DNA from: Candidatus Fraserbacteria bacterium
Lineage (GTDB): Bacteria > Bipolaricaulota > Bipolaricaulia > RBG-16-55-9 > DRXL01
Length of the DNA stretch: 64,000 bases
Assembly: GCA_947085185.1 (NCBI GenBank)
Contig: CAMTVK010000003.1
Location: 149,047-213,046 of the forward strand
Direction: 5' to 3'
Shown: in pieces, positions 1 through 64,000 of the stretch
Layout of the letters: each line of letters starts with the position of its first letter
How positions within the stretch are numbered: position 1 is the stretch's first letter
Position numbers and translations under genes: made by a program
Notes under the pieces: model-generated
Told to the model about the DNA's origin: nothing
Databases searched by the model: none
Seen by the model: only the letters and a program-made list of their open reading frames with translations

Positions 1-763
<763 letters not shown>

Positions 764-769
764 TCAATC

Positions 770-2761
<1,992 letters not shown>

Positions 2762-2900
2762 TGCTGTGGAGTGATTATACCCCAGAGGCAGGCTGAAGAC
2801 CAAGGGGTGAGGGGGCTGTAATGGGTGCGGCATCTTTTATAATCAATGGGTGCACCAAAACGTTCCGGTAACGATCTCTTGGCGCACTAACTAGCTGTAT

Positions 2901-2928
2901 TTGACAATCCCTGTTTTTCCAGTAAGAT
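2901..2928 (+). promoter_or_regulatory. sigma70-type promoter of infA
   Basis: TTGACA (2901) -16 nt- TAAGAT (2923). Confidence 0.6.
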
Positions 2929-2961
2929 GGATGCACCCCAGCCGAAGAAGGAGGTATCATC

Positions 2962-3180
2962 ATAGCGCGCGAAGATAATCTTGTGCGACGCGACGGCATC
3001 GTCGTTGCCGCCCCCAACCATGAACTGTATAAGATTGCTTTAGGCGACGGCCATGAGATCACAGCATACTGTTGCGGCCGGATGCGGCGCTATCGCATTC
3101 GTATTCTCGTAGGTGACCGAGTCTCCGTAGAGTTTTCGCCCTATGACGTCAGTCAAGGGCGCATCGTCTATCGCTACTGA
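2962..3180 (+). CDS. infA: translation initiation factor IF-1, probable ATA start
   Basis: GRMRRYRIRILVGDRVSVEFSPYDVSQGRIVYR is the IF-1 signature. In-frame ATA at 2962 follows SD AAGGAGGT and gives (M)AREDN. Confidence 0.9.
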   Translation: MAREDNLVRRDGIVVAAPNHELYKIALGDGHEITAYCCGRMRRYRIRILVGDRVSVEFSPYDVSQGRIVYRY

Positions 3181-3202
3181 GCCGTGACTGCGGAGAGAGA
3201 GC

Positions 3203-3370
3203 ATGAGAAACGTGAAGCGTGTCTTGGAACGCTATCGCGCTGGGGAGCTGTCAGTCTACGACGTCGCTCGCGCGCTCAAGATCAGCTTGCTGCACGCTGA
3301 ACGTCTCATCAGCCAGATGCAGCCTATTGCTCAAAGCTCTGAATCCAAGGCCCAAGACGACAAGAGATAA
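3203..3370 (+). CDS. small HTH-like protein (UPF0175-like), 55 aa
   Basis: MRNVKRVLERYRAGELSVYDVARALKISLLHAERLISQMQ… with a GGAGAG SD. Below the ORF-track size cutoff. Confidence 0.55.
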   Translation: MRNVKRVLERYRAGELSVYDVARALKISLLHAERLISQMQPIAQSSESKAQDDKR

Positions 3371-3402
3371 CATCGTCACCGCCAACGATTATTCTCTAGG
3401 CT

Positions 3403-4071
3403 ATGACCGCTCACGAGAGATTCCTCCAGATCGCTCAGCGCTTGGAGAAAAGATTCGGAAGGATCCAATGGGAAAGCCACGGCGACCCCCTCGACGTCTT
3501 AGTCTTGACAATTCTCTCGCAAAACACCAACGACCAGAATCGCGATCGAGCCTATGAGTCGCTCAAGAGAGAGTTCCCCACCTACGAGAGCATCGTGCGC
3601 GCGCCCACCGAAAGAGTCGCCGAGGCGATCAAAGTCGGCGGGCTCCATCGTCAGAAAGCTAAGCGCATCCAAGAGATCTTACGGCGCATCAAGCGCGAGC
3701 GCGGTGAGTACGATCTGAGCTATCTCAAAGACTTAAGCACCGAAGAAGCCGTCCGAGAGCTTCTCAAATTTGACGGTGTAGGGAAGAAGACTGCCGGGGT
3801 CGTGCTCACGTTCAGCCTGAATAAGCCCTACTTCCCCGTCGACACCCATATTCATAGAATCACCCAGCGCCTCGGACTAGTGAAGAAGCATCAAGATCCG
3901 CACGACGTGATGAACGCGCTCGTCCCGGATCACTTAAAATATCAGGTGCACTTGCACTTGATCTGGCATGGGCGCCAGACGTGCACGGCCCGCAGGCCCC
4001 GCTGCGATCAGTGCATGATCGCCGATCTGTGCCCATATCCGAAGAAATTACGCGCTAGATCTCTTAGTTAG
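3403..4071 (+). CDS. nth: endonuclease III (HhH-GPD, 4Fe-4S)
   Basis: ILSQNTND, FDGVGKKTA, PVDTHIHR, C-x6-C-x2-C-x5-C. Confidence 0.92.
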   Translation: MTAHERFLQIAQRLEKRFGRIQWESHGDPLDVLVLTILSQNTNDQNRDRAYESLKREFPTYESIVRAPTERVAEAIKVGGLHRQKAKRIQEILRRIKRERGEYDLSYLKDLSTEEAVRELLKFDGVGKKTAGVVLTFSLNKPYFPVDTHIHRITQRLGLVKKHQDPHDVMNALVPDHLKYQVHLHLIWHGRQTCTARRPRCDQCMIADLCPYPKKLRARSLS

Positions 4072-4416
4072 GGGAACAGCAACAGCTCGTTGCAACCGAG
4101 CCTGTACTTCCTCCCAGTCCAGCTCAGATAGATGCCCAACTACCTTCACGCTGGCTTTGGGTAGCGTCACTAGAAACGTACGGAATGCGGAGGGGTATCG
4201 TAGACCGGCTACAACCCAGTCTTTGAGAACGTAATCCGTGGCAGTTATAGCGCTCTCGATCTGACTGGTCAAAAGCCCAATAATCACATCAGGACGAGCA
4301 GTATGATACATGTCCGTTGAAACCACCACAGCGGGGCGTCTCTTGAGACCCTCCACTCCTGGAAAACTCACAACGACAACATCCCCAGGATGGATTGCTT
4401 TCCTAGCTCTTCTCAT
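4048..4416 (-). CDS. PemK/MazF family toxin
   Basis: GDVVVVSFP…KRRPAVVVS motif; overlaps a small upstream partner gene. Confidence 0.85.
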   Translation of the reverse strand: MRRARKAIHPGDVVVVSFPGVEGLKRRPAVVVSTDMYHTARPDVIIGLLTSQIESAITATDYVLKDWVVAGLRYPSAFRTFLVTLPKASVKVVGHLSELDWEEVQARLQRAVAVPLTKRSSA

Positions 4417-4603
4417 TCGCTTCTGCGCCATATCTCAACGAAGCTCTCACAACATCCTGTAAATCTTCCTCATTCCACGCTGTATGCTCATCTACGAGGG
4501 GAATGACGTCGTTCAGTATGAGAGCAGCTAAACGCAACCGCTCCTTTAAAGAGAGCTGACGCACGACCTTGGTGTAGATTCTGTCTGCAGTTTGAGCTGT
4601 CAT
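4403..4603 (-). CDS. putative antitoxin of the PemK-like toxin
   Basis: 66-aa acidic protein directly upstream of and overlapping the toxin; GGAGG SD. Confidence 0.7.
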   Translation of the reverse strand: MTAQTADRIYTKVVRQLSLKERLRLAALILNDVIPLVDEHTAWNEEDLQDVVRASLRYGAEANEKS

Positions 4604-4651
4604 ATCATGGCCTCCCTTGGTATTCTAGCAAGGGAACCCCAGGGTGTCGAA

Positions 4652-5383
4652 TCACGAGCCTTTCAATCGGTGCAAGACACCCTCAAAATCTTGGGGCAGC
4701 GGCGCTTCAAAGCGCACTCTTTGTGCTGTCGTCGGATGGACGAGCTCGATCGCCACAGCGTGCAGGAGCATGCGGGTCACACCCAGCTCTTGACGGAGCT
4801 TTTCGTTCAGTTCGGCTCTTCCGTAGAGATCGTCTCCGGCGATGGGGCAGCCCACGGCAGCCAAGTGCGCCCGCACTTGATGGGTCCGTCCCGTGCGCGG
4901 ATAGACCGCAACATACGAGAGCTTTTCGCTGGCCCACTCAAAAAGCTCTAGACGCTTATAGTCCGTCTGGGCGTAGATGCCCCCGCGCTTGACGGGCACC
5001 ATCAGCACCAGCCAGCGCTTCCGATCCATCTGCTTCTGCAAGTGCCATCGAATCGAGCCCTGCGGACGGATCTCGCCGATCACGAGCGCCCGATACTCCT
5101 TCTGGATCTCTTTGAACTTGAGTTGGCGATTCAAAGAGCGTGCGGCTTCTTTGGACTTGGCAAGCACCGTGACGCCCGAGGTCTCTTTATCTAAACGATG
5201 GACGAACGCGGGCGTAAAATCCGAAGTGAAACCCGATCCTCTCAGATATTCTCGCGCGTGAGCCAGCAGCGTCGGCTCTCCTGAACGATCTCCGTGCATG
5301 AGCCAGCCTGCCGGCTTGTCGAGCACTAAGAGCGTATCGTCTTCGTAGAGAACGCGCTCAGCGAAGGGCATCGACGTCCACAT
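4652..5383 (-). CDS. RluA family pseudouridine synthase
   Basis: DKPAGW, VHRLDKETSG, TGRTHQVRAH, PIAGDDLYG; exact start uncertain. Confidence 0.92.
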   Translation of the reverse strand: MWTSMPFAERVLYEDDTLLVLDKPAGWLMHGDRSGEPTLLAHAREYLRGSGFTSDFTPAFVHRLDKETSGVTVLAKSKEAARSLNRQLKFKEIQKEYRALVIGEIRPQGSIRWHLQKQMDRKRWLVLMVPVKRGGIYAQTDYKRLELFEWASEKLSYVAVYPRTGRTHQVRAHLAAVGCPIAGDDLYGRAELNEKLRQELGVTRMLLHAVAIELVHPTTAQRVRFEAPLPQDFEGVLHRLKGS

Positions 5384-5500
5384 GTTGCTTCGGCTCCATG
5401 CACAAGGTATTATGAAACAATCTCTACGCAAGCGCAACAGGAGGCCCCATGCTGCCTATCTGGGTGCCCTCGAACGCTGCGCACCTGAAAGGAGCAGATC

Positions 5501-6295
5501 ATGAACTACCAGACGATCCTCTACGAAGTCGCAGACGGTGCCGCCACCATTACCCTCAACCGTCCTGACGTGCTGAACGCCGCGAATCTTCAGATGCTGA
5601 GAGAGTTGCACACCGCGATAGAAGCCGTGCGCACCGACGCGAGCGTGCGCGCTGTCGTGCTCACAGGGGGTGAGCGAGCCTTTTGCGCTGGAGCTGATCT
5701 TGCGGGCATGGGCGAGGGCTTTGATGTACAGAATCCCTTGGATGTGCGGCGCTGGCTCGTCGAGCTCTTCAATCCCTTGATTTTGAAGATCTTCGAGATG
5801 GAGAAGCCGTGGATCGCGGCGGTCAACGGCGTCGCTGCCGGAGGGGGATGTCAGCTTGCGCTGGCGTGCGATCTCGTCGTGATCGCCGAAGACGCGTATT
5901 TCTGCGAGATTTTTGCGCAGCGTGGGCTGGTCGTAGACTTAGGAGGGCTGTTCTTGCTTCCCAGACTTGTCGGGCTGCACAAAGCCAAAGAGCTGGCGTT
6001 CTTCGCTGAAAAGATCTATGGCCCACAAGCAGTCGCATTAGGACTGGCCAATAGGTGCCTCCCCAGGGGGGATCTGCTTCACGTAGCCCGCGACTGGGCC
6101 AAAAGATTAGCTGAAGGCCCAACTGTTGCTCTAGGGCTGATGAAGCTCGGTATGAACCGCGGGCTGCAGATGGCACTCTCTGACGTGATGTACTACGAGG
6201 CTGCCGCGCAAGCGCTCGCGATACAAACCCACGACGTGCGGGAGGGCCTGCAGGCGTTCCTCGAAAAGAGAGCTCCAAAGTTCCAGGGACGGTAG
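5501..6295 (+). CDS. enoyl-CoA hydratase/isomerase family (PaaG-like)
   Basis: LNRPDVLNA, AFCAGADL, AVNGVAAGGG, AFLEKRAPKFQG. Confidence 0.92.
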   Translation: MNYQTILYEVADGAATITLNRPDVLNAANLQMLRELHTAIEAVRTDASVRAVVLTGGERAFCAGADLAGMGEGFDVQNPLDVRRWLVELFNPLILKIFEMEKPWIAAVNGVAAGGGCQLALACDLVVIAEDAYFCEIFAQRGLVVDLGGLFLLPRLVGLHKAKELAFFAEKIYGPQAVALGLANRCLPRGDLLHVARDWAKRLAEGPTVALGLMKLGMNRGLQMALSDVMYYEAAAQALAIQTHDVREGLQAFLEKRAPKFQGR

Positions 6296-6389
6296 AACTG
6301 GACGAGTCCGACGATAAAGCGCACTGGCTTGCCAAAACACCCAGCGAGCGTCTCCAAGCCCTCGAGCTCATCCGGCAAATAGTCTATGG

Positions 6390-6917
6390 CTACCGTGACA
6401 ATTCGAGCAGCTTATACGCCACAACAGCCGCTGCGGCGGCCACCGTGAGCGAGCGCGTCACCCCCAGCATCGGCAGCTCGACAATGATATCAGCCAGTTC
6501 TAAGACCTCCTGGGAAACCCCGTATGTCTCGTGCCCCACGATGAGCACCGCCGGCAGCCGAGCGACCAGCTCAGCGTAAGAGACGCTTCGGGGGTGTTGC
6601 TCAATAGCGATGATCGTCTTGCCTTGGGCTTTGAGCTCCCGGATTGCTGAGATCGCATCAGGACGATGCTCCCAAGGGACCCACTGCTCGGTACCCACAG
6701 CGGCTTTGTGAATTCTAGGATGAGGGGGCGTGGGCGTCTGCCCACACAGATAGATCTTTTCAGCAGCGACAGCATCAGCGACGCGAAAGAGCGCCCCAAC
6801 GTTAAACGTATCTTGCACGTTATCGACCACGAAGCTGATGGGCTGGCGCGGGATAGACGCGATCTCTTGGGGAGTGGGCGTTCCCTTGCGCAGCGCGCGC
6901 GGCGGAAGCTTCTTCAT
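6390..6917 (-). CDS. SpoU/TrmH family RNA methyltransferase
   Basis: DNVQDTFNVGALFR, GHETYGV, LPMLGVTRSL. Confidence 0.88.
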   Translation of the reverse strand: MKKLPPRALRKGTPTPQEIASIPRQPISFVVDNVQDTFNVGALFRVADAVAAEKIYLCGQTPTPPHPRIHKAAVGTEQWVPWEHRPDAISAIRELKAQGKTIIAIEQHPRSVSYAELVARLPAVLIVGHETYGVSQEVLELADIIVELPMLGVTRSLTVAAAAAVVAYKLLELSR

Positions 6918-8371
6918 CGCGATGTGAGCTTGCTCTGTAACACCCTTGCCGTGAAGCTTGCCAGATCACGAAAGAGCTTTTCGATCTGTGCTTCTTTCTC
7001 TTGGGGAGCAAGCTTCAGATGCGCATCAATGCGAGATGCCATCTCGTGCATCTCGCTGGGGTCGGCCCACGGTTCCAGATGGTGCAAGAGCAATCTGTGC
7101 GCGCCCTTGCGCTCCATCACCTCCAGCCCGTCGAGCATCTGCCGATGGGGCGTCCCCTCCCAGATAGAGAGAATCATCGCTTCGCGCAGCCAGCGATCCA
7201 TCCCAAACTCAGCCAACGTCCCGATCCCGCCGTAGACCTCCATAGCCCACTTGGCCGTCTGCGCTGCGAACTCCGCCGTCCAATACTTCGCCAAGTGCGC
7301 GATCAACCGAAAGAGCTGATACTCTTCAGAATACGGCGGCGTCTGACGCCACACGCTCTCCAAGAGCGTCACGGCCTCCCACGCGAGCGCAAACGCGCTC
7401 TCCAGCTGAGCTATACGATCTGCGCACTGCTTGCGCAAGAGCGCATGTTCAATGATCGTCCTGCCAAACGCCGCGCGCTCTTGCGCGAAGCTCAGCGCAT
7501 CAGCGAGCGCGCGCTGCGCGAGCGCGACGCTCCCAATGCTGTTGGCTACCCGCGAGAGATTCAAGACCTCCAAGATCAGATAGACGCCCCACTCCGTCTT
7601 GCCCAGCAGATACGCTTCGCTCTCTTTGAGTTCGACTTCACCGGTGGGCACGGAGCGCGTGGCGATCTTGTCTTTCAGTCTTCTGATAGTGTAGTTGAGG
7701 CTCCCATCGTGGCGATATTTAGGGAGCAGAAAGAGCGCCAGACCGCGCACGGTCTTCGGTGCCCCCTCCGGGCGAGCCGCCACGACCGCTAACTCTGCCC
7801 CAGCGTTGCTCGCAAAATATTTTTCGCCCGTGAGCACCCAATGATCCCCCGCAGGCTTGGCGATAGTCTCAACGGCAGCGCCCAAATCTGAGCCGCCCTT
7901 CACTTCCGTCATCCATGTTGCGCCTTGCCAGACGGTCTCGTCGCGCTTCAACAGCTCCGGCAGAAAACGAGCTTTGACGCTCTCAGCTCCATATTTTTCT
8001 AACGGCACCGCCGTCGCGAGCGAGACCGTATACGGACAATAGAGCCCCGGATCGTAGAACGACGTCACATAGCCCAACAGATACGAAGAAATCAGAGATC
8101 TTTCGTCAAAGACGCGCCAGACGATCCCGGTCTTGTAGCCGTGATGCAGCAGCTTCCAATACTCTGGGAGAAAGAGGATCTCGTCAATGCGCTTGCCGAA
8201 GCGGTCGAACATCTTCAGCCAGGGGGTGCCAGCTCGATCTATTTGTGCAGAGATCGCCTTGCCTTCATGCTCCCAAAACGCCTCGGAAGCTCTCAGAGCC
8301 TGCTCACACGCCACAGCACCAAGCATCTGCTTTAAGAACGTCACCGGCGAAGAGAGTCTTTCCCAGCTCAT
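6914..8371 (-). CDS. acyl-CoA dehydrogenase (AidB-like)
   Basis: ATWMTEVKGGSDLG, RRLKDKIATRSVPTGE, IWEGT. Confidence 0.9.
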   Translation of the reverse strand: MSWERLSSPVTFLKQMLGAVACEQALRASEAFWEHEGKAISAQIDRAGTPWLKMFDRFGKRIDEILFLPEYWKLLHHGYKTGIVWRVFDERSLISSYLLGYVTSFYDPGLYCPYTVSLATAVPLEKYGAESVKARFLPELLKRDETVWQGATWMTEVKGGSDLGAAVETIAKPAGDHWVLTGEKYFASNAGAELAVVAARPEGAPKTVRGLALFLLPKYRHDGSLNYTIRRLKDKIATRSVPTGEVELKESEAYLLGKTEWGVYLILEVLNLSRVANSIGSVALAQRALADALSFAQERAAFGRTIIEHALLRKQCADRIAQLESAFALAWEAVTLLESVWRQTPPYSEEYQLFRLIAHLAKYWTAEFAAQTAKWAMEVYGGIGTLAEFGMDRWLREAMILSIWEGTPHRQMLDGLEVMERKGAHRLLLHHLEPWADPSEMHEMASRIDAHLKLAPQEKEAQIEKLFRDLASFTARVLQSKLTSR

Positions 8372-8430
8372 AGTGCCTCCTTATGATTAGATTACGACAC
8401 CGTCTTCCCAGAATCAACTCGAATCGCTAA

Positions 8431-8503
8431 GATCACGAAAGACGCGCGGGAAACGCTGAAGCTTCCGTGTCATCCGCGCTTTTCCGCGCCTCCCGTGATT
8501 CAA
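8431..8503. repeat. palindromic intergenic repeat (CACGGAA/TTCCGTG family), degenerate copy 1
   Basis: …TTCCGTGTCATCCGCGCTTTTCCGCGCCTCCCGTGATTCAA matches the copies at 20057 and 30986. Confidence 0.65.
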
Positions 8504-8548
8504 CCACCTAAGCTCGCTATAATAAGCAAACAGATAAAGGAGGCTTCC

Positions 8549-8875
8549 GTGATCCCCCTAGAAGACTTTCAGAAGATCGAATTGCGCGTCGCGACGATCT
8601 TAGCTGCTGAGCGCGTCCCCGGCACAGATAAGCTGGTGAAGCTCCAAGTCGATCTCGGCAGCGAGCAGCGCCAGCTTGTCGCAGGGATCGCCAAGCACTA
8701 TGCCCCAGAAGAGCTCGTGGGCACGCAGATCGTCGTCGTGGCGAATCTGCAGCCCGCGGTCATCCGCGGCGTCGCATCACAGGGAATGCTGTTGGCCGCC
8801 AGCACCGACGATCAGTCGCAGCTGGCGCTGGTCACGCTCCAGCGCCCCATGCCCAACGGCTGCCGCGTCACGTGA
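8549..8875 (+). CDS. tRNA-binding OB-fold protein (MetRS C-terminal/Trbp111/CsaA-like)
   Basis: EDFQKIELRVATI…DKL…DLG…RQLVAGI…ANLQP…SQGMLLAA; SD AAGGAGG before GTG 8549. Confidence 0.88.
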   Translation: MIPLEDFQKIELRVATILAAERVPGTDKLVKLQVDLGSEQRQLVAGIAKHYAPEELVGTQIVVVANLQPAVIRGVASQGMLLAASTDDQSQLALVTLQRPMPNGCRVT

Positions 8876-8938
8876 ATTTGACGCAGCACTCCAGAGCACC
8901 GTAAGATAGAACGACTCTCCTATGAGGAGGCGACGACC

Positions 8939-9583
8939 GTGAGGATCGGCGCGATTGCTCTTGTTCTCTTGATGAACACCATGCTCTTGATGAGCTGCGG
9001 AGGGCCAAGGTCCCAACGGCACGCAGAAAGCCCCAAAACCCCGACTCCCCCTTCTGCCCCCCCCACCGTGCACCCCAGCCCACCGCCGCCGTCTCCGCCC
9101 TCTGGAAGCACAAGCATCAACCCCGTGGCCATCGTCGAGACGAGCATGGGCACGTTCAAGATCGAGCTCTTCCAAGATAAAGCCCCAAAGACCGTGCAGA
9201 ACTTTATAGAGTTAGTCCAGCGCGGCTTTTACAAAGAAATGATCTTTCACCGGGTCGTCGCTGGATTTGTAATTCAGACGGGCGATCCCACGGGGACCGG
9301 CCGGGGCGGCTCGGAGAAGAGAATCAAGTTAGAGATTCATCCCGATCTCAAGCACGACAGCGCGGGGATCGTCGGCATGGCCCGAGCCCAAGACCCCGAT
9401 AGCGCCACAAGCCAGTTCTATGTCACCCTGGGCCCTGCCCCTCATCTCGACGGCAAGTACGCGATCTTCGGCAGGGTGATCGAGGGGCTGGATGTCGTCA
9501 TGGCCATCGGACAGGTCGAAGTCGGCCCCGGTGACCGCCCCGTCGTCCCCGTCGCACTGAAGAGGATCTCCATGCGACAGTAA
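8939..9583 (+). CDS. cyclophilin-type peptidyl-prolyl isomerase, lipoprotein with Pro-rich linker
   Basis: LLMSC lipobox; [41 protein letters not shown]. Confidence 0.92.
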
Positions 9584-9601
9584 TCTCAAAGCGAGGTGCC
9601 T

Positions 9602-10744
9602 ATGGACTTCTCCCTCACGCCCGACCAAGAGCTCTTTCGCAAGTCGGCCCGAGAGTTCGCGCTCAAAGAGTTGGAGCCCATCGCGACGGAATTAGATCGG
9701 GAGCATCGCGTTCCTATCGAAATACTGAAGAAGCTCGGTGAGCTGGGCTATCTGGGCATGACCGTCCCGGAGAAGTACGGGGGCATCGGCGCGGATATGC
9801 TGAGCTATGTGCTCGTGATGGAAGAGCTCTCGCGCTCGTGTGCTTCGACCTCGACGGCGTTCAGTGTGCAGAATTCCCTCTGTAATGCGCTGTTAGTCGA
9901 ATTTGGCAGCGAAGCGCAAAAGCACAAATATCTGCCTGATCTGGCCGCGGGCAAGAGATTTGGGGCGTTCGCGCTCACCGAGCCCGAAGCGGGTTCCGAC
10001 GCCGCGGGCCTGAGGACGACCGCCGTCGCCACGGGGGATTCTTTTATTCTCAACGGCACCAAGCGCTTTATTACGAGCGCCGGATTCGCTGATATATTTT
10101 TAGTCTTCGCGCTCACCGACCCGGCCGCGGGCAACCGGGGCGTCAGCTGCTTCATCGTCGAGCGCGGCACCTCGGGCTTTACCGTGGGCAAAGAAGAAGA
10201 GAAGCTCGGCATCCGCGGCACAAGCACGTGCGAGCTCTTCTTTGAAGATTGCCGTATCCCCAAAGAGAACTTAGTTGGCGAACTCAATCGTGGCTTCAAG
10301 GTCGCCATGGTCACGCTCGATTCGGGGAGGATCGCGATCGCTGCGCAAGCCGTAGGCATCGCCCAAGCGGCCCTCGATGAAGCCATAAAATATTCGAAAG
10401 AGCGCAAAGCTTTTGGAAAGTCTCTCAGCGAGTTCCAGGCGATCCAGTTCAAGCTCGCCGATATGAAAGCCAAAGTCGAGGCTGCAAGGCTGCTGACGTA
10501 CAAAGCCGCCTGGAAGAAAGATCACAAGCTCGACTATATTATGGACTCTTCGATCGCTAAGCTCTACGCCGCGGAGATCGCCAGCGAGGTCGCCGATCAA
10601 GCCCTGCAGATTCACGGCGGCTACGGCTACATCCGAGACTACAAAGTCGAACGACTCTACAGAGATGCGCGCATCACGCGCATTTATGAGGGCACCAGCG
10701 AAATCCAGAAGCTCATCATTGCCAGAGAGCTCGTCAAAGATTAA
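9602..10744 (+). CDS. short-chain (butyryl-type) acyl-CoA dehydrogenase
   Basis: FALTEPEAGSDA, KLGIRG, QIHGGYGY, IYEGTSEIQK. Confidence 0.93.
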   Translation: MDFSLTPDQELFRKSAREFALKELEPIATELDREHRVPIEILKKLGELGYLGMTVPEKYGGIGADMLSYVLVMEELSRSCASTSTAFSVQNSLCNALLVEFGSEAQKHKYLPDLAAGKRFGAFALTEPEAGSDAAGLRTTAVATGDSFILNGTKRFITSAGFADIFLVFALTDPAAGNRGVSCFIVERGTSGFTVGKEEEKLGIRGTSTCELFFEDCRIPKENLVGELNRGFKVAMVTLDSGRIAIAAQAVGIAQAALDEAIKYSKERKAFGKSLSEFQAIQFKLADMKAKVEAARLLTYKAAWKKDHKLDYIMDSSIAKLYAAEIASEVADQALQIHGGYGYIRDYKVERLYRDARITRIYEGTSEIQKLIIARELVKD

Positions 10745-10784
10745 AAAAAAAAGCAGCCCGATCTTCCCAGAGAGATCGGGCTGC
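10743..10784 (-). terminator. intrinsic terminator of hsp20, probably bidirectional
   Basis: GCAGCCCGATCT-N8-AGATCGGGCTGC stem with A10 on the + strand (U-tract on the - strand). Confidence 0.8.
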
Positions 10785-10791
10785 GCTTGCG

Positions 10792-11247
10792 TCACTCGAC
10801 CTTGATCTCGATGGGCTTCTCTTTTTGTTTGAGCGACTCCCGCAGCGGGACCGTCACCTTCAAGATGCCGTCCTCGAAGCTGGCCTTGATCTTCTTGGGA
10901 TCGTCGGCCTGCTCGGGGAGCGGGAAGACCCTCTGGAACTTCCCGTAGTGACGGCCGATGCGGAAGTAGTTCTCGCGCTCGATGCGCTCATCGCGCTTGA
11001 CCTCGCCGCTGATGACGAGCCGACCGTCCTCGACCTTGATCTCGAGGTCGCCCTTTTTGACCCCAGGCAGCTCCGTCTCGTAGATGAGCTTCCCGTCTTT
11101 CTCGTAGATGTCGGTCCGCCCGAAGGTCTCCAAGGGTGCCCAATCGAAGAGGCTGCGGTCGAAGTCGGCAAAGAGCTCATCCATCAGGCGGCTCAGCCGC
11201 GTCGAGATGGCGAAGGGTTCCCTCCACAGTTCCGGCAGTCTGGCCAT
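10792..11247 (-). CDS. Hsp20/alpha-crystallin small heat shock protein
   Basis: ELPGVKKGD, GKFQRVFPLP, ASFEDGILKVTVP. Confidence 0.93.
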   Translation of the reverse strand: MARLPELWREPFAISTRLSRLMDELFADFDRSLFDWAPLETFGRTDIYEKDGKLIYETELPGVKKGDLEIKVEDGRLVISGEVKRDERIERENYFRIGRHYGKFQRVFPLPEQADDPKKIKASFEDGILKVTVPLRESLKQKEKPIEIKVE

Positions 11248-11287
11248 GATCCCACCTCCTTCTTTGCTGTTCCGGCTTTTCTTAGAA

Positions 11288-11314
11288 TTAGCAGACTCGA
11301 CTCAAGTCTGCTAA
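11288..11314 (-). promoter_or_regulatory. CIRCE-like (HrcA) operator variant
   Basis: Perfect 9-9-9 inverted repeat TTAGCAGAC-N9-GTCTGCTAA between the promoter and hsp20; canonical CIRCE is TTAGCACTC-N9-GAGTGCTAA. Confidence 0.8.
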
Positions 11315-11318
11315 CCGT

Positions 11319-11347
11319 ATTATAACAGCCGGGGGCCACTTTGTCAA
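11319..11347 (-). promoter_or_regulatory. consensus sigma70 promoter of hsp20
   Basis: Minus strand TTGACA-17-TATAAT. Confidence 0.85.
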
Positions 11348-11372
11348 GTTTTCAGAATAGATGCGAAAAATC

Positions 11373-12716
11373 TTACTCCGTGCTCTCTGGCCCCTCCTGC
11401 GCCCTCCGTGCTTCCAAGGCCCGCGCTTTCACCTCCCTCCAGTGCTCCAGACGCTTCAGAATCTCTCGCTCATAGCCCGCATCGCCCGGGTGATAGTAGC
11501 TCTTGCCCTGCAGGCTTTGGGGCAGACACTCCATCGGCGCGATCCCTTCGGGCAGGCTGTGCGCGTACTGATAGCCCCTGCCGTAGCCAACATCTCTCAT
11601 CAGCTCCGTGACGGGGTTTCTCAAGTGCATCGGGACCGGCTCGTTGCGCGTCTCTGCGACATCGCGCTGGGCCGCGCCAAACGCTGTGTACACGGAGTTG
11701 CTCTTTGGGGCAGTGGCCAAGTAGACGACCGCTTCAGCGAGCGCGAGCTCGCCCTCCGGCGAGCCCAAAAAATCATAAGCGTCCTTGGCGGCAACCGCGA
11801 CCGCCAACGCGTTGGGGTCGGCCAGCCCAACGTCTTCAAGCGCCATACGAATAAGTCTTCTTGCGATATACAGGGGGTCTTCGCCGCCCGCGAGCAGGCG
11901 CGCCAGCCAATAGAGAGCCCCATCAGGATCGGAATTTCTCACGCTCTTGTGCAACGCGCTGATCGCGTTATAGTGCTCCTCGCCCGACTTATCATAGAGG
12001 GGGAGCTTGCGCTGTGCCACATCCTGAACAGTCTTCAAATCAATGAGCTCGTGTGTGGTCTCGGCGGCAAGCTCTAAGAGATTGAGGGCGCGCCGGGCGT
12101 CGCCGTCACAATATTGGGCGATAAATTCTTCGGCGTCGGGGGTGAGTTTCAGAGGGCGCGCACCCAAACCGCGCTCACGGTTTGCCAGAGCCCTTCTGAG
12201 AATGATCTTGATCTGCTCCGGGCTGAGCGGCTGCAACACAAAGACTTGTGAGCGCGACAGCAAGGGCGCGATGATCTCAAACGACGGGTTTTCCGTAGTC
12301 GCCCCAATTAAGATAATTGAGCCCTCTTCAACGTAGGGCAGAAATGCGGCTTGTTGCGCTTTGTTGAAGCGATGGAGCTCGTCAACAAAGATTAAGTCGC
12401 GCGTCCTGTAACTGAGAAATTTTCTCTTCGAGCGCTCCATCGCGCTCTGGATCTCTTTGATCGACGAGCGCGTCGCGCTGAACGCGACAAATTCTGCGCC
12501 GCACGAGCGCGCGATGATCCAGCCCAAAGTAGTCTTCCCTGTGCCTGGTGGGCCCCATAAGACTAAAGATCGAATCTCGTTCTGCTCGATCATCTTTCTG
12601 AGGGGCTTGCCCGGCCCGACAAGTTCTTCCTGGCCCACGAACTCCTCTAAGCTCTGCGGGCGCATCCGCTCGGCTAAGGGCGGGCGGTGCTTCTTCGCGC
12701 TGAAGAGCTGGCTCAT
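11373..12716 (-). CDS. rarA: replication-associated recombination protein A (MgsA)
   Basis: PLAERMRP, GPPGTGKTT, DELHRFNKAQQ, ISALHKSVRNSDPD. Confidence 0.95.
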   Translation of the reverse strand: MSQLFSAKKHRPPLAERMRPQSLEEFVGQEELVGPGKPLRKMIEQNEIRSLVLWGPPGTGKTTLGWIIARSCGAEFVAFSATRSSIKEIQSAMERSKRKFLSYRTRDLIFVDELHRFNKAQQAAFLPYVEEGSIILIGATTENPSFEIIAPLLSRSQVFVLQPLSPEQIKIILRRALANRERGLGARPLKLTPDAEEFIAQYCDGDARRALNLLELAAETTHELIDLKTVQDVAQRKLPLYDKSGEEHYNAISALHKSVRNSDPDGALYWLARLLAGGEDPLYIARRLIRMALEDVGLADPNALAVAVAAKDAYDFLGSPEGELALAEAVVYLATAPKSNSVYTAFGAAQRDVAETRNEPVPMHLRNPVTELMRDVGYGRGYQYAHSLPEGIAPMECLPQSLQGKSYYHPGDAGYEREILKRLEHWREVKARALEARRAQEGPESTE

Positions 12717-12906
12717 CGTACAGCTATTGTATGCTCTCCACAGAGTAAGAGCAAGGCCGATAGGCTGGGCTTGATTGGCTCTGGTTCCGTCTGCTATACT
12801 TCCTTCAGTGGAGGATTTCTACAGAGCCAGCAGAGGGTAATCCAAGCGGCGCGTGACTTGGCATCGTTACCCTTGTACCGTATGAAGAGCTTGCGCTTCT
12901 GAGCGC

Positions 12907-13089
12907 CTATAGCAACTCCTCCAAGGCTTCCGGGTTAAGGACTTCGAGGGCGCGGCCGTTATGTCTAATCCAGCCTCGTCGCTCTAGGCGATTGAGCACC
13001 CGGCACGTGTGCTCCACGCTCAAGTCTGTCGTCGCTCCAAGGGCTTCTCTTGCCTTAAGGCCTTGGGCACGTAGATCGTCAGCTGCCAT
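12907..13089 (-). pseudogene. Crp/Fnr-type C-terminal HTH remnant
   Basis: REALGATTDLSVEHTCRVLNRLERRGWI…LEVLNPEAL; no sensor domain. Confidence 0.55.
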
Positions 13090-13143
13090 TGTTCTTTGTT
13101 GGCCATTTCATTTCATTCTATTCCCCAAGAGGATCTCCTAACC

Positions 13144-13190
13144 TTGACAAAGATCAACGAAGGAAGTTCACTAACTTTGATCTTTGTCAA
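13144..13190. promoter_or_regulatory. pair of FNR-type boxes, 33 bp apart
   Basis: TTGACAAAGATCAA (13144) and TTGATCTTTGTCAA (13177). Confidence 0.65.
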
Positions 13191-13214
13191 GGACTGAGCA
13201 CTCACCTGCCTCTT

Positions 13215-14502
13215 AAGGCGGCTGGCAAAGCTATCGAGGAGTCTGGGGGGATCGCTCAAGGCATGAGCGGAAGCCCCGTCTTTGTGGATGGCAAGCTTAT
13301 GGGGGCCATTAGCATGGCCGCCGCCTGGGCCGTCCCCCAGGACGCTTTAGCTCTAGTGACCCCGATAGAGAGCATGTTGGAGCTCCTGCGGGAGGGGCAA
13401 GCGCTGCCTGCGATGACGCGCTCTGAAACGATCCCAGTCCGCTCGCGCTCCGGGCGGATTCGCGAGCTGCGCTTCGTGAAGGCGCTGCCAACAGACCCTA
13501 GCGAGTTGGCACGCCAGCCTCACACTCTATTTGGCCGGGAGCTGGGGAGCTTAATCTTCTATCGGCACCGTCACTTATGTGGAAGACAAGAAGATACTTG
13601 CCTTCGGCCACCCCTTCTTGTTCAAGGGCCCCTCGCAATACTTCTTAACGGGAGCCTTCATCTATACCACCTTTCGCACACTGCAGGTCCCCTTCAAGTA
13701 CGGGGCGCCTGACGCTGTTGTGCTGGGCACGATTCGTGAAGACCGCGCCCAGGGGATCGCCGGGGTGTTGGGCGCGGAGCCGGAGCAGGTTGTTCTCAAG
13801 ATTCGCGTGCGGGATCGGGACCGCCGCAGCGAGAAGGCCTTCGGCATAGATCTTGTCGAGATGGCCGACCTGCTGCCCACGCTCGTGCTTTTGACGGTGA
13901 CGAACGCCTTAGATCTTGCTCTTAATCGGGTGAGCGGTGGTACTGTGAAGGCCAACTACACGGTGCGGCTGGTGAAGGACGGCGTGCCCTTAAGCATTAT
14001 AAGGCGCGACGTCTTCTTTGAGTTTCAGGACATCGCGCTAGCGCCCGGCTTGCAGATCGCCCAGATCATCGCAAATTTGGCCTTTAACCCCTTCCAGCGC
14101 GTGGATCTAAAAGAGATCATGGTCGATCTAGAGTTCACAGAGGAGCCCAGGGTAGCGGAGATTGTGGCCTTAGAGACAGATAAGGACGCTTATAAACCTG
14201 GTGAGGAGGTTCGCTTCAAAGTAGTGCTGCGGCCCTTCCGCGGCCCGGCCTTCACCCAGGAGGGGGCTCTTAAGCTTCCTGAAAAGTTAGAAGCCGACAC
14301 ACTGACGCTACGAGCGATTGGAGGCCGGGAGGAGGAGCAGCGCACTATTGCCAGCGTCGAGGAGCTGGTCAAAGCGATCTCCGAGAGCAAGTCCAACGGT
14401 CATATCACGCTAGGGGCGGCTGGGACGAGCGTTAGCCTGCAACTGACGGATTGGTTCGTCAAGGGTAGAGCCAGCAAGACCATCAAGATCCAAAGGGGGT
14501 GA
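13215..14502 (+). pseudogene. SpoIVB/peptidase S55-domain protein, 5'-truncated and frameshifted near 13555
   Basis: GGIAQGMSGSPVFVDGKLMGAIS in one frame, then IGTVTYVEDKKILAFGHPF in another. Confidence 0.75.
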
Positions 14503-14651
14503 GAAATGGCAATAGAAGGCGTGACATAGGTGTGCGGACGGAGCGGATGATGGAAGCTCGATCGGTGCGGAAGGAAGTAAAGTATCGTAATGGAAGTCTA
14601 TCTGCGAGAGTACTTTGAGAGCTGGAACAGAATCTATAAGGGGGGATAAAG

Positions 14652-15437
14652 ATGTTCCACAAGCTCTTCAACGGTAGGAGGAAGTTCGTGAGCATTGCGA
14701 TACTGGTTGTGGTGCTCGGAAGTGTTGGTGCGTGGATTTGGGCACAAGTGGGCTCTGCTACCGTGCCCTTGAGAGTCACGGCATTAGAGGCTGAGCTGAC
14801 TTCAATCAAAGTCCCAGTCAATGGCGTATGGAAGGAAACAGGCCTGATCAAGGTTTCGCTTTCGGGTGCACCTACACAATTGGTCGGACGGATGACCCCG
14901 AGTGGACCTTTGGGCGAGCGGTCTACAGCCAAAATCATATGGCCTGTCTCGGTCTCCGCTCCTCTTCTAAAAGAGTTAGGCATAGCGAAAATAGATGTAT
15001 TCCTCATAGGGATTGGCAAGCGGCTTCCCTATAGTGATAGCATGATAGGGGCAGACTTTACCATTCTCAGGATTCCTAGCCTGCCCCTTATGGTCATCGA
15101 CAACTATAATTGCGTCTGGAAATGCGACCAAGGTCCAAAATTTGAGGAGTCAGCCTTTTGGCAAGGAAAGCCTGGTGCAGAGCTGCGCAGCACCTTCAAT
15201 CTGCGTGAGGCTGCTTTCCAGGGTCGGGATGTGAATGCGCGAGAGCTGAAGAAGGAGGCACTTGAGGTGGCGAGTCAGTTCTTTGATTTCCCGCTAAAGA
15301 ACGTAGACTCCTTCCTCGATACCGCTCTGAAGCTACAACGAGAAAACATGCATGAAATAGTCATTTACATCCCAGAGTACGACTCTTATCAAACTGCTGA
15401 CTTGAGTGGTACGGTGACCTTACGCGTAGGACCATGA
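14652..15437 (+). CDS. secreted hypothetical protein
   Basis: 261-aa ORF with an N-terminal signal/anchor and GGGGGA SD. Confidence 0.7.
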   Translation: MFHKLFNGRRKFVSIAILVVVLGSVGAWIWAQVGSATVPLRVTALEAELTSIKVPVNGVWKETGLIKVSLSGAPTQLVGRMTPSGPLGERSTAKIIWPVSVSAPLLKELGIAKIDVFLIGIGKRLPYSDSMIGADFTILRIPSLPLMVIDNYNCVWKCDQGPKFEESAFWQGKPGAELRSTFNLREAAFQGRDVNARELKKEALEVASQFFDFPLKNVDSFLDTALKLQRENMHEIVIYIPEYDSYQTADLSGTVTLRVGP

Positions 15438-15523
15438 CTTAGCTAGCCAATAGCGATTAACGAGGGGGCTGCTATACCAAGCAGCTCCCTTGACTGTTTC
15501 TATCTGTTGCTATTATAATCCAG

Positions 15524-16504
15524 ATGATCTTGAGGTTAAAGAAGATGCGCTGGATAATAATTCTCGGGGCAACGCTCGCAGTGGTCTTAGGGCTTTTCTT
15601 GGCCGCAGGCGGTAAGCTCATCGCCTTAGAACACATAGATTTCCCTCGAGATGAGTTAGAAAAGTTAATCATATCTAACCCTCCTGAAGCGGCGTTGACC
15701 TTGAGTGGACCTTTAGAAGTGCAAGTCGGTTCACCTTGGACCCGCTGGGCCATGAAGCTTCTGCCAGGAACCTTCTTGGTGAATGTGAAGATCAATGGTC
15801 GCAAGGCTTCGCTGGCTGTCGACACCGGTGCTGCCCAGACCTTCATCAGTCCACGGATTGCTGTAGCCGCCCAAGTCATCCTGACCAGCTCAAGAATTAC
15901 AGTCCAATATGGATGGAGAGAGGTCCCGGTTTACATGGGACGAGTTCGGGAGTTAGAGCTGGGGAACCTAAGGGTGCATAACCTTCCTATAGTTGTGGGC
16001 GGGACTCAGCCGGTCTTAAAACTGTTAGGACTACCAATTTGGAACTTAGACGGAGTCTTAGGCATGGAGCCCCTGCAACGATTAGCGCTCACCCTCGATT
16101 ATGAACGAGAGGTCGTTGTTCTCCGCCGTGAGTCTCCTCCTTCTTTAGGAGCCTCTTCAGCTCCTCTCCAGATTTTAAGGGAGCAAGGTCCTGGAGATCT
16201 TGAGCATCCAAAGCCAATGGTAGATTGCTTCATAGGGGACTCTGGTCCCTTCTCTTGCTTCATCGACACTGGAACTTCCAGTCCCGTGTTAATCCCTCGT
16301 GATCTTTGGAAGGCTATCGGCCTTGAGGGCCAGAAACAAGGTCGCTTAAAGCACCTAAGGCTTGGGGAGCTCGAGCTAAAAGAAGTTCCTGTTGTGAGGG
16401 GGAATGTCAAATACATCACCATCGGGAGCAATATCTTCCAATCTCAGGGCATCAGACGCCTGACGCTGGACTTCTTAGCCGGCAAGCTCTACGCCGAGCG
16501 CTAA
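15524..16504 (+). CDS. two-domain retropepsin-like aspartyl protease, exported
   Basis: VDTGA…GVLG and IDTGT…TIGS motifs; N-terminal hydrophobic segment. Confidence 0.8.
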   Translation: MILRLKKMRWIIILGATLAVVLGLFLAAGGKLIALEHIDFPRDELEKLIISNPPEAALTLSGPLEVQVGSPWTRWAMKLLPGTFLVNVKINGRKASLAVDTGAAQTFISPRIAVAAQVILTSSRITVQYGWREVPVYMGRVRELELGNLRVHNLPIVVGGTQPVLKLLGLPIWNLDGVLGMEPLQRLALTLDYEREVVVLRRESPPSLGASSAPLQILREQGPGDLEHPKPMVDCFIGDSGPFSCFIDTGTSSPVLIPRDLWKAIGLEGQKQGRLKHLRLGELELKEVPVVRGNVKYITIGSNIFQSQGIRRLTLDFLAGKLYAER

Positions 16505-16521
16505 GTTGTCCCTCCGAAGCC

Positions 16522-16568
16522 TTGACGGAAATCAACCTCAGCCTACGCTGAACATTGATCTCCATCAA
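16522..16568. promoter_or_regulatory. second pair of FNR-type boxes, 33 bp apart
   Basis: TTGACGGAAATCAA (16522) and TTGATCTCCATCAA (16555, perfect TTGAT-N4-ATCAA). Confidence 0.65.
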
Positions 16569-16905
16569 AGCGTATCCCTCACCAAGCAGCTACCCTAAAG
16601 TTCCTATGGGGAAATCGCTGTTAGGGATGTGGGCCAGCCTCATACCAACTCACCCCTGCCCTCAAACGATAAACCTCCAACCGCAGAAATGCTCGCAAAG
16701 CCAAAAGCAAATGCTTGACGATGGCCAAAGCTTTCCGACTGGGCAAGGAAGTGGATGTAGTCCAACTCATCGCATCTAGGTGGATTCATCTCCATCGCCT
16801 CCTCTTGTTGACAAACTTCCGTCTTTGTGTTATTTCTTTGTGTTATTATGTCGCGAGAAGGGGGTTCGCAGTCAACTGCGTAACTCCTACAAATATGGAG
16901 CCACT

Positions 16906-17577
16906 ATGAATGACAATATCTCGCTTGATGTATCACTCGTCAAGGCAGGCGCAATAGCAGGACTGACAGCTTGCCTGACATACCTATTACGGCACATTGT
17001 ACCCTTGCCGAGTACCATCAAGATGCTTTTCTTCTTCGCTCTTGGCCCCTTAGCGATCATTGCCTTCATCGGGCTGAATAGACTGATTAAGACACACAGG
17101 AATACTGCAGCGCTTCACATTGCGACACTTTTCGGTATCATCGCCGGCGCCTTCCACACTTTGATGGCTATCGTCCAATATTCAAACGTTAAATTCATAC
17201 GAGAGTACATCCGTCAGGCAAACGATCCAGCGATTAAGGAAGAGTACGAGCGGATCTTGCAAGGTGTTTTCACGGTTCAATTGGGGATCGATGTTTCGTG
17301 GGACATTTTCATAACACTGGCAACCGTTCTCTTTGGTGTAACGATGCTGAAACATCCAAGATTTGGCAAGGTTCTTGGCGGTCTTGGGATCATCCTCGGA
17401 CTAGCAACGCTTGTGCTAAACCTCTATACATTTCCAGTTCCACCACATGAAGCTGGACTCATTGATCTGGGACCTGCGGTTGGGTTTTGGTTCCTCATAG
17501 TTGTAATTCAAATGATGCGCTCCATCCGTTGGCTAAAAGAGTTTGCGAAGTCGGAGACAACCTCAGCCATAGGCTGA
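16906..17577 (+). CDS. multi-pass membrane protein (DUF4386-like)
   Basis: About 6 hydrophobic segments; GGAG SD before ATG 16906. Confidence 0.7.
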   Translation: MNDNISLDVSLVKAGAIAGLTACLTYLLRHIVPLPSTIKMLFFFALGPLAIIAFIGLNRLIKTHRNTAALHIATLFGIIAGAFHTLMAIVQYSNVKFIREYIRQANDPAIKEEYERILQGVFTVQLGIDVSWDIFITLATVLFGVTMLKHPRFGKVLGGLGIILGLATLVLNLYTFPVPPHEAGLIDLGPAVGFWFLIVVIQMMRSIRWLKEFAKSETTSAIG

Positions 17578-17715
17578 TGAGCCTTTGGCTCAAAAGAAGG
17601 ATGAAACTCTATATGGCACCTTCGCCTAACAGCAGGCACTACGACGCTCGCTCTTTTATCTAGGCAGGGGGGATTTTGGCTATGATGTTAGTGCGCAAGT
17701 GAGGAGTTGACATCG

Positions 17716-18504
17716 ATGCAAATCAAGACTTTCCCCTGGTTAGAATTCTGGATACTCTTTGGAGCTGGGCTTCTTGGAGTTATGGCCGTTTTCCCATACT
17801 TACTCACTTTGTATGGCGCGAAGCTGGAGAAAGTCCCTATACCTCTTCCTCTGCTCTTGTTCCTGCAGTTCGCGCAGGGCGCACTCTTTTTGGCTGTAGC
17901 TGTAGGGGGGGCCTCCTACTGGCGCACAAGGTTGGGTTGGGGGCCCCTCTGCTAAAGGGCTGGCTTGCAGGTGAAGATATAGGTTCTAGGTTGCTAACTA
18001 TGTTGGCGCCTGCGATCTTACTTGGTATAGGAACAGGAGTAATCCTGTTGCTGTTAGAGTCTTTTCTCTTTCTGCCTCGTCTGCCAGGGTTGGCGCATGC
18101 CCCAACAGCGACGGCTCCCCTATGGCAGAAGTTCTTGGCCTCTTTCTATGGTGGGATCACTGAGGAACTTCTCATAAGGCTGTTCCTCTTCTCTCTTTTG
18201 GCCTGGCTTCTCGGTAAAGTGTGGCATACACAGGCAGGCTTGCCAACCTTAGGGGCCTTATGGGCAGCTAACGTTATCGTAGCACTCCTCTTTGGATTAT
18301 TGCATTTGCCGGCCACGGCAGCTCTACTACCACTCACGACTTTGGTCATTACGAGGGCGCTTTTGCTTAACGGCTTAGCAGGGTTGGCCTTTGGATACCT
18401 TGTACTGGCGGCAAGGCCTAGAGGCGGCAATGCTAGCGCACTTCATGACAGATATCGTACTTCATATATTGGGAGCGCCCCTTCTGAGGAGGCCTAGGGT
18501 TTGA
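17716..18504 (+). pseudogene. CPBP/Abi (CAAX) intramembrane protease with two frameshifts
   Basis: GGITEELLIR, FGLLH and LYWRQGLEAAMLAHF; the gene is spread over three reading-frame segments with shifts at G7 17905-17911 and ~18398. Confidence 0.75.
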
Positions 18505-18581
18505 AATCCTTGTCTCAGAAAGGCTTCTGGGATGGCGAGGGAACGGAGCGGCGCTTTTGGCCGGCTTGTGACTACCCAGTT

Positions 18582-18671
18582 ACGGCGATCTTTGAGGGAT
18601 CCTGCCACCACCCGTTCATTGACGAGCCTGTAGATTTCGCGCGACAGGTGAACGCTTTTCTGAGACGGTAA
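18582..18671 (+). pseudogene. alpha/beta-hydrolase C-terminal remnant
   Basis: TAIFEGSCHHPFIDEPVDFARQVNAFLRR* resembles the catalytic-His tail of alpha/beta hydrolases. Confidence 0.5.
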
Positions 18672-18718
18672 CTTACTTTGGGTATGGCAACGCAAGCAAA
18701 GGAAGGAGGAAGTGAGTC

Positions 18719-19711
18719 ATGGGCGAAGGGCTATATCGTCCCTCTGAAATCTCCCTGCCGGAGAAAGTGCGCGAGGCCCTGACCGGAGTAGTCAAAATCA
18801 AACCCAAGATCCGCTTTCGCGTCACCCTCTTTGCCAGCACAGAGGAGGCAGCTGCCGCTCGGGCTCATCCCCTGGAGAAGGAATTCCTCCCCGAAGGGGG
18901 CACCATCTGGCCAGTGATCATCGACCTTGGGACGCTCCATCAGCTCTGTCAGCACCCAAGCGCCTCCCTGCAGCCAGGCTTCTATGAGCTGTGCGCGGCC
19001 TTAGAGGGGTTAGAGGCCAAATCATTTCCATGCACTCTTCTGACCAAGCCCCTAGCCGGAAGCGCTACAGGGTTTGCCGCCGGCCACCGCGACGGCGAGC
19101 TGCTCATCACCACCTGTTACCATGTGGCCCGAGACGTGATCGAGCGCTTCAAACGCACCGATGGGGTATATGCGCCCACCCCCGTGAGGGCCCTAGATCT
19201 TATCGTTGAGGTAAGCGGGGACGGCTCACATCACCCGGACTCGTACCGGGAGGTCCAGCCGGTCTTCTTAGTTATGAACGCCTCCCAAGCCGATTGGCAA
19301 CAAGGGCAGGATTGGGCAGTGTTCTCCGTGCCCGGCGACGCACCGATCCGAGTGCTCAAGCGGGCGCCCCGAGTTCCTGAAGTTGGTGAGACGCTCTGGG
19401 CCGCAGGCTTCCCCTGCCGCACCCGGCGCCCTCCTGAGCGGCTGAAAGCCCTTAACTACCACGATGCTCATGATGAGCTGCGGATCAGCTTCGGCGAGGT
19501 GGTCGAGGTCAAGGGCGCGCCCCCTGCGGCAATTCTTGTGGACCTCGACGGAGTGTCCGGCAACAGCGGCTCGCCTGTCTTCAATGCCCAGGGAGAGGTC
19601 GTAGGCATCCTGCACGATACGACGTATCGCGAGGGGGAGATCGATCTGCGGGTCGGACAATACGGAGGCCTGGCTCAAGTCGTACCGATAGGACTCCTTC
19701 CCAAGCTGTGA
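18719..19711 (+). CDS. trypsin-like serine protease
   Basis: ATGF…ITTCYHV, QDWAV, SGNSGSPVFNAQGEVVGI. Confidence 0.85.
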   Translation: MGEGLYRPSEISLPEKVREALTGVVKIKPKIRFRVTLFASTEEAAAARAHPLEKEFLPEGGTIWPVIIDLGTLHQLCQHPSASLQPGFYELCAALEGLEAKSFPCTLLTKPLAGSATGFAAGHRDGELLITTCYHVARDVIERFKRTDGVYAPTPVRALDLIVEVSGDGSHHPDSYREVQPVFLVMNASQADWQQGQDWAVFSVPGDAPIRVLKRAPRVPEVGETLWAAGFPCRTRRPPERLKALNYHDAHDELRISFGEVVEVKGAPPAAILVDLDGVSGNSGSPVFNAQGEVVGILHDTTYREGEIDLRVGQYGGLAQVVPIGLLPKL

Positions 19712-19717
19712 CGGAAT

Positions 19718-20012
19718 CTATTGGGCTCTTGCAAGGTACGCCCGTTGCTCTGGGGTGAGCTCGTCGAGAGCGATCCCCATCGTCTCCAATTTGAGCCATG
19801 CGACGCGGCGGTCTATCTCCTCTGGCACAGGGTACACCCCCGGCTGCAGCTCCGCATGGTGCTTGGCGATATAGGCGAGCGTGAGCGCCTGGAGCGCAAA
19901 CGATAAGTCCATAATCTCGACGGGGTGGCCATCCCCAGCAGCCAAGTTCACGAGCCGTCCCTCAGCTAAGAGATAGAGCCGTCGCCCGTCGGCAAGCGTA
20001 AATTCTTCTTTA
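19718..20012 (-). pseudogene. ahcY: adenosylhomocysteinase C-terminal fragment
   Basis: [32 protein letters not shown]…LTPEQRAYL; most of the N-terminal part of the enzyme is absent. Confidence 0.85.
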
Positions 20013-20056
20013 CACTGAAGATGTAAAGTAGTTGACACTCCGGATGTGCGGGGGCT

Positions 20057-20151
20057 TTTGAATCACGGAAAGCGCGGAAGGGAACGGAGGACACGGAAGA
20101 TGGCTTACATTCAGTGCCTTCCGTGCTTCTCCGCGCCCTCAGTGATCCAAA
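20057..20151. repeat. palindromic intergenic repeat (CACGGAA/TTCCGTG family), copy 2
   Basis: TTTGAATCACGGAAAGCGCGGAAG…CTTCCGTGCTTCTCCGCGCCCTCAGTGATCCAAA. Confidence 0.75.
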
Positions 20152-20317
20152 CCCTCAGAGAAAAGAGGCCCTATGCCGCGCAAGAAGCACCCCTATCATA
20201 AAGAGCAGCCAGCCCTGGAACAGCGACTCGATCGCTTTATGGCAAGGGTGATCGTATTTTGGGGCCTGCGGATTTCAGCAATTGGCTCACCCAGGCGGTT
20301 GATATAAACCGCTGTCC

Positions 20318-20971
20318 TTAACGGGGACCGATCAGCACCCGCAAATCTCTGAGCGCCGCGCGCGGGTCGCTCTGCCCGAAGATCGCGCTGGCCGCCACTA
20401 TGATATCTGCACCAGCCCGCGCGATCTCTCTGATATTGTGCGCGTTGATGCCCCCGTCGGCTTCGATCTCCACGCTCAGATCTTTTGTGCGGATCAGCTC
20501 CTTGGCCTGGCGAATCTTGTCAAGCGTCTCAGTGAGAAAACTCTGGCCGGCAAACCCTGGCTCCACGCTCATAATCAGCAAAAAATCGATCTGAGCTAAA
20601 AATCTCTCGACGGCGCTCAGGGGCGTCTTTGGTTTGATGGCCAACCCGACCCGCGCCCCCAACGCGCGAATCGTCTCAATAACGGGGACGGGATCGCCGA
20701 CGGCTTCTATGTGAAACGAGATGAGATCGCTCGCGCGAACTTGGAACTGCGGCGCGTACTTTTGGGGATCAGCGATCATCAAGTGAATATCGAAGGGCAC
20801 GGAAATGCTCTGGCGCAGCGCGTTGACGACTACGGGACCAAACGTTAAATTGGGCACGAAGTGCCCATCCATCACGTCCCAATGGAGATAATCTGACAAA
20901 TCGGCGATCTGTTGAACTTGATCGAGCAACCTCCCAAAATCTGCCGCCAGCAGCGAAGGCGCAAGCTTCAT
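20318..20971 (-). CDS. rpe: ribulose-phosphate 3-epimerase
   Basis: APSLLAADF, HWDVMDGHFVPNLTFG, MSVEPGFAGQ, DGG. Confidence 0.95.
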   Translation of the reverse strand: MKLAPSLLAADFGRLLDQVQQIADLSDYLHWDVMDGHFVPNLTFGPVVVNALRQSISVPFDIHLMIADPQKYAPQFQVRASDLISFHIEAVGDPVPVIETIRALGARVGLAIKPKTPLSAVERFLAQIDFLLIMSVEPGFAGQSFLTETLDKIRQAKELIRTKDLSVEIEADGGINAHNIREIARAGADIIVAASAIFGQSDPRAALRDLRVLIGPR

Positions 20972-21658
20972 CTATCGCTGGGAGCTGCGCGCGATCAGCA
21001 GCAGCCGAATGAGCTGCAACACCGCCATGGCCGCGGCCGCAACATACGTCAAGGCCGCCGCGTTCAAGACCTTCTGCACCGCTGCCAGCTCCGACTTGGC
21101 GACGATCGTCCCGCTCTCTTGCAGGATCTGCACGGCTCTGCGGCTCGCGTCAAACTCCACCGGCAAGGTCACCAACGTGAAGAAGACCGCCCCGGCAAAG
21201 AACAAGACCCCCGCCCACATCAACGGATACCAAGCCGTGATCAACCCAATGAAGAAGAGCGGGATAGCCAGCATACTCCCGAAATTGGCTACCGGCACCA
21301 TGGCGCTGCGCAGCACCAAGGGCGCATAGCCGTGCGCGTCTTGGAGGGCATGGCCGGCCTCGTGAGCTGCGACGCCAATAGCTGCGACCGATCGGCTCTC
21401 AGGAGCCGAGAGCCTCAACGTCTTGGTGCGCGGGTCATAGTGATCGGTCAGCTGGCCAGGCACCGCTTCGATTCTGACAGTGGGCAGCCCAGCCCGATCG
21501 AGCAGCCGTCGTGCTGCTTGGGCTGCCGTCAGCCCCGACGCGGACTGCTCTTGCGCGTACTTATGATATGTGGACCAGACACGATACTGCGCGTAGAGCG
21601 AGAACGCCAACGCAGGCAGAATCAAGACCAGAAAGTACGGATCGAAGTAAAACATCAC
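20972..21658 (-). CDS. zinc metallopeptidase (YugP-like), membrane
   Basis: LTDHYDP, AAHEAGHALQ, LPVEFDASRRA, AAALTYVAA. Confidence 0.9.
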   Translation of the reverse strand: MMFYFDPYFLVLILPALAFSLYAQYRVWSTYHKYAQEQSASGLTAAQAARRLLDRAGLPTVRIEAVPGQLTDHYDPRTKTLRLSAPESRSVAAIGVAAHEAGHALQDAHGYAPLVLRSAMVPVANFGSMLAIPLFFIGLITAWYPLMWAGVLFFAGAVFFTLVTLPVEFDASRRAVQILQESGTIVAKSELAAVQKVLNAAALTYVAAAAMAVLQLIRLLLIARSSQR

Positions 21659-21739
21659 GTGATCACCTCATCTGGGATGATTATAGCAGTCCCCCGCGGC
21701 TTGCGCAACGAGGGAGTGTCTGTTAAGATATTTTGCGTT

Positions 21740-21810
21740 TGGGGCGTGGTGCAACGGTAGCACGCCGGCCTTTGGAGCCGTAAATGGAGGTTCGAATCCT
21801 CCCGCCCCAG
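21740..21810 (+). tRNA. tRNA-Gln(TTG)
   Basis: Acceptor stem TGGGGCG/CGCCCCA, anticodon loop CTTTGGA, T-loop GGTTCGAATCC; CCA not encoded. Confidence 0.92.
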
Positions 21811-21968
21811 CCCAAACTTCGTCTGGACTGTCCATCGTGCCGCCTGTGGCGGCACGGCATACGGCCCAGGCGAAGCCTGGTCAAACAGCGAGAACGAGGT
21901 GCACAGGTGCTGCTGAGCGCAAGTTCTGTAGCTCAAGCTACAGGACTTCCGCACGGCTGTACTCCAAC

Positions 21969-22673
21969 GTGAACGAGCTTGAACGATTGCGGGAGCGCCT
22001 GGGGTTGTCCGAGATCGCTCTCGAGGAGCTGGAGCGCCCTTTTTGTCATAGCTCCTATGTGAACGAGCAGCCCCCGGGGCTGGAGTCCAATGAGCGCTTA
22101 GAGTTCCTCGGCGATGCAGTGATTGAGCTTGCCGTCGCGGAGTATCTCTTTCAGAATTACCCAGATCGCACTGAGGGCGAGCTGACTAAGATCAAATCTG
22201 TTGTGGTCAGTGGCTCCGTGCTCGCGGAGAAAGCGCGCGAGCTTGGGTTGGAGAAGTGTCTATTGCTTGGGCGCGGCGAGGAAGAGTCCGGTGGGCGCTC
22301 GAATGCGAAGCTCTTGGGCGATGCCTTCGAAGCCCTGATGGGGTTGGTCTTTGCCCACTACGGCTACGCGCGCGCTTCCGCGTTGGTGCGGGAGCTCTTG
22401 CGCTCAGAGATCGAGCGCGTTGCGGCCGGGCGCCATCGCCAGGACTACAAGACACTCCTGCAAGAGTGGGCTCAGGAACAGCATCAGAAGCCCATCTATA
22501 CTCTCGTGAGCAGCGAAGGGGAGGATCATTGCAAGGAGTTTACTGTTGTGGTGGAAGTGAACGGGTTCTCAGCGGTGGGGCGGGGGCGCAGCAAGAAGGC
22601 TGCCGAGCAAGATGCCGCGCGCCGACTCTATTGTCAGATCGAAGCGACTTCCAAGAGCGAACCCCGTCCTTGA
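21969..22673 (+). CDS. rnc: ribonuclease III
   Basis: SNERLEFLGDAVIEL, GDAFEAL, dsRBD QDYKTLLQE…SKKAAEQ; start at GTG 21969 is inferred. Confidence 0.95.
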   Translation: MNELERLRERLGLSEIALEELERPFCHSSYVNEQPPGLESNERLEFLGDAVIELAVAEYLFQNYPDRTEGELTKIKSVVVSGSVLAEKARELGLEKCLLLGRGEEESGGRSNAKLLGDAFEALMGLVFAHYGYARASALVRELLRSEIERVAAGRHRQDYKTLLQEWAQEQHQKPIYTLVSSEGEDHCKEFTVVVEVNGFSAVGRGRSKKAAEQDAARRLYCQIEATSKSEPRP

Positions 22674-22710
22674 CTGCCGCCCTTTCTTGCTCTTAAATAG
22701 AGTGATACGT

Positions 22711-22784
22711 GCGCCCGTAGCTCAGTTGGATAGAGCAGCGGTTTCCTAAACCGCAGGTCGTGCGTTCGAATCGCACCGGGCGCA
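22711..22784 (+). tRNA. tRNA-Arg(CCT)
   Basis: GCGCCCG…, anticodon arm GCGGT-TTCCTAA-ACCGC, GTTCGAATC; CCA not encoded. Confidence 0.92.
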
Positions 22785-22850
22785 CTACAGAAACAGTCAC
22801 AAGTTCCAAGTGAAGAGTTTTTCACTGGCAACTGAATATGCAGGAGGACG

Positions 22851-24338
22851 ATGATGCACACGACCAGCAGAGAGCACGAGCTCGATCTGGGACGCCTGCG
22901 CCTGCACGGCTTGGCCGCGCTTGCTGGGCTGTTGGTGCTAGGCGGTCTGCTCTTCCCCTGGAGCGCGTTCGTGCAGCTCGTAGCGAGACATAAAGCGCTC
23001 ACGGGCGTCTTTTTTGTTTTAGCGCTGCTGGTTCTTGAGTCCTCGGGATATCTGCTCATCCGCGCGGTGCGCGCACGATCTGTCACCCAAACGGAAGCGC
23101 TCGTCCCGCTCTTCTACAGCGCCGCGGGAGTGCTCCATATACTCTTTGGGGTCTTCTTTCTCATGCCCATCAATCCCCTCGCGACCGTGTATCTTTTGGG
23201 TGCAGCGGCGCTGGCCGTGGGCACGCCCTTCTTATGGCCCCAAAGCCCGAAGATCCGTGTCTTTCTTAACGGCAAGGCGTTTCTCTTCAGCACTCTCAGC
23301 GCGGTCGCCCTCACGCTCGTAGCAGCGATTGCGCTCTTTTCGTGGGGCTGGGCGCAGCGCCCTCTCAGCACCAACCCTCCGAGCGCTGAGTTTGTCGTCT
23401 CGTCCCAGACGACCAAAGTCGGCGAGCCCATAGACTTTGACGCGAGCGCTTCCCAAGCTCGCCAGGGCAAGCTCGCCAGCTATGATTGGGATTTCGGCGA
23501 TGGCATCTGGTACGAAGCCCCAGCACCCCAAGGGGCGAAAGTCACGCATGTCTACTACGAGCCCGGTCACTACGAAGTGATGCTCAGAGTCACCGACGAC
23601 CGCGGCGCAGTGAGCGCCGCATACAGTATCTTTATCACGGTGCAAGGAGACACCGGGCTTGAGAACGTGATGCAGCTCCCCGGACAACAGATCCTCGGGA
23701 TGACCTGGGACGGCGCGCGCCTCTGGGTTGTAGACTCCAAGAACAGAACGCTCTACTCTGGCCCCTCTGAGTCGTCTTGGGGAGCTCACGAGCTCCCCAA
23801 GGAGATCCAATGGCCTGCAGGGATCGAATGGGATGGGCAGAGCTTCTGGATCGCCGATCTTGGCACAATGACTATTTATAGACTTGCACCGGAGAGCTTT
23901 GACATTCTCTCACGCTGGGCGTACCCTGGCACAATCCCCGCGGACTTGGCCTGGGACGGAAGATATCTCTGGGCCATCGACGAGATAGATTCTGTGCTCC
24001 ATGCGTTCGACCCGGCCGACGGCCGCACAGTGAAAGAGATCAAGCTCGATGCCGAAATCTTCCCCCGCCCTGTGGGGGTAGCTTGGGACGGCATCGCGCT
24101 GTGGGTCTCGGATATGCACTACGGCATTCGTCGGATTGACCCAGAAAACGGGCGCGTCTTAGGAACGATGGCCGCGCCGGAGGGCGGCTCGTACCCCATC
24201 GCGTTGGCGTGGGACTCCGGCAGCCAGGGCTACGGACGGCTCTTAGTCGCTGATCACGACACAAAAAAGCTCTATCAAGTAAGACTGAGAGCGTGGGGCA
24301 AGGAGAAGCCCAGCCTCGGTGAGGGCGTTAGCCCATAG
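22851..24338 (+). CDS. membrane protein with PKD domain and beta-propeller (glutaminyl-cyclase/NHL-like WDG repeats)
   Basis: N-terminal TM helices; FDASAS…YDWDFGDG…LRVTDDRG; repeated G(M/I/V)xWDGxxLWV. Confidence 0.8.
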   Translation: MMHTTSREHELDLGRLRLHGLAALAGLLVLGGLLFPWSAFVQLVARHKALTGVFFVLALLVLESSGYLLIRAVRARSVTQTEALVPLFYSAAGVLHILFGVFFLMPINPLATVYLLGAAALAVGTPFLWPQSPKIRVFLNGKAFLFSTLSAVALTLVAAIALFSWGWAQRPLSTNPPSAEFVVSSQTTKVGEPIDFDASASQARQGKLASYDWDFGDGIWYEAPAPQGAKVTHVYYEPGHYEVMLRVTDDRGAVSAAYSIFITVQGDTGLENVMQLPGQQILGMTWDGARLWVVDSKNRTLYSGPSESSWGAHELPKEIQWPAGIEWDGQSFWIADLGTMTIYRLAPESFDILSRWAYPGTIPADLAWDGRYLWAIDEIDSVLHAFDPADGRTVKEIKLDAEIFPRPVGVAWDGIALWVSDMHYGIRRIDPENGRVLGTMAAPEGGSYPIALAWDSGSQGYGRLLVADHDTKKLYQVRLRAWGKEKPSLGEGVSP

Positions 24339-24343
24339 CCCTT

Positions 24344-25450
24344 ATGAACGATCTCGAAGCGAAACGCTACTGGATCGCGCTCACGCTGATTCCCAATCTC
24401 TCTCCGCGAAAATTTCACATTCTGTTAGAGAATTTCTCTAGCCCGCAAGAGATCTGGGAAGCACCGCTGGCAAAACTCAAAGAGATCCCGGGCTTTGCCG
24501 AGTCCGCTGAGACCTTTTGCGCGCACCGTCAAAGAGCTGATCTTGAGAAAGCTCTGGAACAGATCGCGCGGCTCCAGCTCACTGTCATCACGCTCGAAGA
24601 CGCACGCTATCCGGAGCCGTTACGCGCCATCGCCGATCCCCCTCCGGTGCTCTATCTTCGCGGAAACTATAGTGAGAAAGACACATTGGCGATCGCCCTG
24701 GTGGGCACGCGCGACGCGACCCCCTACGGACGTCGCGTCGCGCAGCAGCTGGCGGGGGAGCTGGGGCGTGTGGGGTTCACTATTGTGAGTGGGCTGGCCG
24801 AGGGCATTGATACGGCGGCACACCGAGGCGCGCTCAAGGCCGGTGCCCGCACGATCGCCGTGATCGGGAGCGGCTTCGCCCGGCTCTATCCCCAAAGCAA
24901 TCAGAAGCTCCTAGAAGAGATCGTCTCCAACGGGTGTGCCATGACGGAGTTTGCCCCAGAAGTCGCCCCGGAGAGATGGACTTTCCCTCAGAGAAATAGA
25001 ATTATCAGCGGGCTGAGCCGAGGCGTAGTTGTCGTCGAGGCGCCCGCAGAGAGCGGCGCGCTCATCACAGCGCGCTGGGCGCTCGAGCAGAACCGCGAGG
25101 TCTTCGCCGTGCCCGGCTCAATCTTCAGCGAAGCGCAGCGCGGCTGCCATAAGCTCATCAAAGACGGGGCCAAGCTCGTGGAAAGCGTCACTGATATCTT
25201 GGAAGAGTTCAAAGATTTACGGGTGCTCTTCCAAGTGCGCAAGGAGAAGCCAACCCCAGCGCCAAAGCTCCAGCTCTCCCCATTGCAAGAGAAGATCCTT
25301 TCTGTATTGGAGTTTGAGCCGACGCACTTTGACGAGATCGTGAGCAAGACCGGGCTCTCCGTGGGAGAGGTCTCCGAAGGTCTGCTGACGCTCACTTTGC
25401 AAGGGGCCGTGCAAGAACTGGAGGGCAAGCACTATGTGAAGCTGCCGTGA
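24344..25450 (+). CDS. dprA: DNA-processing protein DprA
   Basis: DPPPVLYLRG, VGTR, IVSGLAEGIDTAAH, FPQRNRIISGLS, SGALITA. Confidence 0.95.
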   Translation: MNDLEAKRYWIALTLIPNLSPRKFHILLENFSSPQEIWEAPLAKLKEIPGFAESAETFCAHRQRADLEKALEQIARLQLTVITLEDARYPEPLRAIADPPPVLYLRGNYSEKDTLAIALVGTRDATPYGRRVAQQLAGELGRVGFTIVSGLAEGIDTAAHRGALKAGARTIAVIGSGFARLYPQSNQKLLEEIVSNGCAMTEFAPEVAPERWTFPQRNRIISGLSRGVVVVEAPAESGALITARWALEQNREVFAVPGSIFSEAQRGCHKLIKDGAKLVESVTDILEEFKDLRVLFQVRKEKPTPAPKLQLSPLQEKILSVLEFEPTHFDEIVSKTGLSVGEVSEGLLTLTLQGAVQELEGKHYVKLP

Positions 25451-25457
25451 GTATATT

Positions 25458-26522
25458 CTAGCGAATCTCGATGCTCCCGTTCGTCGTCGTCGCGGTGATT
25501 GTGATCTTCGTTTGAGCAATCTGAAAATTGTTCGTTTCGCCCTCGATGTGGCGGCGCTCACCTTGCCGAAAGATAAAGTTGGGAATCTGCACGCGCACGC
25601 GGCTGGTCACGCTCTGAGCCGAGATCGCATACCCAATCTGAGAGTCATCAGGCACATCGAGTTCAATCGAACCGTTGAATGTGCTCAGCTCATAGCGTCC
25701 TGTGACGCTCCCTAAGACTAGATCAATCGAGCCGTTGGCTGTCGTGATCGTCGCTTGGCTGGCTGAGAGCTTTCCGGTGATGGAGCCGTTGGCCGTCTGG
25801 AGTTGTGCGTGCTGGGTCGTGAGAGTGTTGAGGGTGATGCGTCCGTTGGTCACGTTCAGATTGGCTTGAGCTGCGTTGATCTCTTGGACGTTGATGGTGC
25901 CGTTGAGGGTGCTGAGTTTGAGTTCGTAGACGCGCCCGCGCGGCAGCAGAAGCTGTACGTCGGTCTCCAGCGAGCTGAGCGGGCCAAATGAGGCTCTCGG
26001 TGCGCGAAATCTGATCTCTGTTGGAGAGAGCTCTGGTGGAAGCGTCACGCTGCGAATGAGCCGTTGGGCTTCTTCAGAGCTCCACGCGCGAGCCCGCGCC
26101 GTGATCGTGATCTGAAATGACTCGTTCTCCCAGGTCTGCACGGTTGCGCTGCCGTTTTGCAGGTCAAGCGTAACTGAGAGCGTTGCCGCGGACGGCTCGA
26201 ACGCGCCATCGAACGAGAAAGTCTTTTCGGCGCGCTCTGGGCCGATCACGTTCACCCACGTCGCTGCGCCCGATCCGGAGACGAGCAGTCCCAACACCGC
26301 TGCACCGACGACCAGCGCCACTACGTGAATGAGCTCATCAAAGAGCGCCGAACGTGACCAGAGCGCCAGCGCGAAACAGATCAATAAGACAATTCCAGCA
26401 GTAAGCACTAAATCCGCGCGCTCGATGGGAGCGAACACGCCCCAGTCTATATACTGTAATGCGAGCACGAAGACCCCGATAAAGATCAAAAACTCTCCTA
26501 AGCGCACGGTGCCGGATCTCAT
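25458..26522 (-). CDS. membrane-anchored DUF4097 beta-strand repeat protein
   Basis: N-terminal TMs followed by repeated TxNGSI motifs; SD AAGGAGG before ATG 26522. Confidence 0.8.
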   Translation of the reverse strand: MRSGTVRLGEFLIFIGVFVLALQYIDWGVFAPIERADLVLTAGIVLLICFALALWSRSALFDELIHVVALVVGAAVLGLLVSGSGAATWVNVIGPERAEKTFSFDGAFEPSAATLSVTLDLQNGSATVQTWENESFQITITARARAWSSEEAQRLIRSVTLPPELSPTEIRFRAPRASFGPLSSLETDVQLLLPRGRVYELKLSTLNGTINVQEINAAQANLNVTNGRITLNTLTTQHAQLQTANGSITGKLSASQATITTANGSIDLVLGSVTGRYELSTFNGSIELDVPDDSQIGYAISAQSVTSRVRVQIPNFIFRQGERRHIEGETNNFQIAQTKITITATTTNGSIEIR

Positions 26523-26746
26523 GGCTGTCCTCCTTGTTGGGAGTCCGTGTCGGACCGTGCCGGACGGGTGCGCACCAGGCCCGAAATCAAGAGCGCAATC
26601 CCGAAGATAATCAAAACTCCCGGCAGCACGAATCGCCACGACATCTCGAACCAGCCCATCAGCGAGAGCCGCCATGCCAGCCCCCCTAAGATCAAGACGA
26701 CCCCCCAGAAGAGATATTTATATGGGCTATGAATTTTTTCAGACAT
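26519..26746 (-). CDS. small membrane protein (LiaF/DUF5668-like)
   Basis: LFWGVVLILGG…PGVLIIFGIALL; translationally coupled to neighbours. Confidence 0.65.
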   Translation of the reverse strand: MSEKIHSPYKYLFWGVVLILGGLAWRLSLMGWFEMSWRFVLPGVLIIFGIALLISGLVRTRPARSDTDSQQGGQP

Positions 26747-27134
26747 TTGGACCACCTCCGCGACGCGCGTAGGCAAAGCCGACTAAAAGCACCCCGACAG
26801 CGATGAGCAAGACCGCCCAGGGCAGTTCTGGGAGATACTGTCTCACGAGCGAGTACACGCCGATACCAATTAAGAGCAGCCCGCTGAAGATGAGCCAATC
26901 TTCTGAGCGTGGAAGTGTCAGGGTGAGCGCGGGCTGGCTTGGGTGAGAGGCTGTCTGCGATTGTGCGTAGAGCTTGGCGATCAAGAGACTGGCGATGAGC
27001 GCGCCGATGGGCCAGAAGACCCAGCTGACAATGACCATCCCGATAGCAAAGCTGGGATTGACAGCGTAGCGCGCGATGAGATCGCCCAGCTCAGCGAAGA
27101 ACTGCAAGAGCGATTTAGACGACTCTGCACTCAT
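26739..27134 (-). CDS. hypothetical membrane protein
   Basis: 3 TM segments; SD GGGAGG; same operon as sppA. Confidence 0.65.
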   Translation of the reverse strand: MSAESSKSLLQFFAELGDLIARYAVNPSFAIGMVIVSWVFWPIGALIASLLIAKLYAQSQTASHPSQPALTLTLPRSEDWLIFSGLLLIGIGVYSLVRQYLPELPWAVLLIAVGVLLVGFAYARRGGGPNV

Positions 27135-27149
27135 GAGAGTACCCTCCCT

Positions 27150-28073
27150 TCAGTATCGCGGCACAGCGTGCCAGCCCTCCAGCGCTCGCAAGAGATAGAG
27201 CACCTCCGGCTTGATCTCACTCAGCGAGATATTTGTAGCACTCCCTCGCCCAAAAAGCAACTCCAACAGCCCCGGCGCCGCCGGACGATACTCGATCACC
27301 GCAGGCTCAGGTACCCCGGCCAGCTCTCCCGCTATTTTGATGGCATCATCCAGATCGCCAAGCTGATCTATCAACCCCAATGAGAGCGCCTGCACCCCCG
27401 AATAGACTTGTCCGGTCGCAAGCTCACGCACCCTCTCGATGGGGAGCCTGCGCCCATCCGCTACTGCTTGAATGAACTGCTCATAGAGTTCGTCCACGTA
27501 TTGTTGAAGGAGCGTGCGCTCCTCATCGCTCAAGGGGCGCAGCCCACGAAAGATGTCTTTATACTTGCCAGATTTGAAGATCTCCGGCTTGATCCCCAGA
27601 TTTTTCAGAAGCTCTTCGACAGAGAAGAACAGCGCGATCACGCCGATGCTGCCCGTTGTCGTCCCCGCATGGGCCAGGATCTTATCAGCATAAAGCGAGA
27701 TATAGTAGCCTCCGGAAGCTGCGATGTCGCCCATCGAGACGACGACAGGCTTCTTCGTCTTCTCTCTGAATTTTTTAATGTGCGAAGCAATCGCTTGAGA
27801 GGCCGCGACCGTGCCTCCAGGGCTATCTATGCGCAAGACGAGAGCTTTGACCGAAGGATCGTGCTCGGCTCTCTTGAGGAAGCCCTCGACTTGGGCGGGG
27901 GTGATTCCGCCTCCTCCTAGAAGCCCCGTATCGAGGGATTCGCTGATCGGGCCGCTCAAGCGCACCAGCGCGACCTTGGGCCGCAAGCCAAACGCGATCT
28001 GCTGCGCCGCAACCCAGATCACATAGATGCCGACGAGAATGAGTATGACCCACAGAATGCGCCGTCCACGCAT
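27150..28073 (-). CDS. sppA: signal peptide peptidase SppA (S49)
   Basis: LRIDSPGGTV, SMGDIAASGGYY, TGSIGV, KSGKYKD. Confidence 0.93.
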   Translation of the reverse strand: MRGRRILWVILILVGIYVIWVAAQQIAFGLRPKVALVRLSGPISESLDTGLLGGGGITPAQVEGFLKRAEHDPSVKALVLRIDSPGGTVAASQAIASHIKKFREKTKKPVVVSMGDIAASGGYYISLYADKILAHAGTTTGSIGVIALFFSVEELLKNLGIKPEIFKSGKYKDIFRGLRPLSDEERTLLQQYVDELYEQFIQAVADGRRLPIERVRELATGQVYSGVQALSLGLIDQLGDLDDAIKIAGELAGVPEPAVIEYRPAAPGLLELLFGRGSATNISLSEIKPEVLYLLRALEGWHAVPRY

Positions 28074-28148
28074 AGGCACCTCCTGCTTTTCTGCATCTCA
28101 TCTAGAACGCAAACTCGCGCTCAACGCGCACGCTCCAGCCATTTCGTC

Positions 28149-30965
28149 TTAAAAATTGCTCCCAAAGTCAAAATAGAGAATCGGGCCAGGCTGCCCCTGC
28201 CCTTGGGCCAGCCCAAATCTGAGCTCAATGGGCATCCTATAACCGAGCACAACCCGCAAGCGCAGCTCGCCCCCATAGCCAAAAAGAGCTTCGTCTGACG
28301 GCAGGGGCTTGCCGGAGAGATACGCCCCTTCGGTAAAGAGCAGCCCGTCTATGCGATCGAAGAAGACTGACCATAGTCCCACGCCCTTGCCAATGTGCAA
28401 GATCGGGAAGAGCAGCTCCCAACTCGTATAGGCGATCTGAGAAGCCCTGAAATCTATGGGGAAGCCGCGCAGGGGCCATGATCCTCCTGGCCCGCCTATG
28501 CGAAATGGCCTGAGATCATCGCGCGCGAGCACTGTGAAGCGACTCAACCGATTCTCAAACCCCAAGGGCAATTGCAAGCTCTCGCGCTGCTCGATCCGAA
28601 AGAGCATCTTCCATGAGTTATCGTGCAGGGCAAACTGGACCGAGAGTTTTAAATCTCGTCCGACGCGCAAAAGATCGCTCCCGCCCTCGAGTGATTCGCT
28701 ATAGCGCACCAAGAGCGACGGGACGAGCGTTTCGGCTTGGTGCAGTTGTGCCCCCAGGGCGAGCGTCTGGGTTCGTCCTATTACGCGCGAGAAGGTCAGC
28801 TCTATCTCTGCTCGCGCGACGCTCTCAGATTCGGCGTTATGTTCAAGATGCGCCAAAAATTTGGGGCTCAGCGCATTGACTGTATCTTCGAGCCAGCCCC
28901 ACCAGCGTCGCTCGGTCCGCAGGGCAAATGCTCCAGAGTAGTCGAGCGCCAGCACCGGCTGCTGCGTCGCAAGATCGAGCCCGGCGTACAGCGTATAGTT
29001 CTGATGCCCCAGAGGATCGAACCCCATCGCAAAGAGAGCTGGTTGCAGGGGATTGGGAACGGGGACCCACAGGCGCGGTGCTAAGAACTCTTTGGCGCGA
29101 TAGGGCTTTTCTGACAGAGATCCCGTGCGCCAGCCGGGCCATTGTGGGACTGTCTCGCGAGCGAACTCCACCGGCTTCCAGCTTTGCGGATCGTAGTCCA
29201 TCAGATGGAGCTCATAGCCCTTGGTGCTGTAACTAATAAAAGCGATCTTGGTCGCGTCCGGGGAGACCGCTGGGGCAAACGCCCCCGTCAGCACGTTCGT
29301 GACTCTCAAGAACTGCCCGTCAGAGAGGCGATACGCGTAGAGATTAAAGACGCCGTCGCGCTCCGAGCTGAAGAGCACGAAGTTTCCCTCGGGGGACCAG
29401 TCGGGATCGAAATCGCCGGCTTTGTCCTGGGTGATGGGCGTCACGTGGGGAGAAGAGCCGGATGAAAGATCAAGCAGATAGAGATCTTGATAGCCACCCA
29501 TCCTCCAGAGGGTAAGGGCGATCTTCTGGCCGTCGGGCGAGATCACGAAAGAATCTACGAGGGTCCCCGCAGGAAACTCATAAAACGGCACGATTCGCCC
29601 GGTGTCAAGCTCATAGATGGAGAGTATGGGGTCTTGTCCGTTGGGGCGCTGCTGGGCAAAGAGAATTCTTCTGCCATCTGGGAAGAACACGGGATGATAG
29701 GCGCGGGCGCGCTCCGTCAGCCGACGCTCTTCTTTCCTCTCTAAGTCCCACAGATAGAGATCAGCATAGACATAGTGATTCTCGAAGATCTCGTGTCTGG
29801 TGAAGAGCACGGACTTTCCGTCGGGGGAGACGTGAGGAGCTGGCGCAAAGAACGGCGGTCTGAAGAAGTCGAGCTCGAAGGGCACAGCGAAGAGAGCGTG
29901 ATCGTCTTTGCCGTCAGGGGTGATGCGTCGGATGGAGGCCTCGCGCACTCGATCTTTGTGATAGTAATAGATGAATTTCCCATCGGGCGACCAGGTGGGG
30001 TCGTTGTTCCAATACTCAAGACGGCTGATCTTTCGAGATGGCGTGATGCCCTCGCTCTTGATCTGTGCGATTTGGGGTTCAAACTGGGCTCTGAGCCATG
30101 CGTGCCAAGCTCTCTCCAGCTCGTGCGCCGAGACGCCAAGGGCTCTCTTAAAAATTCTTTCAAAGTCATGGATCGCGCCAAGAGTGACGATGGGCAGCAG
30201 CGAGTCGGCGTTGAGCTCATCTATAAGCGCGAGCTTATCGTCGCCGTATTGTTCGGCGATGAAGCGCACAAACCAGGCGCCCCAGTCGTGCGTGAGCATA
30301 TATCCCGATGGCCAGTGCGGGGGATCGTAGCCATAGCCGACGCCCATCTGATCGAGTGAGATAAATTTATTCTCTAGGACTTGGGTGCGGAAGTACATGG
30401 CGTCGCGAGCAGAGTTGGAGCGTGAGGCGCCGGAGCGTTTCAGTTCAAAATAGATGGGAATCCCTTCAATGAGCGTGCCGGGCTTTGCGCCATTGGTGAG
30501 CGTGAGCACCGGGCCGAGCCACGGGCGCAGTCTTTCAGAGAGCCCCGCAGTCTTTGTGATATCAAAGATGTGCCCGATCTCGTGATATAAGACGTTCTCA
30601 AGCCATGAGGGATTTTGGGGATTGAGCCATTCGTTGAACACTCGGGCGTTGGAGACGCTGGCGATCACGTCGCCGAAGGGATTGGCCGCCCCAACAGCGA
30701 AGTCTGACGGGTCCGCTAAGATAATATTGATCTTCGTGGGCACGCGATATTTGAGCTCGCGGACCCAGAAGTCATACGCTTCTTCGCTGATGAGCGCAGC
30801 TTCTTGAGCAATCGCTTCTAACCCTTGGGGGTAGATCACACGAAAGTGCTCCGTCTGGAGCACGTACCAATCGAGCGTGGGGTCCAGATCGAGAAACTGT
30901 GCGGACGCTGAAAAACCGACCGAGAAAGCCCACAAGAGCGCAAGACCGTGCGCTACAAGACGCAT
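28149..30965 (-). CDS. secreted protein: HExxH peptidase-like domain, TolB/PD40 propeller and Omp85-like beta-barrel tail
   Basis: Signal peptide, YHEIGH…IEG, repeated P(T/D)WSPDG, PLRGF, C-terminal FDFGSNF. Confidence 0.8.
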   Translation of the reverse strand: MRLVAHGLALLWAFSVGFSASAQFLDLDPTLDWYVLQTEHFRVIYPQGLEAIAQEAALISEEAYDFWVRELKYRVPTKINIILADPSDFAVGAANPFGDVIASVSNARVFNEWLNPQNPSWLENVLYHEIGHIFDITKTAGLSERLRPWLGPVLTLTNGAKPGTLIEGIPIYFELKRSGASRSNSARDAMYFRTQVLENKFISLDQMGVGYGYDPPHWPSGYMLTHDWGAWFVRFIAEQYGDDKLALIDELNADSLLPIVTLGAIHDFERIFKRALGVSAHELERAWHAWLRAQFEPQIAQIKSEGITPSRKISRLEYWNNDPTWSPDGKFIYYYHKDRVREASIRRITPDGKDDHALFAVPFELDFFRPPFFAPAPHVSPDGKSVLFTRHEIFENHYVYADLYLWDLERKEERRLTERARAYHPVFFPDGRRILFAQQRPNGQDPILSIYELDTGRIVPFYEFPAGTLVDSFVISPDGQKIALTLWRMGGYQDLYLLDLSSGSSPHVTPITQDKAGDFDPDWSPEGNFVLFSSERDGVFNLYAYRLSDGQFLRVTNVLTGAFAPAVSPDATKIAFISYSTKGYELHLMDYDPQSWKPVEFARETVPQWPGWRTGSLSEKPYRAKEFLAPRLWVPVPNPLQPALFAMGFDPLGHQNYTLYAGLDLATQQPVLALDYSGAFALRTERRWWGWLEDTVNALSPKFLAHLEHNAESESVARAEIELTFSRVIGRTQTLALGAQLHQAETLVPSLLVRYSESLEGGSDLLRVGRDLKLSVQFALHDNSWKMLFRIEQRESLQLPLGFENRLSRFTVLARDDLRPFRIGGPGGSWPLRGFPIDFRASQIAYTSWELLFPILHIGKGVGLWSVFFDRIDGLLFTEGAYLSGKPLPSDEALFGYGGELRLRVVLGYRMPIELRFGLAQGQGQPGPILYFDFGSNF

Positions 30966-30985
30966 CTTTGCTGCCTCCTTGGATA

Positions 30986-31083
30986 TTTGAATCACGGAAG
31001 ACACGGAAATAAGTCACAGAAGGCACGGAAGTAAAAGCACTTCCGTGGCATCCGTGATCGTTCCGTGCTTTCCGTGATTCAAA
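30986..31083. repeat. palindromic intergenic repeat (CACGGAA/TTCCGTG family), copy 3
   Basis: TTTGAATCACGGAAGACACGGAA…TTCCGTGCTTTCCGTGATTCAAA; perfect 14-bp terminal inverted repeat. Confidence 0.8.
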
Positions 31084-31308
31084 CTATCCCCCGAAATCTT
31101 CGACCTTGAAGCCCTGGGCTTCTTCGAGGACTTTCTTGACGCGCAGCTGGGCTTCGCTCAATCTCTTCTGGATCGAATCGGCGAGCTTGACCCCTTCCTC
31201 AAAGAGCTCTAGCGACTCTTCAAGAGAGATCTGCTCATTTTCTAGGTGGCGCACGATCTCTTCGAGCCGAGCGAGCGCCGCCTCAATCTTGAGGGCTTTC
31301 TTCTCCAT
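31084..31308 (-). CDS. xseB: exodeoxyribonuclease VII small subunit
   Basis: EAALARLEEIVRHLENEQISLEESLELFEEG. Confidence 0.92.
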   Translation of the reverse strand: MEKKALKIEAALARLEEIVRHLENEQISLEESLELFEEGVKLADSIQKRLSEAQLRVKKVLEEAQGFKVEDFGG

Positions 31309-32566
31309 GGTCAGGCTCCTTCGCTTCGACACGACTCAGCAGCCTCCCCCGATGGAGTCGAATCGTGACGCGCTCGCCTACGGTGACTTGAGCAGCAGAG
31401 CGCACGATCTGCCCAGATTCGCTCTCCACTACAGAAAAGCCGCGCTGCAACAGGCGGACGGGGTTCAAGCTCTCCAGATGGCGCACCAGGCCCTGCCATC
31501 GCTCGTGGTGACGGCGCATACGCTCGTGCATCGTGCGCAGCAAGAGCTCAGTAGCGTGATCGAGGCTCTGCTGGTGGTCGCGCAGAAGCTGCACCGGCCG
31601 ATGCAGCCCGCGGCTGCGCCGCACCACCTCCAGGCGCATAAGATACCCGTCTACGCACGATGAGATGAGCTGCTGCACTCGCATCTGAGAACTTTGGGCC
31701 AATTCTAAGATCTCGCGTCGGTCGGGGACGGCCATCTGCGCTGCAGCTGTCGGCGTGGGGGCGCGCACGTCCGCGACCAGATCCGCGATCGTGATATCCA
31801 CTTCGTGGCCAACAGCAGAGATCGTAGGCACTGAAGATTCGAAGATCGCGCGTGCTACCGGCTCTTCGTTGAACGCCCACAGGTCTTCTAACGAGCCGCC
31901 ACCACGGGTGATGATGAGCGTATCGAGCTTCTCCACCGTGAGCGAGTAGCGATTGGCCACGCGGATCGCTGCGGCGATCTCGAGGGCTGCACCTTCACCT
32001 TGCACCTTAGCGGGGAAGAGCACGACTTCGACGACGGGGTATCGCTCTCTGAGAATTTTTACAATATCGCGCAGGGCAGCGCCTTCAGGGGAAGTCACGA
32101 TGCCGATGCGCTCCGGGAAGCGCGGGATGGGCTGCTTGAAGCGCGCGTCGAAGAGCCCTTCAGCGTGGAGGCGCTCTTTGAGCTTCTCAAATTCTAATTG
32201 GAGTTTTCCGATCCCCGCCGGACGCATCTCCAAAACATTGATTTGATAACGTCCCTTCCGTTCGTAGAGCGTGATCTGCCCAAACGCGATGACTTTCTGG
32301 CCGTCAGCGGGGGTAAATGGCAAGAGCGCATTATAATCTGAGAACATCACGGCCTCGATCTCGGCAGATTCGTCTTTGAGCGTAAAGTACATATGGCCGT
32401 TGCGATGGTGGGTAAAATTCGAGATCTCCCCTTCGAGCCAGAGGGGGGGCAGGCCCGCTTCGAGCAGATCGTGCACGACCCGATTGAGCTGGCCGACCGT
32501 CAAGATCGTCGGGGCTGTCTTGTGAGCCTGCGCCGTCTCTGTAAATAAAGATCGCATCTTGCCCAT
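31283..32566 (-). CDS. xseA: exodeoxyribonuclease VII large subunit
   Basis: GEISNF…GHMYFTLKD, RGGGSLEDLWAFNEE, SAVGHEVD, RAPTPTAAA. Confidence 0.95.
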   Translation of the reverse strand: MGKMRSLFTETAQAHKTAPTILTVGQLNRVVHDLLEAGLPPLWLEGEISNFTHHRNGHMYFTLKDESAEIEAVMFSDYNALLPFTPADGQKVIAFGQITLYERKGRYQINVLEMRPAGIGKLQLEFEKLKERLHAEGLFDARFKQPIPRFPERIGIVTSPEGAALRDIVKILRERYPVVEVVLFPAKVQGEGAALEIAAAIRVANRYSLTVEKLDTLIITRGGGSLEDLWAFNEEPVARAIFESSVPTISAVGHEVDITIADLVADVRAPTPTAAAQMAVPDRREILELAQSSQMRVQQLISSCVDGYLMRLEVVRRSRGLHRPVQLLRDHQQSLDHATELLLRTMHERMRRHHERWQGLVRHLESLNPVRLLQRGFSVVESESGQIVRSAAQVTVGERVTIRLHRGRLLSRVEAKEPDHGEESPQD

Positions 32567-32608
32567 CGCTTTATATCTTAGCGCGATGGAGCCAAGCAGG
32601 GCAAGTCC

Positions 32609-33904
32609 TTAAAACTTCACGCTCATCGAGGGGCTGATATAGAGCAGATATTCTCGGCGGAGCTGCACTTCGACACTGGCCAGCCAGGCCCATGTCCCCG
32701 GCCCGACCATCCCCCAGCTCATCTCTAATTTTTGGTTGTAGAACCCGTTGAGGAGCCCGCCCAAGAACGCCGTCTGCGAGCGGAATCGGAACGGCTCAAA
32801 CTCAGCAAGAATCTCGATGATATGCAGCAGCCCTACTGGGTCTTGGACGACCAGCTCGTCCTTGAATGAGAGCGCTTCCCACTGTACGGAGAAGCTGAAG
32901 CGTTTGGCGGGGAATTGAAAGAGCCCATTGGGATCGATGAACTCGATCTCAAAGAGCCCGTCCCCAACTTGCGCAGTCCAGCCAAAGCTCACAAACGACG
33001 GGGTCGCTAAGTCATGCAACACGATCTTCTGCTGCACGACCGCTCCCAACACAGAGACGCGCAACGAAAGGACGATCTGCGAGAGCTCGATCGTCGTAAA
33101 ATCAAAAGCGATCTCGGCACCAAGCGTCACCCCAGCGATCGTCAGATTCCTGATGATAAGTTTTTCTTCTTGGAACTCAAGGCCGGGCACCACGCGGCCC
33201 TCAAAATATCTCTCTAGGAGTTTGCACTCGCCAAAGCACTCCCAGCCCTGGCGGGCTCCTATATAAGTTTGAGCGACGATCTCAGCTCCGCCGGGGGTGA
33301 GACCCCCAGCTTCGAAGATCAGCCCGCTTTGGAAGTCTGGCTGATTGACTGCTCCAAAGTTCGCGATGAGCATGGTGAGGGAGAACCTCACGCCTAGAAC
33401 GTCGAGCGCCATCTGACTGATGAGCTTGCGGAACTGCACAGGGTCGTCTACGGTGGGGGCGAGCAATTTTGCCATATCCAAGGGCGAAGCGAGCTCGTCT
33501 ATAAACATTCGCAAGGGGACGCCGACCAGCCCTGGGTCGGGTTGGGCAAACTGCACCGTCCAGAAGGGGTCATCGTCCACTTCGAGAATATTGGGGGCGA
33601 AGATGAGGACATTGCGGAAGGAGATGACCATGCCCGCTTGGATCTCGAACGCCTGGAATTCTGCGCCTCTGAAGCTGAAGACACTCGTGCTGGTGATGGC
33701 CAGCCCGCTGATGAACAGCGTCAGCCGCAAGCTTGTCTCGGCGTCCACGTTGATCTGGTCTATCTTGGTCTGGCCGGGGTTGAGCGGCTCGAAGAAGACC
33801 GCCACGGCGATCTCCCCTGATACCGGAGCTGCGGTGCCAAGTTCGAAGTTCCAAGTTACAAGTTGAAAGAAGACAGTAAGACCAATACACACGAATCTCT
33901 TCAT
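32609..33904 (-). CDS. secreted beta-strand-rich hypothetical protein, putative outer-membrane barrel
   Basis: Signal peptide, alternating hydrophobic strands, terminal Phe (SPSMSVKF). Confidence 0.6.
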   Translation of the reverse strand: MKRFVCIGLTVFFQLVTWNFELGTAAPVSGEIAVAVFFEPLNPGQTKIDQINVDAETSLRLTLFISGLAITSTSVFSFRGAEFQAFEIQAGMVISFRNVLIFAPNILEVDDDPFWTVQFAQPDPGLVGVPLRMFIDELASPLDMAKLLAPTVDDPVQFRKLISQMALDVLGVRFSLTMLIANFGAVNQPDFQSGLIFEAGGLTPGGAEIVAQTYIGARQGWECFGECKLLERYFEGRVVPGLEFQEEKLIIRNLTIAGVTLGAEIAFDFTTIELSQIVLSLRVSVLGAVVQQKIVLHDLATPSFVSFGWTAQVGDGLFEIEFIDPNGLFQFPAKRFSFSVQWEALSFKDELVVQDPVGLLHIIEILAEFEPFRFRSQTAFLGGLLNGFYNQKLEMSWGMVGPGTWAWLASVEVQLRREYLLYISPSMSVKF

Positions 33905-34413
33905 GGCGCGATGATCACCACCTGGCCGGCACTGGGGGGACCTATGGGGATAGGATTCCCAACCCTATCGGTGAAGAGATCGACGGCTGTGATTGTCAGA
34001 GCTGTCGACGCTCCTACAGGGCCGACGGCTTGCACGGCCATCTCGATGATGGGAATTTCGAGCGCCCCCAGCCCTGCCGCAATGATGGGCCGGATGCTCC
34101 CCCCAGGAAAACTCGCAACAAATTGTACCCAGCCCATAGTGTTATTGATCGTGCTCCCAAAGACGGTGAACCCATTCACTCCCGTCAGCCCTGTCACTTG
34201 AATGACCGAAGGATCGAACGTCAGCAGCCCGGTTGGGCCGACTTGAATGGTCTTGGCGTCCGGGGGATTTACAATGCTGATGCGGACGACGCCTGTGCCG
34301 CCGGCGGGCAGGTTCAGCGTGCCTACCGTCACGCGTGTGCGATAGGATCCCTCACAGCCTGTTAAGATTCCGAGCATGATGCCAAGACAGAGAACCCACC
34401 GAGAGAGCTTCAT
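33901..34413 (-). CDS. cohesin-like domain lipoprotein
   Basis: LTGC lipobox; LTFDPSVIQV…AVGPVGASTALTIT…DRVGNPI…GQVVI cohesin-like pattern. Confidence 0.65.
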   Translation of the reverse strand: MKLSRWVLCLGIMLGILTGCEGSYRTRVTVGTLNLPAGGTGVVRISIVNPPDAKTIQVGPTGLLTFDPSVIQVTGLTGVNGFTVFGSTINNTMGWVQFVASFPGGSIRPIIAAGLGALEIPIIEMAVQAVGPVGASTALTITAVDLFTDRVGNPIPIGPPSAGQVVIIAP

Positions 34414-37400
34414 CGGAGGATCACCAGTTTTTGGAGGCGGCTGCGCATGAGCGAGCCGTCTGCTCCTCGTACCAAGACGACATAGAGATAGACGCCGTTG
34501 GCCAGAGGACGTCCATCGTCAGTGAGGGCGAGCCAGTCCAGCTCTGCTCCCTTGCGCCACCCGCTGATGAAGAGAGCTTTTCCAGCAAGATTGAAGACTT
34601 GGACGTTCATCTCGACGATGCCCGACCCATAAGCGCGAAAGCGCATCAGTTGGCCTTGCGCGTGATATTCGGTGCGCTCGAGGGTCACGGCAGCAGCAGC
34701 TTGCAAGAGCGCTTGAGGCGTTCGCGCGTCGAGCGCAGGGCAGTACCCACGATATCCGCGCGCGATCTCGCTGATCACCGTGACATCGCGCACATCGAGA
34801 CCCCCAAATGGCGGCGCGACGTCGGCCGCAAGGCGTTGCGATTCGGTCAATCGAATGCTCCCTAAGATCGCACGGGCGACAAGCTGCGCGTCGGCTTCTT
34901 CAACCAGGCCGTTGTTGTCCACATCTCCGCAGAGCAAGAACGAGCTCCCCAAGACAGTTACCGTTGCATCGTGGGGTGTTGGCGTGCGCGGATCATCGCT
35001 GTACTGGGCAGAGATATTCGCCCCGGAGATCTGGGCTTGATTGGAGATCGTGAGCGCATCTTGGGGAACGGGGTTAATGATCCGGACGCGGAAGCTCACC
35101 CGCGTTTGTCCTCCGAAGGCCCCAACAGCTCCGAGATTAGCGCTCAGGGCGGAGTCCGTCGAACCTGGTGCTCCCCCGCTTGAGCTCGTCTTGAGCGTTT
35201 CCATAATAAGACGTGTCTTGGGGTCAGGCGTATCCGAGAGCACAATATCTGTCGCATCTCTCGTGCCGGCGTTGATGAGCACGAGGACATATTCGAGTAT
35301 GTCTCCGGGGGTGATGGTGCCACTGTGGTCGGTGTCGTAGGCGAGAAAGACGTCCTTGGTAAAGTGCATCAGCGGCGCGGCAGCAATCACTGTCTTTGTT
35401 GGATCTTCTTGGGCAGGAGTATCAGGGTCGTCGCTCACTAAGCTTCCGACACCGGGGATATTGACGAGCGCTTGGGTGGAGATGCTCGCGATGCTTGAGG
35501 GCAGAGAGTCTTTTATAGTCACATCAAACGAGACGGAAGCCGTGCCCCCAGCGCGCGCGATTCTGTCTATGAGAACCCCGACAGAGCTGTCCCCGACAGT
35601 GTTGCCCGACTGAACAATGCCCAGAGAAGTCCGCACGCTGCCCACAACAAGCTGGGTATTGAGATCGGGAGTATCGCTGAGGAAGACGTTGGTCGCGTCG
35701 GCGTTACCGATATTGATGAGCAAGATATGATAACTCAGGGTGTCGCCGGGGCTGGGGAGACCGTCGCCGTTGGCGTCGTTCTTCAAAAAAGCTCTCATTG
35801 TCATTAAGACGTAGGGTTGGTCCATGGCGATGGTGCGGGTCGGGTCATCGACGGCGGGGGTAGTAGGATCATCGCTTACGAAGCTTGGGGTGTTTTCGCT
35901 GCTGACGAGGGCGTGATTGGAGATCGACACGACGCCGCCGGGGAGTGGGGCATTGACGCCGACGCGGAACGTGATCGTCGCGCTCTTGCTATTGGCCATC
36001 AGTGTGCCGAGATTGACTTGAACGGATCGGTCGTTCTCGGCATTGCCCTTCGTCACGGCCCCTTGGGTGGTCGTGACGCTGCCGATCACGAGCGTCACGT
36101 TCGGGTCGAGGCCATCGGAGAGCACGACCGATCCGACATTCTCGCGACCCACGTTCTGTACGGTGATCGTATATTTGATAATATCTCCGGGGCTGGGCTG
36201 GCCGTCCCCGTCAAGATCGTTAAAAATCGAGAAAGTCTTGGACACCCGCAGGAGCGGCCCAGTGCTGACGATGATCTCCGTGGGATCGAGAGGAGCGAGC
36301 GTCGTCGGGTCATCGGTGGGCTCGTCGGGGAGCTCATTACTCGAGATGATCCCCTGGGCGCGAACGAGGGGCGTCCCTGGGGGCAGTGGGCTTTTGATGC
36401 GCACCCGCAACTGAATCGTCTCTGATGCGCTAGGGCTCAAAGTCCCAAGGTCCACACGAACTTGGGAGCTTGAGACTGTCGTCCCGCTTGTTGCCGTGAC
36501 GCTGTCTGGGAGAAGGGCCGTCTTGGGATCGGGAGTAAAGCGGAAGACGACGCCGGTGGCCGGAGCCGGACCGATGTTGGTGACCGTGACGCGGTACTCG
36601 ATAGTATCGCCGGGGCTTCCTCCCAGCGGGGGAGTATCTTCAACGAGAGAGGCTGTAAGTATTGCTCGCAGGTGCGGGCTGTGCGTCGCTGATCCTACGG
36701 TGGTCGTCAAGGATGCTGAATTATTGGCTGTATTGGTCTCAGCAGAGTTGGTCATCGCTTGGGCGATGGTCTTCAATTCTGTGCCCGTAGGGACGGAGCT
36801 TTGTACGGATATTTGGACGCTGAGCGAGCCGCCCTGCCCACTGTGAAGCGAACCGATCGAGAATGTCAAGGTCTGTCCAGAATTGTTTGTGGGCGGTGGG
36901 CTGGCGCTGACAAACTGCGTGCCGTTGGGAAGGGTGAGGGTAATCTGGAGGTCTTCGGCGACGGACGGTCCGGCGTTGTGATAGTGCACCATGAGATTGA
37001 GCGAGCTGCCGGGAAGGACGGTCGTAGGGCCGGAGATGCCCAGCTGCACATCCGTGGAGCTGTTGGCACACGCCGTGTCCGAAGCAACGATCGAGCTCGA
37101 ATTGATGGTCCCTTGGGCAGTGTTGCACATGATATCAGCCGAGGTGGCCGTGGCTTGGAAGCCCACGGTGCCCGCGGGGTTCTGCCCAGAGGGGACGGGA
37201 TCGAGGATGACCCAGCGGAGCGCAGTGACGCGGGCAGCAGAAGCTGGCTCTGTCGTCACAAACGTTGCGCCGCCATCTGTAGACCAGAGCTTGAGACACG
37301 TATGGCTGCACGTCGAGCTTCCGGCCACATATGTGACTTCAGAAGGCAGAATATCTGTGATCGTGACGCCGTTGCCTGAGGTGGGATCGCCGATGGCTGC

Positions 37401-38447
37401 TCCGCCCGAGTTGCCGTAGGCGATAGAGTACGTAAGAGTTGTCCCCGGTGTTGCGGACGTTGGGGTGACGGATTTATCAATGAGCAGCCTGCCGAGGGTG
37501 TCGCGGACTTGAATAGTGAGCGTGATCGCGCCGATATCGGCGTTAAATTTGTGTCCGCTGCCTGAGGCGGCTTGCTGATAGGGCACAAGAGTTGTTGAGC
37601 ACGCGCGCACCCCTATGAACGTGTACTTGACGTAATCGGGAGGGGTGCGGGTGTAGTTTGGCGGCGGGTTGTGTGAGCCGATGCCAGAAAAATAGAGCTG
37701 ATCGCTATAGGGCGTCGCTCGGATGCTGGTGAGCATGACTTCGGTGCGCACGAGTCTCAAGCACGTCGGATCGAAGCTGGGATTGCTGACGGGCTGAAGC
37801 CAAGCGTCTTCGATGGCTTCTGGGCCAGGCCCCACGGCTCCTAAATCGAATCCCGTGATCGTGACCGTGACGAGCTGCCCAACGCCGATCTGGTTTGAGC
37901 TTGGCTCGACGGTGACCGAGCCGTCGGTGGGCAGGATTCTGCTGGAGCTTGCCGCGGAGGAGTTTTTCGTGTGCAAGGTCGCGCTCTGAGAGGCGCCGCA
38001 ATTGTTCTCTGATGTTGCCCACACTGAGTACGGGTACGAGATATCGGACGTGTTGGGATAGAGCACGTGCCAATAGACCGTGCGCGTTGCTCCTGGAGGA
38101 AGGTTTCCCAAAGGGCGCGTGGCTTCGCGTGGGGAGCCGAGCATCTGGAGGCTCTCTGCGCCGACGGATTCGAATGTGCCAGGGGTTGTGCCGTCGCCGA
38201 TGAAGAGCGTCACGTTCTTGATGGGATTTGATCCGGTGTTTTGTATTCTCACGGAGAGCGTCGCTACTTTCGGTCCCTCTGAAGAGACTACAGCAAATGG
38301 GCTGGACGTGATCGTGAGAGCAAGCGGGCAGCTTAACGCAGCTGAGCGGGACGACAAGGTGAAGAGCATTGGGGAAGCAGCAACCATGGCGAGGAGCAAT
38401 AGCCGGGAACTTCGAGCTTGACACGTGGAACTTGTCACTCTCTTCAT
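34410..38447 (-). CDS. large surface adhesin: DUF11 Ig-like repeats, dockerin-like domain and FlgD/T9SS-like C-terminal domain
   Basis: Repeated PGDTxxYxIxVxNxG and SDDPxTPxxxDPT; CGDVDNNGLV…AADVAPPFGGLDVRD; VQVFNLAG…LANGVYLYVV…KLVILR. Confidence 0.8.
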   Translation of the reverse strand: MKRVTSSTCQARSSRLLLLAMVAASPMLFTLSSRSAALSCPLALTITSSPFAVVSSEGPKVATLSVRIQNTGSNPIKNVTLFIGDGTTPGTFESVGAESLQMLGSPREATRPLGNLPPGATRTVYWHVLYPNTSDISYPYSVWATSENNCGASQSATLHTKNSSAASSSRILPTDGSVTVEPSSNQIGVGQLVTVTITGFDLGAVGPGPEAIEDAWLQPVSNPSFDPTCLRLVRTEVMLTSIRATPYSDQLYFSGIGSHNPPPNYTRTPPDYVKYTFIGVRACSTTLVPYQQAASGSGHKFNADIGAITLTIQVRDTLGRLLIDKSVTPTSATPGTTLTYSIAYGNSGGAAIGDPTSGNGVTITDILPSEVTYVAGSSTCSHTCLKLWSTDGGATFVTTEPASAARVTALRWVILDPVPSGQNPAGTVGFQATATSADIMCNTAQGTINSSSIVASDTACANSSTDVQLGISGPTTVLPGSSLNLMVHYHNAGPSVAEDLQITLTLPNGTQFVSASPPPTNNSGQTLTFSIGSLHSGQGGSLSVQISVQSSVPTGTELKTIAQAMTNSAETNTANNSASLTTTVGSATHSPHLRAILTASLVEDTPPLGGSPGDTIEYRVTVTNIGPAPATGVVFRFTPDPKTALLPDSVTATSGTTVSSSQVRVDLGTLSPSASETIQLRVRIKSPLPPGTPLVRAQGIISSNELPDEPTDDPTTLAPLDPTEIIVSTGPLLRVSKTFSIFNDLDGDGQPSPGDIIKYTITVQNVGRENVGSVVLSDGLDPNVTLVIGSVTTTQGAVTKGNAENDRSVQVNLGTLMANSKSATITFRVGVNAPLPGGVVSISNHALVSSENTPSFVSDDPTTPAVDDPTRTIAMDQPYVLMTMRAFLKNDANGDGLPSPGDTLSYHILLINIGNADATNVFLSDTPDLNTQLVVGSVRTSLGIVQSGNTVGDSSVGVLIDRIARAGGTASVSFDVTIKDSLPSSIASISTQALVNIPGVGSLVSDDPDTPAQEDPTKTVIAAAPLMHFTKDVFLAYDTDHSGTITPGDILEYVLVLINAGTRDATDIVLSDTPDPKTRLIMETLKTSSSGGAPGSTDSALSANLGAVGAFGGQTRVSFRVRIINPVPQDALTISNQAQISGANISAQYSDDPRTPTPHDATVTVLGSSFLLCGDVDNNGLVEEADAQLVARAILGSIRLTESQRLAADVAPPFGGLDVRDVTVISEIARGYRGYCPALDARTPQALLQAAAAVTLERTEYHAQGQLMRFRAYGSGIVEMNVQVFNLAGKALFISGWRKGAELDWLALTDDGRPLANGVYLYVVLVRGADGSLMRSRLQKLVILR

Positions 38448-38631
38448 AGCACCTCACTGAGCGTTGGGGCGTAGTCGCTCTGAATTGTAAAGGGTGTGGG
38501 GCGAGGAGAGGGTGTCTGAGGTCTACATGTGGGCGTGACTTCTTCCGCAGGGCGGTGGACGCCTGGGGCATCCTGGCACAGACAGACGGCACTTGTTAGA
38601 ATAGCCTCCATCTGAGAGGAAGGAGCGAAGT

Positions 38632-38841
38632 ATGGGTGAGTTGATCTTTGCGATTGTGATATTACTCAGTGGGATGATTGGGTTTATCGGGTTGGGGTAT
38701 ATGGTCTTTTCGCCGCCCACAGCGCCGAAGGTCTTTCTGGTTGCGGGGATCATAGGAATGATCGGGTTCTTTGGGTACGCGGTGCAGCGCGTGCGCGCGG
38801 AAAAGCGTGCCCAGAACACCAACACTGGTGAGCGAAAATAA
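38632..38841 (+). CDS. small two-TM membrane protein
   Basis: 69 aa; AAGGAG SD. Confidence 0.6.
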   Translation: MGELIFAIVILLSGMIGFIGLGYMVFSPPTAPKVFLVAGIIGMIGFFGYAVQRVRAEKRAQNTNTGERK

Positions 38842-40365
38842 TTATTGTCCTCGAAGCAGATATTTTTGAATCTTCCCTGATGCTGTCTTGGGCAGCGTTG
38901 TGACAAACTCGATCTCCCGTGGGTGCTTGTAGGCAGCAAGCTCCCTTAAGCAGTGCTGCCGAATCTCTTCGGCCAATGACGCTGATGGCGTATAGCCAGG
39001 CTTGAGCACGATATACGCTTTCACCGTCTCCCCCTTACGCTCATCGGGAATCCCCACGACCGCACACTCCGCCACTGCCGGGTGCTCATAGAGCACATGC
39101 TCGACTTCTTTAGGAAAGACTTTCACGCCCCCCACGTTGATCATGTCCTTCACGCGGTCGACGATATAATAATAGCCCTCTTCGTCTACGTACGCCAAGT
39201 CCCCCGTATGAAAGAAGCCCTCATCGTCAAGAGCTTGGCGGGTCGCTTCGGGATTATTGTGATAGCCCTTCATAACCATAGGGCCACGAACGCACAGTTC
39301 CCCTACTTGTCCGACAGGAAGACGCCTATTGTGCTCGTCCACGATCTTGCACTCGGCTCCTTCGATGGGCCAGCCGATCGAGCCGACTTTCGGGTATGGC
39401 GCGGCCAAATTGGTATGCGTGACCGGCGACGTCTCTGTCAAGCCATACCCTTCGTAGACGGTCACGCCGAGCTCCTTCTGCATCGCTTCGATCACGGGGA
39501 CGGGCATCTTCGCGCCCCCGGAGCTGCAAAGCTTCAGCGAGCTCAAGTCATACTGCGTCACTTTCGCATGGTTTAAGAGATCAATATAGAGCGTGGGGAC
39601 GCAGACCATGCTCGTGATCTTATGCTCTTGGATGAGCTGCATCGCGTGCTCGGCATCCCATCGGAGCATCGGGTATATGGTGACCCCTAGTGAGAGCGGA
39701 GTGAGCATCAGCACGGTCATCCCAGTGATATGAAACATTGGGACGGGGACTAAGAGTCGCTCTCCGGCGCCCTTGGCCTGCATGAGCTTCATCACAGCTT
39801 GAATATTGCTGCTCAGATTCTTATGAGTGAGCAAGACGCCCTTGGGTTTTCCGGTTGTCCCTGACGTGTAGGGCATGAGGGCTAAATCGTCGTCGTCGCG
39901 CTCGACGAAGTGAGGCGGATGTGTGAGCAGCTCATCGAAGTTTGGGTGAGCTGAGCCAGCTCCGACGACGAAGACTTTGAGATCAGGGAGTTCCGCTGCA
40001 GCTTTTTCGACCTCTTCGAGCATGAAGCTCGGCGCGATGATGAGCTTTGCTCCAGAATCTGTAATCTGATGGATGATCTCGCGTTTTTTCAGGGTGGGGT
40101 TCATGGGGGTGGGGACGCAGCCGGCTTTGAAGCCGCCCCAGATCGCGATCACAAATTGGGGCAGATTGGGCAGATAGACCGCGAAGCGATCTCCAGGCTC
40201 AAGCCCTAGGGCTTTCAGCCCCCCTGCAAATCGGCTCGTCCACTCAGAAAGCTCTCGGTACGAGATCACCCGTGGAGGGGCAACGTTGGGGATGCCGGGG
40301 AAGTACACAGCTGTCCTCTCTGGGGACCGTTGGGCAGCTCGTTCGAACAGATGGGCGACGTTCAT
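38842..40365 (-). CDS. long-chain fatty acid-CoA ligase (AMP-binding)
   Basis: YTSGTTGKPKG, EGYGLTETSP, FHTGD, LPKTASGKI. Confidence 0.92.
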   Translation of the reverse strand: MNVAHLFERAAQRSPERTAVYFPGIPNVAPPRVISYRELSEWTSRFAGGLKALGLEPGDRFAVYLPNLPQFVIAIWGGFKAGCVPTPMNPTLKKREIIHQITDSGAKLIIAPSFMLEEVEKAAAELPDLKVFVVGAGSAHPNFDELLTHPPHFVERDDDDLALMPYTSGTTGKPKGVLLTHKNLSSNIQAVMKLMQAKGAGERLLVPVPMFHITGMTVLMLTPLSLGVTIYPMLRWDAEHAMQLIQEHKITSMVCVPTLYIDLLNHAKVTQYDLSSLKLCSSGGAKMPVPVIEAMQKELGVTVYEGYGLTETSPVTHTNLAAPYPKVGSIGWPIEGAECKIVDEHNRRLPVGQVGELCVRGPMVMKGYHNNPEATRQALDDEGFFHTGDLAYVDEEGYYYIVDRVKDMINVGGVKVFPKEVEHVLYEHPAVAECAVVGIPDERKGETVKAYIVLKPGYTPSASLAEEIRQHCLRELAAYKHPREIEFVTTLPKTASGKIQKYLLRGQ

Positions 40366-40379
40366 AGCGAGACCTCCTT

Positions 40380-40661
40380 TCATAGAATCTCCATGTGATA
40401 ATCTTCGATCGTGATATCTTTGCGGTGTCCTATAGCTTCGACGAGCTTGTCCAGGAGCGCGTTATTGACCCGCCCGTCATTGCAGACGATCGCTGCCCCA
40501 AGCACGGCTGACTTCCAGTCGTCCAAGCGATCAATCTCCGCGATGGAGACGTTAAATGTGCGGCGCATCTGGGCGATGAGACTCTGGAGGATGTGGCGCT
40601 TCTCTTTGAGGGAGGACGGCTCATGCAGGCGCAGCGTCAGGCGCACCACCCCGATCTTCAT
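40380..40661 (-). CDS. DUF503 (YlxP) protein
   Basis: SLKEKR…FNVSIAEI…D.W; usual infB neighbour. Confidence 0.88.
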   Translation of the reverse strand: MKIGVVRLTLRLHEPSSLKEKRHILQSLIAQMRRTFNVSIAEIDRLDDWKSAVLGAAIVCNDGRVNNALLDKLVEAIGHRKDITIEDYHMEIL

Positions 40662-40725
40662 ACGACCACCCCAAACGAACCTCACCCCCTGCAGAAGAGG
40701 AGCCGGGGGAGAGGTCTCGCAAATC

Positions 40726-42567
40726 TCAGAACTCTTTGACGACCTCGCGCGTGTAGAACTCAAGCATATCGCCGACTTGAACCTTCTCGAACCCTGCGAT
40801 CTTGATGCCGCACTCCTTCCCCTGCTCGACCTTCTTGACGTCTTCGGTGAAGTGCTTGAGGCTGGCTAACGCCCCATCGAAGATCACGGCGTTCTCGCGC
40901 TTGACGCGCACCCGCGCCTCCCGCAGGACTCGTCCGTCGCGCACATAACAGCCGGCAATCGTGCCGACGTTGGGAATCTTGAAGACGTGACGCACTTCAG
41001 CTTCACCGATCTTCGTCTCGCGGATCTGTGGGGCGACCAGCCCTTGCAGGGCTTTCTTCACGTCGTCGGTCAATTGATAGATAATATCATAGACGCGAAT
41101 GGGCACACCCTCCTGATCGGCGAGCTTGGCGGCCTTGTCGTCCACGGCTATGCGAAATCCAATGATCGCAGCGTCTTTGGCCGTTGAAGCGAGCAAGACG
41201 TCGCTCTCATTGATGTTGCCGATGCCCTCGTGCAAAAATTCTAGCTGCACTTGCTCGACTCTTATGGTTTTCAGTTCGTTGCGCACTGCCTCCAGACAGC
41301 CGACGCTGTCGGCTTTCAGAACGATCCTCAAGACGCGTCGTTTCGAGTGAGCCAGCTCTTGCTGTCTGAGAATATCTTCGATAGTGCGGCGCGATCTTTC
41401 CAGGCGCTTGCGACGCATCTCTTCAAGACGAGCTTCGGCGATCCGCTTGGCTTCCATCAGGTCTTGCAGGACCTCGAAGCGTTCTCCCGCTCCAGGGACG
41501 TCCGAAAGCCCCAGGACTTGCACAGCAGAGCCAGGGCCAGCTTCGCTCACCCGCCGTCCTCGGTCGTCCAACAGCGCGCGGATGCGCCCATAGGCCGTGG
41601 AACAGAGCATCACATCGCGTTCGCGCAGCGTCCCCTCTTTGACGATCACGGTTGCCAGAGGGCCACGGGTCGCATCGAGCGAGCTCTCAATCACGACCCC
41701 CTGAGGCGGGGCCTGAGGATCGGCTTTCAGCTCCTGGAGTTCTGCGACTAATACAATCATCTCTAACAGATCGTCCACCCCCTGACCGGTGATCGCCGAG
41801 ATGGGCACGGTGATAATATCGCCGCCCCAGTCTTCGGGGGTCAGCCCTTCGCGAGCGAGCTGTTCTTTCACGCGCTGCACGCTCGCCGTGGGTTTATCTA
41901 TTTTATTAATAGCGACGATGATGGGCACGTTGGCGGCGCGGGCATGGCTGATCGCTTCGCGGGTTTGCTCCATGACGCCGTCATCTGCAGCAACGACCAG
42001 CACGACGATATCCGTCACTTGGGCACCGCGGGCGCGCATGTTGGCGAACGCCTTGTGCCCGGGTGTATCAATGAACGTGATCTTTTTGTTCTTATATTCT
42101 GCTTGATAAGCTCCGATAGATTGGGTAATTCCGCCGGCTTCTCCAGCGGCCACGCGCGTCTTGCGGATGTAGTCGAGCAGCGTGGTCTTGCCGTGGTCCA
42201 CGTGCCCTAAGATCGTGACGACTGGGGGGCGGGCGACTTTGGTCTCTGGGCGTGGGGCTGGGGCGACAGCGGTGGATGCGGGCGTTGGCATGGGGCGCGG
42301 GACTTCGATCTTATGAGGAGCGGGTTCGACTTTTGGTGCGGAGATTGTCTGGGGGATTGGTGTTGGGGGTTCTGTGCGTCTTGGCTGAGAGACTGTGGGG
42401 TGGGGCGTAGGGGGAGCGGGGGCAAACAGCTCCCGCGCAATCTTATACTCTTCTTCGGTGAGGCTCTCGAAGCTGTGCTTGCGCTTTTTGATGCCTCGCT
42501 GCTCTAAGCGCTCGACCAGTTCCCCAATGGTCGTATTGAGTTCTTTGGCGACTTTATACAGCTGCAT
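40726..42567 (-). CDS. infB: translation initiation factor IF-2
   Basis: [29 protein letters not shown]; start [10 protein letters not shown]. Confidence 0.97.
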
Positions 42568-42633
42568 TCTCAGAAGACTCCTTTGCACCCGCACGCTCAA
42601 CGTAGAAGTGCTTTTAGAATCTGGCAAATTTAC

Positions 42634-42700
42634 ACTATACCGCGTGCGAGCGGATTTGTCAAACTGCCCCCTTGCAGATGGCTGTGACAACGGCTATAAT
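42634..42700. promoter_or_regulatory. back-to-back sigma70 promoters for infB and the cox operon
   Basis: Minus strand TTGACA(42662)-17-TATAGT; plus strand TTGCAG(42672)-17-TATAAT. Confidence 0.65.
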
Positions 42701-42774
42701 TTAAGCTGTCGTAGATCATCTTTCACTATGAGCTACGTCACAAGATCGCGCAAGCTGGGGGAGCCCAAACGAAT

Positions 42775-43575
42775 ATGCACGCATTCGTGACTTCTACGAT
42801 ATTGGTTTTGATTGTCCTTGGAGCGCTGGCTCTCACGGCTAGTGGTATCTGGTGGCTCACCCCGCTCGCCTCGAACTGGGGTGAGATCGATTTTGCCCTC
42901 ATTCTGACGCTTGGTGTCATCGGCACGGCGTTCGTGGTGCTCAATCTCTTTCTGGCATATACGGTCTTTCGCCATCGCGCTCGCGCCGATGCCCGCGCCC
43001 AATTCTTGCCCGATAACCCCAAACTCGAAAAGATTCTTATCGGGATTACTGCATTGGGGATTATTCTTCTGCTGGCGCCGGGGCTCTTCGTTTACTCCCG
43101 ATTTATTACACCACCGCGCGACGCCCTGCAGATCGAGGTCTTGGGAGAACAATGGCGCTGGAGCTATCGCTACCCTGGACCCGACGGCAAACTTGGACGC
43201 GTTGATCCCAAGCTCATCAGCGCAAAGAATCTCTTCGGAATTGATCTGACCGATCCTGCAGCCCAAGACGATATTCTCTCTTATAGCGAGCTCCATCTGC
43301 CCGTCAAAGCGCCGGTGCTCTTACAGCTCCGCGCCAAAGATGTGATCCATAGCTTCTTCATCCCCAGCTTTCGCGCCAAGATGGACGCCGTCCCCGGCTT
43401 GGTGACGCGCTATTGGTTCACCCCTACAGTAGAAGGGAAGTTTCAAGCCGTCTGTGCCGAGCTGTGCGGGATCGGCCACCACAGGATGCAAAGCTCGGTC
43501 ATCGTAGAGAGCTTCGAAAAATTCCAAGAATGGCTGGCAAAACAACCCACGGTCGCGGCGACTGTCAAACCCTAG
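42775..43575 (+). CDS. coxB: cytochrome c oxidase subunit II
   Basis: QWRWSYRY, DVIHSF, CAELCGIGHHRM CuA motif. Confidence 0.93.
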   Translation: MHAFVTSTILVLIVLGALALTASGIWWLTPLASNWGEIDFALILTLGVIGTAFVVLNLFLAYTVFRHRARADARAQFLPDNPKLEKILIGITALGIILLLAPGLFVYSRFITPPRDALQIEVLGEQWRWSYRYPGPDGKLGRVDPKLISAKNLFGIDLTDPAAQDDILSYSELHLPVKAPVLLQLRAKDVIHSFFIPSFRAKMDAVPGLVTRYWFTPTVEGKFQAVCAELCGIGHHRMQSSVIVESFEKFQEWLAKQPTVAATVKP

Positions 43576-43587
43576 GAGTGAAAGACG

Positions 43588-45321
43588 ATGCATACCCATC
43601 ACGAAACACCAAGCTTTTGGTCCACATATATCTTCAGCCAAGATCATAAAGTCATCGCGATTCAGTACACGATCACGGCGCTTGCCGTGGGGGTCTTTGG
43701 GCTGGTGCTTTCGTGGCTGATGCGCTTGCAGTTGGGCTTTCTCGAAAATTTTCAAGTTCTCAACCCCGGCTCGTACTATCAGATCCTCACCCAGCACGGC
43801 ATGATCATGATCGTCTATGTGTTGACGGCGATCTTGCTGGGAGGCTTTGGGAACTATCTCATCCCGCTGATGATCGGGGCGCGGGACATGGCCTTCCCGT
43901 TCTTGAACATGCTGAGCTATTGGGTCTATCTGATCTCGGTGATCGTCCTTATAGCAGCGTTCTTGGTGCCGGGGGGCCCAACGGGAGCTGGCTGGACTCT
44001 CTACCCCCCATTATCAGCGCTGCCCAATGCCGCACCTGGCTCAGGATGGGGCATCAAATTGATGTTAATTTCTTTAGTCATTTTTATTGCTGCGGCCACC
44101 ATGGGCGGCCTCAACTACGTGACGACCGTCTTGCAGTGTCGCACCAAGGGGATGACCCTGATGCGTATGCCCCTGACGGTCTGGGGGATCTTCATCGCTT
44201 CGGTGATGGCGCTCTTTGCGTTCCCTGCGCTCTTTGCCGGAGGAGTGATGCTGCTCTTAGATAATCTTTTAGGGACGAGCTTCTTTATCCCCACCGTGAC
44301 GCTCTTTGGGCAACAACTCCCCCACGAGGGTGGCAACCCCTTGCTCTTTCAGCACCTATTCTGGTACTTTGGGCATCCTGAAGTCTATGTAGTGATCTTG
44401 CCCGCTATGGGGATCGCTTCGGATCTGATCTCGACGCACTCCCGCAAGCCGATCTTCGGCTACAAGGCCATGGTCATGGCGTTGGCCGCGATCGCCGTGA
44501 TCGGATTTCTCGTGTGGGCGCACCATATGTTCGTGAGCGGCATGAACCCGTACTTTGGGTTCTTCTTCGCCGTGAGCACGCTCATCATCGCGATCCCTTC
44601 AGCTGTAAAAGTCTACAACTGGCTGCTGACGTTGTGGCGCGGCAACATTCAGCTTACTGTGCCCATGCTCTTTGGCATCGGCTGGATCAGCACGTTTATT
44701 ATCGGGGGTCTGACGGGGCTGCCGCTGGGCAACGTCATCGCCGATGTGCCCTTGCACGATACGTACTTTGTCGTAGGGCACTTCCACTTAGTTATGGGGG
44801 TAGCCGCCATGATGGCGATCTTTGGCGGGATCTATCATTGGTTCCCCAAGGTGACCGGACGGATGTTCCACGAGACGCTGGGGAAGATACACTTCTGGGT
44901 AACGTTCGTCGGATCGTATATGATCTTTTTCCCAATGTTTCTCTTGGGGATTTTGGGCGTGCCACGACGCTACTTTGACTTCAACGCGTTGCAGTATCTG
45001 CCGCCGCAGACGCACGGATTGAATATCTTTATCACGATTGCGGCGCTTACGGTCGGCGCTGCCCAGCTGCTCTTTTTAGGAAATCTTGTCTGGAGCGCCA
45101 TGCGGGGCAGGAGGGCTGAAGCCAACCCCTGGAAGGCCACCACGCTCGAATGGCAGACTCCGACAACTCCGCCCCCACACGGCAACTGGGGCGCGCTTCC
45201 CCCTACGGTCTATCGCTGGGCTTATGACTACAGCGTCCCTGGGGCTGAGCACGATTTCATTCCCCAGACCGTCGCGCCCGCAGCGCCCGCCCCTGCCACA
45301 CCCAAGGTGAGCCACCGATGA
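43588..45321 (+). CDS. coxA: cytochrome c oxidase subunit I (A1 type)
   Basis: FWYFGHPEVY, WAHHMF, HDTYFVVGHFH, PRRY. Confidence 0.96.
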   Translation: MHTHHETPSFWSTYIFSQDHKVIAIQYTITALAVGVFGLVLSWLMRLQLGFLENFQVLNPGSYYQILTQHGMIMIVYVLTAILLGGFGNYLIPLMIGARDMAFPFLNMLSYWVYLISVIVLIAAFLVPGGPTGAGWTLYPPLSALPNAAPGSGWGIKLMLISLVIFIAAATMGGLNYVTTVLQCRTKGMTLMRMPLTVWGIFIASVMALFAFPALFAGGVMLLLDNLLGTSFFIPTVTLFGQQLPHEGGNPLLFQHLFWYFGHPEVYVVILPAMGIASDLISTHSRKPIFGYKAMVMALAAIAVIGFLVWAHHMFVSGMNPYFGFFFAVSTLIIAIPSAVKVYNWLLTLWRGNIQLTVPMLFGIGWISTFIIGGLTGLPLGNVIADVPLHDTYFVVGHFHLVMGVAAMMAIFGGIYHWFPKVTGRMFHETLGKIHFWVTFVGSYMIFFPMFLLGILGVPRRYFDFNALQYLPPQTHGLNIFITIAALTVGAAQLLFLGNLVWSAMRGRRAEANPWKATTLEWQTPTTPPPHGNWGALPPTVYRWAYDYSVPGAEHDFIPQTVAPAAPAPATPKVSHR

Positions 45322-45860
45322 CGATCCATCACGGCTCCAACGGCTATAGAGAGTTGCCCGTCACGCCGGGGCGCGTGGGGGTATGGCTCTTCTTGTGTGT
45401 GGTCACTATGCTCTTTGCGGCACTGCTCAGTGCGTATATAGTGCGCATGGGATCTTCAGACTGGCACTCGCTCCCCAAACCGGGATTGCTGTGGGTCAAC
45501 ACGGGCATCTTGCTCGGCAGCAGCGTCGCGTTCCACTGGGCGAAGCTCTCGTTGCGTCAGGGCTGGGCTCGCCGCGCGCGCCTGAGCTTTGTCGCCGGAA
45601 CAGTCCTGAGCGTACTCTTTCTGGGAGGACAAATCTGGGCTTGGGTGATCTTACACAAGCTTGGATATGTTCTGAGCGCCACTCCGTCGAGCAGCTTCTT
45701 CTATGTGCTGACGGCTGTGCATGGGCTCCATTTGATTGGGGGGGTGGCTCTTGCTGCGTGGGTGGTGCGCTCCCGTGAGCGATTTCAATTATTTGTGTCG
45801 TACTGGCACTTTCTCACTCTCGTGTGGCTTGTGCTCTTTGGGGTGATCGTGCTGACATGA
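45318..45860 (+). CDS. cytochrome c oxidase subunit III-like (copy a)
   Basis: NTGILLGSS, FYVLTAVHGLH, YWHFL. Confidence 0.88.
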   Translation: MTIHHGSNGYRELPVTPGRVGVWLFLCVVTMLFAALLSAYIVRMGSSDWHSLPKPGLLWVNTGILLGSSVAFHWAKLSLRQGWARRARLSFVAGTVLSVLFLGGQIWAWVILHKLGYVLSATPSSSFFYVLTAVHGLHLIGGVALAAWVVRSRERFQLFVSYWHFLTLVWLVLFGVIVLT

Positions 45861-46507
45861 TGACCAACAGAATCCGAGAGTTACTCGCCGACTGGTCTTC
45901 GGACCAGCAGACGTTTAAAGTCAGCTGGGGCAAGGCCATGATGTGGATCTTTCTGGTGAGCGACGTCTTTGTGTTCGGGTCGTTTCTTTCTGGGTATGCA
46001 GCGGCGCGGCTGAGCGCCACGCTCCCTTGGCCCGATCCCGCAAAAGTCTTCGCCCTGCACATAGGGGGGTCTGAGATCCCACTCCTGCTTATTGCGATTA
46101 TGACGTTCGTCCTCATCAGCAGCAGCGGGACGATGGCCATCGCCGTCAAGTACGCCTATGAGCGTCATCGTGCCAAAGCCGCGCTCTTTCTCACCCTGAC
46201 GGCGCTGTTGGGGCTGACGTTTGTCAGTATGCAGGCGTTCGAGTGGACCAAGCTCATCCGTGAGGGCTTTCGCCCGTGGACCAATCCCCTGGGGGCGCCG
46301 CAGTTTGGCTCGTCGTTCTTCATGATCACGGGCTTTCATGGCCTGCACGTCACCGTGGGGGTGATCTATCTCGCTACGGTGGCGTCCCAGCTGATCCGCG
46401 GCGTCTATGAGAAGACTGGCTATCAGCGTGTGGAGATCGCCGGGCTGTATTGGCACTTCGTGGACTTGGTGTGGGTCTTCATCTTCGCGTTCTTCTATCT
46501 GTTTTGA
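45857..46507 (+). CDS. cytochrome c oxidase subunit III-like (copy b)
   Basis: FFMITGFHGLHV, GLYWHFVDLVWVFIF. Confidence 0.9.
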   Translation: MMTNRIRELLADWSSDQQTFKVSWGKAMMWIFLVSDVFVFGSFLSGYAAARLSATLPWPDPAKVFALHIGGSEIPLLLIAIMTFVLISSSGTMAIAVKYAYERHRAKAALFLTLTALLGLTFVSMQAFEWTKLIREGFRPWTNPLGAPQFGSSFFMITGFHGLHVTVGVIYLATVASQLIRGVYEKTGYQRVEIAGLYWHFVDLVWVFIFAFFYLF

Positions 46508-46523
46508 GGGAGGCAGAAAGAAT

Positions 46524-46844
46524 ATGGAGCACTCCGGTGAGCAGTATCATCCTATCAGGGTATATTTGGTCGTATGGGGCTTGCTCTTTCTGTTGAGCGC
46601 CATGTCGTATCTTGTCGATTACTTTGAGGTGCGTCCCAAGGAGCTGGCGTGGTTTTTGATCACGGCGTTTGCGCTGCTGAAGGCCGGGCTCATCGTGAGC
46701 TCTTTTATGCACGTGCGCTTTGAGCGCTTGAGCCTTGTTTATGCGATCTTGCTCCCCCCCTTGTTCATTGTGGCGCTGGCGGCGTTCGTGATGGCCGAGG
46801 GCGGCTACGTCTTTGATGTGCGAGCGCTCTTCTTTGGGAGGTGA
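46524..46844 (+). CDS. cytochrome c oxidase subunit IV family
   Basis: YLVVWGLLFLLS…KAGLIVSSFMHVRFE. Confidence 0.85.
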   Translation: MEHSGEQYHPIRVYLVVWGLLFLLSAMSYLVDYFEVRPKELAWFLITAFALLKAGLIVSSFMHVRFERLSLVYAILLPPLFIVALAAFVMAEGGYVFDVRALFFGR

Positions 46845-47077
46845 GCGTGATGCGCATGTGGGGACTGACGGTCGGACTGATCATAGCTTACAGATTCGTC
46901 AGCTTTGCTGATCATGAGCTGCGCCAGGGGATCTTCGATACGCTGGGCCCTACAGCGTGGGGCATGTATATGCTCTTGCCCATTCCCTTTGTGGCTCTTG
47001 GGATTGTAGGGTATTTAGTCTATCGAGCGTGGCAGGAGCCGTTAGACAAAACTCCTCCGTCGCTCAACTCAAGATGA
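46841..47077 (+). CDS. small membrane protein in the cox operon
   Basis: Overlapping start/stop with both neighbours; 2 hydrophobic segments. Confidence 0.6.
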   Translation: MSVMRMWGLTVGLIIAYRFVSFADHELRQGIFDTLGPTAWGMYMLLPIPFVALGIVGYLVYRAWQEPLDKTPPSLNSR

Positions 47078-47958
47078 GTGCGCTCTTTCGCAGGGTAAGC
47101 TGTGTGAGCCTCTTGGTGACCTGTGGGCACTTGCTCTTTGGGAGCATCGTGAGTGGGACGGATTCGGGGATGGGGTGTGGCCCCTATTGGCCGCTCTGTC
47201 AGGGGCAGCTCTTTCCTGCGCTCTCTGAGAGAGCGCTCGTTATCGAGTGGACCCATCGGCTCTTTGCGGTCTTGGTCGGCTTGAGCGTCCTTGCTGTGGC
47301 TGTGGTGGCGTGGCGGCGCGAGCGCGCCTCCCCAGGGACGTTATGGCTCTCTACAGCGGCGCTTGTGCTCGTTATTCTTGCGGGAGTCTTAGGGGGGATC
47401 ACGGTCTTGCGCGAGCTTCCTCAAGAGATCTCTACAGCGCACTTGGCACTGGGAGTCTTGGTCTTCGCGCTGCTTGTCCTGCTCACTGCTCAGGCATATA
47501 GCGCACGCACTCCAAACGCCGCGACGCATCGCTGGGCACTCTTCTCAGCGATTCTGATCTATCTCCAAGCGGTGTTGGGAGCGTATGTGCGCCACAGCAA
47601 TGCCGGCCTTGTCCTGCCCGTCTGGCCGTTCCTCACGTTCTTCCCCAATTTCGCTGTAAGTCCCATGGCGCACCAATGGTCCCATCGGCTCGTGGCTCTC
47701 ATCGTCTTGGGAGTCGTCTCGGTCACGGCAGCGCGAGCGATCACGTCGGGCTCGAGAGCTTTTGGCATAGGCTCCCTCGTCGTCGTGCTCATCCAGATTG
47801 CCCTGGGGATACTCACCGTCTGGACCGTCTTGAATCCCATAGTAGCGATGCTGCATCTGGCGGGCGCTCTGGCGCTGTTGGGGCTGCAGCTCGTGCTGGT
47901 AGTGCGCTGCTGGCCACAGAGAGCGCTCAGCAGCGCCCCTCGTGAGGTGCAGGTATGA
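47074..47958 (+). CDS. ctaA: heme A synthase (COX15/CtaA)
   Basis: SGMGCGPYWPLCQG, EWTHR, conserved His residues. Confidence 0.88.
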   Translation: MSALFRRVSCVSLLVTCGHLLFGSIVSGTDSGMGCGPYWPLCQGQLFPALSERALVIEWTHRLFAVLVGLSVLAVAVVAWRRERASPGTLWLSTAALVLVILAGVLGGITVLRELPQEISTAHLALGVLVFALLVLLTAQAYSARTPNAATHRWALFSAILIYLQAVLGAYVRHSNAGLVLPVWPFLTFFPNFAVSPMAHQWSHRLVALIVLGVVSVTAARAITSGSRAFGIGSLVVVLIQIALGILTVWTVLNPIVAMLHLAGALALLGLQLVLVVRCWPQRALSSAPREVQV

Positions 47959-48839
47959 CAACGGTAGCGCAGCATGCCGCGTTGCGCCAGAGGCTTTGGG
48001 ATTATCTGGCGCTGACCAAGCCGCGCATCACTCTGCTTGTCTTGGTGACGACAGCTGCGGCCTTTTGGGGGGCCGCGAAAGGGTCATTTTCGTTGGGACT
48101 CTTTGTGATCACGCTGGTGGGGACGGGGCTGGCCTCGTCGGCCGCCGGGGTCTTGAACTGTCTGTTTGACCGAGATATAGATGCGCTCATGGCGCGGACG
48201 GCTCATCGTCCCTTGCCGGCGGGGCGCCTCCAGCCTAAAGCCGCCGCCATATTTGGCCTGGGCTTAGCTGGGCTCTCTTTTATCATCTTAGCGTATGGGG
48301 CCAATCTCTTGGCAGCGGGCCTGGCACTCTTTGCCATCTCGTTTTACGCGTTCGTGTACACACGCTGGCTCAAGCGCACTTCGCCGTGGTGTACGGAGAT
48401 CGGCGGGATCGCCGGGGCGATTCCCCCGTTGATCGGCTGGGCCGCTGCGACGGGGCGCATCGAAGCTCCGGCGCTGGTGCTCTTTGGCATTTTATATCTG
48501 TGGCAGCCGCCGCACTTTTGGGCCTTAGCTTTGGGAAGGGTCGAGGAGTATCGGCGTGCTTATCTGCCCATTCTGCCTGTAGTATGCGGCGAGCGTGTCA
48601 CGCGCCGGCGAAGCTTGCTCTATGCGCTTGCGCTGCTGCCTGTCAGCGTGTCGTTATATATCTTTGGCGCAGTGGGGCTTGGATACGCAGTGAGCGCGGC
48701 TGTGCTGGGGCTGTATTTTATCTATCTTGCATGGCGTGACTGGCGCTGCCCAAGCCTCAAGCAGAGCCGACAGCTCTTCTTCTATTCGATGGTGCATCTG
48801 GCGTTGCTCTTCGCTCTGATCGTATTGGACTCCCGATGA
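47955..48839 (+). CDS. ctaB: protoheme IX farnesyltransferase
   Basis: LTKPR, DRDIDALMARTAHRPLPAG, WQPPHFWALA. Confidence 0.93.
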   Translation: MTTVAQHAALRQRLWDYLALTKPRITLLVLVTTAAAFWGAAKGSFSLGLFVITLVGTGLASSAAGVLNCLFDRDIDALMARTAHRPLPAGRLQPKAAAIFGLGLAGLSFIILAYGANLLAAGLALFAISFYAFVYTRWLKRTSPWCTEIGGIAGAIPPLIGWAAATGRIEAPALVLFGILYLWQPPHFWALALGRVEEYRRAYLPILPVVCGERVTRRRSLLYALALLPVSVSLYIFGAVGLGYAVSAAVLGLYFIYLAWRDWRCPSLKQSRQLFFYSMVHLALLFALIVLDSR

Positions 48840-49252
48840 ACGATGCGATCGCGTGGATTCCTACAGCCAATGCTGTGCTCAATCTCCTGAGCGCTCTTGC
48901 TATCTCTGCAGGGCTCTTTTTTATCAAGCGTGGCCAGCGCGACTATCACAAGCGCTGCATGGTGACGGCGCTTGGGTTTTCTGTGCTCTTCTTAGTGCTG
49001 TATATCATGCGCTACGCGCTGACCGGCCCGACGCCCTATCTTGGTCCGGCAAAGCCGCTCTATCTTCTCGTGTTGTGGACGCATACGCCGCTGGCTGCCG
49101 TGACTCCTATCTTGGTGATCATCGCGCTGCGGAGGGCGCTCCGAGGCGACTTCGCCCACCATAAAAAGATCGCGCGCATTACCTTCCCCATCTGGTTGTA
49201 CGTCTCCGTGACGGGCTTAGTCATCTATGGGATGCTTCATTATGTCCGTTAA
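48836..49252 (+). CDS. DUF420 membrane protein
   Basis: HKRCM, HKKIAR.TFPIWLYVSVTG. Confidence 0.88.
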   Translation: MNDAIAWIPTANAVLNLLSALAISAGLFFIKRGQRDYHKRCMVTALGFSVLFLVLYIMRYALTGPTPYLGPAKPLYLLVLWTHTPLAAVTPILVIIALRRALRGDFAHHKKIARITFPIWLYVSVTGLVIYGMLHYVR

Positions 49253-49403
49253 AGCCCCGCTATTACACTCACGGGGGAATGGGTGCCACTGGCTTAGTTC
49301 ACGTGAGGGGGGAATAGATGTCTATAGGTGGTGTAATGGCCGTCACTGTTTTAGGGGTGGGGGCGTCGTACAATCAAGCCAACGCTAAAGGGGGGATAGA
49401 CAG

Positions 49404-50558
49404 ATGCAGAATCGCACATGGTTCGGCAGGATTCTGACATTCCTGCTTGTGGCGATGCTCTTGGTCGTAGGGGCGACCGGATCGGCCCAGGACGACAAGA
49501 GCGTCAAGGATAAGGTGGCTCAGCTCGAGAAACAGCTCAAAGAGCTGGAAGCCGTGGTCAAGTCGCTCTCCATTGAGCTGCAGAAGCTCACCCAAGCCGG
49601 AACCGGCGAGATCGAGAACATCCGGCCGAGGCTCTTTGCTGTAGAGCAGCTGGCCAAAGATCTCTCGTTCGACCTCAAGAAGCTTGGTGGACGGATCAGC
49701 AATCTCGAGGGGCAAGTCGAGAAGCTGGCCGAGCTGCCCCAGCAAGTGATGGACCTCAAGTACAGTGTTGGGGAGCTCGCTAGCCGCATGAAGGCCAACG
49801 AGTTGGCCATCGGGCAGCTGCGCGATCAGCTTGAGAAGCTTGCGGGGATGCAGGCGCTCGTCATCAATTTGCAAGGGATGGTGGGCACTCTTACCAACCG
49901 TGTGGAGGGCACGGAGAAGGGCCTCGCTGCTCTCACGGACCAGGTGGGCAAACTCCAGGCGCTCACTCCGTTGGTGAAGGGCCTCCAAGACACAACGGCG
50001 AACTTAAGCGTTCGTGTGGGGCGCATTGAAGAGATGCTGGTCAAGCATACTCAACAGCTGGAGCAGCTGTCGGGCTTGCCCGGTGCTGTCGTGAACATTC
50101 AGAGCTCGGTGGGCGAGCTGGCCAGCCGCACCAGCAGCTTGGAGGGCAATTTTGCGCGACTGAGCAATATCGTCGCGTCGTTACAAGAGATGGTGAGCAA
50201 GCTCTCTGGACGTCTCGATGCTGCAGAAGCGCGTGACGACGAGACAGCGAGAAAGTTCAGCCAACTTGCGGACGGCTTCAGCAAGCTCTTGATCGACGTC
50301 GAATCTCTTAAGATCAAGATCAACGAGCTGCAAGATCGTATTGCGAAGCTTAAGGTGCCGCAGCCGGTGGAGATGCCCGATGTCAAAGCGCTCGTCCAGC
50401 AAGCTGTGGCGGAGAAGACCAAGGACTTGCAGGCGCAGTTGGCACAAGCCAAGAAAGAAGCACAAGAAGCCAAGGCTGCTGTGGAGGGCGCCAACAGCTT
50501 AGCGCTCATTGCTCTTGTAGCGGGCTTGGCTGGAGTCTTGATCGGGTTCTTGTTCTAA
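49404..50558 (+). CDS. exported long coiled-coil protein with C-terminal membrane anchor
   Basis: Signal peptide, about 330 aa of heptad repeats, C-terminal ALIALVAGLAGVLIGFLF. Confidence 0.8.
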   Translation: MQNRTWFGRILTFLLVAMLLVVGATGSAQDDKSVKDKVAQLEKQLKELEAVVKSLSIELQKLTQAGTGEIENIRPRLFAVEQLAKDLSFDLKKLGGRISNLEGQVEKLAELPQQVMDLKYSVGELASRMKANELAIGQLRDQLEKLAGMQALVINLQGMVGTLTNRVEGTEKGLAALTDQVGKLQALTPLVKGLQDTTANLSVRVGRIEEMLVKHTQQLEQLSGLPGAVVNIQSSVGELASRTSSLEGNFARLSNIVASLQEMVSKLSGRLDAAEARDDETARKFSQLADGFSKLLIDVESLKIKINELQDRIAKLKVPQPVEMPDVKALVQQAVAEKTKDLQAQLAQAKKEAQEAKAAVEGANSLALIALVAGLAGVLIGFLF

Positions 50559-50637
50559 AAGAGACAGACTGTGAGCTAGGATCACCCCTTTGGCGGCAAG
50601 CGAGAGTGAAGAGCTCTCGGGGGATCTTGGCAAGGCC

Positions 50638-50680
50638 GGGTCGAGCGGGGGCGCTCTGTGCTCCCCTCGACTCTTTTTTT
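50638..50680 (+). terminator. intrinsic terminator
   Basis: GGGTCGAGCGGGGGCGC-TCT-GTGCTCCCCTCGACTC followed by T7. Confidence 0.8.
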
Positions 50681-50688
50681 AAGGGCGC

Positions 50689-52671
50689 TTAGCACGCGCC
50701 GGAGGTGAGCCACATATCCTGGCCTGGAGCAAGAGAATCGATTTGGGCGCACCGCCGGACCGCGAGTCTTCCCTTACTCCACCCTTCAAGCGCAATCTGC
50801 AAACCTCGCCTCGCAGGGATAGTTAGGGTTACCCAAGCTTGTCCAACGACGGGGATAGCGCGCTCCGGAAGGCCCAATGCAACAACCTTGATCTGATCAA
50901 TGCTCTTAAATTCGGTCAGATCGATGTGCACATCGGCGGAGTCAAGCAGCGCTAATAGATCTTGGGCGCGCCAGCCCTCAGTGTCAGCCGATGGCCCACT
51001 CCCCCAGACGCCCATCAAGACTTCTAAATCTGTTAAAGCCCAGCCGTTGAAGTCAGCCCGCAGCTCTCGATGGAGCAGTCCATCGCCGTTGAAGTCGAAC
51101 CGTGCATAGATAGACTCAGGAGTCGGACAGTTTTGGGGGTCGGCTTCATGCACACAGCCGTCGCCGTTGAGGTCTTTCTTGCGATGATTGCGCGTGCCGT
51201 CAAGATTTTTGCCCTCGACATAGAGCAGTGCGTCCCGAAAAGCTCTGAAATCGCGCATATCTATATTTCCGTCGCCGCGCAGGCCGTCGGGGCAGAGATT
51301 TTCAGTTTCGTGACCTTGTGCGCCTACTCTGAGATTGCCGTCGGGAGTGCAGTCGTCTACGTCCACCAGAGCGCGCTGGACCGGCCGACCCCGACGCAGT
51401 GAGTCGAGCGCGATGAGGGCACCGAAGGCGTCGATTCTAGGAGCAGGCCCTTCGCCGTTGGGGCCGCGACCCCCGGCGCTCTCCGGCTCAATCGCCCGTG
51501 CTGATTTCTGCAAAAGCTCTTTGATCTCTAAGACGGTCAAGTTCGGATCGAAAGCCAGCAAATAACCGATCAAGCCCGTGACATGCGGGGCGGCCATCGA
51601 AGTGCCGTCAAGTGTATCGTACTTCTCTCTCAGCACCGTACTGAGCACTCGGCCCCCGGGGGCCGAAAAGTGCCCGCCGACGTTGGAGAAATCTGATTTT
51701 CTGAAAGAATTCTCGCCAGACAGGATCGCATCGAACGATTCGATCACCAAAATATTTTCGGAGCGTTTGAAGGATTGGCCGTCAATCTCAAGATCGGGCG
51801 CGAGCGCGGCCCAGTTGAGCGGGCTGGCCCATTGCGCGTGAATCTCTGTGGGATAGTTGAAGCGCTTGGGGCTGTCGTTCCCAGCAGCAGCGACGAAGAG
51901 CACATTCGGATAGAGAGCGGCGAGGCGGCGCATGAACAGCCCATGCTTGACGACGAGCTGCTGTGCCTCCCCATCGAGATTGGGATTGACTTTGAGGCGC
52001 GTATTCACGGGCCAGTTGTAGCTCATGCTCACGTTGACGACGCGAATTTCTGGATAATTCTTGAGCAAACCCGCGAGAGTCTCAAGCAGCGTTTCCCAGG
52101 AGTTTCGCCAGTCTTGGCCTTGGGGAATCTTTGGAGATATGCCGATCATCTGCGCGAACGGATTGATCCCGTCAATGCCCAAACCGTTATTGAAAGTTGC
52201 TCCGATGATCCCGGCGACGTGAGCACCGTGATAGTTTGTAACTGCGCCCGATTTGGTCTTCCCATCGTCGCTCAGCATAACAGTTTTCAGATTCTTGAGA
52301 TCAGGGTGGTCGTCAAGCCCGTCGCCGTCGCGGTCTTCAAAACCAGCATCGAGAATCCCAATGAGAAATCTCTGAAAATATCCGGTGCGCTGGACGTAGT
52401 CATTAAGATTCCAAAGCTGAGGAACTCTTATAGCTTCTAATCCCCAGTTGCCGTCGGTCTCTCTGCCTGAAGAAGGGGGCCAATTCCAGCGCCAGGGATT
52501 GGGATTCAGCCCAGAGGGCACATCAGAAGAATTGTCCTTGACGACGGGGTCTTGCGCGTTACTGGGGGCAGGGATGATGGCCAGGAGAAAAGCTTTTGTC
52601 GCAGGCTCGCTTGAGCGGAGCCCGCCCACCAGCACAAGCGCCAAGAAGAGCAAGCGCAGCGCGCGGTCCAT
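50689..52671 (-). CDS. secreted S8 subtilase with C-terminal Ca-binding (dockerin/EF-like) motifs
   Basis: ILDAG, HGAHVAG, AAAGN, GTSMAAPHV; DGNIDMRD, DLNGDG, DFNGDG. Confidence 0.88.
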   Translation of the reverse strand: MDRALRLLFLALVLVGGLRSSEPATKAFLLAIIPAPSNAQDPVVKDNSSDVPSGLNPNPWRWNWPPSSGRETDGNWGLEAIRVPQLWNLNDYVQRTGYFQRFLIGILDAGFEDRDGDGLDDHPDLKNLKTVMLSDDGKTKSGAVTNYHGAHVAGIIGATFNNGLGIDGINPFAQMIGISPKIPQGQDWRNSWETLLETLAGLLKNYPEIRVVNVSMSYNWPVNTRLKVNPNLDGEAQQLVVKHGLFMRRLAALYPNVLFVAAAGNDSPKRFNYPTEIHAQWASPLNWAALAPDLEIDGQSFKRSENILVIESFDAILSGENSFRKSDFSNVGGHFSAPGGRVLSTVLREKYDTLDGTSMAAPHVTGLIGYLLAFDPNLTVLEIKELLQKSARAIEPESAGGRGPNGEGPAPRIDAFGALIALDSLRRGRPVQRALVDVDDCTPDGNLRVGAQGHETENLCPDGLRGDGNIDMRDFRAFRDALLYVEGKNLDGTRNHRKKDLNGDGCVHEADPQNCPTPESIYARFDFNGDGLLHRELRADFNGWALTDLEVLMGVWGSGPSADTEGWRAQDLLALLDSADVHIDLTEFKSIDQIKVVALGLPERAIPVVGQAWVTLTIPARRGLQIALEGWSKGRLAVRRCAQIDSLAPGQDMWLTSGAC

Positions 52672-52753
52672 CCCGCTTGATTATAACAGCGGGAAGGACC
52701 ATTGTGAAGGCCCATTCTGGGCATCCTTCCCCTCAAGTTAATTGTAGTTGATC

Positions 52754-53531
52754 TCAAGTCCTTGCAAGCGCAAGGTCTTCAGCGATCTCGCGTATCCTCT
52801 GGGGATCAGGGAACTCTATACGACAGCGATCACGACGGATCAGGCCTCGCTTGATAAATTTGCACAGCACCACCGAGACGCTCTCTGGGGTGCTGCCCAC
52901 AAGATCAGCAATATTATAGTTGCTCAGCAGCAGCTCATTACTCTGGAGGGAGAATAGCTGAGAATGATTGCACAAACGTTCGTAATCTGCCCCCCCCCCC
53001 CCCGAATTGAGCAAACGTTTGCTTTTCGTGTAGATAACTTAACAAATAGGCAATCTTCTCTTCGATGCTGGCGTGGAGCGCAGAGCTTAGGCGACGTTGC
53101 ACGGCACCAGCGATTTGAGCAACTCGGCGACTGATCTCGCCCAAAAATTCCGGGCGACGACGTATCAGCTCAAGGAGCTGAACGCGGTCGAGCCGGATGG
53201 CTATGGTCTTAGAGAGCGTTTGGGCGGAGGTGTCAAACTCCGGTTCTTGAGCGAGCAGCTCACGCGCGCCGAGCAGCTCTCCGGGGCCGCAGATGTCTAT
53301 CCCGGCGACCTTGCCGCGCACGGTGCGTCGGGTGACTATGACGAAACCGCTACAGATGCTGTAACAGCACAGCACTGGGTCTCCCTGCTCGATCAGGATC
53401 GTGCCGCGGCGATAGATGCTCAAGCGCGGGGTGATGAGCTCCTTCGGCAGCCAATGGAGCAGACAGCCCTTGTTGGGGCAGCAGCTTGTCTGGTGGGAGC
53501 GCGCAGGAGAATCTGTCAATTTGATGGCCAT
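52754..53531 (-). pseudogene. Crp/Fnr family regulator split by a frameshift in a G14 tract (possibly phase-variable)
   Basis: cNMP-binding-fold domain in 52938..53531; HTH LSNYNIADLVGSTPESVSVVLCKFIKRGLI in 52754..53014; C14 at 52990-53003. Confidence 0.8.
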
Positions 53532-53567
53532 AGCACCTCCTTGGGGGTCTCTCCCGGCCCCTTCTCT

Positions 53568-53768
53568 TTAGGGAAGGGGGTTGGGGTTAGGTTTTTCCGC
53601 CTCGAGCTCGTCCAGGTATCTCTCGACGGCCTCCAGCACGAGAAAGTTGAGCGACCGTTTTTGCTGTTGTGCGATCTTCTTGAGGCGCTCCAGCAGCTGT
53701 TGGTGTCGTTTTTCTTTGGGGATATAGACTGTCAGCTGCCAGGGCGTCTCCCCGTTTCGCCGAGCCAT
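53568..53768 (-). CDS. ribbon-helix-helix DNA-binding protein
   Basis: LTVYIP…LLERLKKIAQQQKRSLNFLVLEAVERYL; GAGGTG SD. Confidence 0.8.
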   Translation of the reverse strand: MARRNGETPWQLTVYIPKEKRHQQLLERLKKIAQQQKRSLNFLVLEAVERYLDELEAEKPNPNPLP

Positions 53769-53826
53769 CAGGCTCACCTCATTATACTCTAGTTGAGTCT
53801 ACTTGGGAAGTGCCGGGGGCGTCCAT

Positions 53827-53904
53827 AAGCTAGCTTAAGTTCGAGCTTAAGCTAGCTTAAGTTCTTTCTTAAGGAAGCCGAAGTTCTTTCTTAAGCTAGC
53901 TTAT
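53827..53904. promoter_or_regulatory. 22-bp-period operator/iteron-like array
   Basis: Units start at 53827, 53849, 53871 and 53893 (AAGCTAGCTT+AAGTTCNNNCTT); the palindrome TAAGCTAGCTTA occurs 3 times. Confidence 0.7.
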
Positions 53905-53958
53905 GGTCGGGGAGGGGAGGTCGCGCTAGAGTGAGGGAGCAGTGAGCGGTCCATCTCA

Positions 53959-54140
53959 GAGGGAGCGAGCGGGGCGGGGTGCCGAGTCCGGGGATGGCCC
54001 ACAGGGAGCCCCGCACCCTGCCCCCAAGACAGGTGAAGGGAGGTGAGAGATGGAGCAGGTTCACAGGGCCCAGGGCGAGCCCTAATCTTCGCCCAAAAGT
54101 CAGACCAAATCTATCTAAAGGAGGAGATGTCGATGTTCAA
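53959..54140 (+). repeat. cassette leader repeat L1 (hairpin, uORF, SD)
   Basis: Near-identical to 56194-56313, 61643-61780 and 63808-64000. Confidence 0.9.
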
Positions 54141-54768
54141 CAAGAAATTCAAGCTCATCGCAACGGCGGTTGGGTTGGTGGCGGTGCTGGCGTTGGGGTT
54201 GGCAATGCCGGGGGCGACGCAACCATCTCCGGACTGTCCTCCTGTTGGAATACCTTGCGTTGATAGAGTCGAACTTGTAAAGGGCCTTCAGAATGCTTTC
54301 GCAGGCCTAACGGCTAGCACAGAAGATTTACTGGATTTCGAGCAAGCTGTCTTCTGGTCAGATGGTGGACCTCGTCAGATAATCTATATACCTCCCCATA
54401 CTGCCTCCGGCATCTGGGACATTGCGCGGCGACTTCGTGCTGGTGAGAAGATACCTGATATTCCATTTGGAGGACTTTATGTAATAGAAGATGCTACAGG
54501 CCTTTTCACCTTCAGGACCCCCGCGGCCGTCAAGCTACGGTTACGGGATGGCAATAGGGTGGTCTTCGTTAATTCCGAGGGAGACGAGGTGATGACGATA
54601 CCGGCAAATCTTGACCTTACTACACCGATTCCACAAAACCCAAGTAGGGCCATCTTCACGGTAGAAATCCGAAACAACTGGTGTGCCAAGATCAAGATCT
54701 TTTGTGTGGGGGAGGCTTCTATACATAGCAGTCTATTGTTGAGTCACCCGGATGGGTGCACACAATAA
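54133..54768 (+). CDS. secreted precursor P1 (array family)
   Basis: Signal MFNKKFKLIATAVGLVAVLALGLAMPGATQ; shared LTAxT…YIPPH…GxLYV domain; Cys-containing C-terminus. Confidence 0.8.
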   Translation: MFNKKFKLIATAVGLVAVLALGLAMPGATQPSPDCPPVGIPCVDRVELVKGLQNAFAGLTASTEDLLDFEQAVFWSDGGPRQIIYIPPHTASGIWDIARRLRAGEKIPDIPFGGLYVIEDATGLFTFRTPAAVKLRLRDGNRVVFVNSEGDEVMTIPANLDLTTPIPQNPSRAIFTVEIRNNWCAKIKIFCVGEASIHSSLLLSHPDGCTQ

Positions 54769-54921
54769 GGCTGCCTACGGATCGGTATGCCCGCCCCCGA
54801 GTACAGTTGTGCAGTGAGTGACTCCTACTTGACTTATATACATAGGGAGCAGGGACCTCTGACATTTGACAAGCCTGGCCCTGCTCCCTTAAACTTTTTT
54901 TCATTAACAAGAGGTGCTCAT

Positions 54922-55704
54922 ATGTGGTGGGGTTTCAAATTAGCAGGCTTCTTCGTTGCAATTCTGGGATTATCTCTCGTCTTTTCGCTCTTGGTCAACT
55001 TGTGGAGTCAAAAGGCTCTACCGCGTGACCCCTCCACCGGCAAACTCAACATTAAGGTTGATCCTTGGATTCTCGCATTGGTGGTCTTAGGCACATCACT
55101 TTTGATGGTGCGGTATCTTGACCATCGGCCTCTCGCGAGTCTGGGGCTTCATTTTTACTCTTCGTGGTGGATGGAGCTTGCTCTGGGAATCGTTTTTGGA
55201 AGCGCCATGTTGATTAGTATGGCAACCCTGCTGTGGGCCTTCAGCAGGCAGAATCCATTTATGAAGTTCTCGATGACCCCATATTCCACACTGCTAAGCC
55301 ATTTGCGTGGCTCTCTCGGAGAAGAGCTTGCTGTTCGTGGTTATCCCCTTCAGGTTCTTATAGATGCGCTTGGCACATATCCTGCTCTCTTAGCAACCTC
55401 TGCTTTCTTTGGGCTTTTGCATTATCGAGATCAGCGCTTGATCGGAGCGATAGACACCGGGTTGGTCGGTTTGCTTTTGGCTACGACTATACTCAAAATG
55501 AATGCCCTCTGGCTAGCGGTCGGCATCCATTTCGGTTGGAACTTTGTAGAAGCGCTTCTCAGTCTGGGAGAAGTCACTTCCCGAGAGCGCTATCTGGCCG
55601 AGATGATGGTCATTGTCCTTTTCTGGCTTCTTCTGATATTGCTGCCGATCCAACCGCACCCGGAGATGGAAAGGCTTTGGAACGAGTATATTGTGCAGCC
55701 TTAG
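54922..55704 (+). CDS. CPBP/Abi (CAAX) intramembrane metalloprotease
   Basis: EELAVRGY, FGLLH, HFGWN. Confidence 0.88.
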   Translation: MWWGFKLAGFFVAILGLSLVFSLLVNLWSQKALPRDPSTGKLNIKVDPWILALVVLGTSLLMVRYLDHRPLASLGLHFYSSWWMELALGIVFGSAMLISMATLLWAFSRQNPFMKFSMTPYSTLLSHLRGSLGEELAVRGYPLQVLIDALGTYPALLATSAFFGLLHYRDQRLIGAIDTGLVGLLLATTILKMNALWLAVGIHFGWNFVEALLSLGEVTSRERYLAEMMVIVLFWLLLILLPIQPHPEMERLWNEYIVQP

Positions 55705-55707
55705 AAG

Positions 55708-55780
55708 GGGCCACTACAACAATGAATCTGCGCAAAGTTCTTCAGACGCTGGAGCTGGCCGCGGGCTGCGGGGCCGTAGG
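55708..55780 (+). repeat. cassette closing repeat R1
   Basis: CAGACGCTGGAGCTGGCCGCGGGCTGCGGGGCC core, shared with R2-R4. Confidence 0.7.
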
Positions 55781-55961
55781 CTACTTGGCTTTCTTCAAGA
55801 AATCCTCCGGCGTGAGAGCCATCTCCCTCTGCTCCGCTTGGTTGACTCTTGAGAATTTGGTAAGAGGCCTTCCAAAGTGCCTTCCTTGTCCCTGGCTCGA
55901 CCTCCTTGGTCAGCCAGTTGATGAGGACGTCTGTGTCCAAGAAGACCCTAGTAGCGGCCAT
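55781..55961 (-). pseudogene. PIN-domain (VapC-like) toxin, internally deleted
   Basis: N-terminus VFLDTDVLINW; out-of-frame C-terminus ALTPEDFLKKAK*. Confidence 0.7.
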
Positions 55962-56139
55962 ACCCGCTCTCGCGCAGCTCTCTCAGATATTCTGTGCTGG
56001 TCTTCTCTTTGGGTATGGCGTCCTCAAAGGCTCCCAGCAGCTCGTCCACCACACCAGTCTTCTTGGTGGGGGCAGGGGCACTGATTGTGTAGCCGAAGTT
56101 TTCCATCAGCTTTACCAACTCTTGGAGAGCTAGGGGCAT
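55948..56139 (-). CDS. putative antitoxin
   Basis: 63 aa ending STEYLRELR (VapB-like tail); overlaps the PIN start. Confidence 0.65.
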   Translation of the reverse strand: MPLALQELVKLMENFGYTISAPAPTKKTGVVDELLGAFEDAIPKEKTSTEYLRELRESGYGRY

Positions 56140-56193
56140 AGCTTGGTCCTCCTCTCTGAGCTCGATTGTACACAACTCTCACGCCATCAGCCA

Positions 56194-56313
56194 GATGGCC
56201 CACAGGGAGCCCCGCACCCCGCCCCAAGACTCAAGGTGAAGGGAGGTGAGAGATGGAGCAGATTCACAGGGCCTAGGGCGAGCCCTACCTTCGCCCGAAA
56301 GTCAGACCAAATC
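56194..56313 (+). repeat. cassette leader repeat L2 (5'-truncated)
   Basis: GATGGCCCACAGGGAGCCCCGCACCCCGCCCC…GTCAGACCAAATC. Confidence 0.88.
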
Positions 56314-56321
56314 CATTTGAA

Positions 56322-56383
56322 CAAGTTCCAAGTGACAAGTTACAAGTTCTGAACTTTGAACTTGGAACTTTAAACTTTGAACT
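56322..56383. repeat. heptamer palindromic repeat (CAAGTTN)4 / (GAACTTN)5
   Basis: CAAGTTC CAAGTGA CAAGTTA CAAGTTC T GAACTTT GAACTTG GAACTTT AAACTTT GAACT. Confidence 0.8.
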
Positions 56384-56384
56384 G

Positions 56385-56632
56385 TCTCACAGCGGTGCTG
56401 GTGTTGGGGTTGGCAATGCAAGCAGCAGCAAGCGAAGTATTACTAGACCCCGAGGGTCGTGAAGAAGTTTCCGAGCGGCATCGAGTTCATCCGGGCAGGC
56501 ATGGTGCTGTTTGAATCTCTTCCTGGTACTGCTGGTGACGCCAAAACCCTTGACGCAGCGCCCTTAGATGACAAGTGCAACTGCGCGGTAGCAGTAGCGA
56601 TCATAATCGCTGCTTTGATCGCACTGCTCTAG
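56385..56632 (+). pseudogene. remnant of secreted precursor P2
   Basis: AVLVLGLAM (signal tail) joined to VLLDPEG/VVKKF…DDKCNCAVAVAIIIAALIALL* across a frameshift. Confidence 0.6.
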
Positions 56633-56776
56633 CATAATCGCCTCTGATAGGCTAGCAACCGAAACAAGAGATCAGGCCGGTGGTTCAGTCCGCTCCTGCT
56701 GAGCCCGCCGGCATTATTTGACAAAGCGGTGGGCATTAAATTAAATTAAGATAGCATCAACAAAGGGGGCAAGTGG

Positions 56777-57511
56777 TTGATTGAGGTTTTTGACCTAAAG
56801 AAGCATTTTGGCACCACCAAGGCAGTAGATGGGGTCAGCTTTGCTGTACAGCGGGGCGAGATCTTCGGACTCTTGGGCCCTAACGGGGCTGGCAAGACCA
56901 CAACCCTGCGCATGCTCGCTACTATTCTGCAACCGACAGAGGGCGACGCGATCATTAACGGCTATAGCATATACCGAGACCCACAACAAGTGCGCCGACA
57001 ACTGGGAGTGCTTGCCGAACAGACCGGTCTCTATGACCGCCTGACTGCCGAAGAAAATGTGCGTTACTTTGCCCGCTTACGCCGACTCCCAGAAAGCGTC
57101 ATCAATCGTAGGATCGCCGAGCTCTTTCCCAAGCTGGGCATCGATAAGTACGCCCACAAACGCGCCGGACAACTCTCCAAGGGGATGAAGCAAAAGGTGG
57201 CCATCGCCATCGCGATCATTCATGACCCCCCTGTAATGATATTCGATGAGCCCACCTCGGGTCTGGACATTATCGCAGCCCGCGAGGTGCGAGAGTTCAT
57301 TAAGGCCTGTAAGCACTCAGACAAGGCTATGATTCTCTCAACGCACATCATGTCCGAAGCCGAGAAGCTCTGCGACCGGATTGCCATCATCAATGGTGGA
57401 AAGATCGTGGCAAACGGAACATTTGCCGAGCTACAGCAGCATAGCGGCAAGAGAGAGCTAGAAGAAATCTTCGTTAAGCTGGTTGCAGAGGGGGAAGCTT
57501 ATGGAGCTTAA
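56777..57511 (+). CDS. ABC transporter ATP-binding protein (NatA-like)
   Basis: GPNGAGKTT, LSKGMKQK, FDEPTSGLD, STH. Confidence 0.92.
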   Translation: MIEVFDLKKHFGTTKAVDGVSFAVQRGEIFGLLGPNGAGKTTTLRMLATILQPTEGDAIINGYSIYRDPQQVRRQLGVLAEQTGLYDRLTAEENVRYFARLRRLPESVINRRIAELFPKLGIDKYAHKRAGQLSKGMKQKVAIAIAIIHDPPVMIFDEPTSGLDIIAAREVREFIKACKHSDKAMILSTHIMSEAEKLCDRIAIINGGKIVANGTFAELQQHSGKRELEEIFVKLVAEGEAYGA

Positions 57512-58709
57512 TCAAGTGCGGGTCGTTCTGGGCAAGGAATTGGTGGACTCGTTCCGCGACCTGCGGAGCACATGGCTGATGATTTTAACCCCGGTTGCTC
57601 TGGCGCTGCTCTATTTCTTCGGCGCGGCTTACGGCCCCTCAGCTCAGCTAGAGAAACAGCGTGAGATGGCACAAGAAATTGCAATCGTTACGAATAGTCG
57701 CAATGAACGCTTAACTCGGGAGTGGAAAGAATTGTTGGGCAAAAGGGGTCTCATCATGAAAGAAACAATCGATCCGGAGCGGGCCTTGGCCGAGCGGGAT
57801 CTGGCGGCGGTGCTCGTCTTGCCTAACGATTTTTCAGATCTCCTCGAGCGCGGCGAGCCTGCCTCGGTCGTGCTGAAGTTCGATGCTCTGAGGATTGAAT
57901 CTCAGATCGCACGCGAGAAACTTAGAGCTTTCTTGCAAGATTACGAACAGACCGTCATCGCGCAGCGGTTGGCGGACCGTAATGTCCCACCAGATGTCCT
58001 AGAAGCCGTGGTCGTCCGCGAAGAGAACACAGCCCCCCGTGGTGGCGTGGCGTGGATGCGGGTGGGACTCATGCTGTCGTTTCTCTTGCTTGGTTGGAGT
58101 GTAGCAAGCGTCTTCAATGTGGCGGCGGATCTGACAGCGGGGGAAAAGGAGCGCGGCACGTTGGAGGCGCTGCTCGCCATGCCCACGGGGCGCTTGGACA
58201 TAGTACTGGGGAAATTTCTGGCCGTGTTGGTCATAACTCTGTGCACGATGGCTTCCAGCGTACTGAGCTTATGGCTCTTGGTCGAGCTTCTCGGTCCTAC
58301 ACTGCTCTCCAGCGGGTTCCTGCAGGATTTTACGCACGCGCTAGCTCCTCCAGTCTTGGGACCGGCGGTCGTTGTCGCGAGCTTCACCGCGGCCTTGATG
58401 GGAGCACTGAGTTTAGCTCTTTGTCTGCGGGCCCGCAGTTCGCGCGAGGCCCATAGCTACTCTATGCCTATCTTCCTAGGAGTCGCGTTTGCTATATTCT
58501 TCGTAGAGTTCCGCGAGATTGGGATCTCACTGCCAGCTCTGGTTATCCCGGTGTACAATGCCGTGTTGATCCTCCGAGAGCTGTTCCAAGGGCAGCTGAA
58601 TCCAACGCATTTGGGGGTCACTCTGGCTGTTCTCGCCCTGTGCGCGGTTGTTGGACTCTGGCTCGCAGTGCGCGCCTTCAAGAGCGAAAAGGTTTTGTTC
58701 CGGCAGTAG
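57501..58709 (+). CDS. ABC-2 type permease (NatB-like)
   Basis: KELVDSFRD, AGEKERGTLEALL…VLGKF. Confidence 0.88.
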   Translation: MELNQVRVVLGKELVDSFRDLRSTWLMILTPVALALLYFFGAAYGPSAQLEKQREMAQEIAIVTNSRNERLTREWKELLGKRGLIMKETIDPERALAERDLAAVLVLPNDFSDLLERGEPASVVLKFDALRIESQIAREKLRAFLQDYEQTVIAQRLADRNVPPDVLEAVVVREENTAPRGGVAWMRVGLMLSFLLLGWSVASVFNVAADLTAGEKERGTLEALLAMPTGRLDIVLGKFLAVLVITLCTMASSVLSLWLLVELLGPTLLSSGFLQDFTHALAPPVLGPAVVVASFTAALMGALSLALCLRARSSREAHSYSMPIFLGVAFAIFFVEFREIGISLPALVIPVYNAVLILRELFQGQLNPTHLGVTLAVLALCAVVGLWLAVRAFKSEKVLFRQ

Positions 58710-58760
58710 AGGCACTACAGGCCTGCAACAAGGAGCCCTGTGGACGCTGGTCCGGGGCCA
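58710..58760 (+). repeat. cassette closing repeat R2 (degenerate)
   Basis: GGCACTACA…CTGC…GGACGCTGG…CGGGGCC. Confidence 0.5.
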
Positions 58761-58761
58761 C

Positions 58762-58844
58762 GCCGCCCGCTGCACCTCATAGCCTGCCCCACGTAAGAAG
58801 TTTACCGTCGCCTGCCAGACATCTTGATCACTGAGAAAGCGCAT
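58762..58844 (-). pseudogene. DUF5615 PIN-like toxin, truncated
   Basis: MRFLSDQDVWQATVNFLRGAGYEV; TAATG-coupled to DUF433; similarity ends at R2. Confidence 0.7.
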
Positions 58845-59074
58845 TAGATGTGAGTGAGATGGACCTCTTCCGACTTGACCAACTCCGTAGCATAGCGCAC
58901 GCAGGCTTGCACATCCTCTACTGTCAAGTCGGGGTAATATTGCTCGACGATCTGGGCAAAGGGGATGCCAGCCTGGACAAGCTCCAGCACACACCAGACG
59001 GGAATGCGAGTGCCCTCTAGAATGGGCTGACCAAAATGGATCTGCGGATCGACGACGATGCGACGCACAGCCAT
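58844..59074 (-). CDS. DUF433 antitoxin-like protein
   Basis: IVVDPQIHFGQPILEGTRIPV…YPDLTVEDVQACVRYA. Confidence 0.9.
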   Translation of the reverse strand: MAVRRIVVDPQIHFGQPILEGTRIPVWCVLELVQAGIPFAQIVEQYYPDLTVEDVQACVRYATELVKSEEVHLTHI

Positions 59075-59136
59075 CTGCTCCTCTCTGTAACAGTAGCTGG
59101 CCTCATTGTATAGCTATCCTGGCCTTGAGGCAACTT

Positions 59137-59835
59137 GTGTACAACAAGGAGTTCAAGCTCATCGGAACGGCGGTCGGGTTGGTAGCGGTGCTGATGATGG
59201 TGTTAGCGGTGCCGGGGGCGACGCAAGGCTCCTTCTCACGTCAAGCGCTTGTCAGCGCTTTAAAGAGTGAAATTGGTCCTCTGCTAACCGCTGCTACCGC
59301 TGAGTTGATTAATCCAGAGAATGCGACGTTTTTCTCGTCCAATAGGGCTACGTCAGCTTATATTCCACCCCATCCTTCTGCCTTCTCAGCTCAGCTCTTT
59401 AGAGATTTTATGTCCGGTAAGGCAGAAGGTATCTTGATGGGGGCCGTTTATGTAAGCGAGGATGTTCCTGGATCTTTGAACAAAGGTCTCTATCGGATTA
59501 AAGCTCTTAACCGAGAATGGGTGGTGGTGCTCAATCAAGAAGGCGAAGTGGTAAGAAGGGCCCGGATTCGGTGGTTAGTGGATGATGTAGAAGGTATCGC
59601 CTCAAATCCTTCGTACTGGGGAAAGGACAACTATATACAACTTTCTGTTGGCAGTGTAGATAACATTCATCGTTTCAACGGCGGCGGGGGCGGGGGCGGG
59701 GGCGGGACTACACAGCCGCCTCCACCGCCACCGCCGCCTGAGCCTCAGCCTTTGTCTTTCAAGCACACCGTCTCAATCTGTACGCCTACCATTATTATTG
59801 TATATTGTTTCACCTTTATGGAGGTTCACATTTAG
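59137..59835 (+). CDS. secreted precursor P3 (array family)
   Basis: (M)YNKEFKLIGTAVGLVAVLMMVLAVPGATQ; LTAAT…YIPPH…GAVYV; Gly9/Pro8 linker; C-x8-C tail. Confidence 0.8.
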   Translation: MYNKEFKLIGTAVGLVAVLMMVLAVPGATQGSFSRQALVSALKSEIGPLLTAATAELINPENATFFSSNRATSAYIPPHPSAFSAQLFRDFMSGKAEGILMGAVYVSEDVPGSLNKGLYRIKALNREWVVVLNQEGEVVRRARIRWLVDDVEGIASNPSYWGKDNYIQLSVGSVDNIHRFNGGGGGGGGGTTQPPPPPPPPEPQPLSFKHTVSICTPTIIIVYCFTFMEVHI

Positions 59836-59937
59836 GCTTGGCAAACCCTAGCTTTTTGCTACCAGCCTAAGACGAAGAGGTGGCCGAGGGAAGTTTGACA
59901 CCCGCTTCCCTCGGCCATTATGATATAAGGGGGTTTT

Positions 59938-60930
59938 ATGTTCAAAGTCCTGCTGAAGATTGTAGCATTCTTCAAAGTCTTGTTGAAGATCGTCGCATTC
60001 CTCGTGCTGGCCTTTATTTTGGGTGTCGTTCTAAACCCGTTTATTAACCTGCTGCTCTACTGGCTACTCCAGCCTCTACGGTGGCTTGGATTACCGGAGA
60101 GACTTCTGAATGATCTGGGGCTGACAGGCAAATTTGAGTGGTTTATTATCAAGGGCTTTTCTTTTGTACCGGCCTTGCTGATAGCTTCGCTAGTTATGAC
60201 CCGCCTACTCGAGCACCGCCCTATGGCTTCCCTTGGATTTAGCTTGTCCCCACGCTGGCTCAAGGAATTTGCTCTTGGTATCCTGCTTGCCTTCGTAGCT
60301 ATGACTCCTGTAGTAATCATGCTCTACCTTTTAAATCCTTATATATCAATCCGCCCACTTTCTGGAGTTGGAATGCAAGATCCAAGGACTTACATCAGTA
60401 CTCCCAACGACTGGTTCACCGTTGGTATTGTAGTAGCATTGTTAACCCTTTTGGCGGCAGCCTTTGAAGAACTGATCTTTCGCGGCTATCTCTTCCAGAC
60501 CCTGATGGCGGCAATAGGCCAGTGGCCAACCATCTTAGCGACTTCTAGTATTTTTGCCGTCTTACATTTTAGGACTCATGGGGTCAGCGCTATAGTTGCA
60601 GCAGGCATCGGAGGGCTGATCATGGCTTTACTGTATCTTAGGAGTAAATCTTTGTGGGTAGTTATAGGCTTTCACGCTGGGGTCAATGGATTTATGGGTA
60701 TAGCAGTAATTCTAGGGCTGATTTTTCATAAAAGAGAACTCGGAGAGAACTGGCTCTACCCTGGGATAACGGGGGCCATGGCACTGATCTTGGCCATATG
60801 GTCACTGAAATATCTGAAACCCTCGGCGGAGATGGAAGCGCTCTGGCAGCAGTATGTGCCCATCGCCCAGCCGTGGGCGCAATTGAAGGCATGGTGGGCC
60901 AAACGCAAAGGCCAACGAGAGGTCAGCTAA
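59938..60930 (+). CDS. CPBP/Abi (CAAX) intramembrane metalloprotease
   Basis: EELIFRGY, FAVLH, HAGVN; shares HRPxASLG and EMExLWxxY with 54922..55704. Confidence 0.9.
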   Translation: MFKVLLKIVAFFKVLLKIVAFLVLAFILGVVLNPFINLLLYWLLQPLRWLGLPERLLNDLGLTGKFEWFIIKGFSFVPALLIASLVMTRLLEHRPMASLGFSLSPRWLKEFALGILLAFVAMTPVVIMLYLLNPYISIRPLSGVGMQDPRTYISTPNDWFTVGIVVALLTLLAAAFEELIFRGYLFQTLMAAIGQWPTILATSSIFAVLHFRTHGVSAIVAAGIGGLIMALLYLRSKSLWVVIGFHAGVNGFMGIAVILGLIFHKRELGENWLYPGITGAMALILAIWSLKYLKPSAEMEALWQQYVPIAQPWAQLKAWWAKRKGQREVS

Positions 60931-60971
60931 CGCTACGGACGCTGGAGTTGGCGGGCTGCGGGGCCATAAGG
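60931..60971 (+). repeat. cassette closing repeat R3
   Basis: GGACGCTGGAGTTGGCGGGCTGCGGGGCCATAAGG. Confidence 0.7.
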
Positions 60972-60976
60972 AGCAC

Positions 60977-61360
60977 CTACTCCACTCTTACCTCCCCCGT
61001 GCGCAAATCGATTATCACACACCGCCCACGCAAAAAGTCCAACCCTAATACCCCATCGACCGTCGCACTCGGCGGCAAGGTGTGACAGAGCACCGGAAAA
61101 TCACGGCGCTCCTGCCCTAACGCCTCTACCCGCTCTATCGACACCTGCGGGACAAATTCCACACCGCTCCCCGTCGTCATCGACACGCGCTGCGGCACTG
61201 CTGCTGGATCATACCCCACCAATACCAGCACATCCCAGCTTACCACTGTCCGTGTGGCTCCAGTGTCCAGCGCCAAGCGCACCACGGTATCGCCCGAGGG
61301 GCCAAAGAGCCGCGTCGGTACAACGATCAGCCCGGCAGTGGGATCGAAGCGCAGGCTCAT
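60977..61360 (-). CDS. single-domain retropepsin-like aspartyl protease
   Basis: ALDTGAT…DGVLGLDFL. Confidence 0.85.
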   Translation of the reverse strand: MSLRFDPTAGLIVVPTRLFGPSGDTVVRLALDTGATRTVVSWDVLVLVGYDPAAVPQRVSMTTGSGVEFVPQVSIERVEALGQERRDFPVLCHTLPPSATVDGVLGLDFLRGRCVIIDLRTGEVRVE

Positions 61361-61584
61361 AAGACCACAGCGACTTCGTCAGGGAGCTTGCCCGTATAGA
61401 GAATCGCCGAATGCTTGGGGCGCAGCTCTCGTGCCTTGCGGTAGACCTCATCGCGGTCCTTGCTGTGCCATAGGACTTTCCCTGCTATGATGGTGAGAGA
61501 CTCGGTCGCCTTCGGATCTTCGAGCAAGACCCATTCTGCTGGGAACCGTTCTTGGATTTCAGCTAAGGAGAGCACTTCGTCCAT
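61357..61584 (-). CDS. small partner protein (DUF5678-like) of the aspartyl protease, TA-like pair
   Basis: ERFPAEWVLL…GKVLWHSKDRDEVYRKA; ATGA overlap. Confidence 0.7.
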   Translation of the reverse strand: MDEVLSLAEIQERFPAEWVLLEDPKATESLTIIAGKVLWHSKDRDEVYRKARELRPKHSAILYTGKLPDEVAVVL

Positions 61585-61642
61585 ACATACCCCTTTCATA
61601 GAGAGCTCGCTTTATCTTAGAGCTATGGAGGCGCCAGGTCAA

Positions 61643-61780
61643 GGAGCCCTGCACCCTGCCCCAAGACTCAAGGTGAAGGGAGGTGAGAGATGGAGCAGGT
61701 TCACAGGGCCCAGGGCGAGCCCTAATCTTCGCCCACAATCTAGACCAAATCTATCTCACAGAAGGAGATGTCGATGTTCA
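61643..61780 (+). repeat. cassette leader repeat L4 (5'-truncated)
   Basis: GGAGCCCTGCACCCTGCCCCAAGACTCAAGGTGAAGGGAGGTGAGAGATGGAGCAGG…GGAGATGTCGATGTTCA. Confidence 0.9.
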
Positions 61781-62727
61781 ATAGGTTCTGCAGGATAAGC
61801 CAACTGGCAAAGATATTCAGCGTCATTACGATGTCAGCCTTGTTGCTCTGGGCAACATCCGGTATGTCAGTGGTTAGTCAACAGGTCCAGATGCCTACCA
61901 GAAACCAAATCGTTCAAGGGCTTAGAGCGAAGGTGGCAGCGCTGACAGCAGCGGAAGGAGATATCTTTGATATTGAGAATACAGCCTTCTACTCTGATCC
62001 AGGTGTGTTTTCTCTAGCGTTCATTCCCCTTCACCCTTCTTCGCGATCTTTGCAACTTATTCCCAAGCTTGTGGAGGAGGACATAGGGGCTGTGACCTTC
62101 GGGGTTCTCTATCTTGAGGGAGATTGGCCAGACACGGACTTGCCGCTGAAAGCCGGTATCTACACGTTGAAACTCAAGAGCGATCACTCTGTCGTAGCTG
62201 TTGCGGAAGACGAGGAGTTTCAAATTTGCGCTGGCAGTTGGAGACTGCTACCTGCACCTGTGTTTTCGACACCTGTGCCCCCTATCACCGAGTTCTCTTT
62301 CAGCTACCAGCCGGAGCCTAGCACTAGTACAGGCACTCCTATGTTAGAAAGTCTGAATATCCTTACGGCGCTAGCTTTTATATTGGTTTCAACAGAAAGG
62401 GATGATGCCTATGAAAGGATGCCCTATGAAAGATCGGCTTGGTATAGCGTTGCTTGTTCTATGTATGCAGAGTATAGTATTATATATGGTGATGATCGTT
62501 GCCTATGGGCTGTATTTGCCAATAACGATTATACTAATCATCTCATCTTCTCGGCCGCTTTGTGGCTATGGGTCGCTCTTCACCACATGAGAAAGAGAGC
62601 AGCTCTTGAAAGCACCTCTTCACTGAGACAGCTCAACTTTGTGATAGGTGCTGCATTCGTGATCGTCATTGCAACTCTTACTACCGCTGGCATCGCTATC
62701 ATTTGCGCTATCCAAGGAAGCAAGTAA
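61774..62727 (+). CDS. secreted precursor P4 (array family) with hydrophobic multi-helix C-terminus
   Basis: LTAAEGDIFDIENTAFYSD…FIPLHPS…FGVLYLEGD…GIYTLKL shared domain. Confidence 0.8.
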   Translation: MFNRFCRISQLAKIFSVITMSALLLWATSGMSVVSQQVQMPTRNQIVQGLRAKVAALTAAEGDIFDIENTAFYSDPGVFSLAFIPLHPSSRSLQLIPKLVEEDIGAVTFGVLYLEGDWPDTDLPLKAGIYTLKLKSDHSVVAVAEDEEFQICAGSWRLLPAPVFSTPVPPITEFSFSYQPEPSTSTGTPMLESLNILTALAFILVSTERDDAYERMPYERSAWYSVACSMYAEYSIIYGDDRCLWAVFANNDYTNHLIFSAALWLWVALHHMRKRAALESTSSLRQLNFVIGAAFVIVIATLTTAGIAIICAIQGSK

Positions 62728-62793
62728 AGTCGTAATATTTACGGCATTCTCAGTATGCCTACATTCTTAGCGAGCTGACAAGGGAAGAGACCT

Positions 62794-62865
62794 GGGCCAA
62801 GTTGCAGAATATGGACCTGCATGAGGTGCTCCAGACCCTGGAGCGGGCCGCGGGGACATGAGGCC
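62794..62865 (+). repeat. cassette closing repeat R4
   Basis: ATGGACCTGCATGAGGTGCTCCAGACCCTGGAGCGGGCCGCGGGGAC, compare R1 ATGAATCTGCGCAAAGTTCTTCAGACGCTGGAG. Confidence 0.65.
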
Positions 62866-63174
62866 TTACTGACGTCCCTTCACGAGCGTCTTGGCACTCT
62901 TTAATCCTTCACGATACTCCTCCACAGTGACCTTGGATCTGACCCCGCGACTAGCTAAGAGATCCATATATTCGCCCACAGAAAGATCAGCTAATTTGGC
63001 CCCCTCACTCAGCGAGACCCGATCCTCTACAAAGAGCTTGATCGCATACTCCCGCCGCACCAGCGCCACCCCAGACCGCAAAGCCTGCTTGAGCAGAAGC
63101 TCCTCCTCCACCGGCTCGTACTTACTGAGATCCTTCAGGAACTCCTGCACCTCTTGTGGAACTTCAACGCGCAT
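62866..63174 (-). CDS. UPF0175 family antitoxin-like protein
   Basis: AIKLFVEDRVSLSEGAKLADLSVGEYMDLLASRGV. Confidence 0.85.
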   Translation of the reverse strand: MRVEVPQEVQEFLKDLSKYEPVEEELLLKQALRSGVALVRREYAIKLFVEDRVSLSEGAKLADLSVGEYMDLLASRGVRSKVTVEEYREGLKSAKTLVKGRQ

Positions 63175-63694
63175 GCAGATCACCTCGTGCTTGTTCTAGG
63201 AGAGCGCTGCTATACCATCCATACCTCTCCAGCTGATGGAAGGCCTGCCACGCTTTGTCCCTATTAATTATACGCTCTCTGCGCAGCTCCACCAACACGT
63301 CCAAAGCTGTAGCAGAGTGCAAGCCTAAGGCCTTGCAAGCGGTGATGCCCCTTTTGTCGTCCATGAGCACTGTGTCTAGTCCCAAGTCTTGAGCTAAGGC
63401 GATCACGTCTCGCTCACCACCACGCAGCCCAAAGAGAGTTTGGATAGTTTGTTGACGGCTAGGACGGGGATGAAGCGTTTGCAGATGGTGCGCTTGGAAG
63501 TGGAGCTCCAATTGGAGGGCATCGGCATGACCTCTGGTCTTGCCCTTGAGCACGGCCTCCTCGTAGACACTTGGGGGGACGATGATGTGTACCCTGGTTA
63601 GGAGACTATCCAAAAGGCTACTCTTGGTGAGGAGGATAAGGCTGGAGGCGTCGGCAACTACTGTTGGCTTCGTGGTGGATTGCTTCCTAGCCAT
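63164..63694 (-). CDS. PIN-domain protein (DUF3368-like)
   Basis: VVADASSLI, VPPSVYEE, GERDVIALA, LMDD. Confidence 0.85.
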   Translation of the reverse strand: MARKQSTTKPTVVADASSLILLTKSSLLDSLLTRVHIIVPPSVYEEAVLKGKTRGHADALQLELHFQAHHLQTLHPRPSRQQTIQTLFGLRGGERDVIALAQDLGLDTVLMDDKRGITACKALGLHSATALDVLVELRRERIINRDKAWQAFHQLERYGWYSSALLEQARGDLHAR

Positions 63695-63807
63695 TGGAGC
63701 TCAGGCGTAGTGTAGCATGGAAAGAGCAGAGCGGTGAAGGACGGGCTTCTCCTTGCATGCGGAAAGGGTTCTCTAGTACTGTTCCCTTCGCAAGATGTTC
63801 GCAAGGC

Positions 63808-64000
63808 GAGAGTGAGGGAGCGAGCGGGGCGGGGTGCCGAGTCCGGGGATGGCCCACAGGGAGCCCCGCACCCCGCCCCCAAGACTCAAAGTGAAGGGAG
63901 GCGAGAGATGGAGCAGACCCGCAGGGCCCAGGGCGAGCCCTACCTTCGCCCGAAAGTCAGACCAAATCTATCTCACAGAAGGAGGAGATGCTGATGTTCA
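63808..64000 (+). repeat. cassette leader repeat L5 (full length); next precursor P5 starts at ATG 63994
   Basis: Perfect GGGGCGGGGTGC/GCACCCCGCCCC stem, uORF, AAGGAGGAG SD, ATGTTCA at the window end. Confidence 0.9.

Follow-up and report, generated by a model that had tools for sequence, protein, structure and literature searches.

The stretch of DNA analysed here, hereafter called the window (64,000 nt), ends in a run of repeat-bounded genes, which raises the question what kind of locus is built from such recurring units, how their contents are exchanged and what their products do. A description of this array was not found in the literature as judged by titles and abstract openings. In the following features of the window, P denotes precursor genes, M a partner gene located outside the window, and L and R the repeats flanking each cassette.

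50689..52671, minus: subtilase (S8) gene (PF00082, 4e-29)
52754..53531, minus: Crp-family regulator gene, split at a G14 run (52990-53003) into cNMP and HTH_Crp halves (Pfam)
53568..53777, minus: ribbon-helix-helix (RHH)-like regulator gene, divergent from the array (weak RHH Pfam matches)
53820..53909, no strand: palindromic CTTAAG box array, likely operator (inverted repeat; fold z -6.6)
53904..53932, plus: predicted array promoter, TGGTCG-17-TAGAGT (motif match)
53933..54132, plus: L1, full P leader and left recombination anchor with ribosome binding site and conserved hairpin (about 53971-54024)
54133..54768, plus: P1, intact precursor ORF at the predicted expression site
54922..55704, plus: CPBP partner gene of P1 (PF02517, 6e-14)
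55701..56175, minus: TA-like pair A of unit 1, a PIN toxin gene carrying a 290-nt internal deletion next to an intact 75-aa gene
55716..55772, plus: R1, non-coding remnant of the M 3′ end
56194..56316, plus: L2, 5′ of the P2 remnant
56194..56632, plus: whole segment of L2, an inserted repeat and the P2 remnant, the last with tail kept, start and core lost
56777..58709, plus: ABC ATPase and permease partner genes of unit 2 (Pfam)
58738..59074, minus: DUF5615 stub and intact DUF433 gene of unit 2 (Pfam DUF433)
58738-58759 (within the preceding entry): R2, worn remnant of the M end
59125..59835, plus: P3, ORF with intact frame, L lost
59938..60930, plus: CPBP partner gene of P3 (PF02517, 6e-19)
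60933..61587, minus: DUF5678/aspartyl protease pair of unit 3 (Pfam, DUF5678 weak and below cut-off; PADLOC PDC-M08B, 1e-10)
60933-60968 (within the preceding entry): R3, worn remnant of the M end
61640..62727, plus: L4, lacking its 5′ part, and P4, fused by deletion to its small membrane partner (DNA alignment with L034 and L082)
62754..62861, plus: R4, sharing 95% identity across 78 nt with the end of the M coding sequence from contig C23
62866..63694, minus: UPF0175 gene and gene for a 176-aa PIN-like protein, unit 4 (PF03683, 2e-10; PIN-like motif by eye)
63814..64000, plus: L5 and first codons of the next P, without array promoter; the contig ends here

Each unit runs from L via P and partner gene to R, followed by a convergent TA-like pair, and all four units as well as the start of a fifth, reported in a preliminary description of the window, were recovered. 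The array outgrows the window, which ends with its contig, and continues on contigs C23 and C28, giving about eight units and seven TA-like pairs for the whole array; the foreign-looking contigs C25-C27, C30 and C11 had zero matches to L, R or P. Contig C23 carries an identical 146 nt at both ends. Its interpretation as an amplified circle was rejected, with depths of 420-625 for its long pieces in run X1 versus 442-585 on the array of the window. L is present in 10 of 13 genomes of the same genus, and gene content was unlike in every genome comparison made, many of the loci being drawn from related populations and hence non-independent. Orphan modules are exchanged between strains, as in polymorphic toxin systems. 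In this Bipolaricaulota array the cassettes differ from strain to strain; their order and content vary between genomes as had been expected, and invariance was absent. The idea of a fixed unit held for P and partner, which travel together, but not for the TA pair, which occupies a second, independently exchanged slot.

At the array head, the subtilase gene also adjoins Crp, RHH and L in the relatives L049 and L068, with a remnant in L035, and its product is a candidate maturation protease. The Crp homologues of L049 and L068 are split by G11 runs, and one contig of run X1 is one base shorter at 52990 in the G14 run, a candidate phase-variable switch. The RHH-like regulator, found at the array head in relatives too, reached 2e-7 against NF048017, below the cut-off. 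Also, the CTTAAG palindrome region is kept 5′ of first units, where Rfam gave a chance miRNA match only. The array promoter motif, which scores under the threshold of a generic promoter scan, precedes 8 of 10 first units and none of the 29 L copies following a TA pair, the motif being confined to first units. At motif level, this is the combination of head promoter and promoterless cassettes known from integrons.

The L copies at 53959-54140, 56194-56316, 61640-61781 and 63814-64000 are 85-94% alike over 124-188 nt. Their hairpin has a 17-pair consensus stem with G-U-tolerant changes and one compensatory pair, and a search of L against Rfam gave no relevant family. Beside L2, at about 56317-56391, an AAGTT/AACTT repeat of a genome-wide kind has been inserted. 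Unit 3 is without L, as already described, and the DNA shared by P3 amounts to just 89 nt of signal-coding sequence. The second anchor had been taken for a closing repeat; the repeat is real, but R corresponds to the 3′ terminus of the coding sequence of the gluzincin-like partner gene M, retained as a non-coding copy of which about 20-35 nt survive in units 2 and 3. The variation of non-coding R is distributed over codon positions as 50/36/172, like that of the coding copy, and R copies from one genome or contig share an identity of 0.84, compared with 0.77 for copies from different ones. At E<1e-9, the genome contains seven matches to L, of which six lie in the array and the seventh is an orphan half-copy on contig C2, and six to R, all in the array, i.e. 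neither repeat is dispersed genome-wide. Where L meets the TA pair, and on the 5′ side of R, junctions are staggered. Sequence comparison supports the suggested reshuffling at both anchors, where cassettes are likely exchanged through homologous recombination, without an integrase; the genome carries a ComEC gene and two for DprA.

P genes are whole genes of 190-260 aa with ribosome binding site and signal. Their products consist of a signal-like N-terminus, a folded core and a variable, Cys-rich hydrophobic tail, and they share the trafficking N-terminus and variable C-terminus of CDI/Rhs-type proteins. Identity to P1 is 0.3-0.5 across signal and core blocks, except for two with 0.14-0.24, and drops to 0.05-0.12 in the tail; core identity among the copies of this genome is 22-66%. 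At least two Cys occur in 38 of 53 tails, and a hydrophobic 15-mer in 35 of 53 compared with 3 of 53 for the core window; in one tail class, a hydrophobic stretch is followed by GGC, lipobox-like by sequence. The core tree largely tracks tail type, which indicates that whole genes and not tips are usually exchanged. Counterparts of the tail left over from P2 occur in full-length P of L090 and P0034, and P4 has lost half of its tail and been fused by deletion to a frameshifted small membrane partner.

The family comprises about 80 clusters at 50% identity. Searches of Pfam, NCBIfam, PADLOC and PDB sequences gave no match, longer fused forms were searched and not found, and no P showed a recognisable toxin domain by family search; source annotations of ten P proteins read 'hypothetical protein' or were nameless. 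For the P core, the best Foldseek hit had an E of 0.099 and the best VIA hit a Z of 4.5 (rmsd 4.7, 99 aligned), and two look-ups of P in the ESM Atlas reached at best 0.89, to unnamed clusters, which is a lead only. The C-terminal peptide of SdpC is released by processing of the precursor. The SdpC family TIGR04032 had no matches in the genome and was missing from the family matches of 53 P proteins, with the control detected in B. subtilis, and the halocin C8 family TIGR04449 had no matches either, with the control detected in H. volcanii. P is an unnamed polymorphic precursor family, as anticipated, and a match to a characterised non-antagonistic family was absent.

Partners come from unrelated families, namely CPBP, M, small membrane proteins of 63-98 aa, an ABC pump, another protease and a methyltransferase. 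Both CPBPs of the window are CPBP/Rce1-like, with 52.5 and 68.5 bits against PF02517 (cut-off 22.4) and visible EExxxR, FxxxH and HxxxN motifs. M is a membrane-anchored, gluzincin-like protein of about 320 aa without Pfam or NCBIfam family, and its model, with a pLDDT of only 61, matched ERAP1 (Foldseek E 2.6e-4) and 3cia_A (VIA Z 11.1, rmsd 4.9, 224 aligned). HExxE is found in 17 and HExxH in 7 of 24 distinct M copies, with a DGLAEY/EGLAEY-type motif downstream, and the prevalence of HExxE would fit binding as well as cutting. A complex prediction for M and P6 scored 0.23 (mark 0.32) and is neutral for either reading, and relatives of M were confirmed in 0 of 19 pattern matches on viral contigs.

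Tail type predicts the partner: 38 of 57 same-tail pairs share a partner (at least 55% identity) versus 24 of 1168 pairs, a value reached in 0 of 2000 shuffles; 50 of 56 units entered this analysis. Inside clades of close cores (the P1/P6 and t8/t9 clades), the partner class switches with the tail, and in L088 a P1-like gene is followed by a partner 75% identical to the CPBP of P1. This linkage may merely mirror the absence of an anchor between both genes. By motif matching, 42 of 52 partner genes have a promoter-like site of their own versus 6.7 expected, in the window those of the CPBPs of P1 (54866-54895, TTGACA-18-TAAACT) and P3 (59895-59924, TTGACA-18-TATGAT) and of the ABC partner (56718-56747). 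In a hand count of 43 L-to-R units, both genes were intact in 32, the partner alone in 10 (P being broken or missing), P alone in none, and both were broken in one.

We consider it about evenly probable that the array is a bank of secreted peptide toxins and matching immunity genes, with the first cassette expressed, exchange at the anchors and a separate TA slot. P would be exported by Sec and then cut, so that its Cys-rich hydrophobic tail is released as a peptide acting on membranes, comparable to those of SdpC and halocin C8, and the partner, made constitutively, would destroy, bind, modify or expel it. Only the first cassette is likely expressed as a weapon, the others being silent; with constitutive partners, we propose, the array doubles as an immunity library. 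P and partner would be replaced by double crossover at L and R, and the TA pair at R and L, the donor sequence coming from another unit or, by DNA uptake, from neighbours. Modules retaining both anchors could spread, and this may be why the non-coding gene end R is retained. The TA pairs would hitch-hike in their slot, may block read-through as they face the cassettes, and may penalise L-to-L deletions. Counting for this explanation are the tail-partner linkage, the Cys-rich hydrophobic tails, the array promoter motif of first units, the separate promoter-like sites of partners, partners outliving P, their unrelated families without a kinase or receptor among those listed, the staggered TA-L junctions, the ComEC and DprA genes and the likeness of R to the M end of the same genome; counting against it are the lack of a toxin family or fold for P, the genome G007 discussed below, the non-constant core, the PCMT-like neighbours of distant homologues and the toxin deletions.

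For the TA slot only, it is nearly an even matter whether the pairs are passengers or anti-phage cargo using the anchors and not stabilisers of the array. Intact copies include PIN, DUF5615, HEPN+MNT, HepT and weak ParE, i.e. domains of type II or VII TA systems, and the genome has 19 PIN matches in total. The expected pairs were found in part. In unit 1, the PIN/VapB-like pair is there, but its PIN gene carries the internal deletion, its intact homologue in L066 matching PF01850 at 1.5e-12. Unit 2 has the ABC exporter, P2 remnant and DUF433, but its DUF5615 gene stops at about codon 28. P3, CPBP and aspartyl protease of unit 3 were confirmed by Pfam and DUF5678 weakly; in unit 4, P4 and UPF0175 stood, whereas DUF3368 was unrecovered by Pfam in the toxin and P4 is fused to its small partner instead of standing alone. 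That TA addiction guards the array from deletion, as previously suggested, is doubtful, with toxin genes deleted in two of the four pairs, P and partner of unit 4 decayed beside an intact pair, and the array lost at this site, next to ComEC, in G009. Also, TA pairs are independent of P and partner (5 of 21 same-tail pairs versus 86 of 507, reached in 569 of 2000 shuffles, i.e. no prediction), R-TA-R-TA stacks without P occur in L066, L078 and L091, and a repeated pair in L082. An anti-phage role would suit the PADLOC matches of the slot, which besides PDC-M08B are PDC-S70 (the 176-aa protein, 2e-15), PDC-S09 and PDC-M05. Against mere passengers speak the presence of a pair after nearly every internal unit, in one orientation throughout, the recurrence of TA types across genomes, mostly at 60-97% identity, and the stabilisation of the V. 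cholerae superintegron by TA cassettes, as stated in bioRxiv 10.1101/2023.11.17.567518.

An unlikely alternative keeps the array and its recombination and takes the partners as RiPP-like maturation enzymes, with immunity residing in the P core or at another place. Proteases and methyltransferases make up the majority of partners. Genes downstream of distant P homologues encode RiPP-type, PCMT-like methyltransferases, which score best, below cut-off, against RiPP-system models and point to modification. In G007, an apparently intact P lies behind a full promoter with its CPBP gene deleted, and one query found no homologue of this CPBP in the genome (92% complete), as would be expected if CPBPs of that class act in maturation. 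According to PMC11509114 and bioRxiv 10.64898/2026.07.27.741052, the N-terminal part of the halocin C8 precursor is the immunity protein. Maturation enzymes are opposed by partners that outlive P ten times to none in the 43 units and carry separate promoter-like sites, and by small membrane partners and an ABC pump, which are non-enzymes.

Lower still is the probability that the tails are strain-specific signals or surface tags (pheromone, kin label or phage-receptor decoy) processed or sensed by the partners. Allele-specific pairing is typical of peptide signalling as well, the lipobox-like GGC of one tail class would suit a tag, and a CAAX protease is implicated in signal peptide processing in S. 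anginosus (PMC9298176). However, the partners listed include neither kinases nor receptors, the anchor of M is short and N-terminal only, and the CPBPs stay far under the cut-offs of sorting-signal proteases (myxosortase, MrtJ and MrtS; at best 41.6 bits for a cut-off of 130, and 38.8 for one of 75); P has no constant C-terminal sorting signal, its variable part being the C-terminus.

Movement of cassettes by a site-specific, integron- or dif-like system via L or R sites is very improbable. In its favour, the distance from the TA stop codon to the R end is -2 to 40 nt in 29 of 30 cases, L contains an imperfect hairpin, C23 begins and ends alike and the main genome has one tyrosine recombinase (C17, far from the array; the two other PF00589 matches lie on low-GC C30); against it, no integrase was found in or beside the array, including the ORFs at its head, in agreement with the preliminary description for the window, resolvase families gave no match, there is no IntI beside an attI, staggered junctions do not suit attC with its fixed crossover point, R varies as coding DNA does, the hairpin changes are RNA-like, and C23 has the depth of the window.

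If the toxin bank is real, it would represent a new way of storing and rotating antibacterial weapons and the first model of fighting among relatives in an uncultured phylum, with a cassette bank seemingly running without a recombinase. It adds an unnamed precursor family with matched partners. With CPBP, gluzincin-like, ABC and small membrane partners all occupying the same position behind variants of a single precursor, the question of immunity versus maturation by CAAX/CPBP proteases can be tested by cross-pairing, and the TA slot offers a natural test of chromosomal TA pairs as array stabilisers or mere riders.

Several known systems are related in part. For CAAX proteases, roles in bacteriocin immunity or processing, or as receptors, have been reported, and in CPBP/Abi bacteriocin loci a CPBP stands beside a secreted peptide precursor, with immunity versus processing debated (PMC9298176), whereas here many other partner types can take the place of CPBP in its slot. 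M resembles the gluzincins M1/M4 by fold, yet is membrane-anchored and mostly HExxE. As in halocin C8 ProC8 and B. subtilis SdpC/SdpI, P is probably an exported precursor (about 200-280 aa there), and in those systems the C-terminal peptide is the weapon, with ABC or membrane immunity genes near (PMC11509114; bioRxiv 10.64898/2026.07.27.741052; PMC11995493); P has no sequence match to them, and a shuffled multi-allele array is undescribed in the passages cited. As proposed here, CDI/Rhs orphan modules combine one expressed toxin with silent downstream modules and expressed immunity, are exchanged from strain to strain and are activated by recombination (PMC3150448; PMC3967940). An orphan of that kind is only part of a gene and joins a large, constant carrier, whereas the cassettes here are whole genes lacking a promoter only, have two anchors and alternate with TA pairs, and no CdiA or Rhs domain was found in them. 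The V. cholerae superintegron shares the head promoter, promoterless cassettes and TA cassettes inside, 19 in 179 (bioRxiv 10.1101/2023.11.17.567518), compared with a pair in nearly every interval here; unlike it, this array has no IntI found, no fixed junctions, two unlike anchors and one gene family as cargo. Possibly, though as a whole rather less probable than the bank itself, the array is an integrase-free counterpart of the integron with two slots and, as its two anchors, a gene leader and a recycled gene end, running on RecA and DNA uptake, with new pro-domain peptide toxins, one regulated, phase-variable expression site, immunity always on and a trade in TA and anti-phage genes.

The array consists of units in which a leader repeat (L), a gene of a family of likely secreted precursors (P), a partner gene and a closing repeat (R) are met by a convergent TA-like pair, and it has two independent slots. 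All four units and the leader of a fifth were recovered where the preliminary description placed them, at the end of contig C3, in a genome of 1.72 Mb (96.8% complete). C23 and the end of C28 carry further L and R copies, M here denoting a gluzincin-like partner gene:

C23, in order: P5, CPBP and R, faced by an MNT/HEPN pair; P6 and M, faced by a PIN pair; L and the start of a P gene
C28, in order: deleted P and CPBP; R, faced by a PIN pair; half an L; P stub; second M; murE

Counted with the window, they bring the array to about eight units, with seven TA-like pairs. The contig order C3-C23-C28 is likely but unproven, since one base disagrees in the 25-nt overlap at the C3 end and an identical stretch of 146 nt stands at both ends of C23. 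Five small contigs of the assembly (C11, C25, C26, C27, C30) are probably foreign to this bin; they carry flagellar, sporulation-type or IS genes, and four are low in GC.

Among M-carrying relatives, 11 of 13 loci are named Bipolaricaulota or Fraserbacteria, and two short contigs were binned as Fimbriimonadales. The flanks differ between arrays, with a coiled-coil gene or ComEC on the left and murE or a peptidase gene, which we take to be pepP, on the right. Here, as in loci L039 and L063, it adjoins the coiled-coil gene (window 49404-50558), encoding 384 aa with a signal-like start and a C-terminal membrane segment; a paralogue lies on C17. A 5′ remnant of the RHH gene persists beside ComEC on C5 (L051:7832-7918), the site of the array head in relatives, which suggests that the array relocated in this lineage. 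At the array end, two small membrane-protein genes face M (L003:12051-12296, L071:3700-4050), the first starting with an R-resembling sequence; in L071 and L093 this pair directly adjoins the predicted array promoter, so that array end meets array start. Unit 2 carries an inserted, REP-like palindromic repeat of AAGTT/AACTT heptamers (window 56317-56391), with similar copies on seven other contigs.

The translation of R corresponds to the last 25-40 residues of M. Differences by codon position were 50/36/172 in 28 distinct non-coding R copies (29 found, one frameshifted copy left out) and 56/61/247 in coding copies. R identity was 0.84 within a genome or contig (26 pairs) versus 0.77 between them (2054 pairs), and R of unit 4 shares 95% identity with the end of M on C23. 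Continued exchange between non-coding R and coding M would leave this pattern. TA stop codons abut the R end (-2 to 40 nt in 29/30), while the points where partner joins R and TA joins L are staggered, even inside one TA type. The main genome encodes ComEC, DprA and one tyrosine recombinase, far from the array, and matched no resolvase family; homologous recombination would be the simplest engine of cassette exchange.

Between the divergent RHH gene and the first L, a CTTAAG-box palindrome, the likely operator, and the predicted array promoter motif TGGTY(A/G)-17-TAGAGT are conserved in relatives. This motif lies ahead of 8/10 first units versus 0/29 of the L copies that come after a TA pair; it also occurs at two other internal L copies, after a small reversed operon, and at 6/16 unclassified copies. 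Of 52 partner genes, 42 have a sigma-70-like site within 190 nt after the P stop; 2-mer shuffles would give 6.7, and the reverse strand gave 9. Three of the four window + strand sites scoring at least 10/12 lie upstream of CPBP1, the ABC pair and CPBP3. L is thus the P leader. Its conserved stem tolerates G-U changes, with only one compensatory pair. C2 carries an orphan half operator with the array promoter motif and half an L but no P (L004:9526-9700; C2:69525-69695); it is directed towards the terminus of a murD-like gene. The Crp-family gene of the array head is split at a G14 run (window 52990-53003), one base shorter in a contig of sequencing run X1, and G11 runs interrupt the L049 and L068 homologues in the same sense; these runs are candidates for phase variation, homopolymer error being another possibility.

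A profile from five P copies picked out 81 representatives among 1.84 billion, one of them a probably spurious 912-aa hit, and had matches in 18 of 184 genomes of the phylum. P matched no known family, solved-structure sequence or fold. In the P1 model (53 rows, pLDDT 77), a helix at the N-terminus is followed by a core predicted with confidence (about residues 45-165) and by a tail with little order; the basic-hydrophobic start points to a signal peptide. Tails are short, Cys-rich (frequency 0.041 versus 0.0025 in the core) and often hydrophobic, with a hydrophobic 15-mer in 35/53 tails versus 3/53 cores. As the core diverges as well and its tree mostly tracks tail type, the copies make up allelic families, not a single constant carrier. 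Distant P homologues in another family (L096-L100) directly precede proteins of about 400 aa; both tested ones are PCMT-like methyltransferases, and for the one scanned against NCBIfam RiPP-system models scored best, below cut-off. L101 (1642-3733), also from outside this family, combines RHH with a P homologue and an M gene that faces it; no L was detected there, and the form is possibly ancestral or rearranged.

The partner slot holds two CPBP classes, M, membrane proteins of 63-136 aa, an ABC exporter, an aspartyl protease or an ICMT-like methyltransferase, and a DUF3267 zincin or PCMT-like enzyme follows more distant P homologues. M is membrane-anchored with a predicted M1/M4 gluzincin-like fold; its 24 distinct copies carry HExxH (7) or HExxE (17). 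Linkage was analyzed in 50 of 56 units, leaving out six that were fragments, tandem P or partnerless and correcting two TA labels by hand in the units retained. The partner was common to 38/57 same-tail pairs versus 24/1168 others, a value reached in 0/2000 shuffles; since many loci represent related populations and P and partner have no anchor between them, this alone does not prove specificity. The TA pair was predicted neither by tail (5/21 versus 86/507) nor by partner (4/24 versus 87/504). Among 43 L-to-R units, counted by hand and with some frameshifts possibly assembly errors, 32 were whole, 10 kept the partner with P broken or missing, one had both broken and none showed the reverse. 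Outside this set, unit 2 of the window decayed in the same one-sided way; a relative's genome (G007) is the exception, its first P apparently intact and CPBP deleted.

The reading we favor, at about an even chance, is a bank of peptide toxins and immunity genes with one expression site. That the partners are maturation enzymes ranks below it and seems unlikely, and a signalling role is less probable again.

The TA slot holds at least nine pair types, all facing R. By analogy with the superintegron, it is plausible that they stabilize the array, as had been proposed. Caution is warranted: in the window, units 1 and 2 have toxin deletions and unit 4 has decayed although its pair is intact, TA stacks without P exist, several pairs look like candidate defence genes of PADLOC, and PIN genes are frequent in this genome (19 matches).

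Literature searches, with most subscription journals outside their coverage, returned no published description of such an array. The P array belongs to neither the SdpC nor the halocin C8 family. It works like an integron, yet does not qualify as one, and it also works like CDI/Rhs orphan arrays.

Follow-up and report, generated by a model that had tools for sequence, protein, structure and literature searches.

Tandem precursor and partner genes suggest Sec-exported pro-bacteriocins in Bipolaricaulota

An array of tandem gene units in the window, the whole 64,000-nt stretch of DNA that we analysed, probably encodes a set of Sec-exported pro-bacteriocins that resemble SdpC/YitM in layout and have cognate immunity, but whose prodomain is unrelated. 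The cassettes repeat one order, in which a shared leader is followed by a precursor gene, a hairpin with a promoter, a partner gene and an inverted toxin-antitoxin pair (Table 1), and the partner is a CPBP protein, an HExxH-like protein, a small membrane protein or an ABC transporter. The alignment of the precursors is significant beyond the signal peptide, their C-termini are variable, and CPBP and ABC genes are linked to them. Of the two functional readings offered in the preliminary description, that of a Sec-exported pro-bacteriocin has gained support, from variable tails and from immunity-type partners that have their own hairpin and promoter and whose type tracks the tail class; that of polymorphic-toxin exchange has lost ground, as discussed below.

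Table 1. Features of the array and its head, in window positions
Feature	Position	Strand	Remarks
S8 subtilase	50689..52671	-	D/H/S motifs; PF00082 E 4e-29
CRP-family regulator, split by G14 run	52754..53531	-	PF00027
Ribbon-helix-helix-like small regulator, divergent from array	53568..53777	-	weak RHH matches under cut-off
Tandem TTAAG-N6-CTTAA boxes, 22-bp period	53824..53908	no strand	likely operator
Shared leader repeat with GC-rich hairpin and RBS	53959..54132	+	
P1 precursor: signal peptide, ~115-aa domain (residues 43-157), Pro linker, beta-type Cys tail	54133..54768	+	
Sigma70-like promoter before CPBP1	54866..54895	+	TTGACA-18-TAAACT, 10/12
CPBP1, P1 partner	54922..55704	+	PF02517 E 6e-14; catalytic motifs intact
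3' stub of HExxH-like partner gene	55722..55781	+	conserved right flank of unit 1
Inverted toxin-antitoxin-like pair: 75 aa and internally deleted PIN-like gene	55701..56175	-	PIN label by resemblance; orthologs in the G004 and L067 arrays are longer
Leader repeat of unit 2	56194..56316	+	
P2 remnant: partial signal, 10 aa of domain, tail; deletions and frame change	56392..56632	+	matches P0074
Sigma70-like promoter before ABC genes	56718..56747	+	TTGACA-18-TAAATT
ABC-2 ATPase and permease, P2 partner	56777..58709	+	likely efflux-type immunity
Inverted DUF433 gene and broken downstream partner	58700..59074	-	PF04255; broken gene presumably DUF5615-like
P3 precursor: domain, poly-Gly/Pro spacer, beta-type Cys tail	59137..59835	+	leader lost; GTG start
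13-bp hairpin overlapping sigma70-like promoter, before CPBP2	59881..59924	+	11/12
CPBP2, P3 partner	59938..60930	+	PF02517 E 6e-19; catalytic motifs intact
Inverted DUF5678 and aspartyl-protease pair	60977..61599	-	orthologs in other arrays
Leader repeat of unit 4	61640..61773	+	
P4: helix-class precursor, truncated core, fused to 3' half of 98-aa three-helix partner (from ~62551)	61774..62727	+	
3' stub of HExxH-like gene	62765..62864	+	88% over 34 aa vs intact gene on C23
Inverted UPF0175 and 176-aa PIN-like pair	62866..63694	-	PIN by resemblance, no Pfam match
Leader repeat and start codon (63994) of further unit, at contig end	63814..64000	+	

A conserved domain with variable tails

P1, P3 and P4 do align along the motifs that had been picked out by eye (blastp E 4e-20 to 1e-10). 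With the signal peptides removed, shuffle means lie near 25 while the domains score 98, 108 and 118, values that none of 1000 shuffles reaches. The tails are unrelated, as had been proposed; their scores of 21, 27 and 23 are no better than those of shuffled sequence (equalled or exceeded in 211-671 of 1000 shuffles), and the signal regions of P1 and P3 are near-identical (85% over 89 nt). The shared domain therefore exists, at a length of about 115 rather than about 130 residues. Similarly, P2 is a true remnant that matches the tail of the intact member P0074 (41% over 61 aa, E 3e-13) and retains a 10-aa piece of the domain; it is a member that has suffered deletions. The supposed hydrophobic core of about 130 residues in P4 did not survive, because nucleotides 62551-62854 match (E 1e-22, 68% over 305 nt) a gene in its own right, for a 98-aa three-helix protein, which stands 3' of an intact P4-type precursor in G012. 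As assembled, and an assembly error is possible, P4 would be a truncated-core precursor read through into its partner gene.

The family comprises 90 representatives at 50% identity, and every trustworthy organism name among them belongs to Bipolaricaulota; two homologs labelled as archaeal were probably misbinned, since within the genome collection P0022 occurs in a Bipolaricaulota record and nowhere else. The host of the present array is a hot-spring bacterium of this little-studied phylum. Consistent with a new family, as had been suggested, no Pfam or NCBIfam family was matched by more than two of 45 precursors, nor better than E 0.002, and profiles of the domain and of the HExxH-like protein had 0 sequence matches in the PDB. 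The ESM Atlas gave no usable match. For two predicted domain models the best Z values were 4.2 and 4.4, with no Foldseek match at E <=0.001 and nothing above background by VIA, which for two models is not proof of a new fold. A literature search pairing Bipolaricaulota names with bacteriocin or polymorphic toxin found no paper on such a system.

Signal peptides, called from sequence alone without SignalP, have a basic n-region, a hydrophobic h-region and G-[AV]-T or V-V-S before a conserved Gln, and the twin-Arg motif is absent from all 84 examined. Tail and domain statistics use 106 of 134 sequences, after removal of 22 partial sequences and 6 suspected fusions or frameshifts including P4 (28 in total). 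In this set the Pro-rich linker holds as described, with at least two Pro within 25 residues past the domain in 82 members. The tails, by contrast with the domain, are hypervariable, hydrophobic or Cys-rich, and fall into 27 clusters: Cys content is 3.7% in tails vs 0.3% in the domain, and a 19-residue hydropathy of at least 1.6 is reached by 51 tails and by 0 domains, most other tails being of the beta type with Cys. At 50-60% domain identity, tail identity has already dropped to shuffle level (median 0.20 vs 0.17), and one genome alone encodes five or more distinct tails. In L067 and L070, outside the window, precursors stand in tandem pairs and have GxxxG helices. Against a bacteriocin role stand the neutral or acidic character of most tails, the lack of family-wide GxxxG enrichment and the lack of a cleavage motif common to all tail classes. 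Asn-Pro autocleavage is one possibility: the motif is found in 37 of 106 tails vs 18 expected, and the enrichment fades to 10 of 47 vs 6.6 after dereplication.

These tails might instead belong to envelope or surface proteins in which the domain is the functional part, the tail serves as a helical anchor or as a BAM-inserted or amyloid-like beta element, and the CPBP acts like a myxosortase. The genome encodes BamA and no secretin was found, several beta tails end with an aromatic residue, the CPBPs match myxosortase models weakly, below cut-off, and the P1 tail is confidently folded in its predicted structure (three tail strands at pLDDT ~88, pTM 0.78). These strands could belong to the fold of the domain, which we count against the pro-bacteriocin reading. 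According to bioRxiv 10.1101/2023.06.07.544157, however, CTERM sorting signals require a transmembrane segment together with a Cys motif, invariant in the CPBP-processed types (MYXO, JDVT, Synerg, CGP), and an Arg-rich cluster at the end, whereas just 2 of 106 tails have at least three K/R in the last 10 residues and 10 of 106 are without Cys. Moreover, the supposed anchor varies more than the passenger it would hold, and each gene has a partner of its own, the opposite of what sorting systems show; we regard the surface-protein explanation as unlikely.

The proposal that unrelated tails are swapped onto a constant N-terminus was not borne out, since paralogous domains share just 25-40% identity and the distribution of tail classes mirrors the domain tree, on which they need 9 changes where the minimum is 8. 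Among 48 pairs with domain identity of at least 75%, only one has a tail identity under 25%. Signal identity of at least 75%, in contrast, is seen in 156 pairs, of which 96 have domains less than 40% identical. The leader and signal peptide are thus the homogenised part, while domain, tail and partner travel together.

Partner genes and control of the array

The type of partner follows the tail class, among units that come from related genomes and hence are not independent. The NP.W class pairs with one CPBP clade (support 100/100) in 6 of 6 units, including 2 remnants; the E class (3/3) and the A2 class (2/2) pair with the HExxH-like protein, helix class B with the 98-aa protein (2/2), and tandem precursor pairs with a 63-aa protein (2/2). 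There are exceptions: in G007 an intact precursor stands beside a remnant CPBP, in L071 the partner is missing, and in G004 an aspartyl protease takes its place. When a class-B tail was modelled in complex with the 98-aa protein that partners it, the score was 0.01, which speaks neither for nor against the pairing. Further units were found on contigs C23 and C28, and four of the genome's six CPBP genes sit in the array. CPBP1 is likely to be the immunity protein for P1. All CPBPs retain their catalytic motifs, which would be compatible with processing as well as with immunity.

Partners also appear to be transcribed separately. A perfect stem of at least 8 bp is found in 20 of 26 partner-preceding spacers (0.7 in shuffles; 24 of 101 in the genome control) and a promoter match of at least 9/12 in 18 of 26 (control 36 of 101); in fact, the three best promoter matches in 10 kb stand before the three intact partners. 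In eight units a broken precursor is accompanied by an open partner reading frame, and in two the reverse holds.

These observations bear on whether the tails could be secreted signal or self-recognition peptides (pherotypes), each matured or sensed by its partner protease with no killing involved. The matching of partner to tail and the intact CPBP motifs fit maturation too, CPBP family members such as MroQ are among the weak CPBP matches, and a regulator stands at the array head. Yet the units examined hold no sensor kinase or receptor gene, the partners include an ABC transporter as well as non-enzymes (the proteins of 63 and 98 aa), they persist longer than their precursors and each is preceded by its own promoter motif, and at least five tails share one genome, all of which makes a pherotype role improbable.

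RNAalifold on 12 leaders returned a weak consensus with a two-sided change in 1 of 9 pairs, individual 5' hairpins gave z values from -1.0 to -3.4, and an Rfam search over 53700-64000 gave nothing close to gathering score. TTAAG-N6-CTTAA boxes are present in 8 of 8 array-head regions examined, and of only four in the genome two lie at this head; we take their 22-bp spacing to be CRP-type geometry, and the tandem boxes are likely an operator. The CRP-type gene is put out of frame, as assembled, by a run of 14 G at 52990-53003, and the run is G11 and out of frame in G011 and G6 and in frame in L068, so that the regulator is likely phase-variable. Copies of the RHH-like regulator, 71-89% identical, stand at six other array heads, and the S8 subtilase, a candidate maturation protease, also adjoins array heads in G012 and L068.

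With a repeated leader, inverted toxin-antitoxin pairs between units and many broken genes, the locus could be pictured as an integron-like or decaying cassette island whose precursors are passengers with no common role. This is very improbable, since the three tyrosine recombinases of the genome are all on other contigs (C17, C30) and none adjoins the array, the repeat always precedes one protein family, and the same regulator and boxes recur at array heads of several species.

Proposed mechanism and comparison with known systems

We favour the pro-bacteriocin reading and propose the following course. The precursor would be exported by Sec and cleaved before the conserved Gln, and the domain, because it co-descends with the tail class, is proposed as a cognate chaperone that would hold the hydrophobic tail soluble and inert. 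An extracytoplasmic protease, for example the linked S8 subtilase, might then free a tail of 20-45 residues, which might act on target membranes or the envelope and kill competitors. The separately transcribed partner would handle the cognate peptide, with CPBP and HExxH-like proteins degrading it, two- to three-helix proteins binding it and the ABC transporter expelling it. Recombination between the leader/signal repeat at one end and the 3' stub at the other may exchange units, along with their array-specific toxin-antitoxin pairs, and expression would depend on the phase-variable CRP-type regulator. Crossing of the outer membrane by a Sec-exported precursor is a difficulty for this scheme, since BamA is present and neither a secretin nor a C39 transporter (PF03412) was found in genome G000.

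A broader version is possible, though we hold it only tentatively. The undescribed prodomain, possibly a new fold, may serve the phylum as a general chaperone for exporting membrane-active peptides of great variety. These would include lone helices, peptides that work in pairs, disulfide beta-hairpins that end in aromatic residues and might target the assembly of the outer membrane, and, in a sister clade, RiPP cores modified by PIMT. Recombining arrays would store the peptides, each with an immunity fitted to it (an orphan family of HExxH-like proteases among them), and a phase-variable CRP regulator would turn them on and off.

If true, these arrays would offer a large store of antibacterial peptides, likely thermostable, that lack annotation and are missed by profile libraries, and a concrete competition system for Bipolaricaulota. 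A single scaffold for helical, two-peptide, beta-hairpin and possibly RiPP cores would make testable both prodomain-cargo matching and the question whether CPBP proteases act in immunity or in maturation. Each precursor-partner pair consists of two easily expressed genes.

Several known systems share part of this layout. A distant subfamily (hhalign 97.4%), outside the window, ends in a C..[TS]NQx motif and has a PIMT-homolog methyltransferase directly 3' in 5 of 6 loci viewed, fused once; in this it resembles FxLD/graspetide-type RiPP systems, from which it differs in that TIGR04188 and TIGR04364 score below cut-offs and inspection of the surroundings by eye revealed no further RiPP enzyme. 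Polymorphic toxin systems include CDI, Rhs and MafB. The array is like them, by position only, in its tandem toxin-like and partner units, in decayed units that keep their partners and in conserved flanks that could support recombination; unlike them, exchange appears at the signal peptide rather than at a C-terminal junction, and the tails are peptides rather than enzyme domains. Class II bacteriocins have short leaders and usually a C39 ABC exporter. The array shares with them a CPBP or small membrane protein gene downstream of a hydrophobic peptide, and the tandem GxxxG pairs of L067 and L070, outside the window, may parallel class IIb, in which two adjacent peptides with GxxxG helices have one immunity gene; the array differs from the double-glycine type in its Sec-type signal and ~115-aa prodomain, with no C39 gene found in the genome. 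Abi/CPBP proteins (SkkI, PlnI, PlnL), small membrane proteins and ABC transporters are among the bacteriocin immunity types listed in PMC8538875.

The closest likeness is to Bacillus subtilis SdpC/YitM, which according to PMC6818787 have a signal, a conserved N-terminal three quarters, a unique hydrophobic C-terminus and a cognate membrane antitoxin (SdpI/YitQ) downstream. The SdpC profile TIGR04032 matches 0 of 45 members and nothing in G000, with a positive B. subtilis control, and SdpB was not found in the 96.8%-complete genome. Here too a precursor of about 200 residues with a Sec-type signal has a conserved N-terminal part, a group-specific hydrophobic C-terminus and a membrane partner downstream. 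Unlike SdpC/YitM, the present system has many tandem units behind a repeated leader, interleaved toxin-antitoxin pairs, a host with BamA, at least four partner types and a far wider range of tails, from helices and beta-hairpins to tandem pairs.

Precursor family and C-terminal tails

The open reading frames of the precursor array are present as first described, and the proposed homology of P1, P3 and P4 extends beyond the signal peptide, with domain scores of 98-118 without the signal as compared to shuffle means of about 25 (0/1000 shuffles). Their tails are unrelated, as had been thought, since pairwise scores are at shuffle level, and none of the three has a Pfam family match. Similarly, P2 is indeed a remnant: a family member with two deletions and a tail matching the intact homologue P0074. 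The long hydrophobic end that the preliminary description took for the P4 core is instead a stretch aligning 68% to a separate 98-aa gene, which in genome G012 comes after an intact P4-type precursor and of which a second free-standing copy was found (P0191).

A five-sequence profile recovered 38 proteins, and a domain-only profile recovered 90 at E <=0.001 from 1.84 billion representatives. A wider profile matches 20 of 184 phylum genomes, including 9 of the 13 other genomes of the same genus. Members with taxon names are Candidatus Bipolaricaulota, and archaeal labels on family members are probably binning errors. AlphaFold returned a confident alpha/beta domain (P1, pLDDT 82.8, pTM 0.78; homologue P0033, 76.3 and 0.62), and PDB comparison of these two models gave no convincing match. 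No description of the family was found in literature represented by listings and abstract openings, with thin coverage of subscription journals.

After 28 of 134 sequences were dropped, 106 full-length members remained; their tails are 34-106 aa long, Cys-rich and form 27 clusters. Close Cys pairs are enriched in them (19/47 versus 13.7; 4/500 shuffles). Half of the tails carry a membrane-length hydrophobic stretch; others are of beta type, with hydrophobic residues at alternating positions. That the precursors are envelope proteins is unlikely. Distant domains carry common signal peptides. The C-termini had been proposed to be exchanged as in polymorphic toxins, but nine tail classes, assigned by hand and covering 92/106 members, can be placed on a FastTree domain tree with 9 changes, the minimum being 8. 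Tails thus evolve fast, each on its own prodomain, and are not exchanged freely. A distant subfamily (L033, L034, L035, L086, L089; P0062) ends in C..[TS]NQx with an FxLD/graspetide-type PIMT homolog directly 3' or fused, and is possibly a new RiPP class.

Unit anatomy and partner genes

Units follow the order leader, precursor, spacer, partner, short HExxH-like 3'-end stub and opposite-strand toxin-antitoxin (TA)-like pair. The leader, of about 150 nt, is repeated upstream of P1, P2 and P4 and at the window end, and DNA identity among paralogous units is mostly limited to leader, signal peptide and stub. Partners include CPBP proteases with catalytic motifs, HExxH-like proteins, 63-aa and 98-aa membrane proteins, and an ABC-2 transporter. 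The HExxH-like family, an orphan without Pfam or PDB match, comprises 51 membrane-anchored proteins with an invariant HE and a GL motif, which we take to be gluzincin-like. Partner type goes with tail class in the units seen; P1 and P6 differ in partner type, yet their domains are 65% identical. A role of the tails as signalling peptides seems quite unlikely.

A hairpin lies between precursor and partner in 20/26 spacers versus 24/101 control gaps, and a promoter motif in 18/26 versus 36/101. Partners differ in this from tandem precursors and from the distant subfamily's PIMT gene, both of which come only a few bases after the upstream precursor. A broken precursor accompanies an open partner in eight units (P2, C28, G005, G013, G004, G028, L069, L073) and the reverse state is found in two (G007, L071), these units being from related genomes and not independent. 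The membrane-protein pair of G028 is a further partner type.

Coordinates of features in the window and at other loci (G000 is the genome under study)
Feature	Sequence	Positions	Remarks
Cytochrome c oxidase-like operon	window	42775-49252	includes heme and assembly genes; identified by eye
384-aa secreted-type coiled-coil protein	window	49404-50558	C-terminal helix; kept next to arrays in L067, L094
G14 run in CRP-family gene	window	52990-53003	
Leader with second strong RBS	window	54048-54083; 63909-63996	several copies carry a short upstream ORF, others MT-stop
P1	window	54133-54768	
AAGTT/AACTT inverted-repeat insertion	window	56323-56382	low-complexity; replaces P2 RBS and start
P2 remnant	window	56392-56632	
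P3	window	59137-59835	
P4	window	61774-62727	
Match to 98-aa gene	window	62551-62854	
HExxH-like genes	L001; L002	3218-4177; 9425-10465	3' end persists as stub behind most units
141-nt repeat	L001 (C23)	1-141; 5015-5155	both ends of C23; reversed at start of C28 (L002 end)
Orphan operator box and leader	L008	5526-5690	G000 C2, about 69525-69690; no precursor behind
Truncated precursor, two membrane proteins	L064 (G028)	480-2030	one protein weakly matches daptide intramembrane metalloprotease model

Array heads, extent and TA pairs

Two genes, one divergent and RHH-like and the other of the CRP family, stand at array heads, at times with an S8 protease next. TTAAG-N6-CTTAA boxes with a 22-bp period occur at 8/8 heads examined, and G000 has only four. 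As assembled, the CRP-family gene of the window is split by an out-of-frame G14 run; the run is G11 and out of frame in G011, and G6 and in frame in locus L068, while the gene is truncated in G012 and G001. Because G14 and G11 are out of frame versus G6 in frame, the gene may be a phase-variable switch, the frame break being possibly an assembly error.

Contig C3 ends with the window, and array units also occur on contigs C23 and C28, which add two intact precursors and two decayed units. The 141-nt repeat of these contigs could reflect either an excised circle or a tandem repeat at which assembly broke off. G000 is rich in TA genes (19 PIN matches, 2 of them in the array). The array DUF433 gene has 83-90% identity to other species' array copies versus 39-50% to the four other genomic copies found by BLAST; the TA pairs are array-specific. 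No recombinase was found near the array in G000, and its being a passive cassette island is highly improbable.

Comparison with known systems

BamA is present in G000; secretin and C39 were not found there. The precursor tails do not qualify as CTERM sorting signals, and the family differs from polymorphic toxins in failing the C-terminal-exchange test. The precursors have no sequence homology to SdpC and SdpB was not found in G000, so the array falls outside the SdpC family, yet it probably works like SdpC. The array is probably best explained as an SdpC/YitM-like system (PMC6818787), with the partners as putative immunity genes of types described for class II bacteriocins (PMC8538875).
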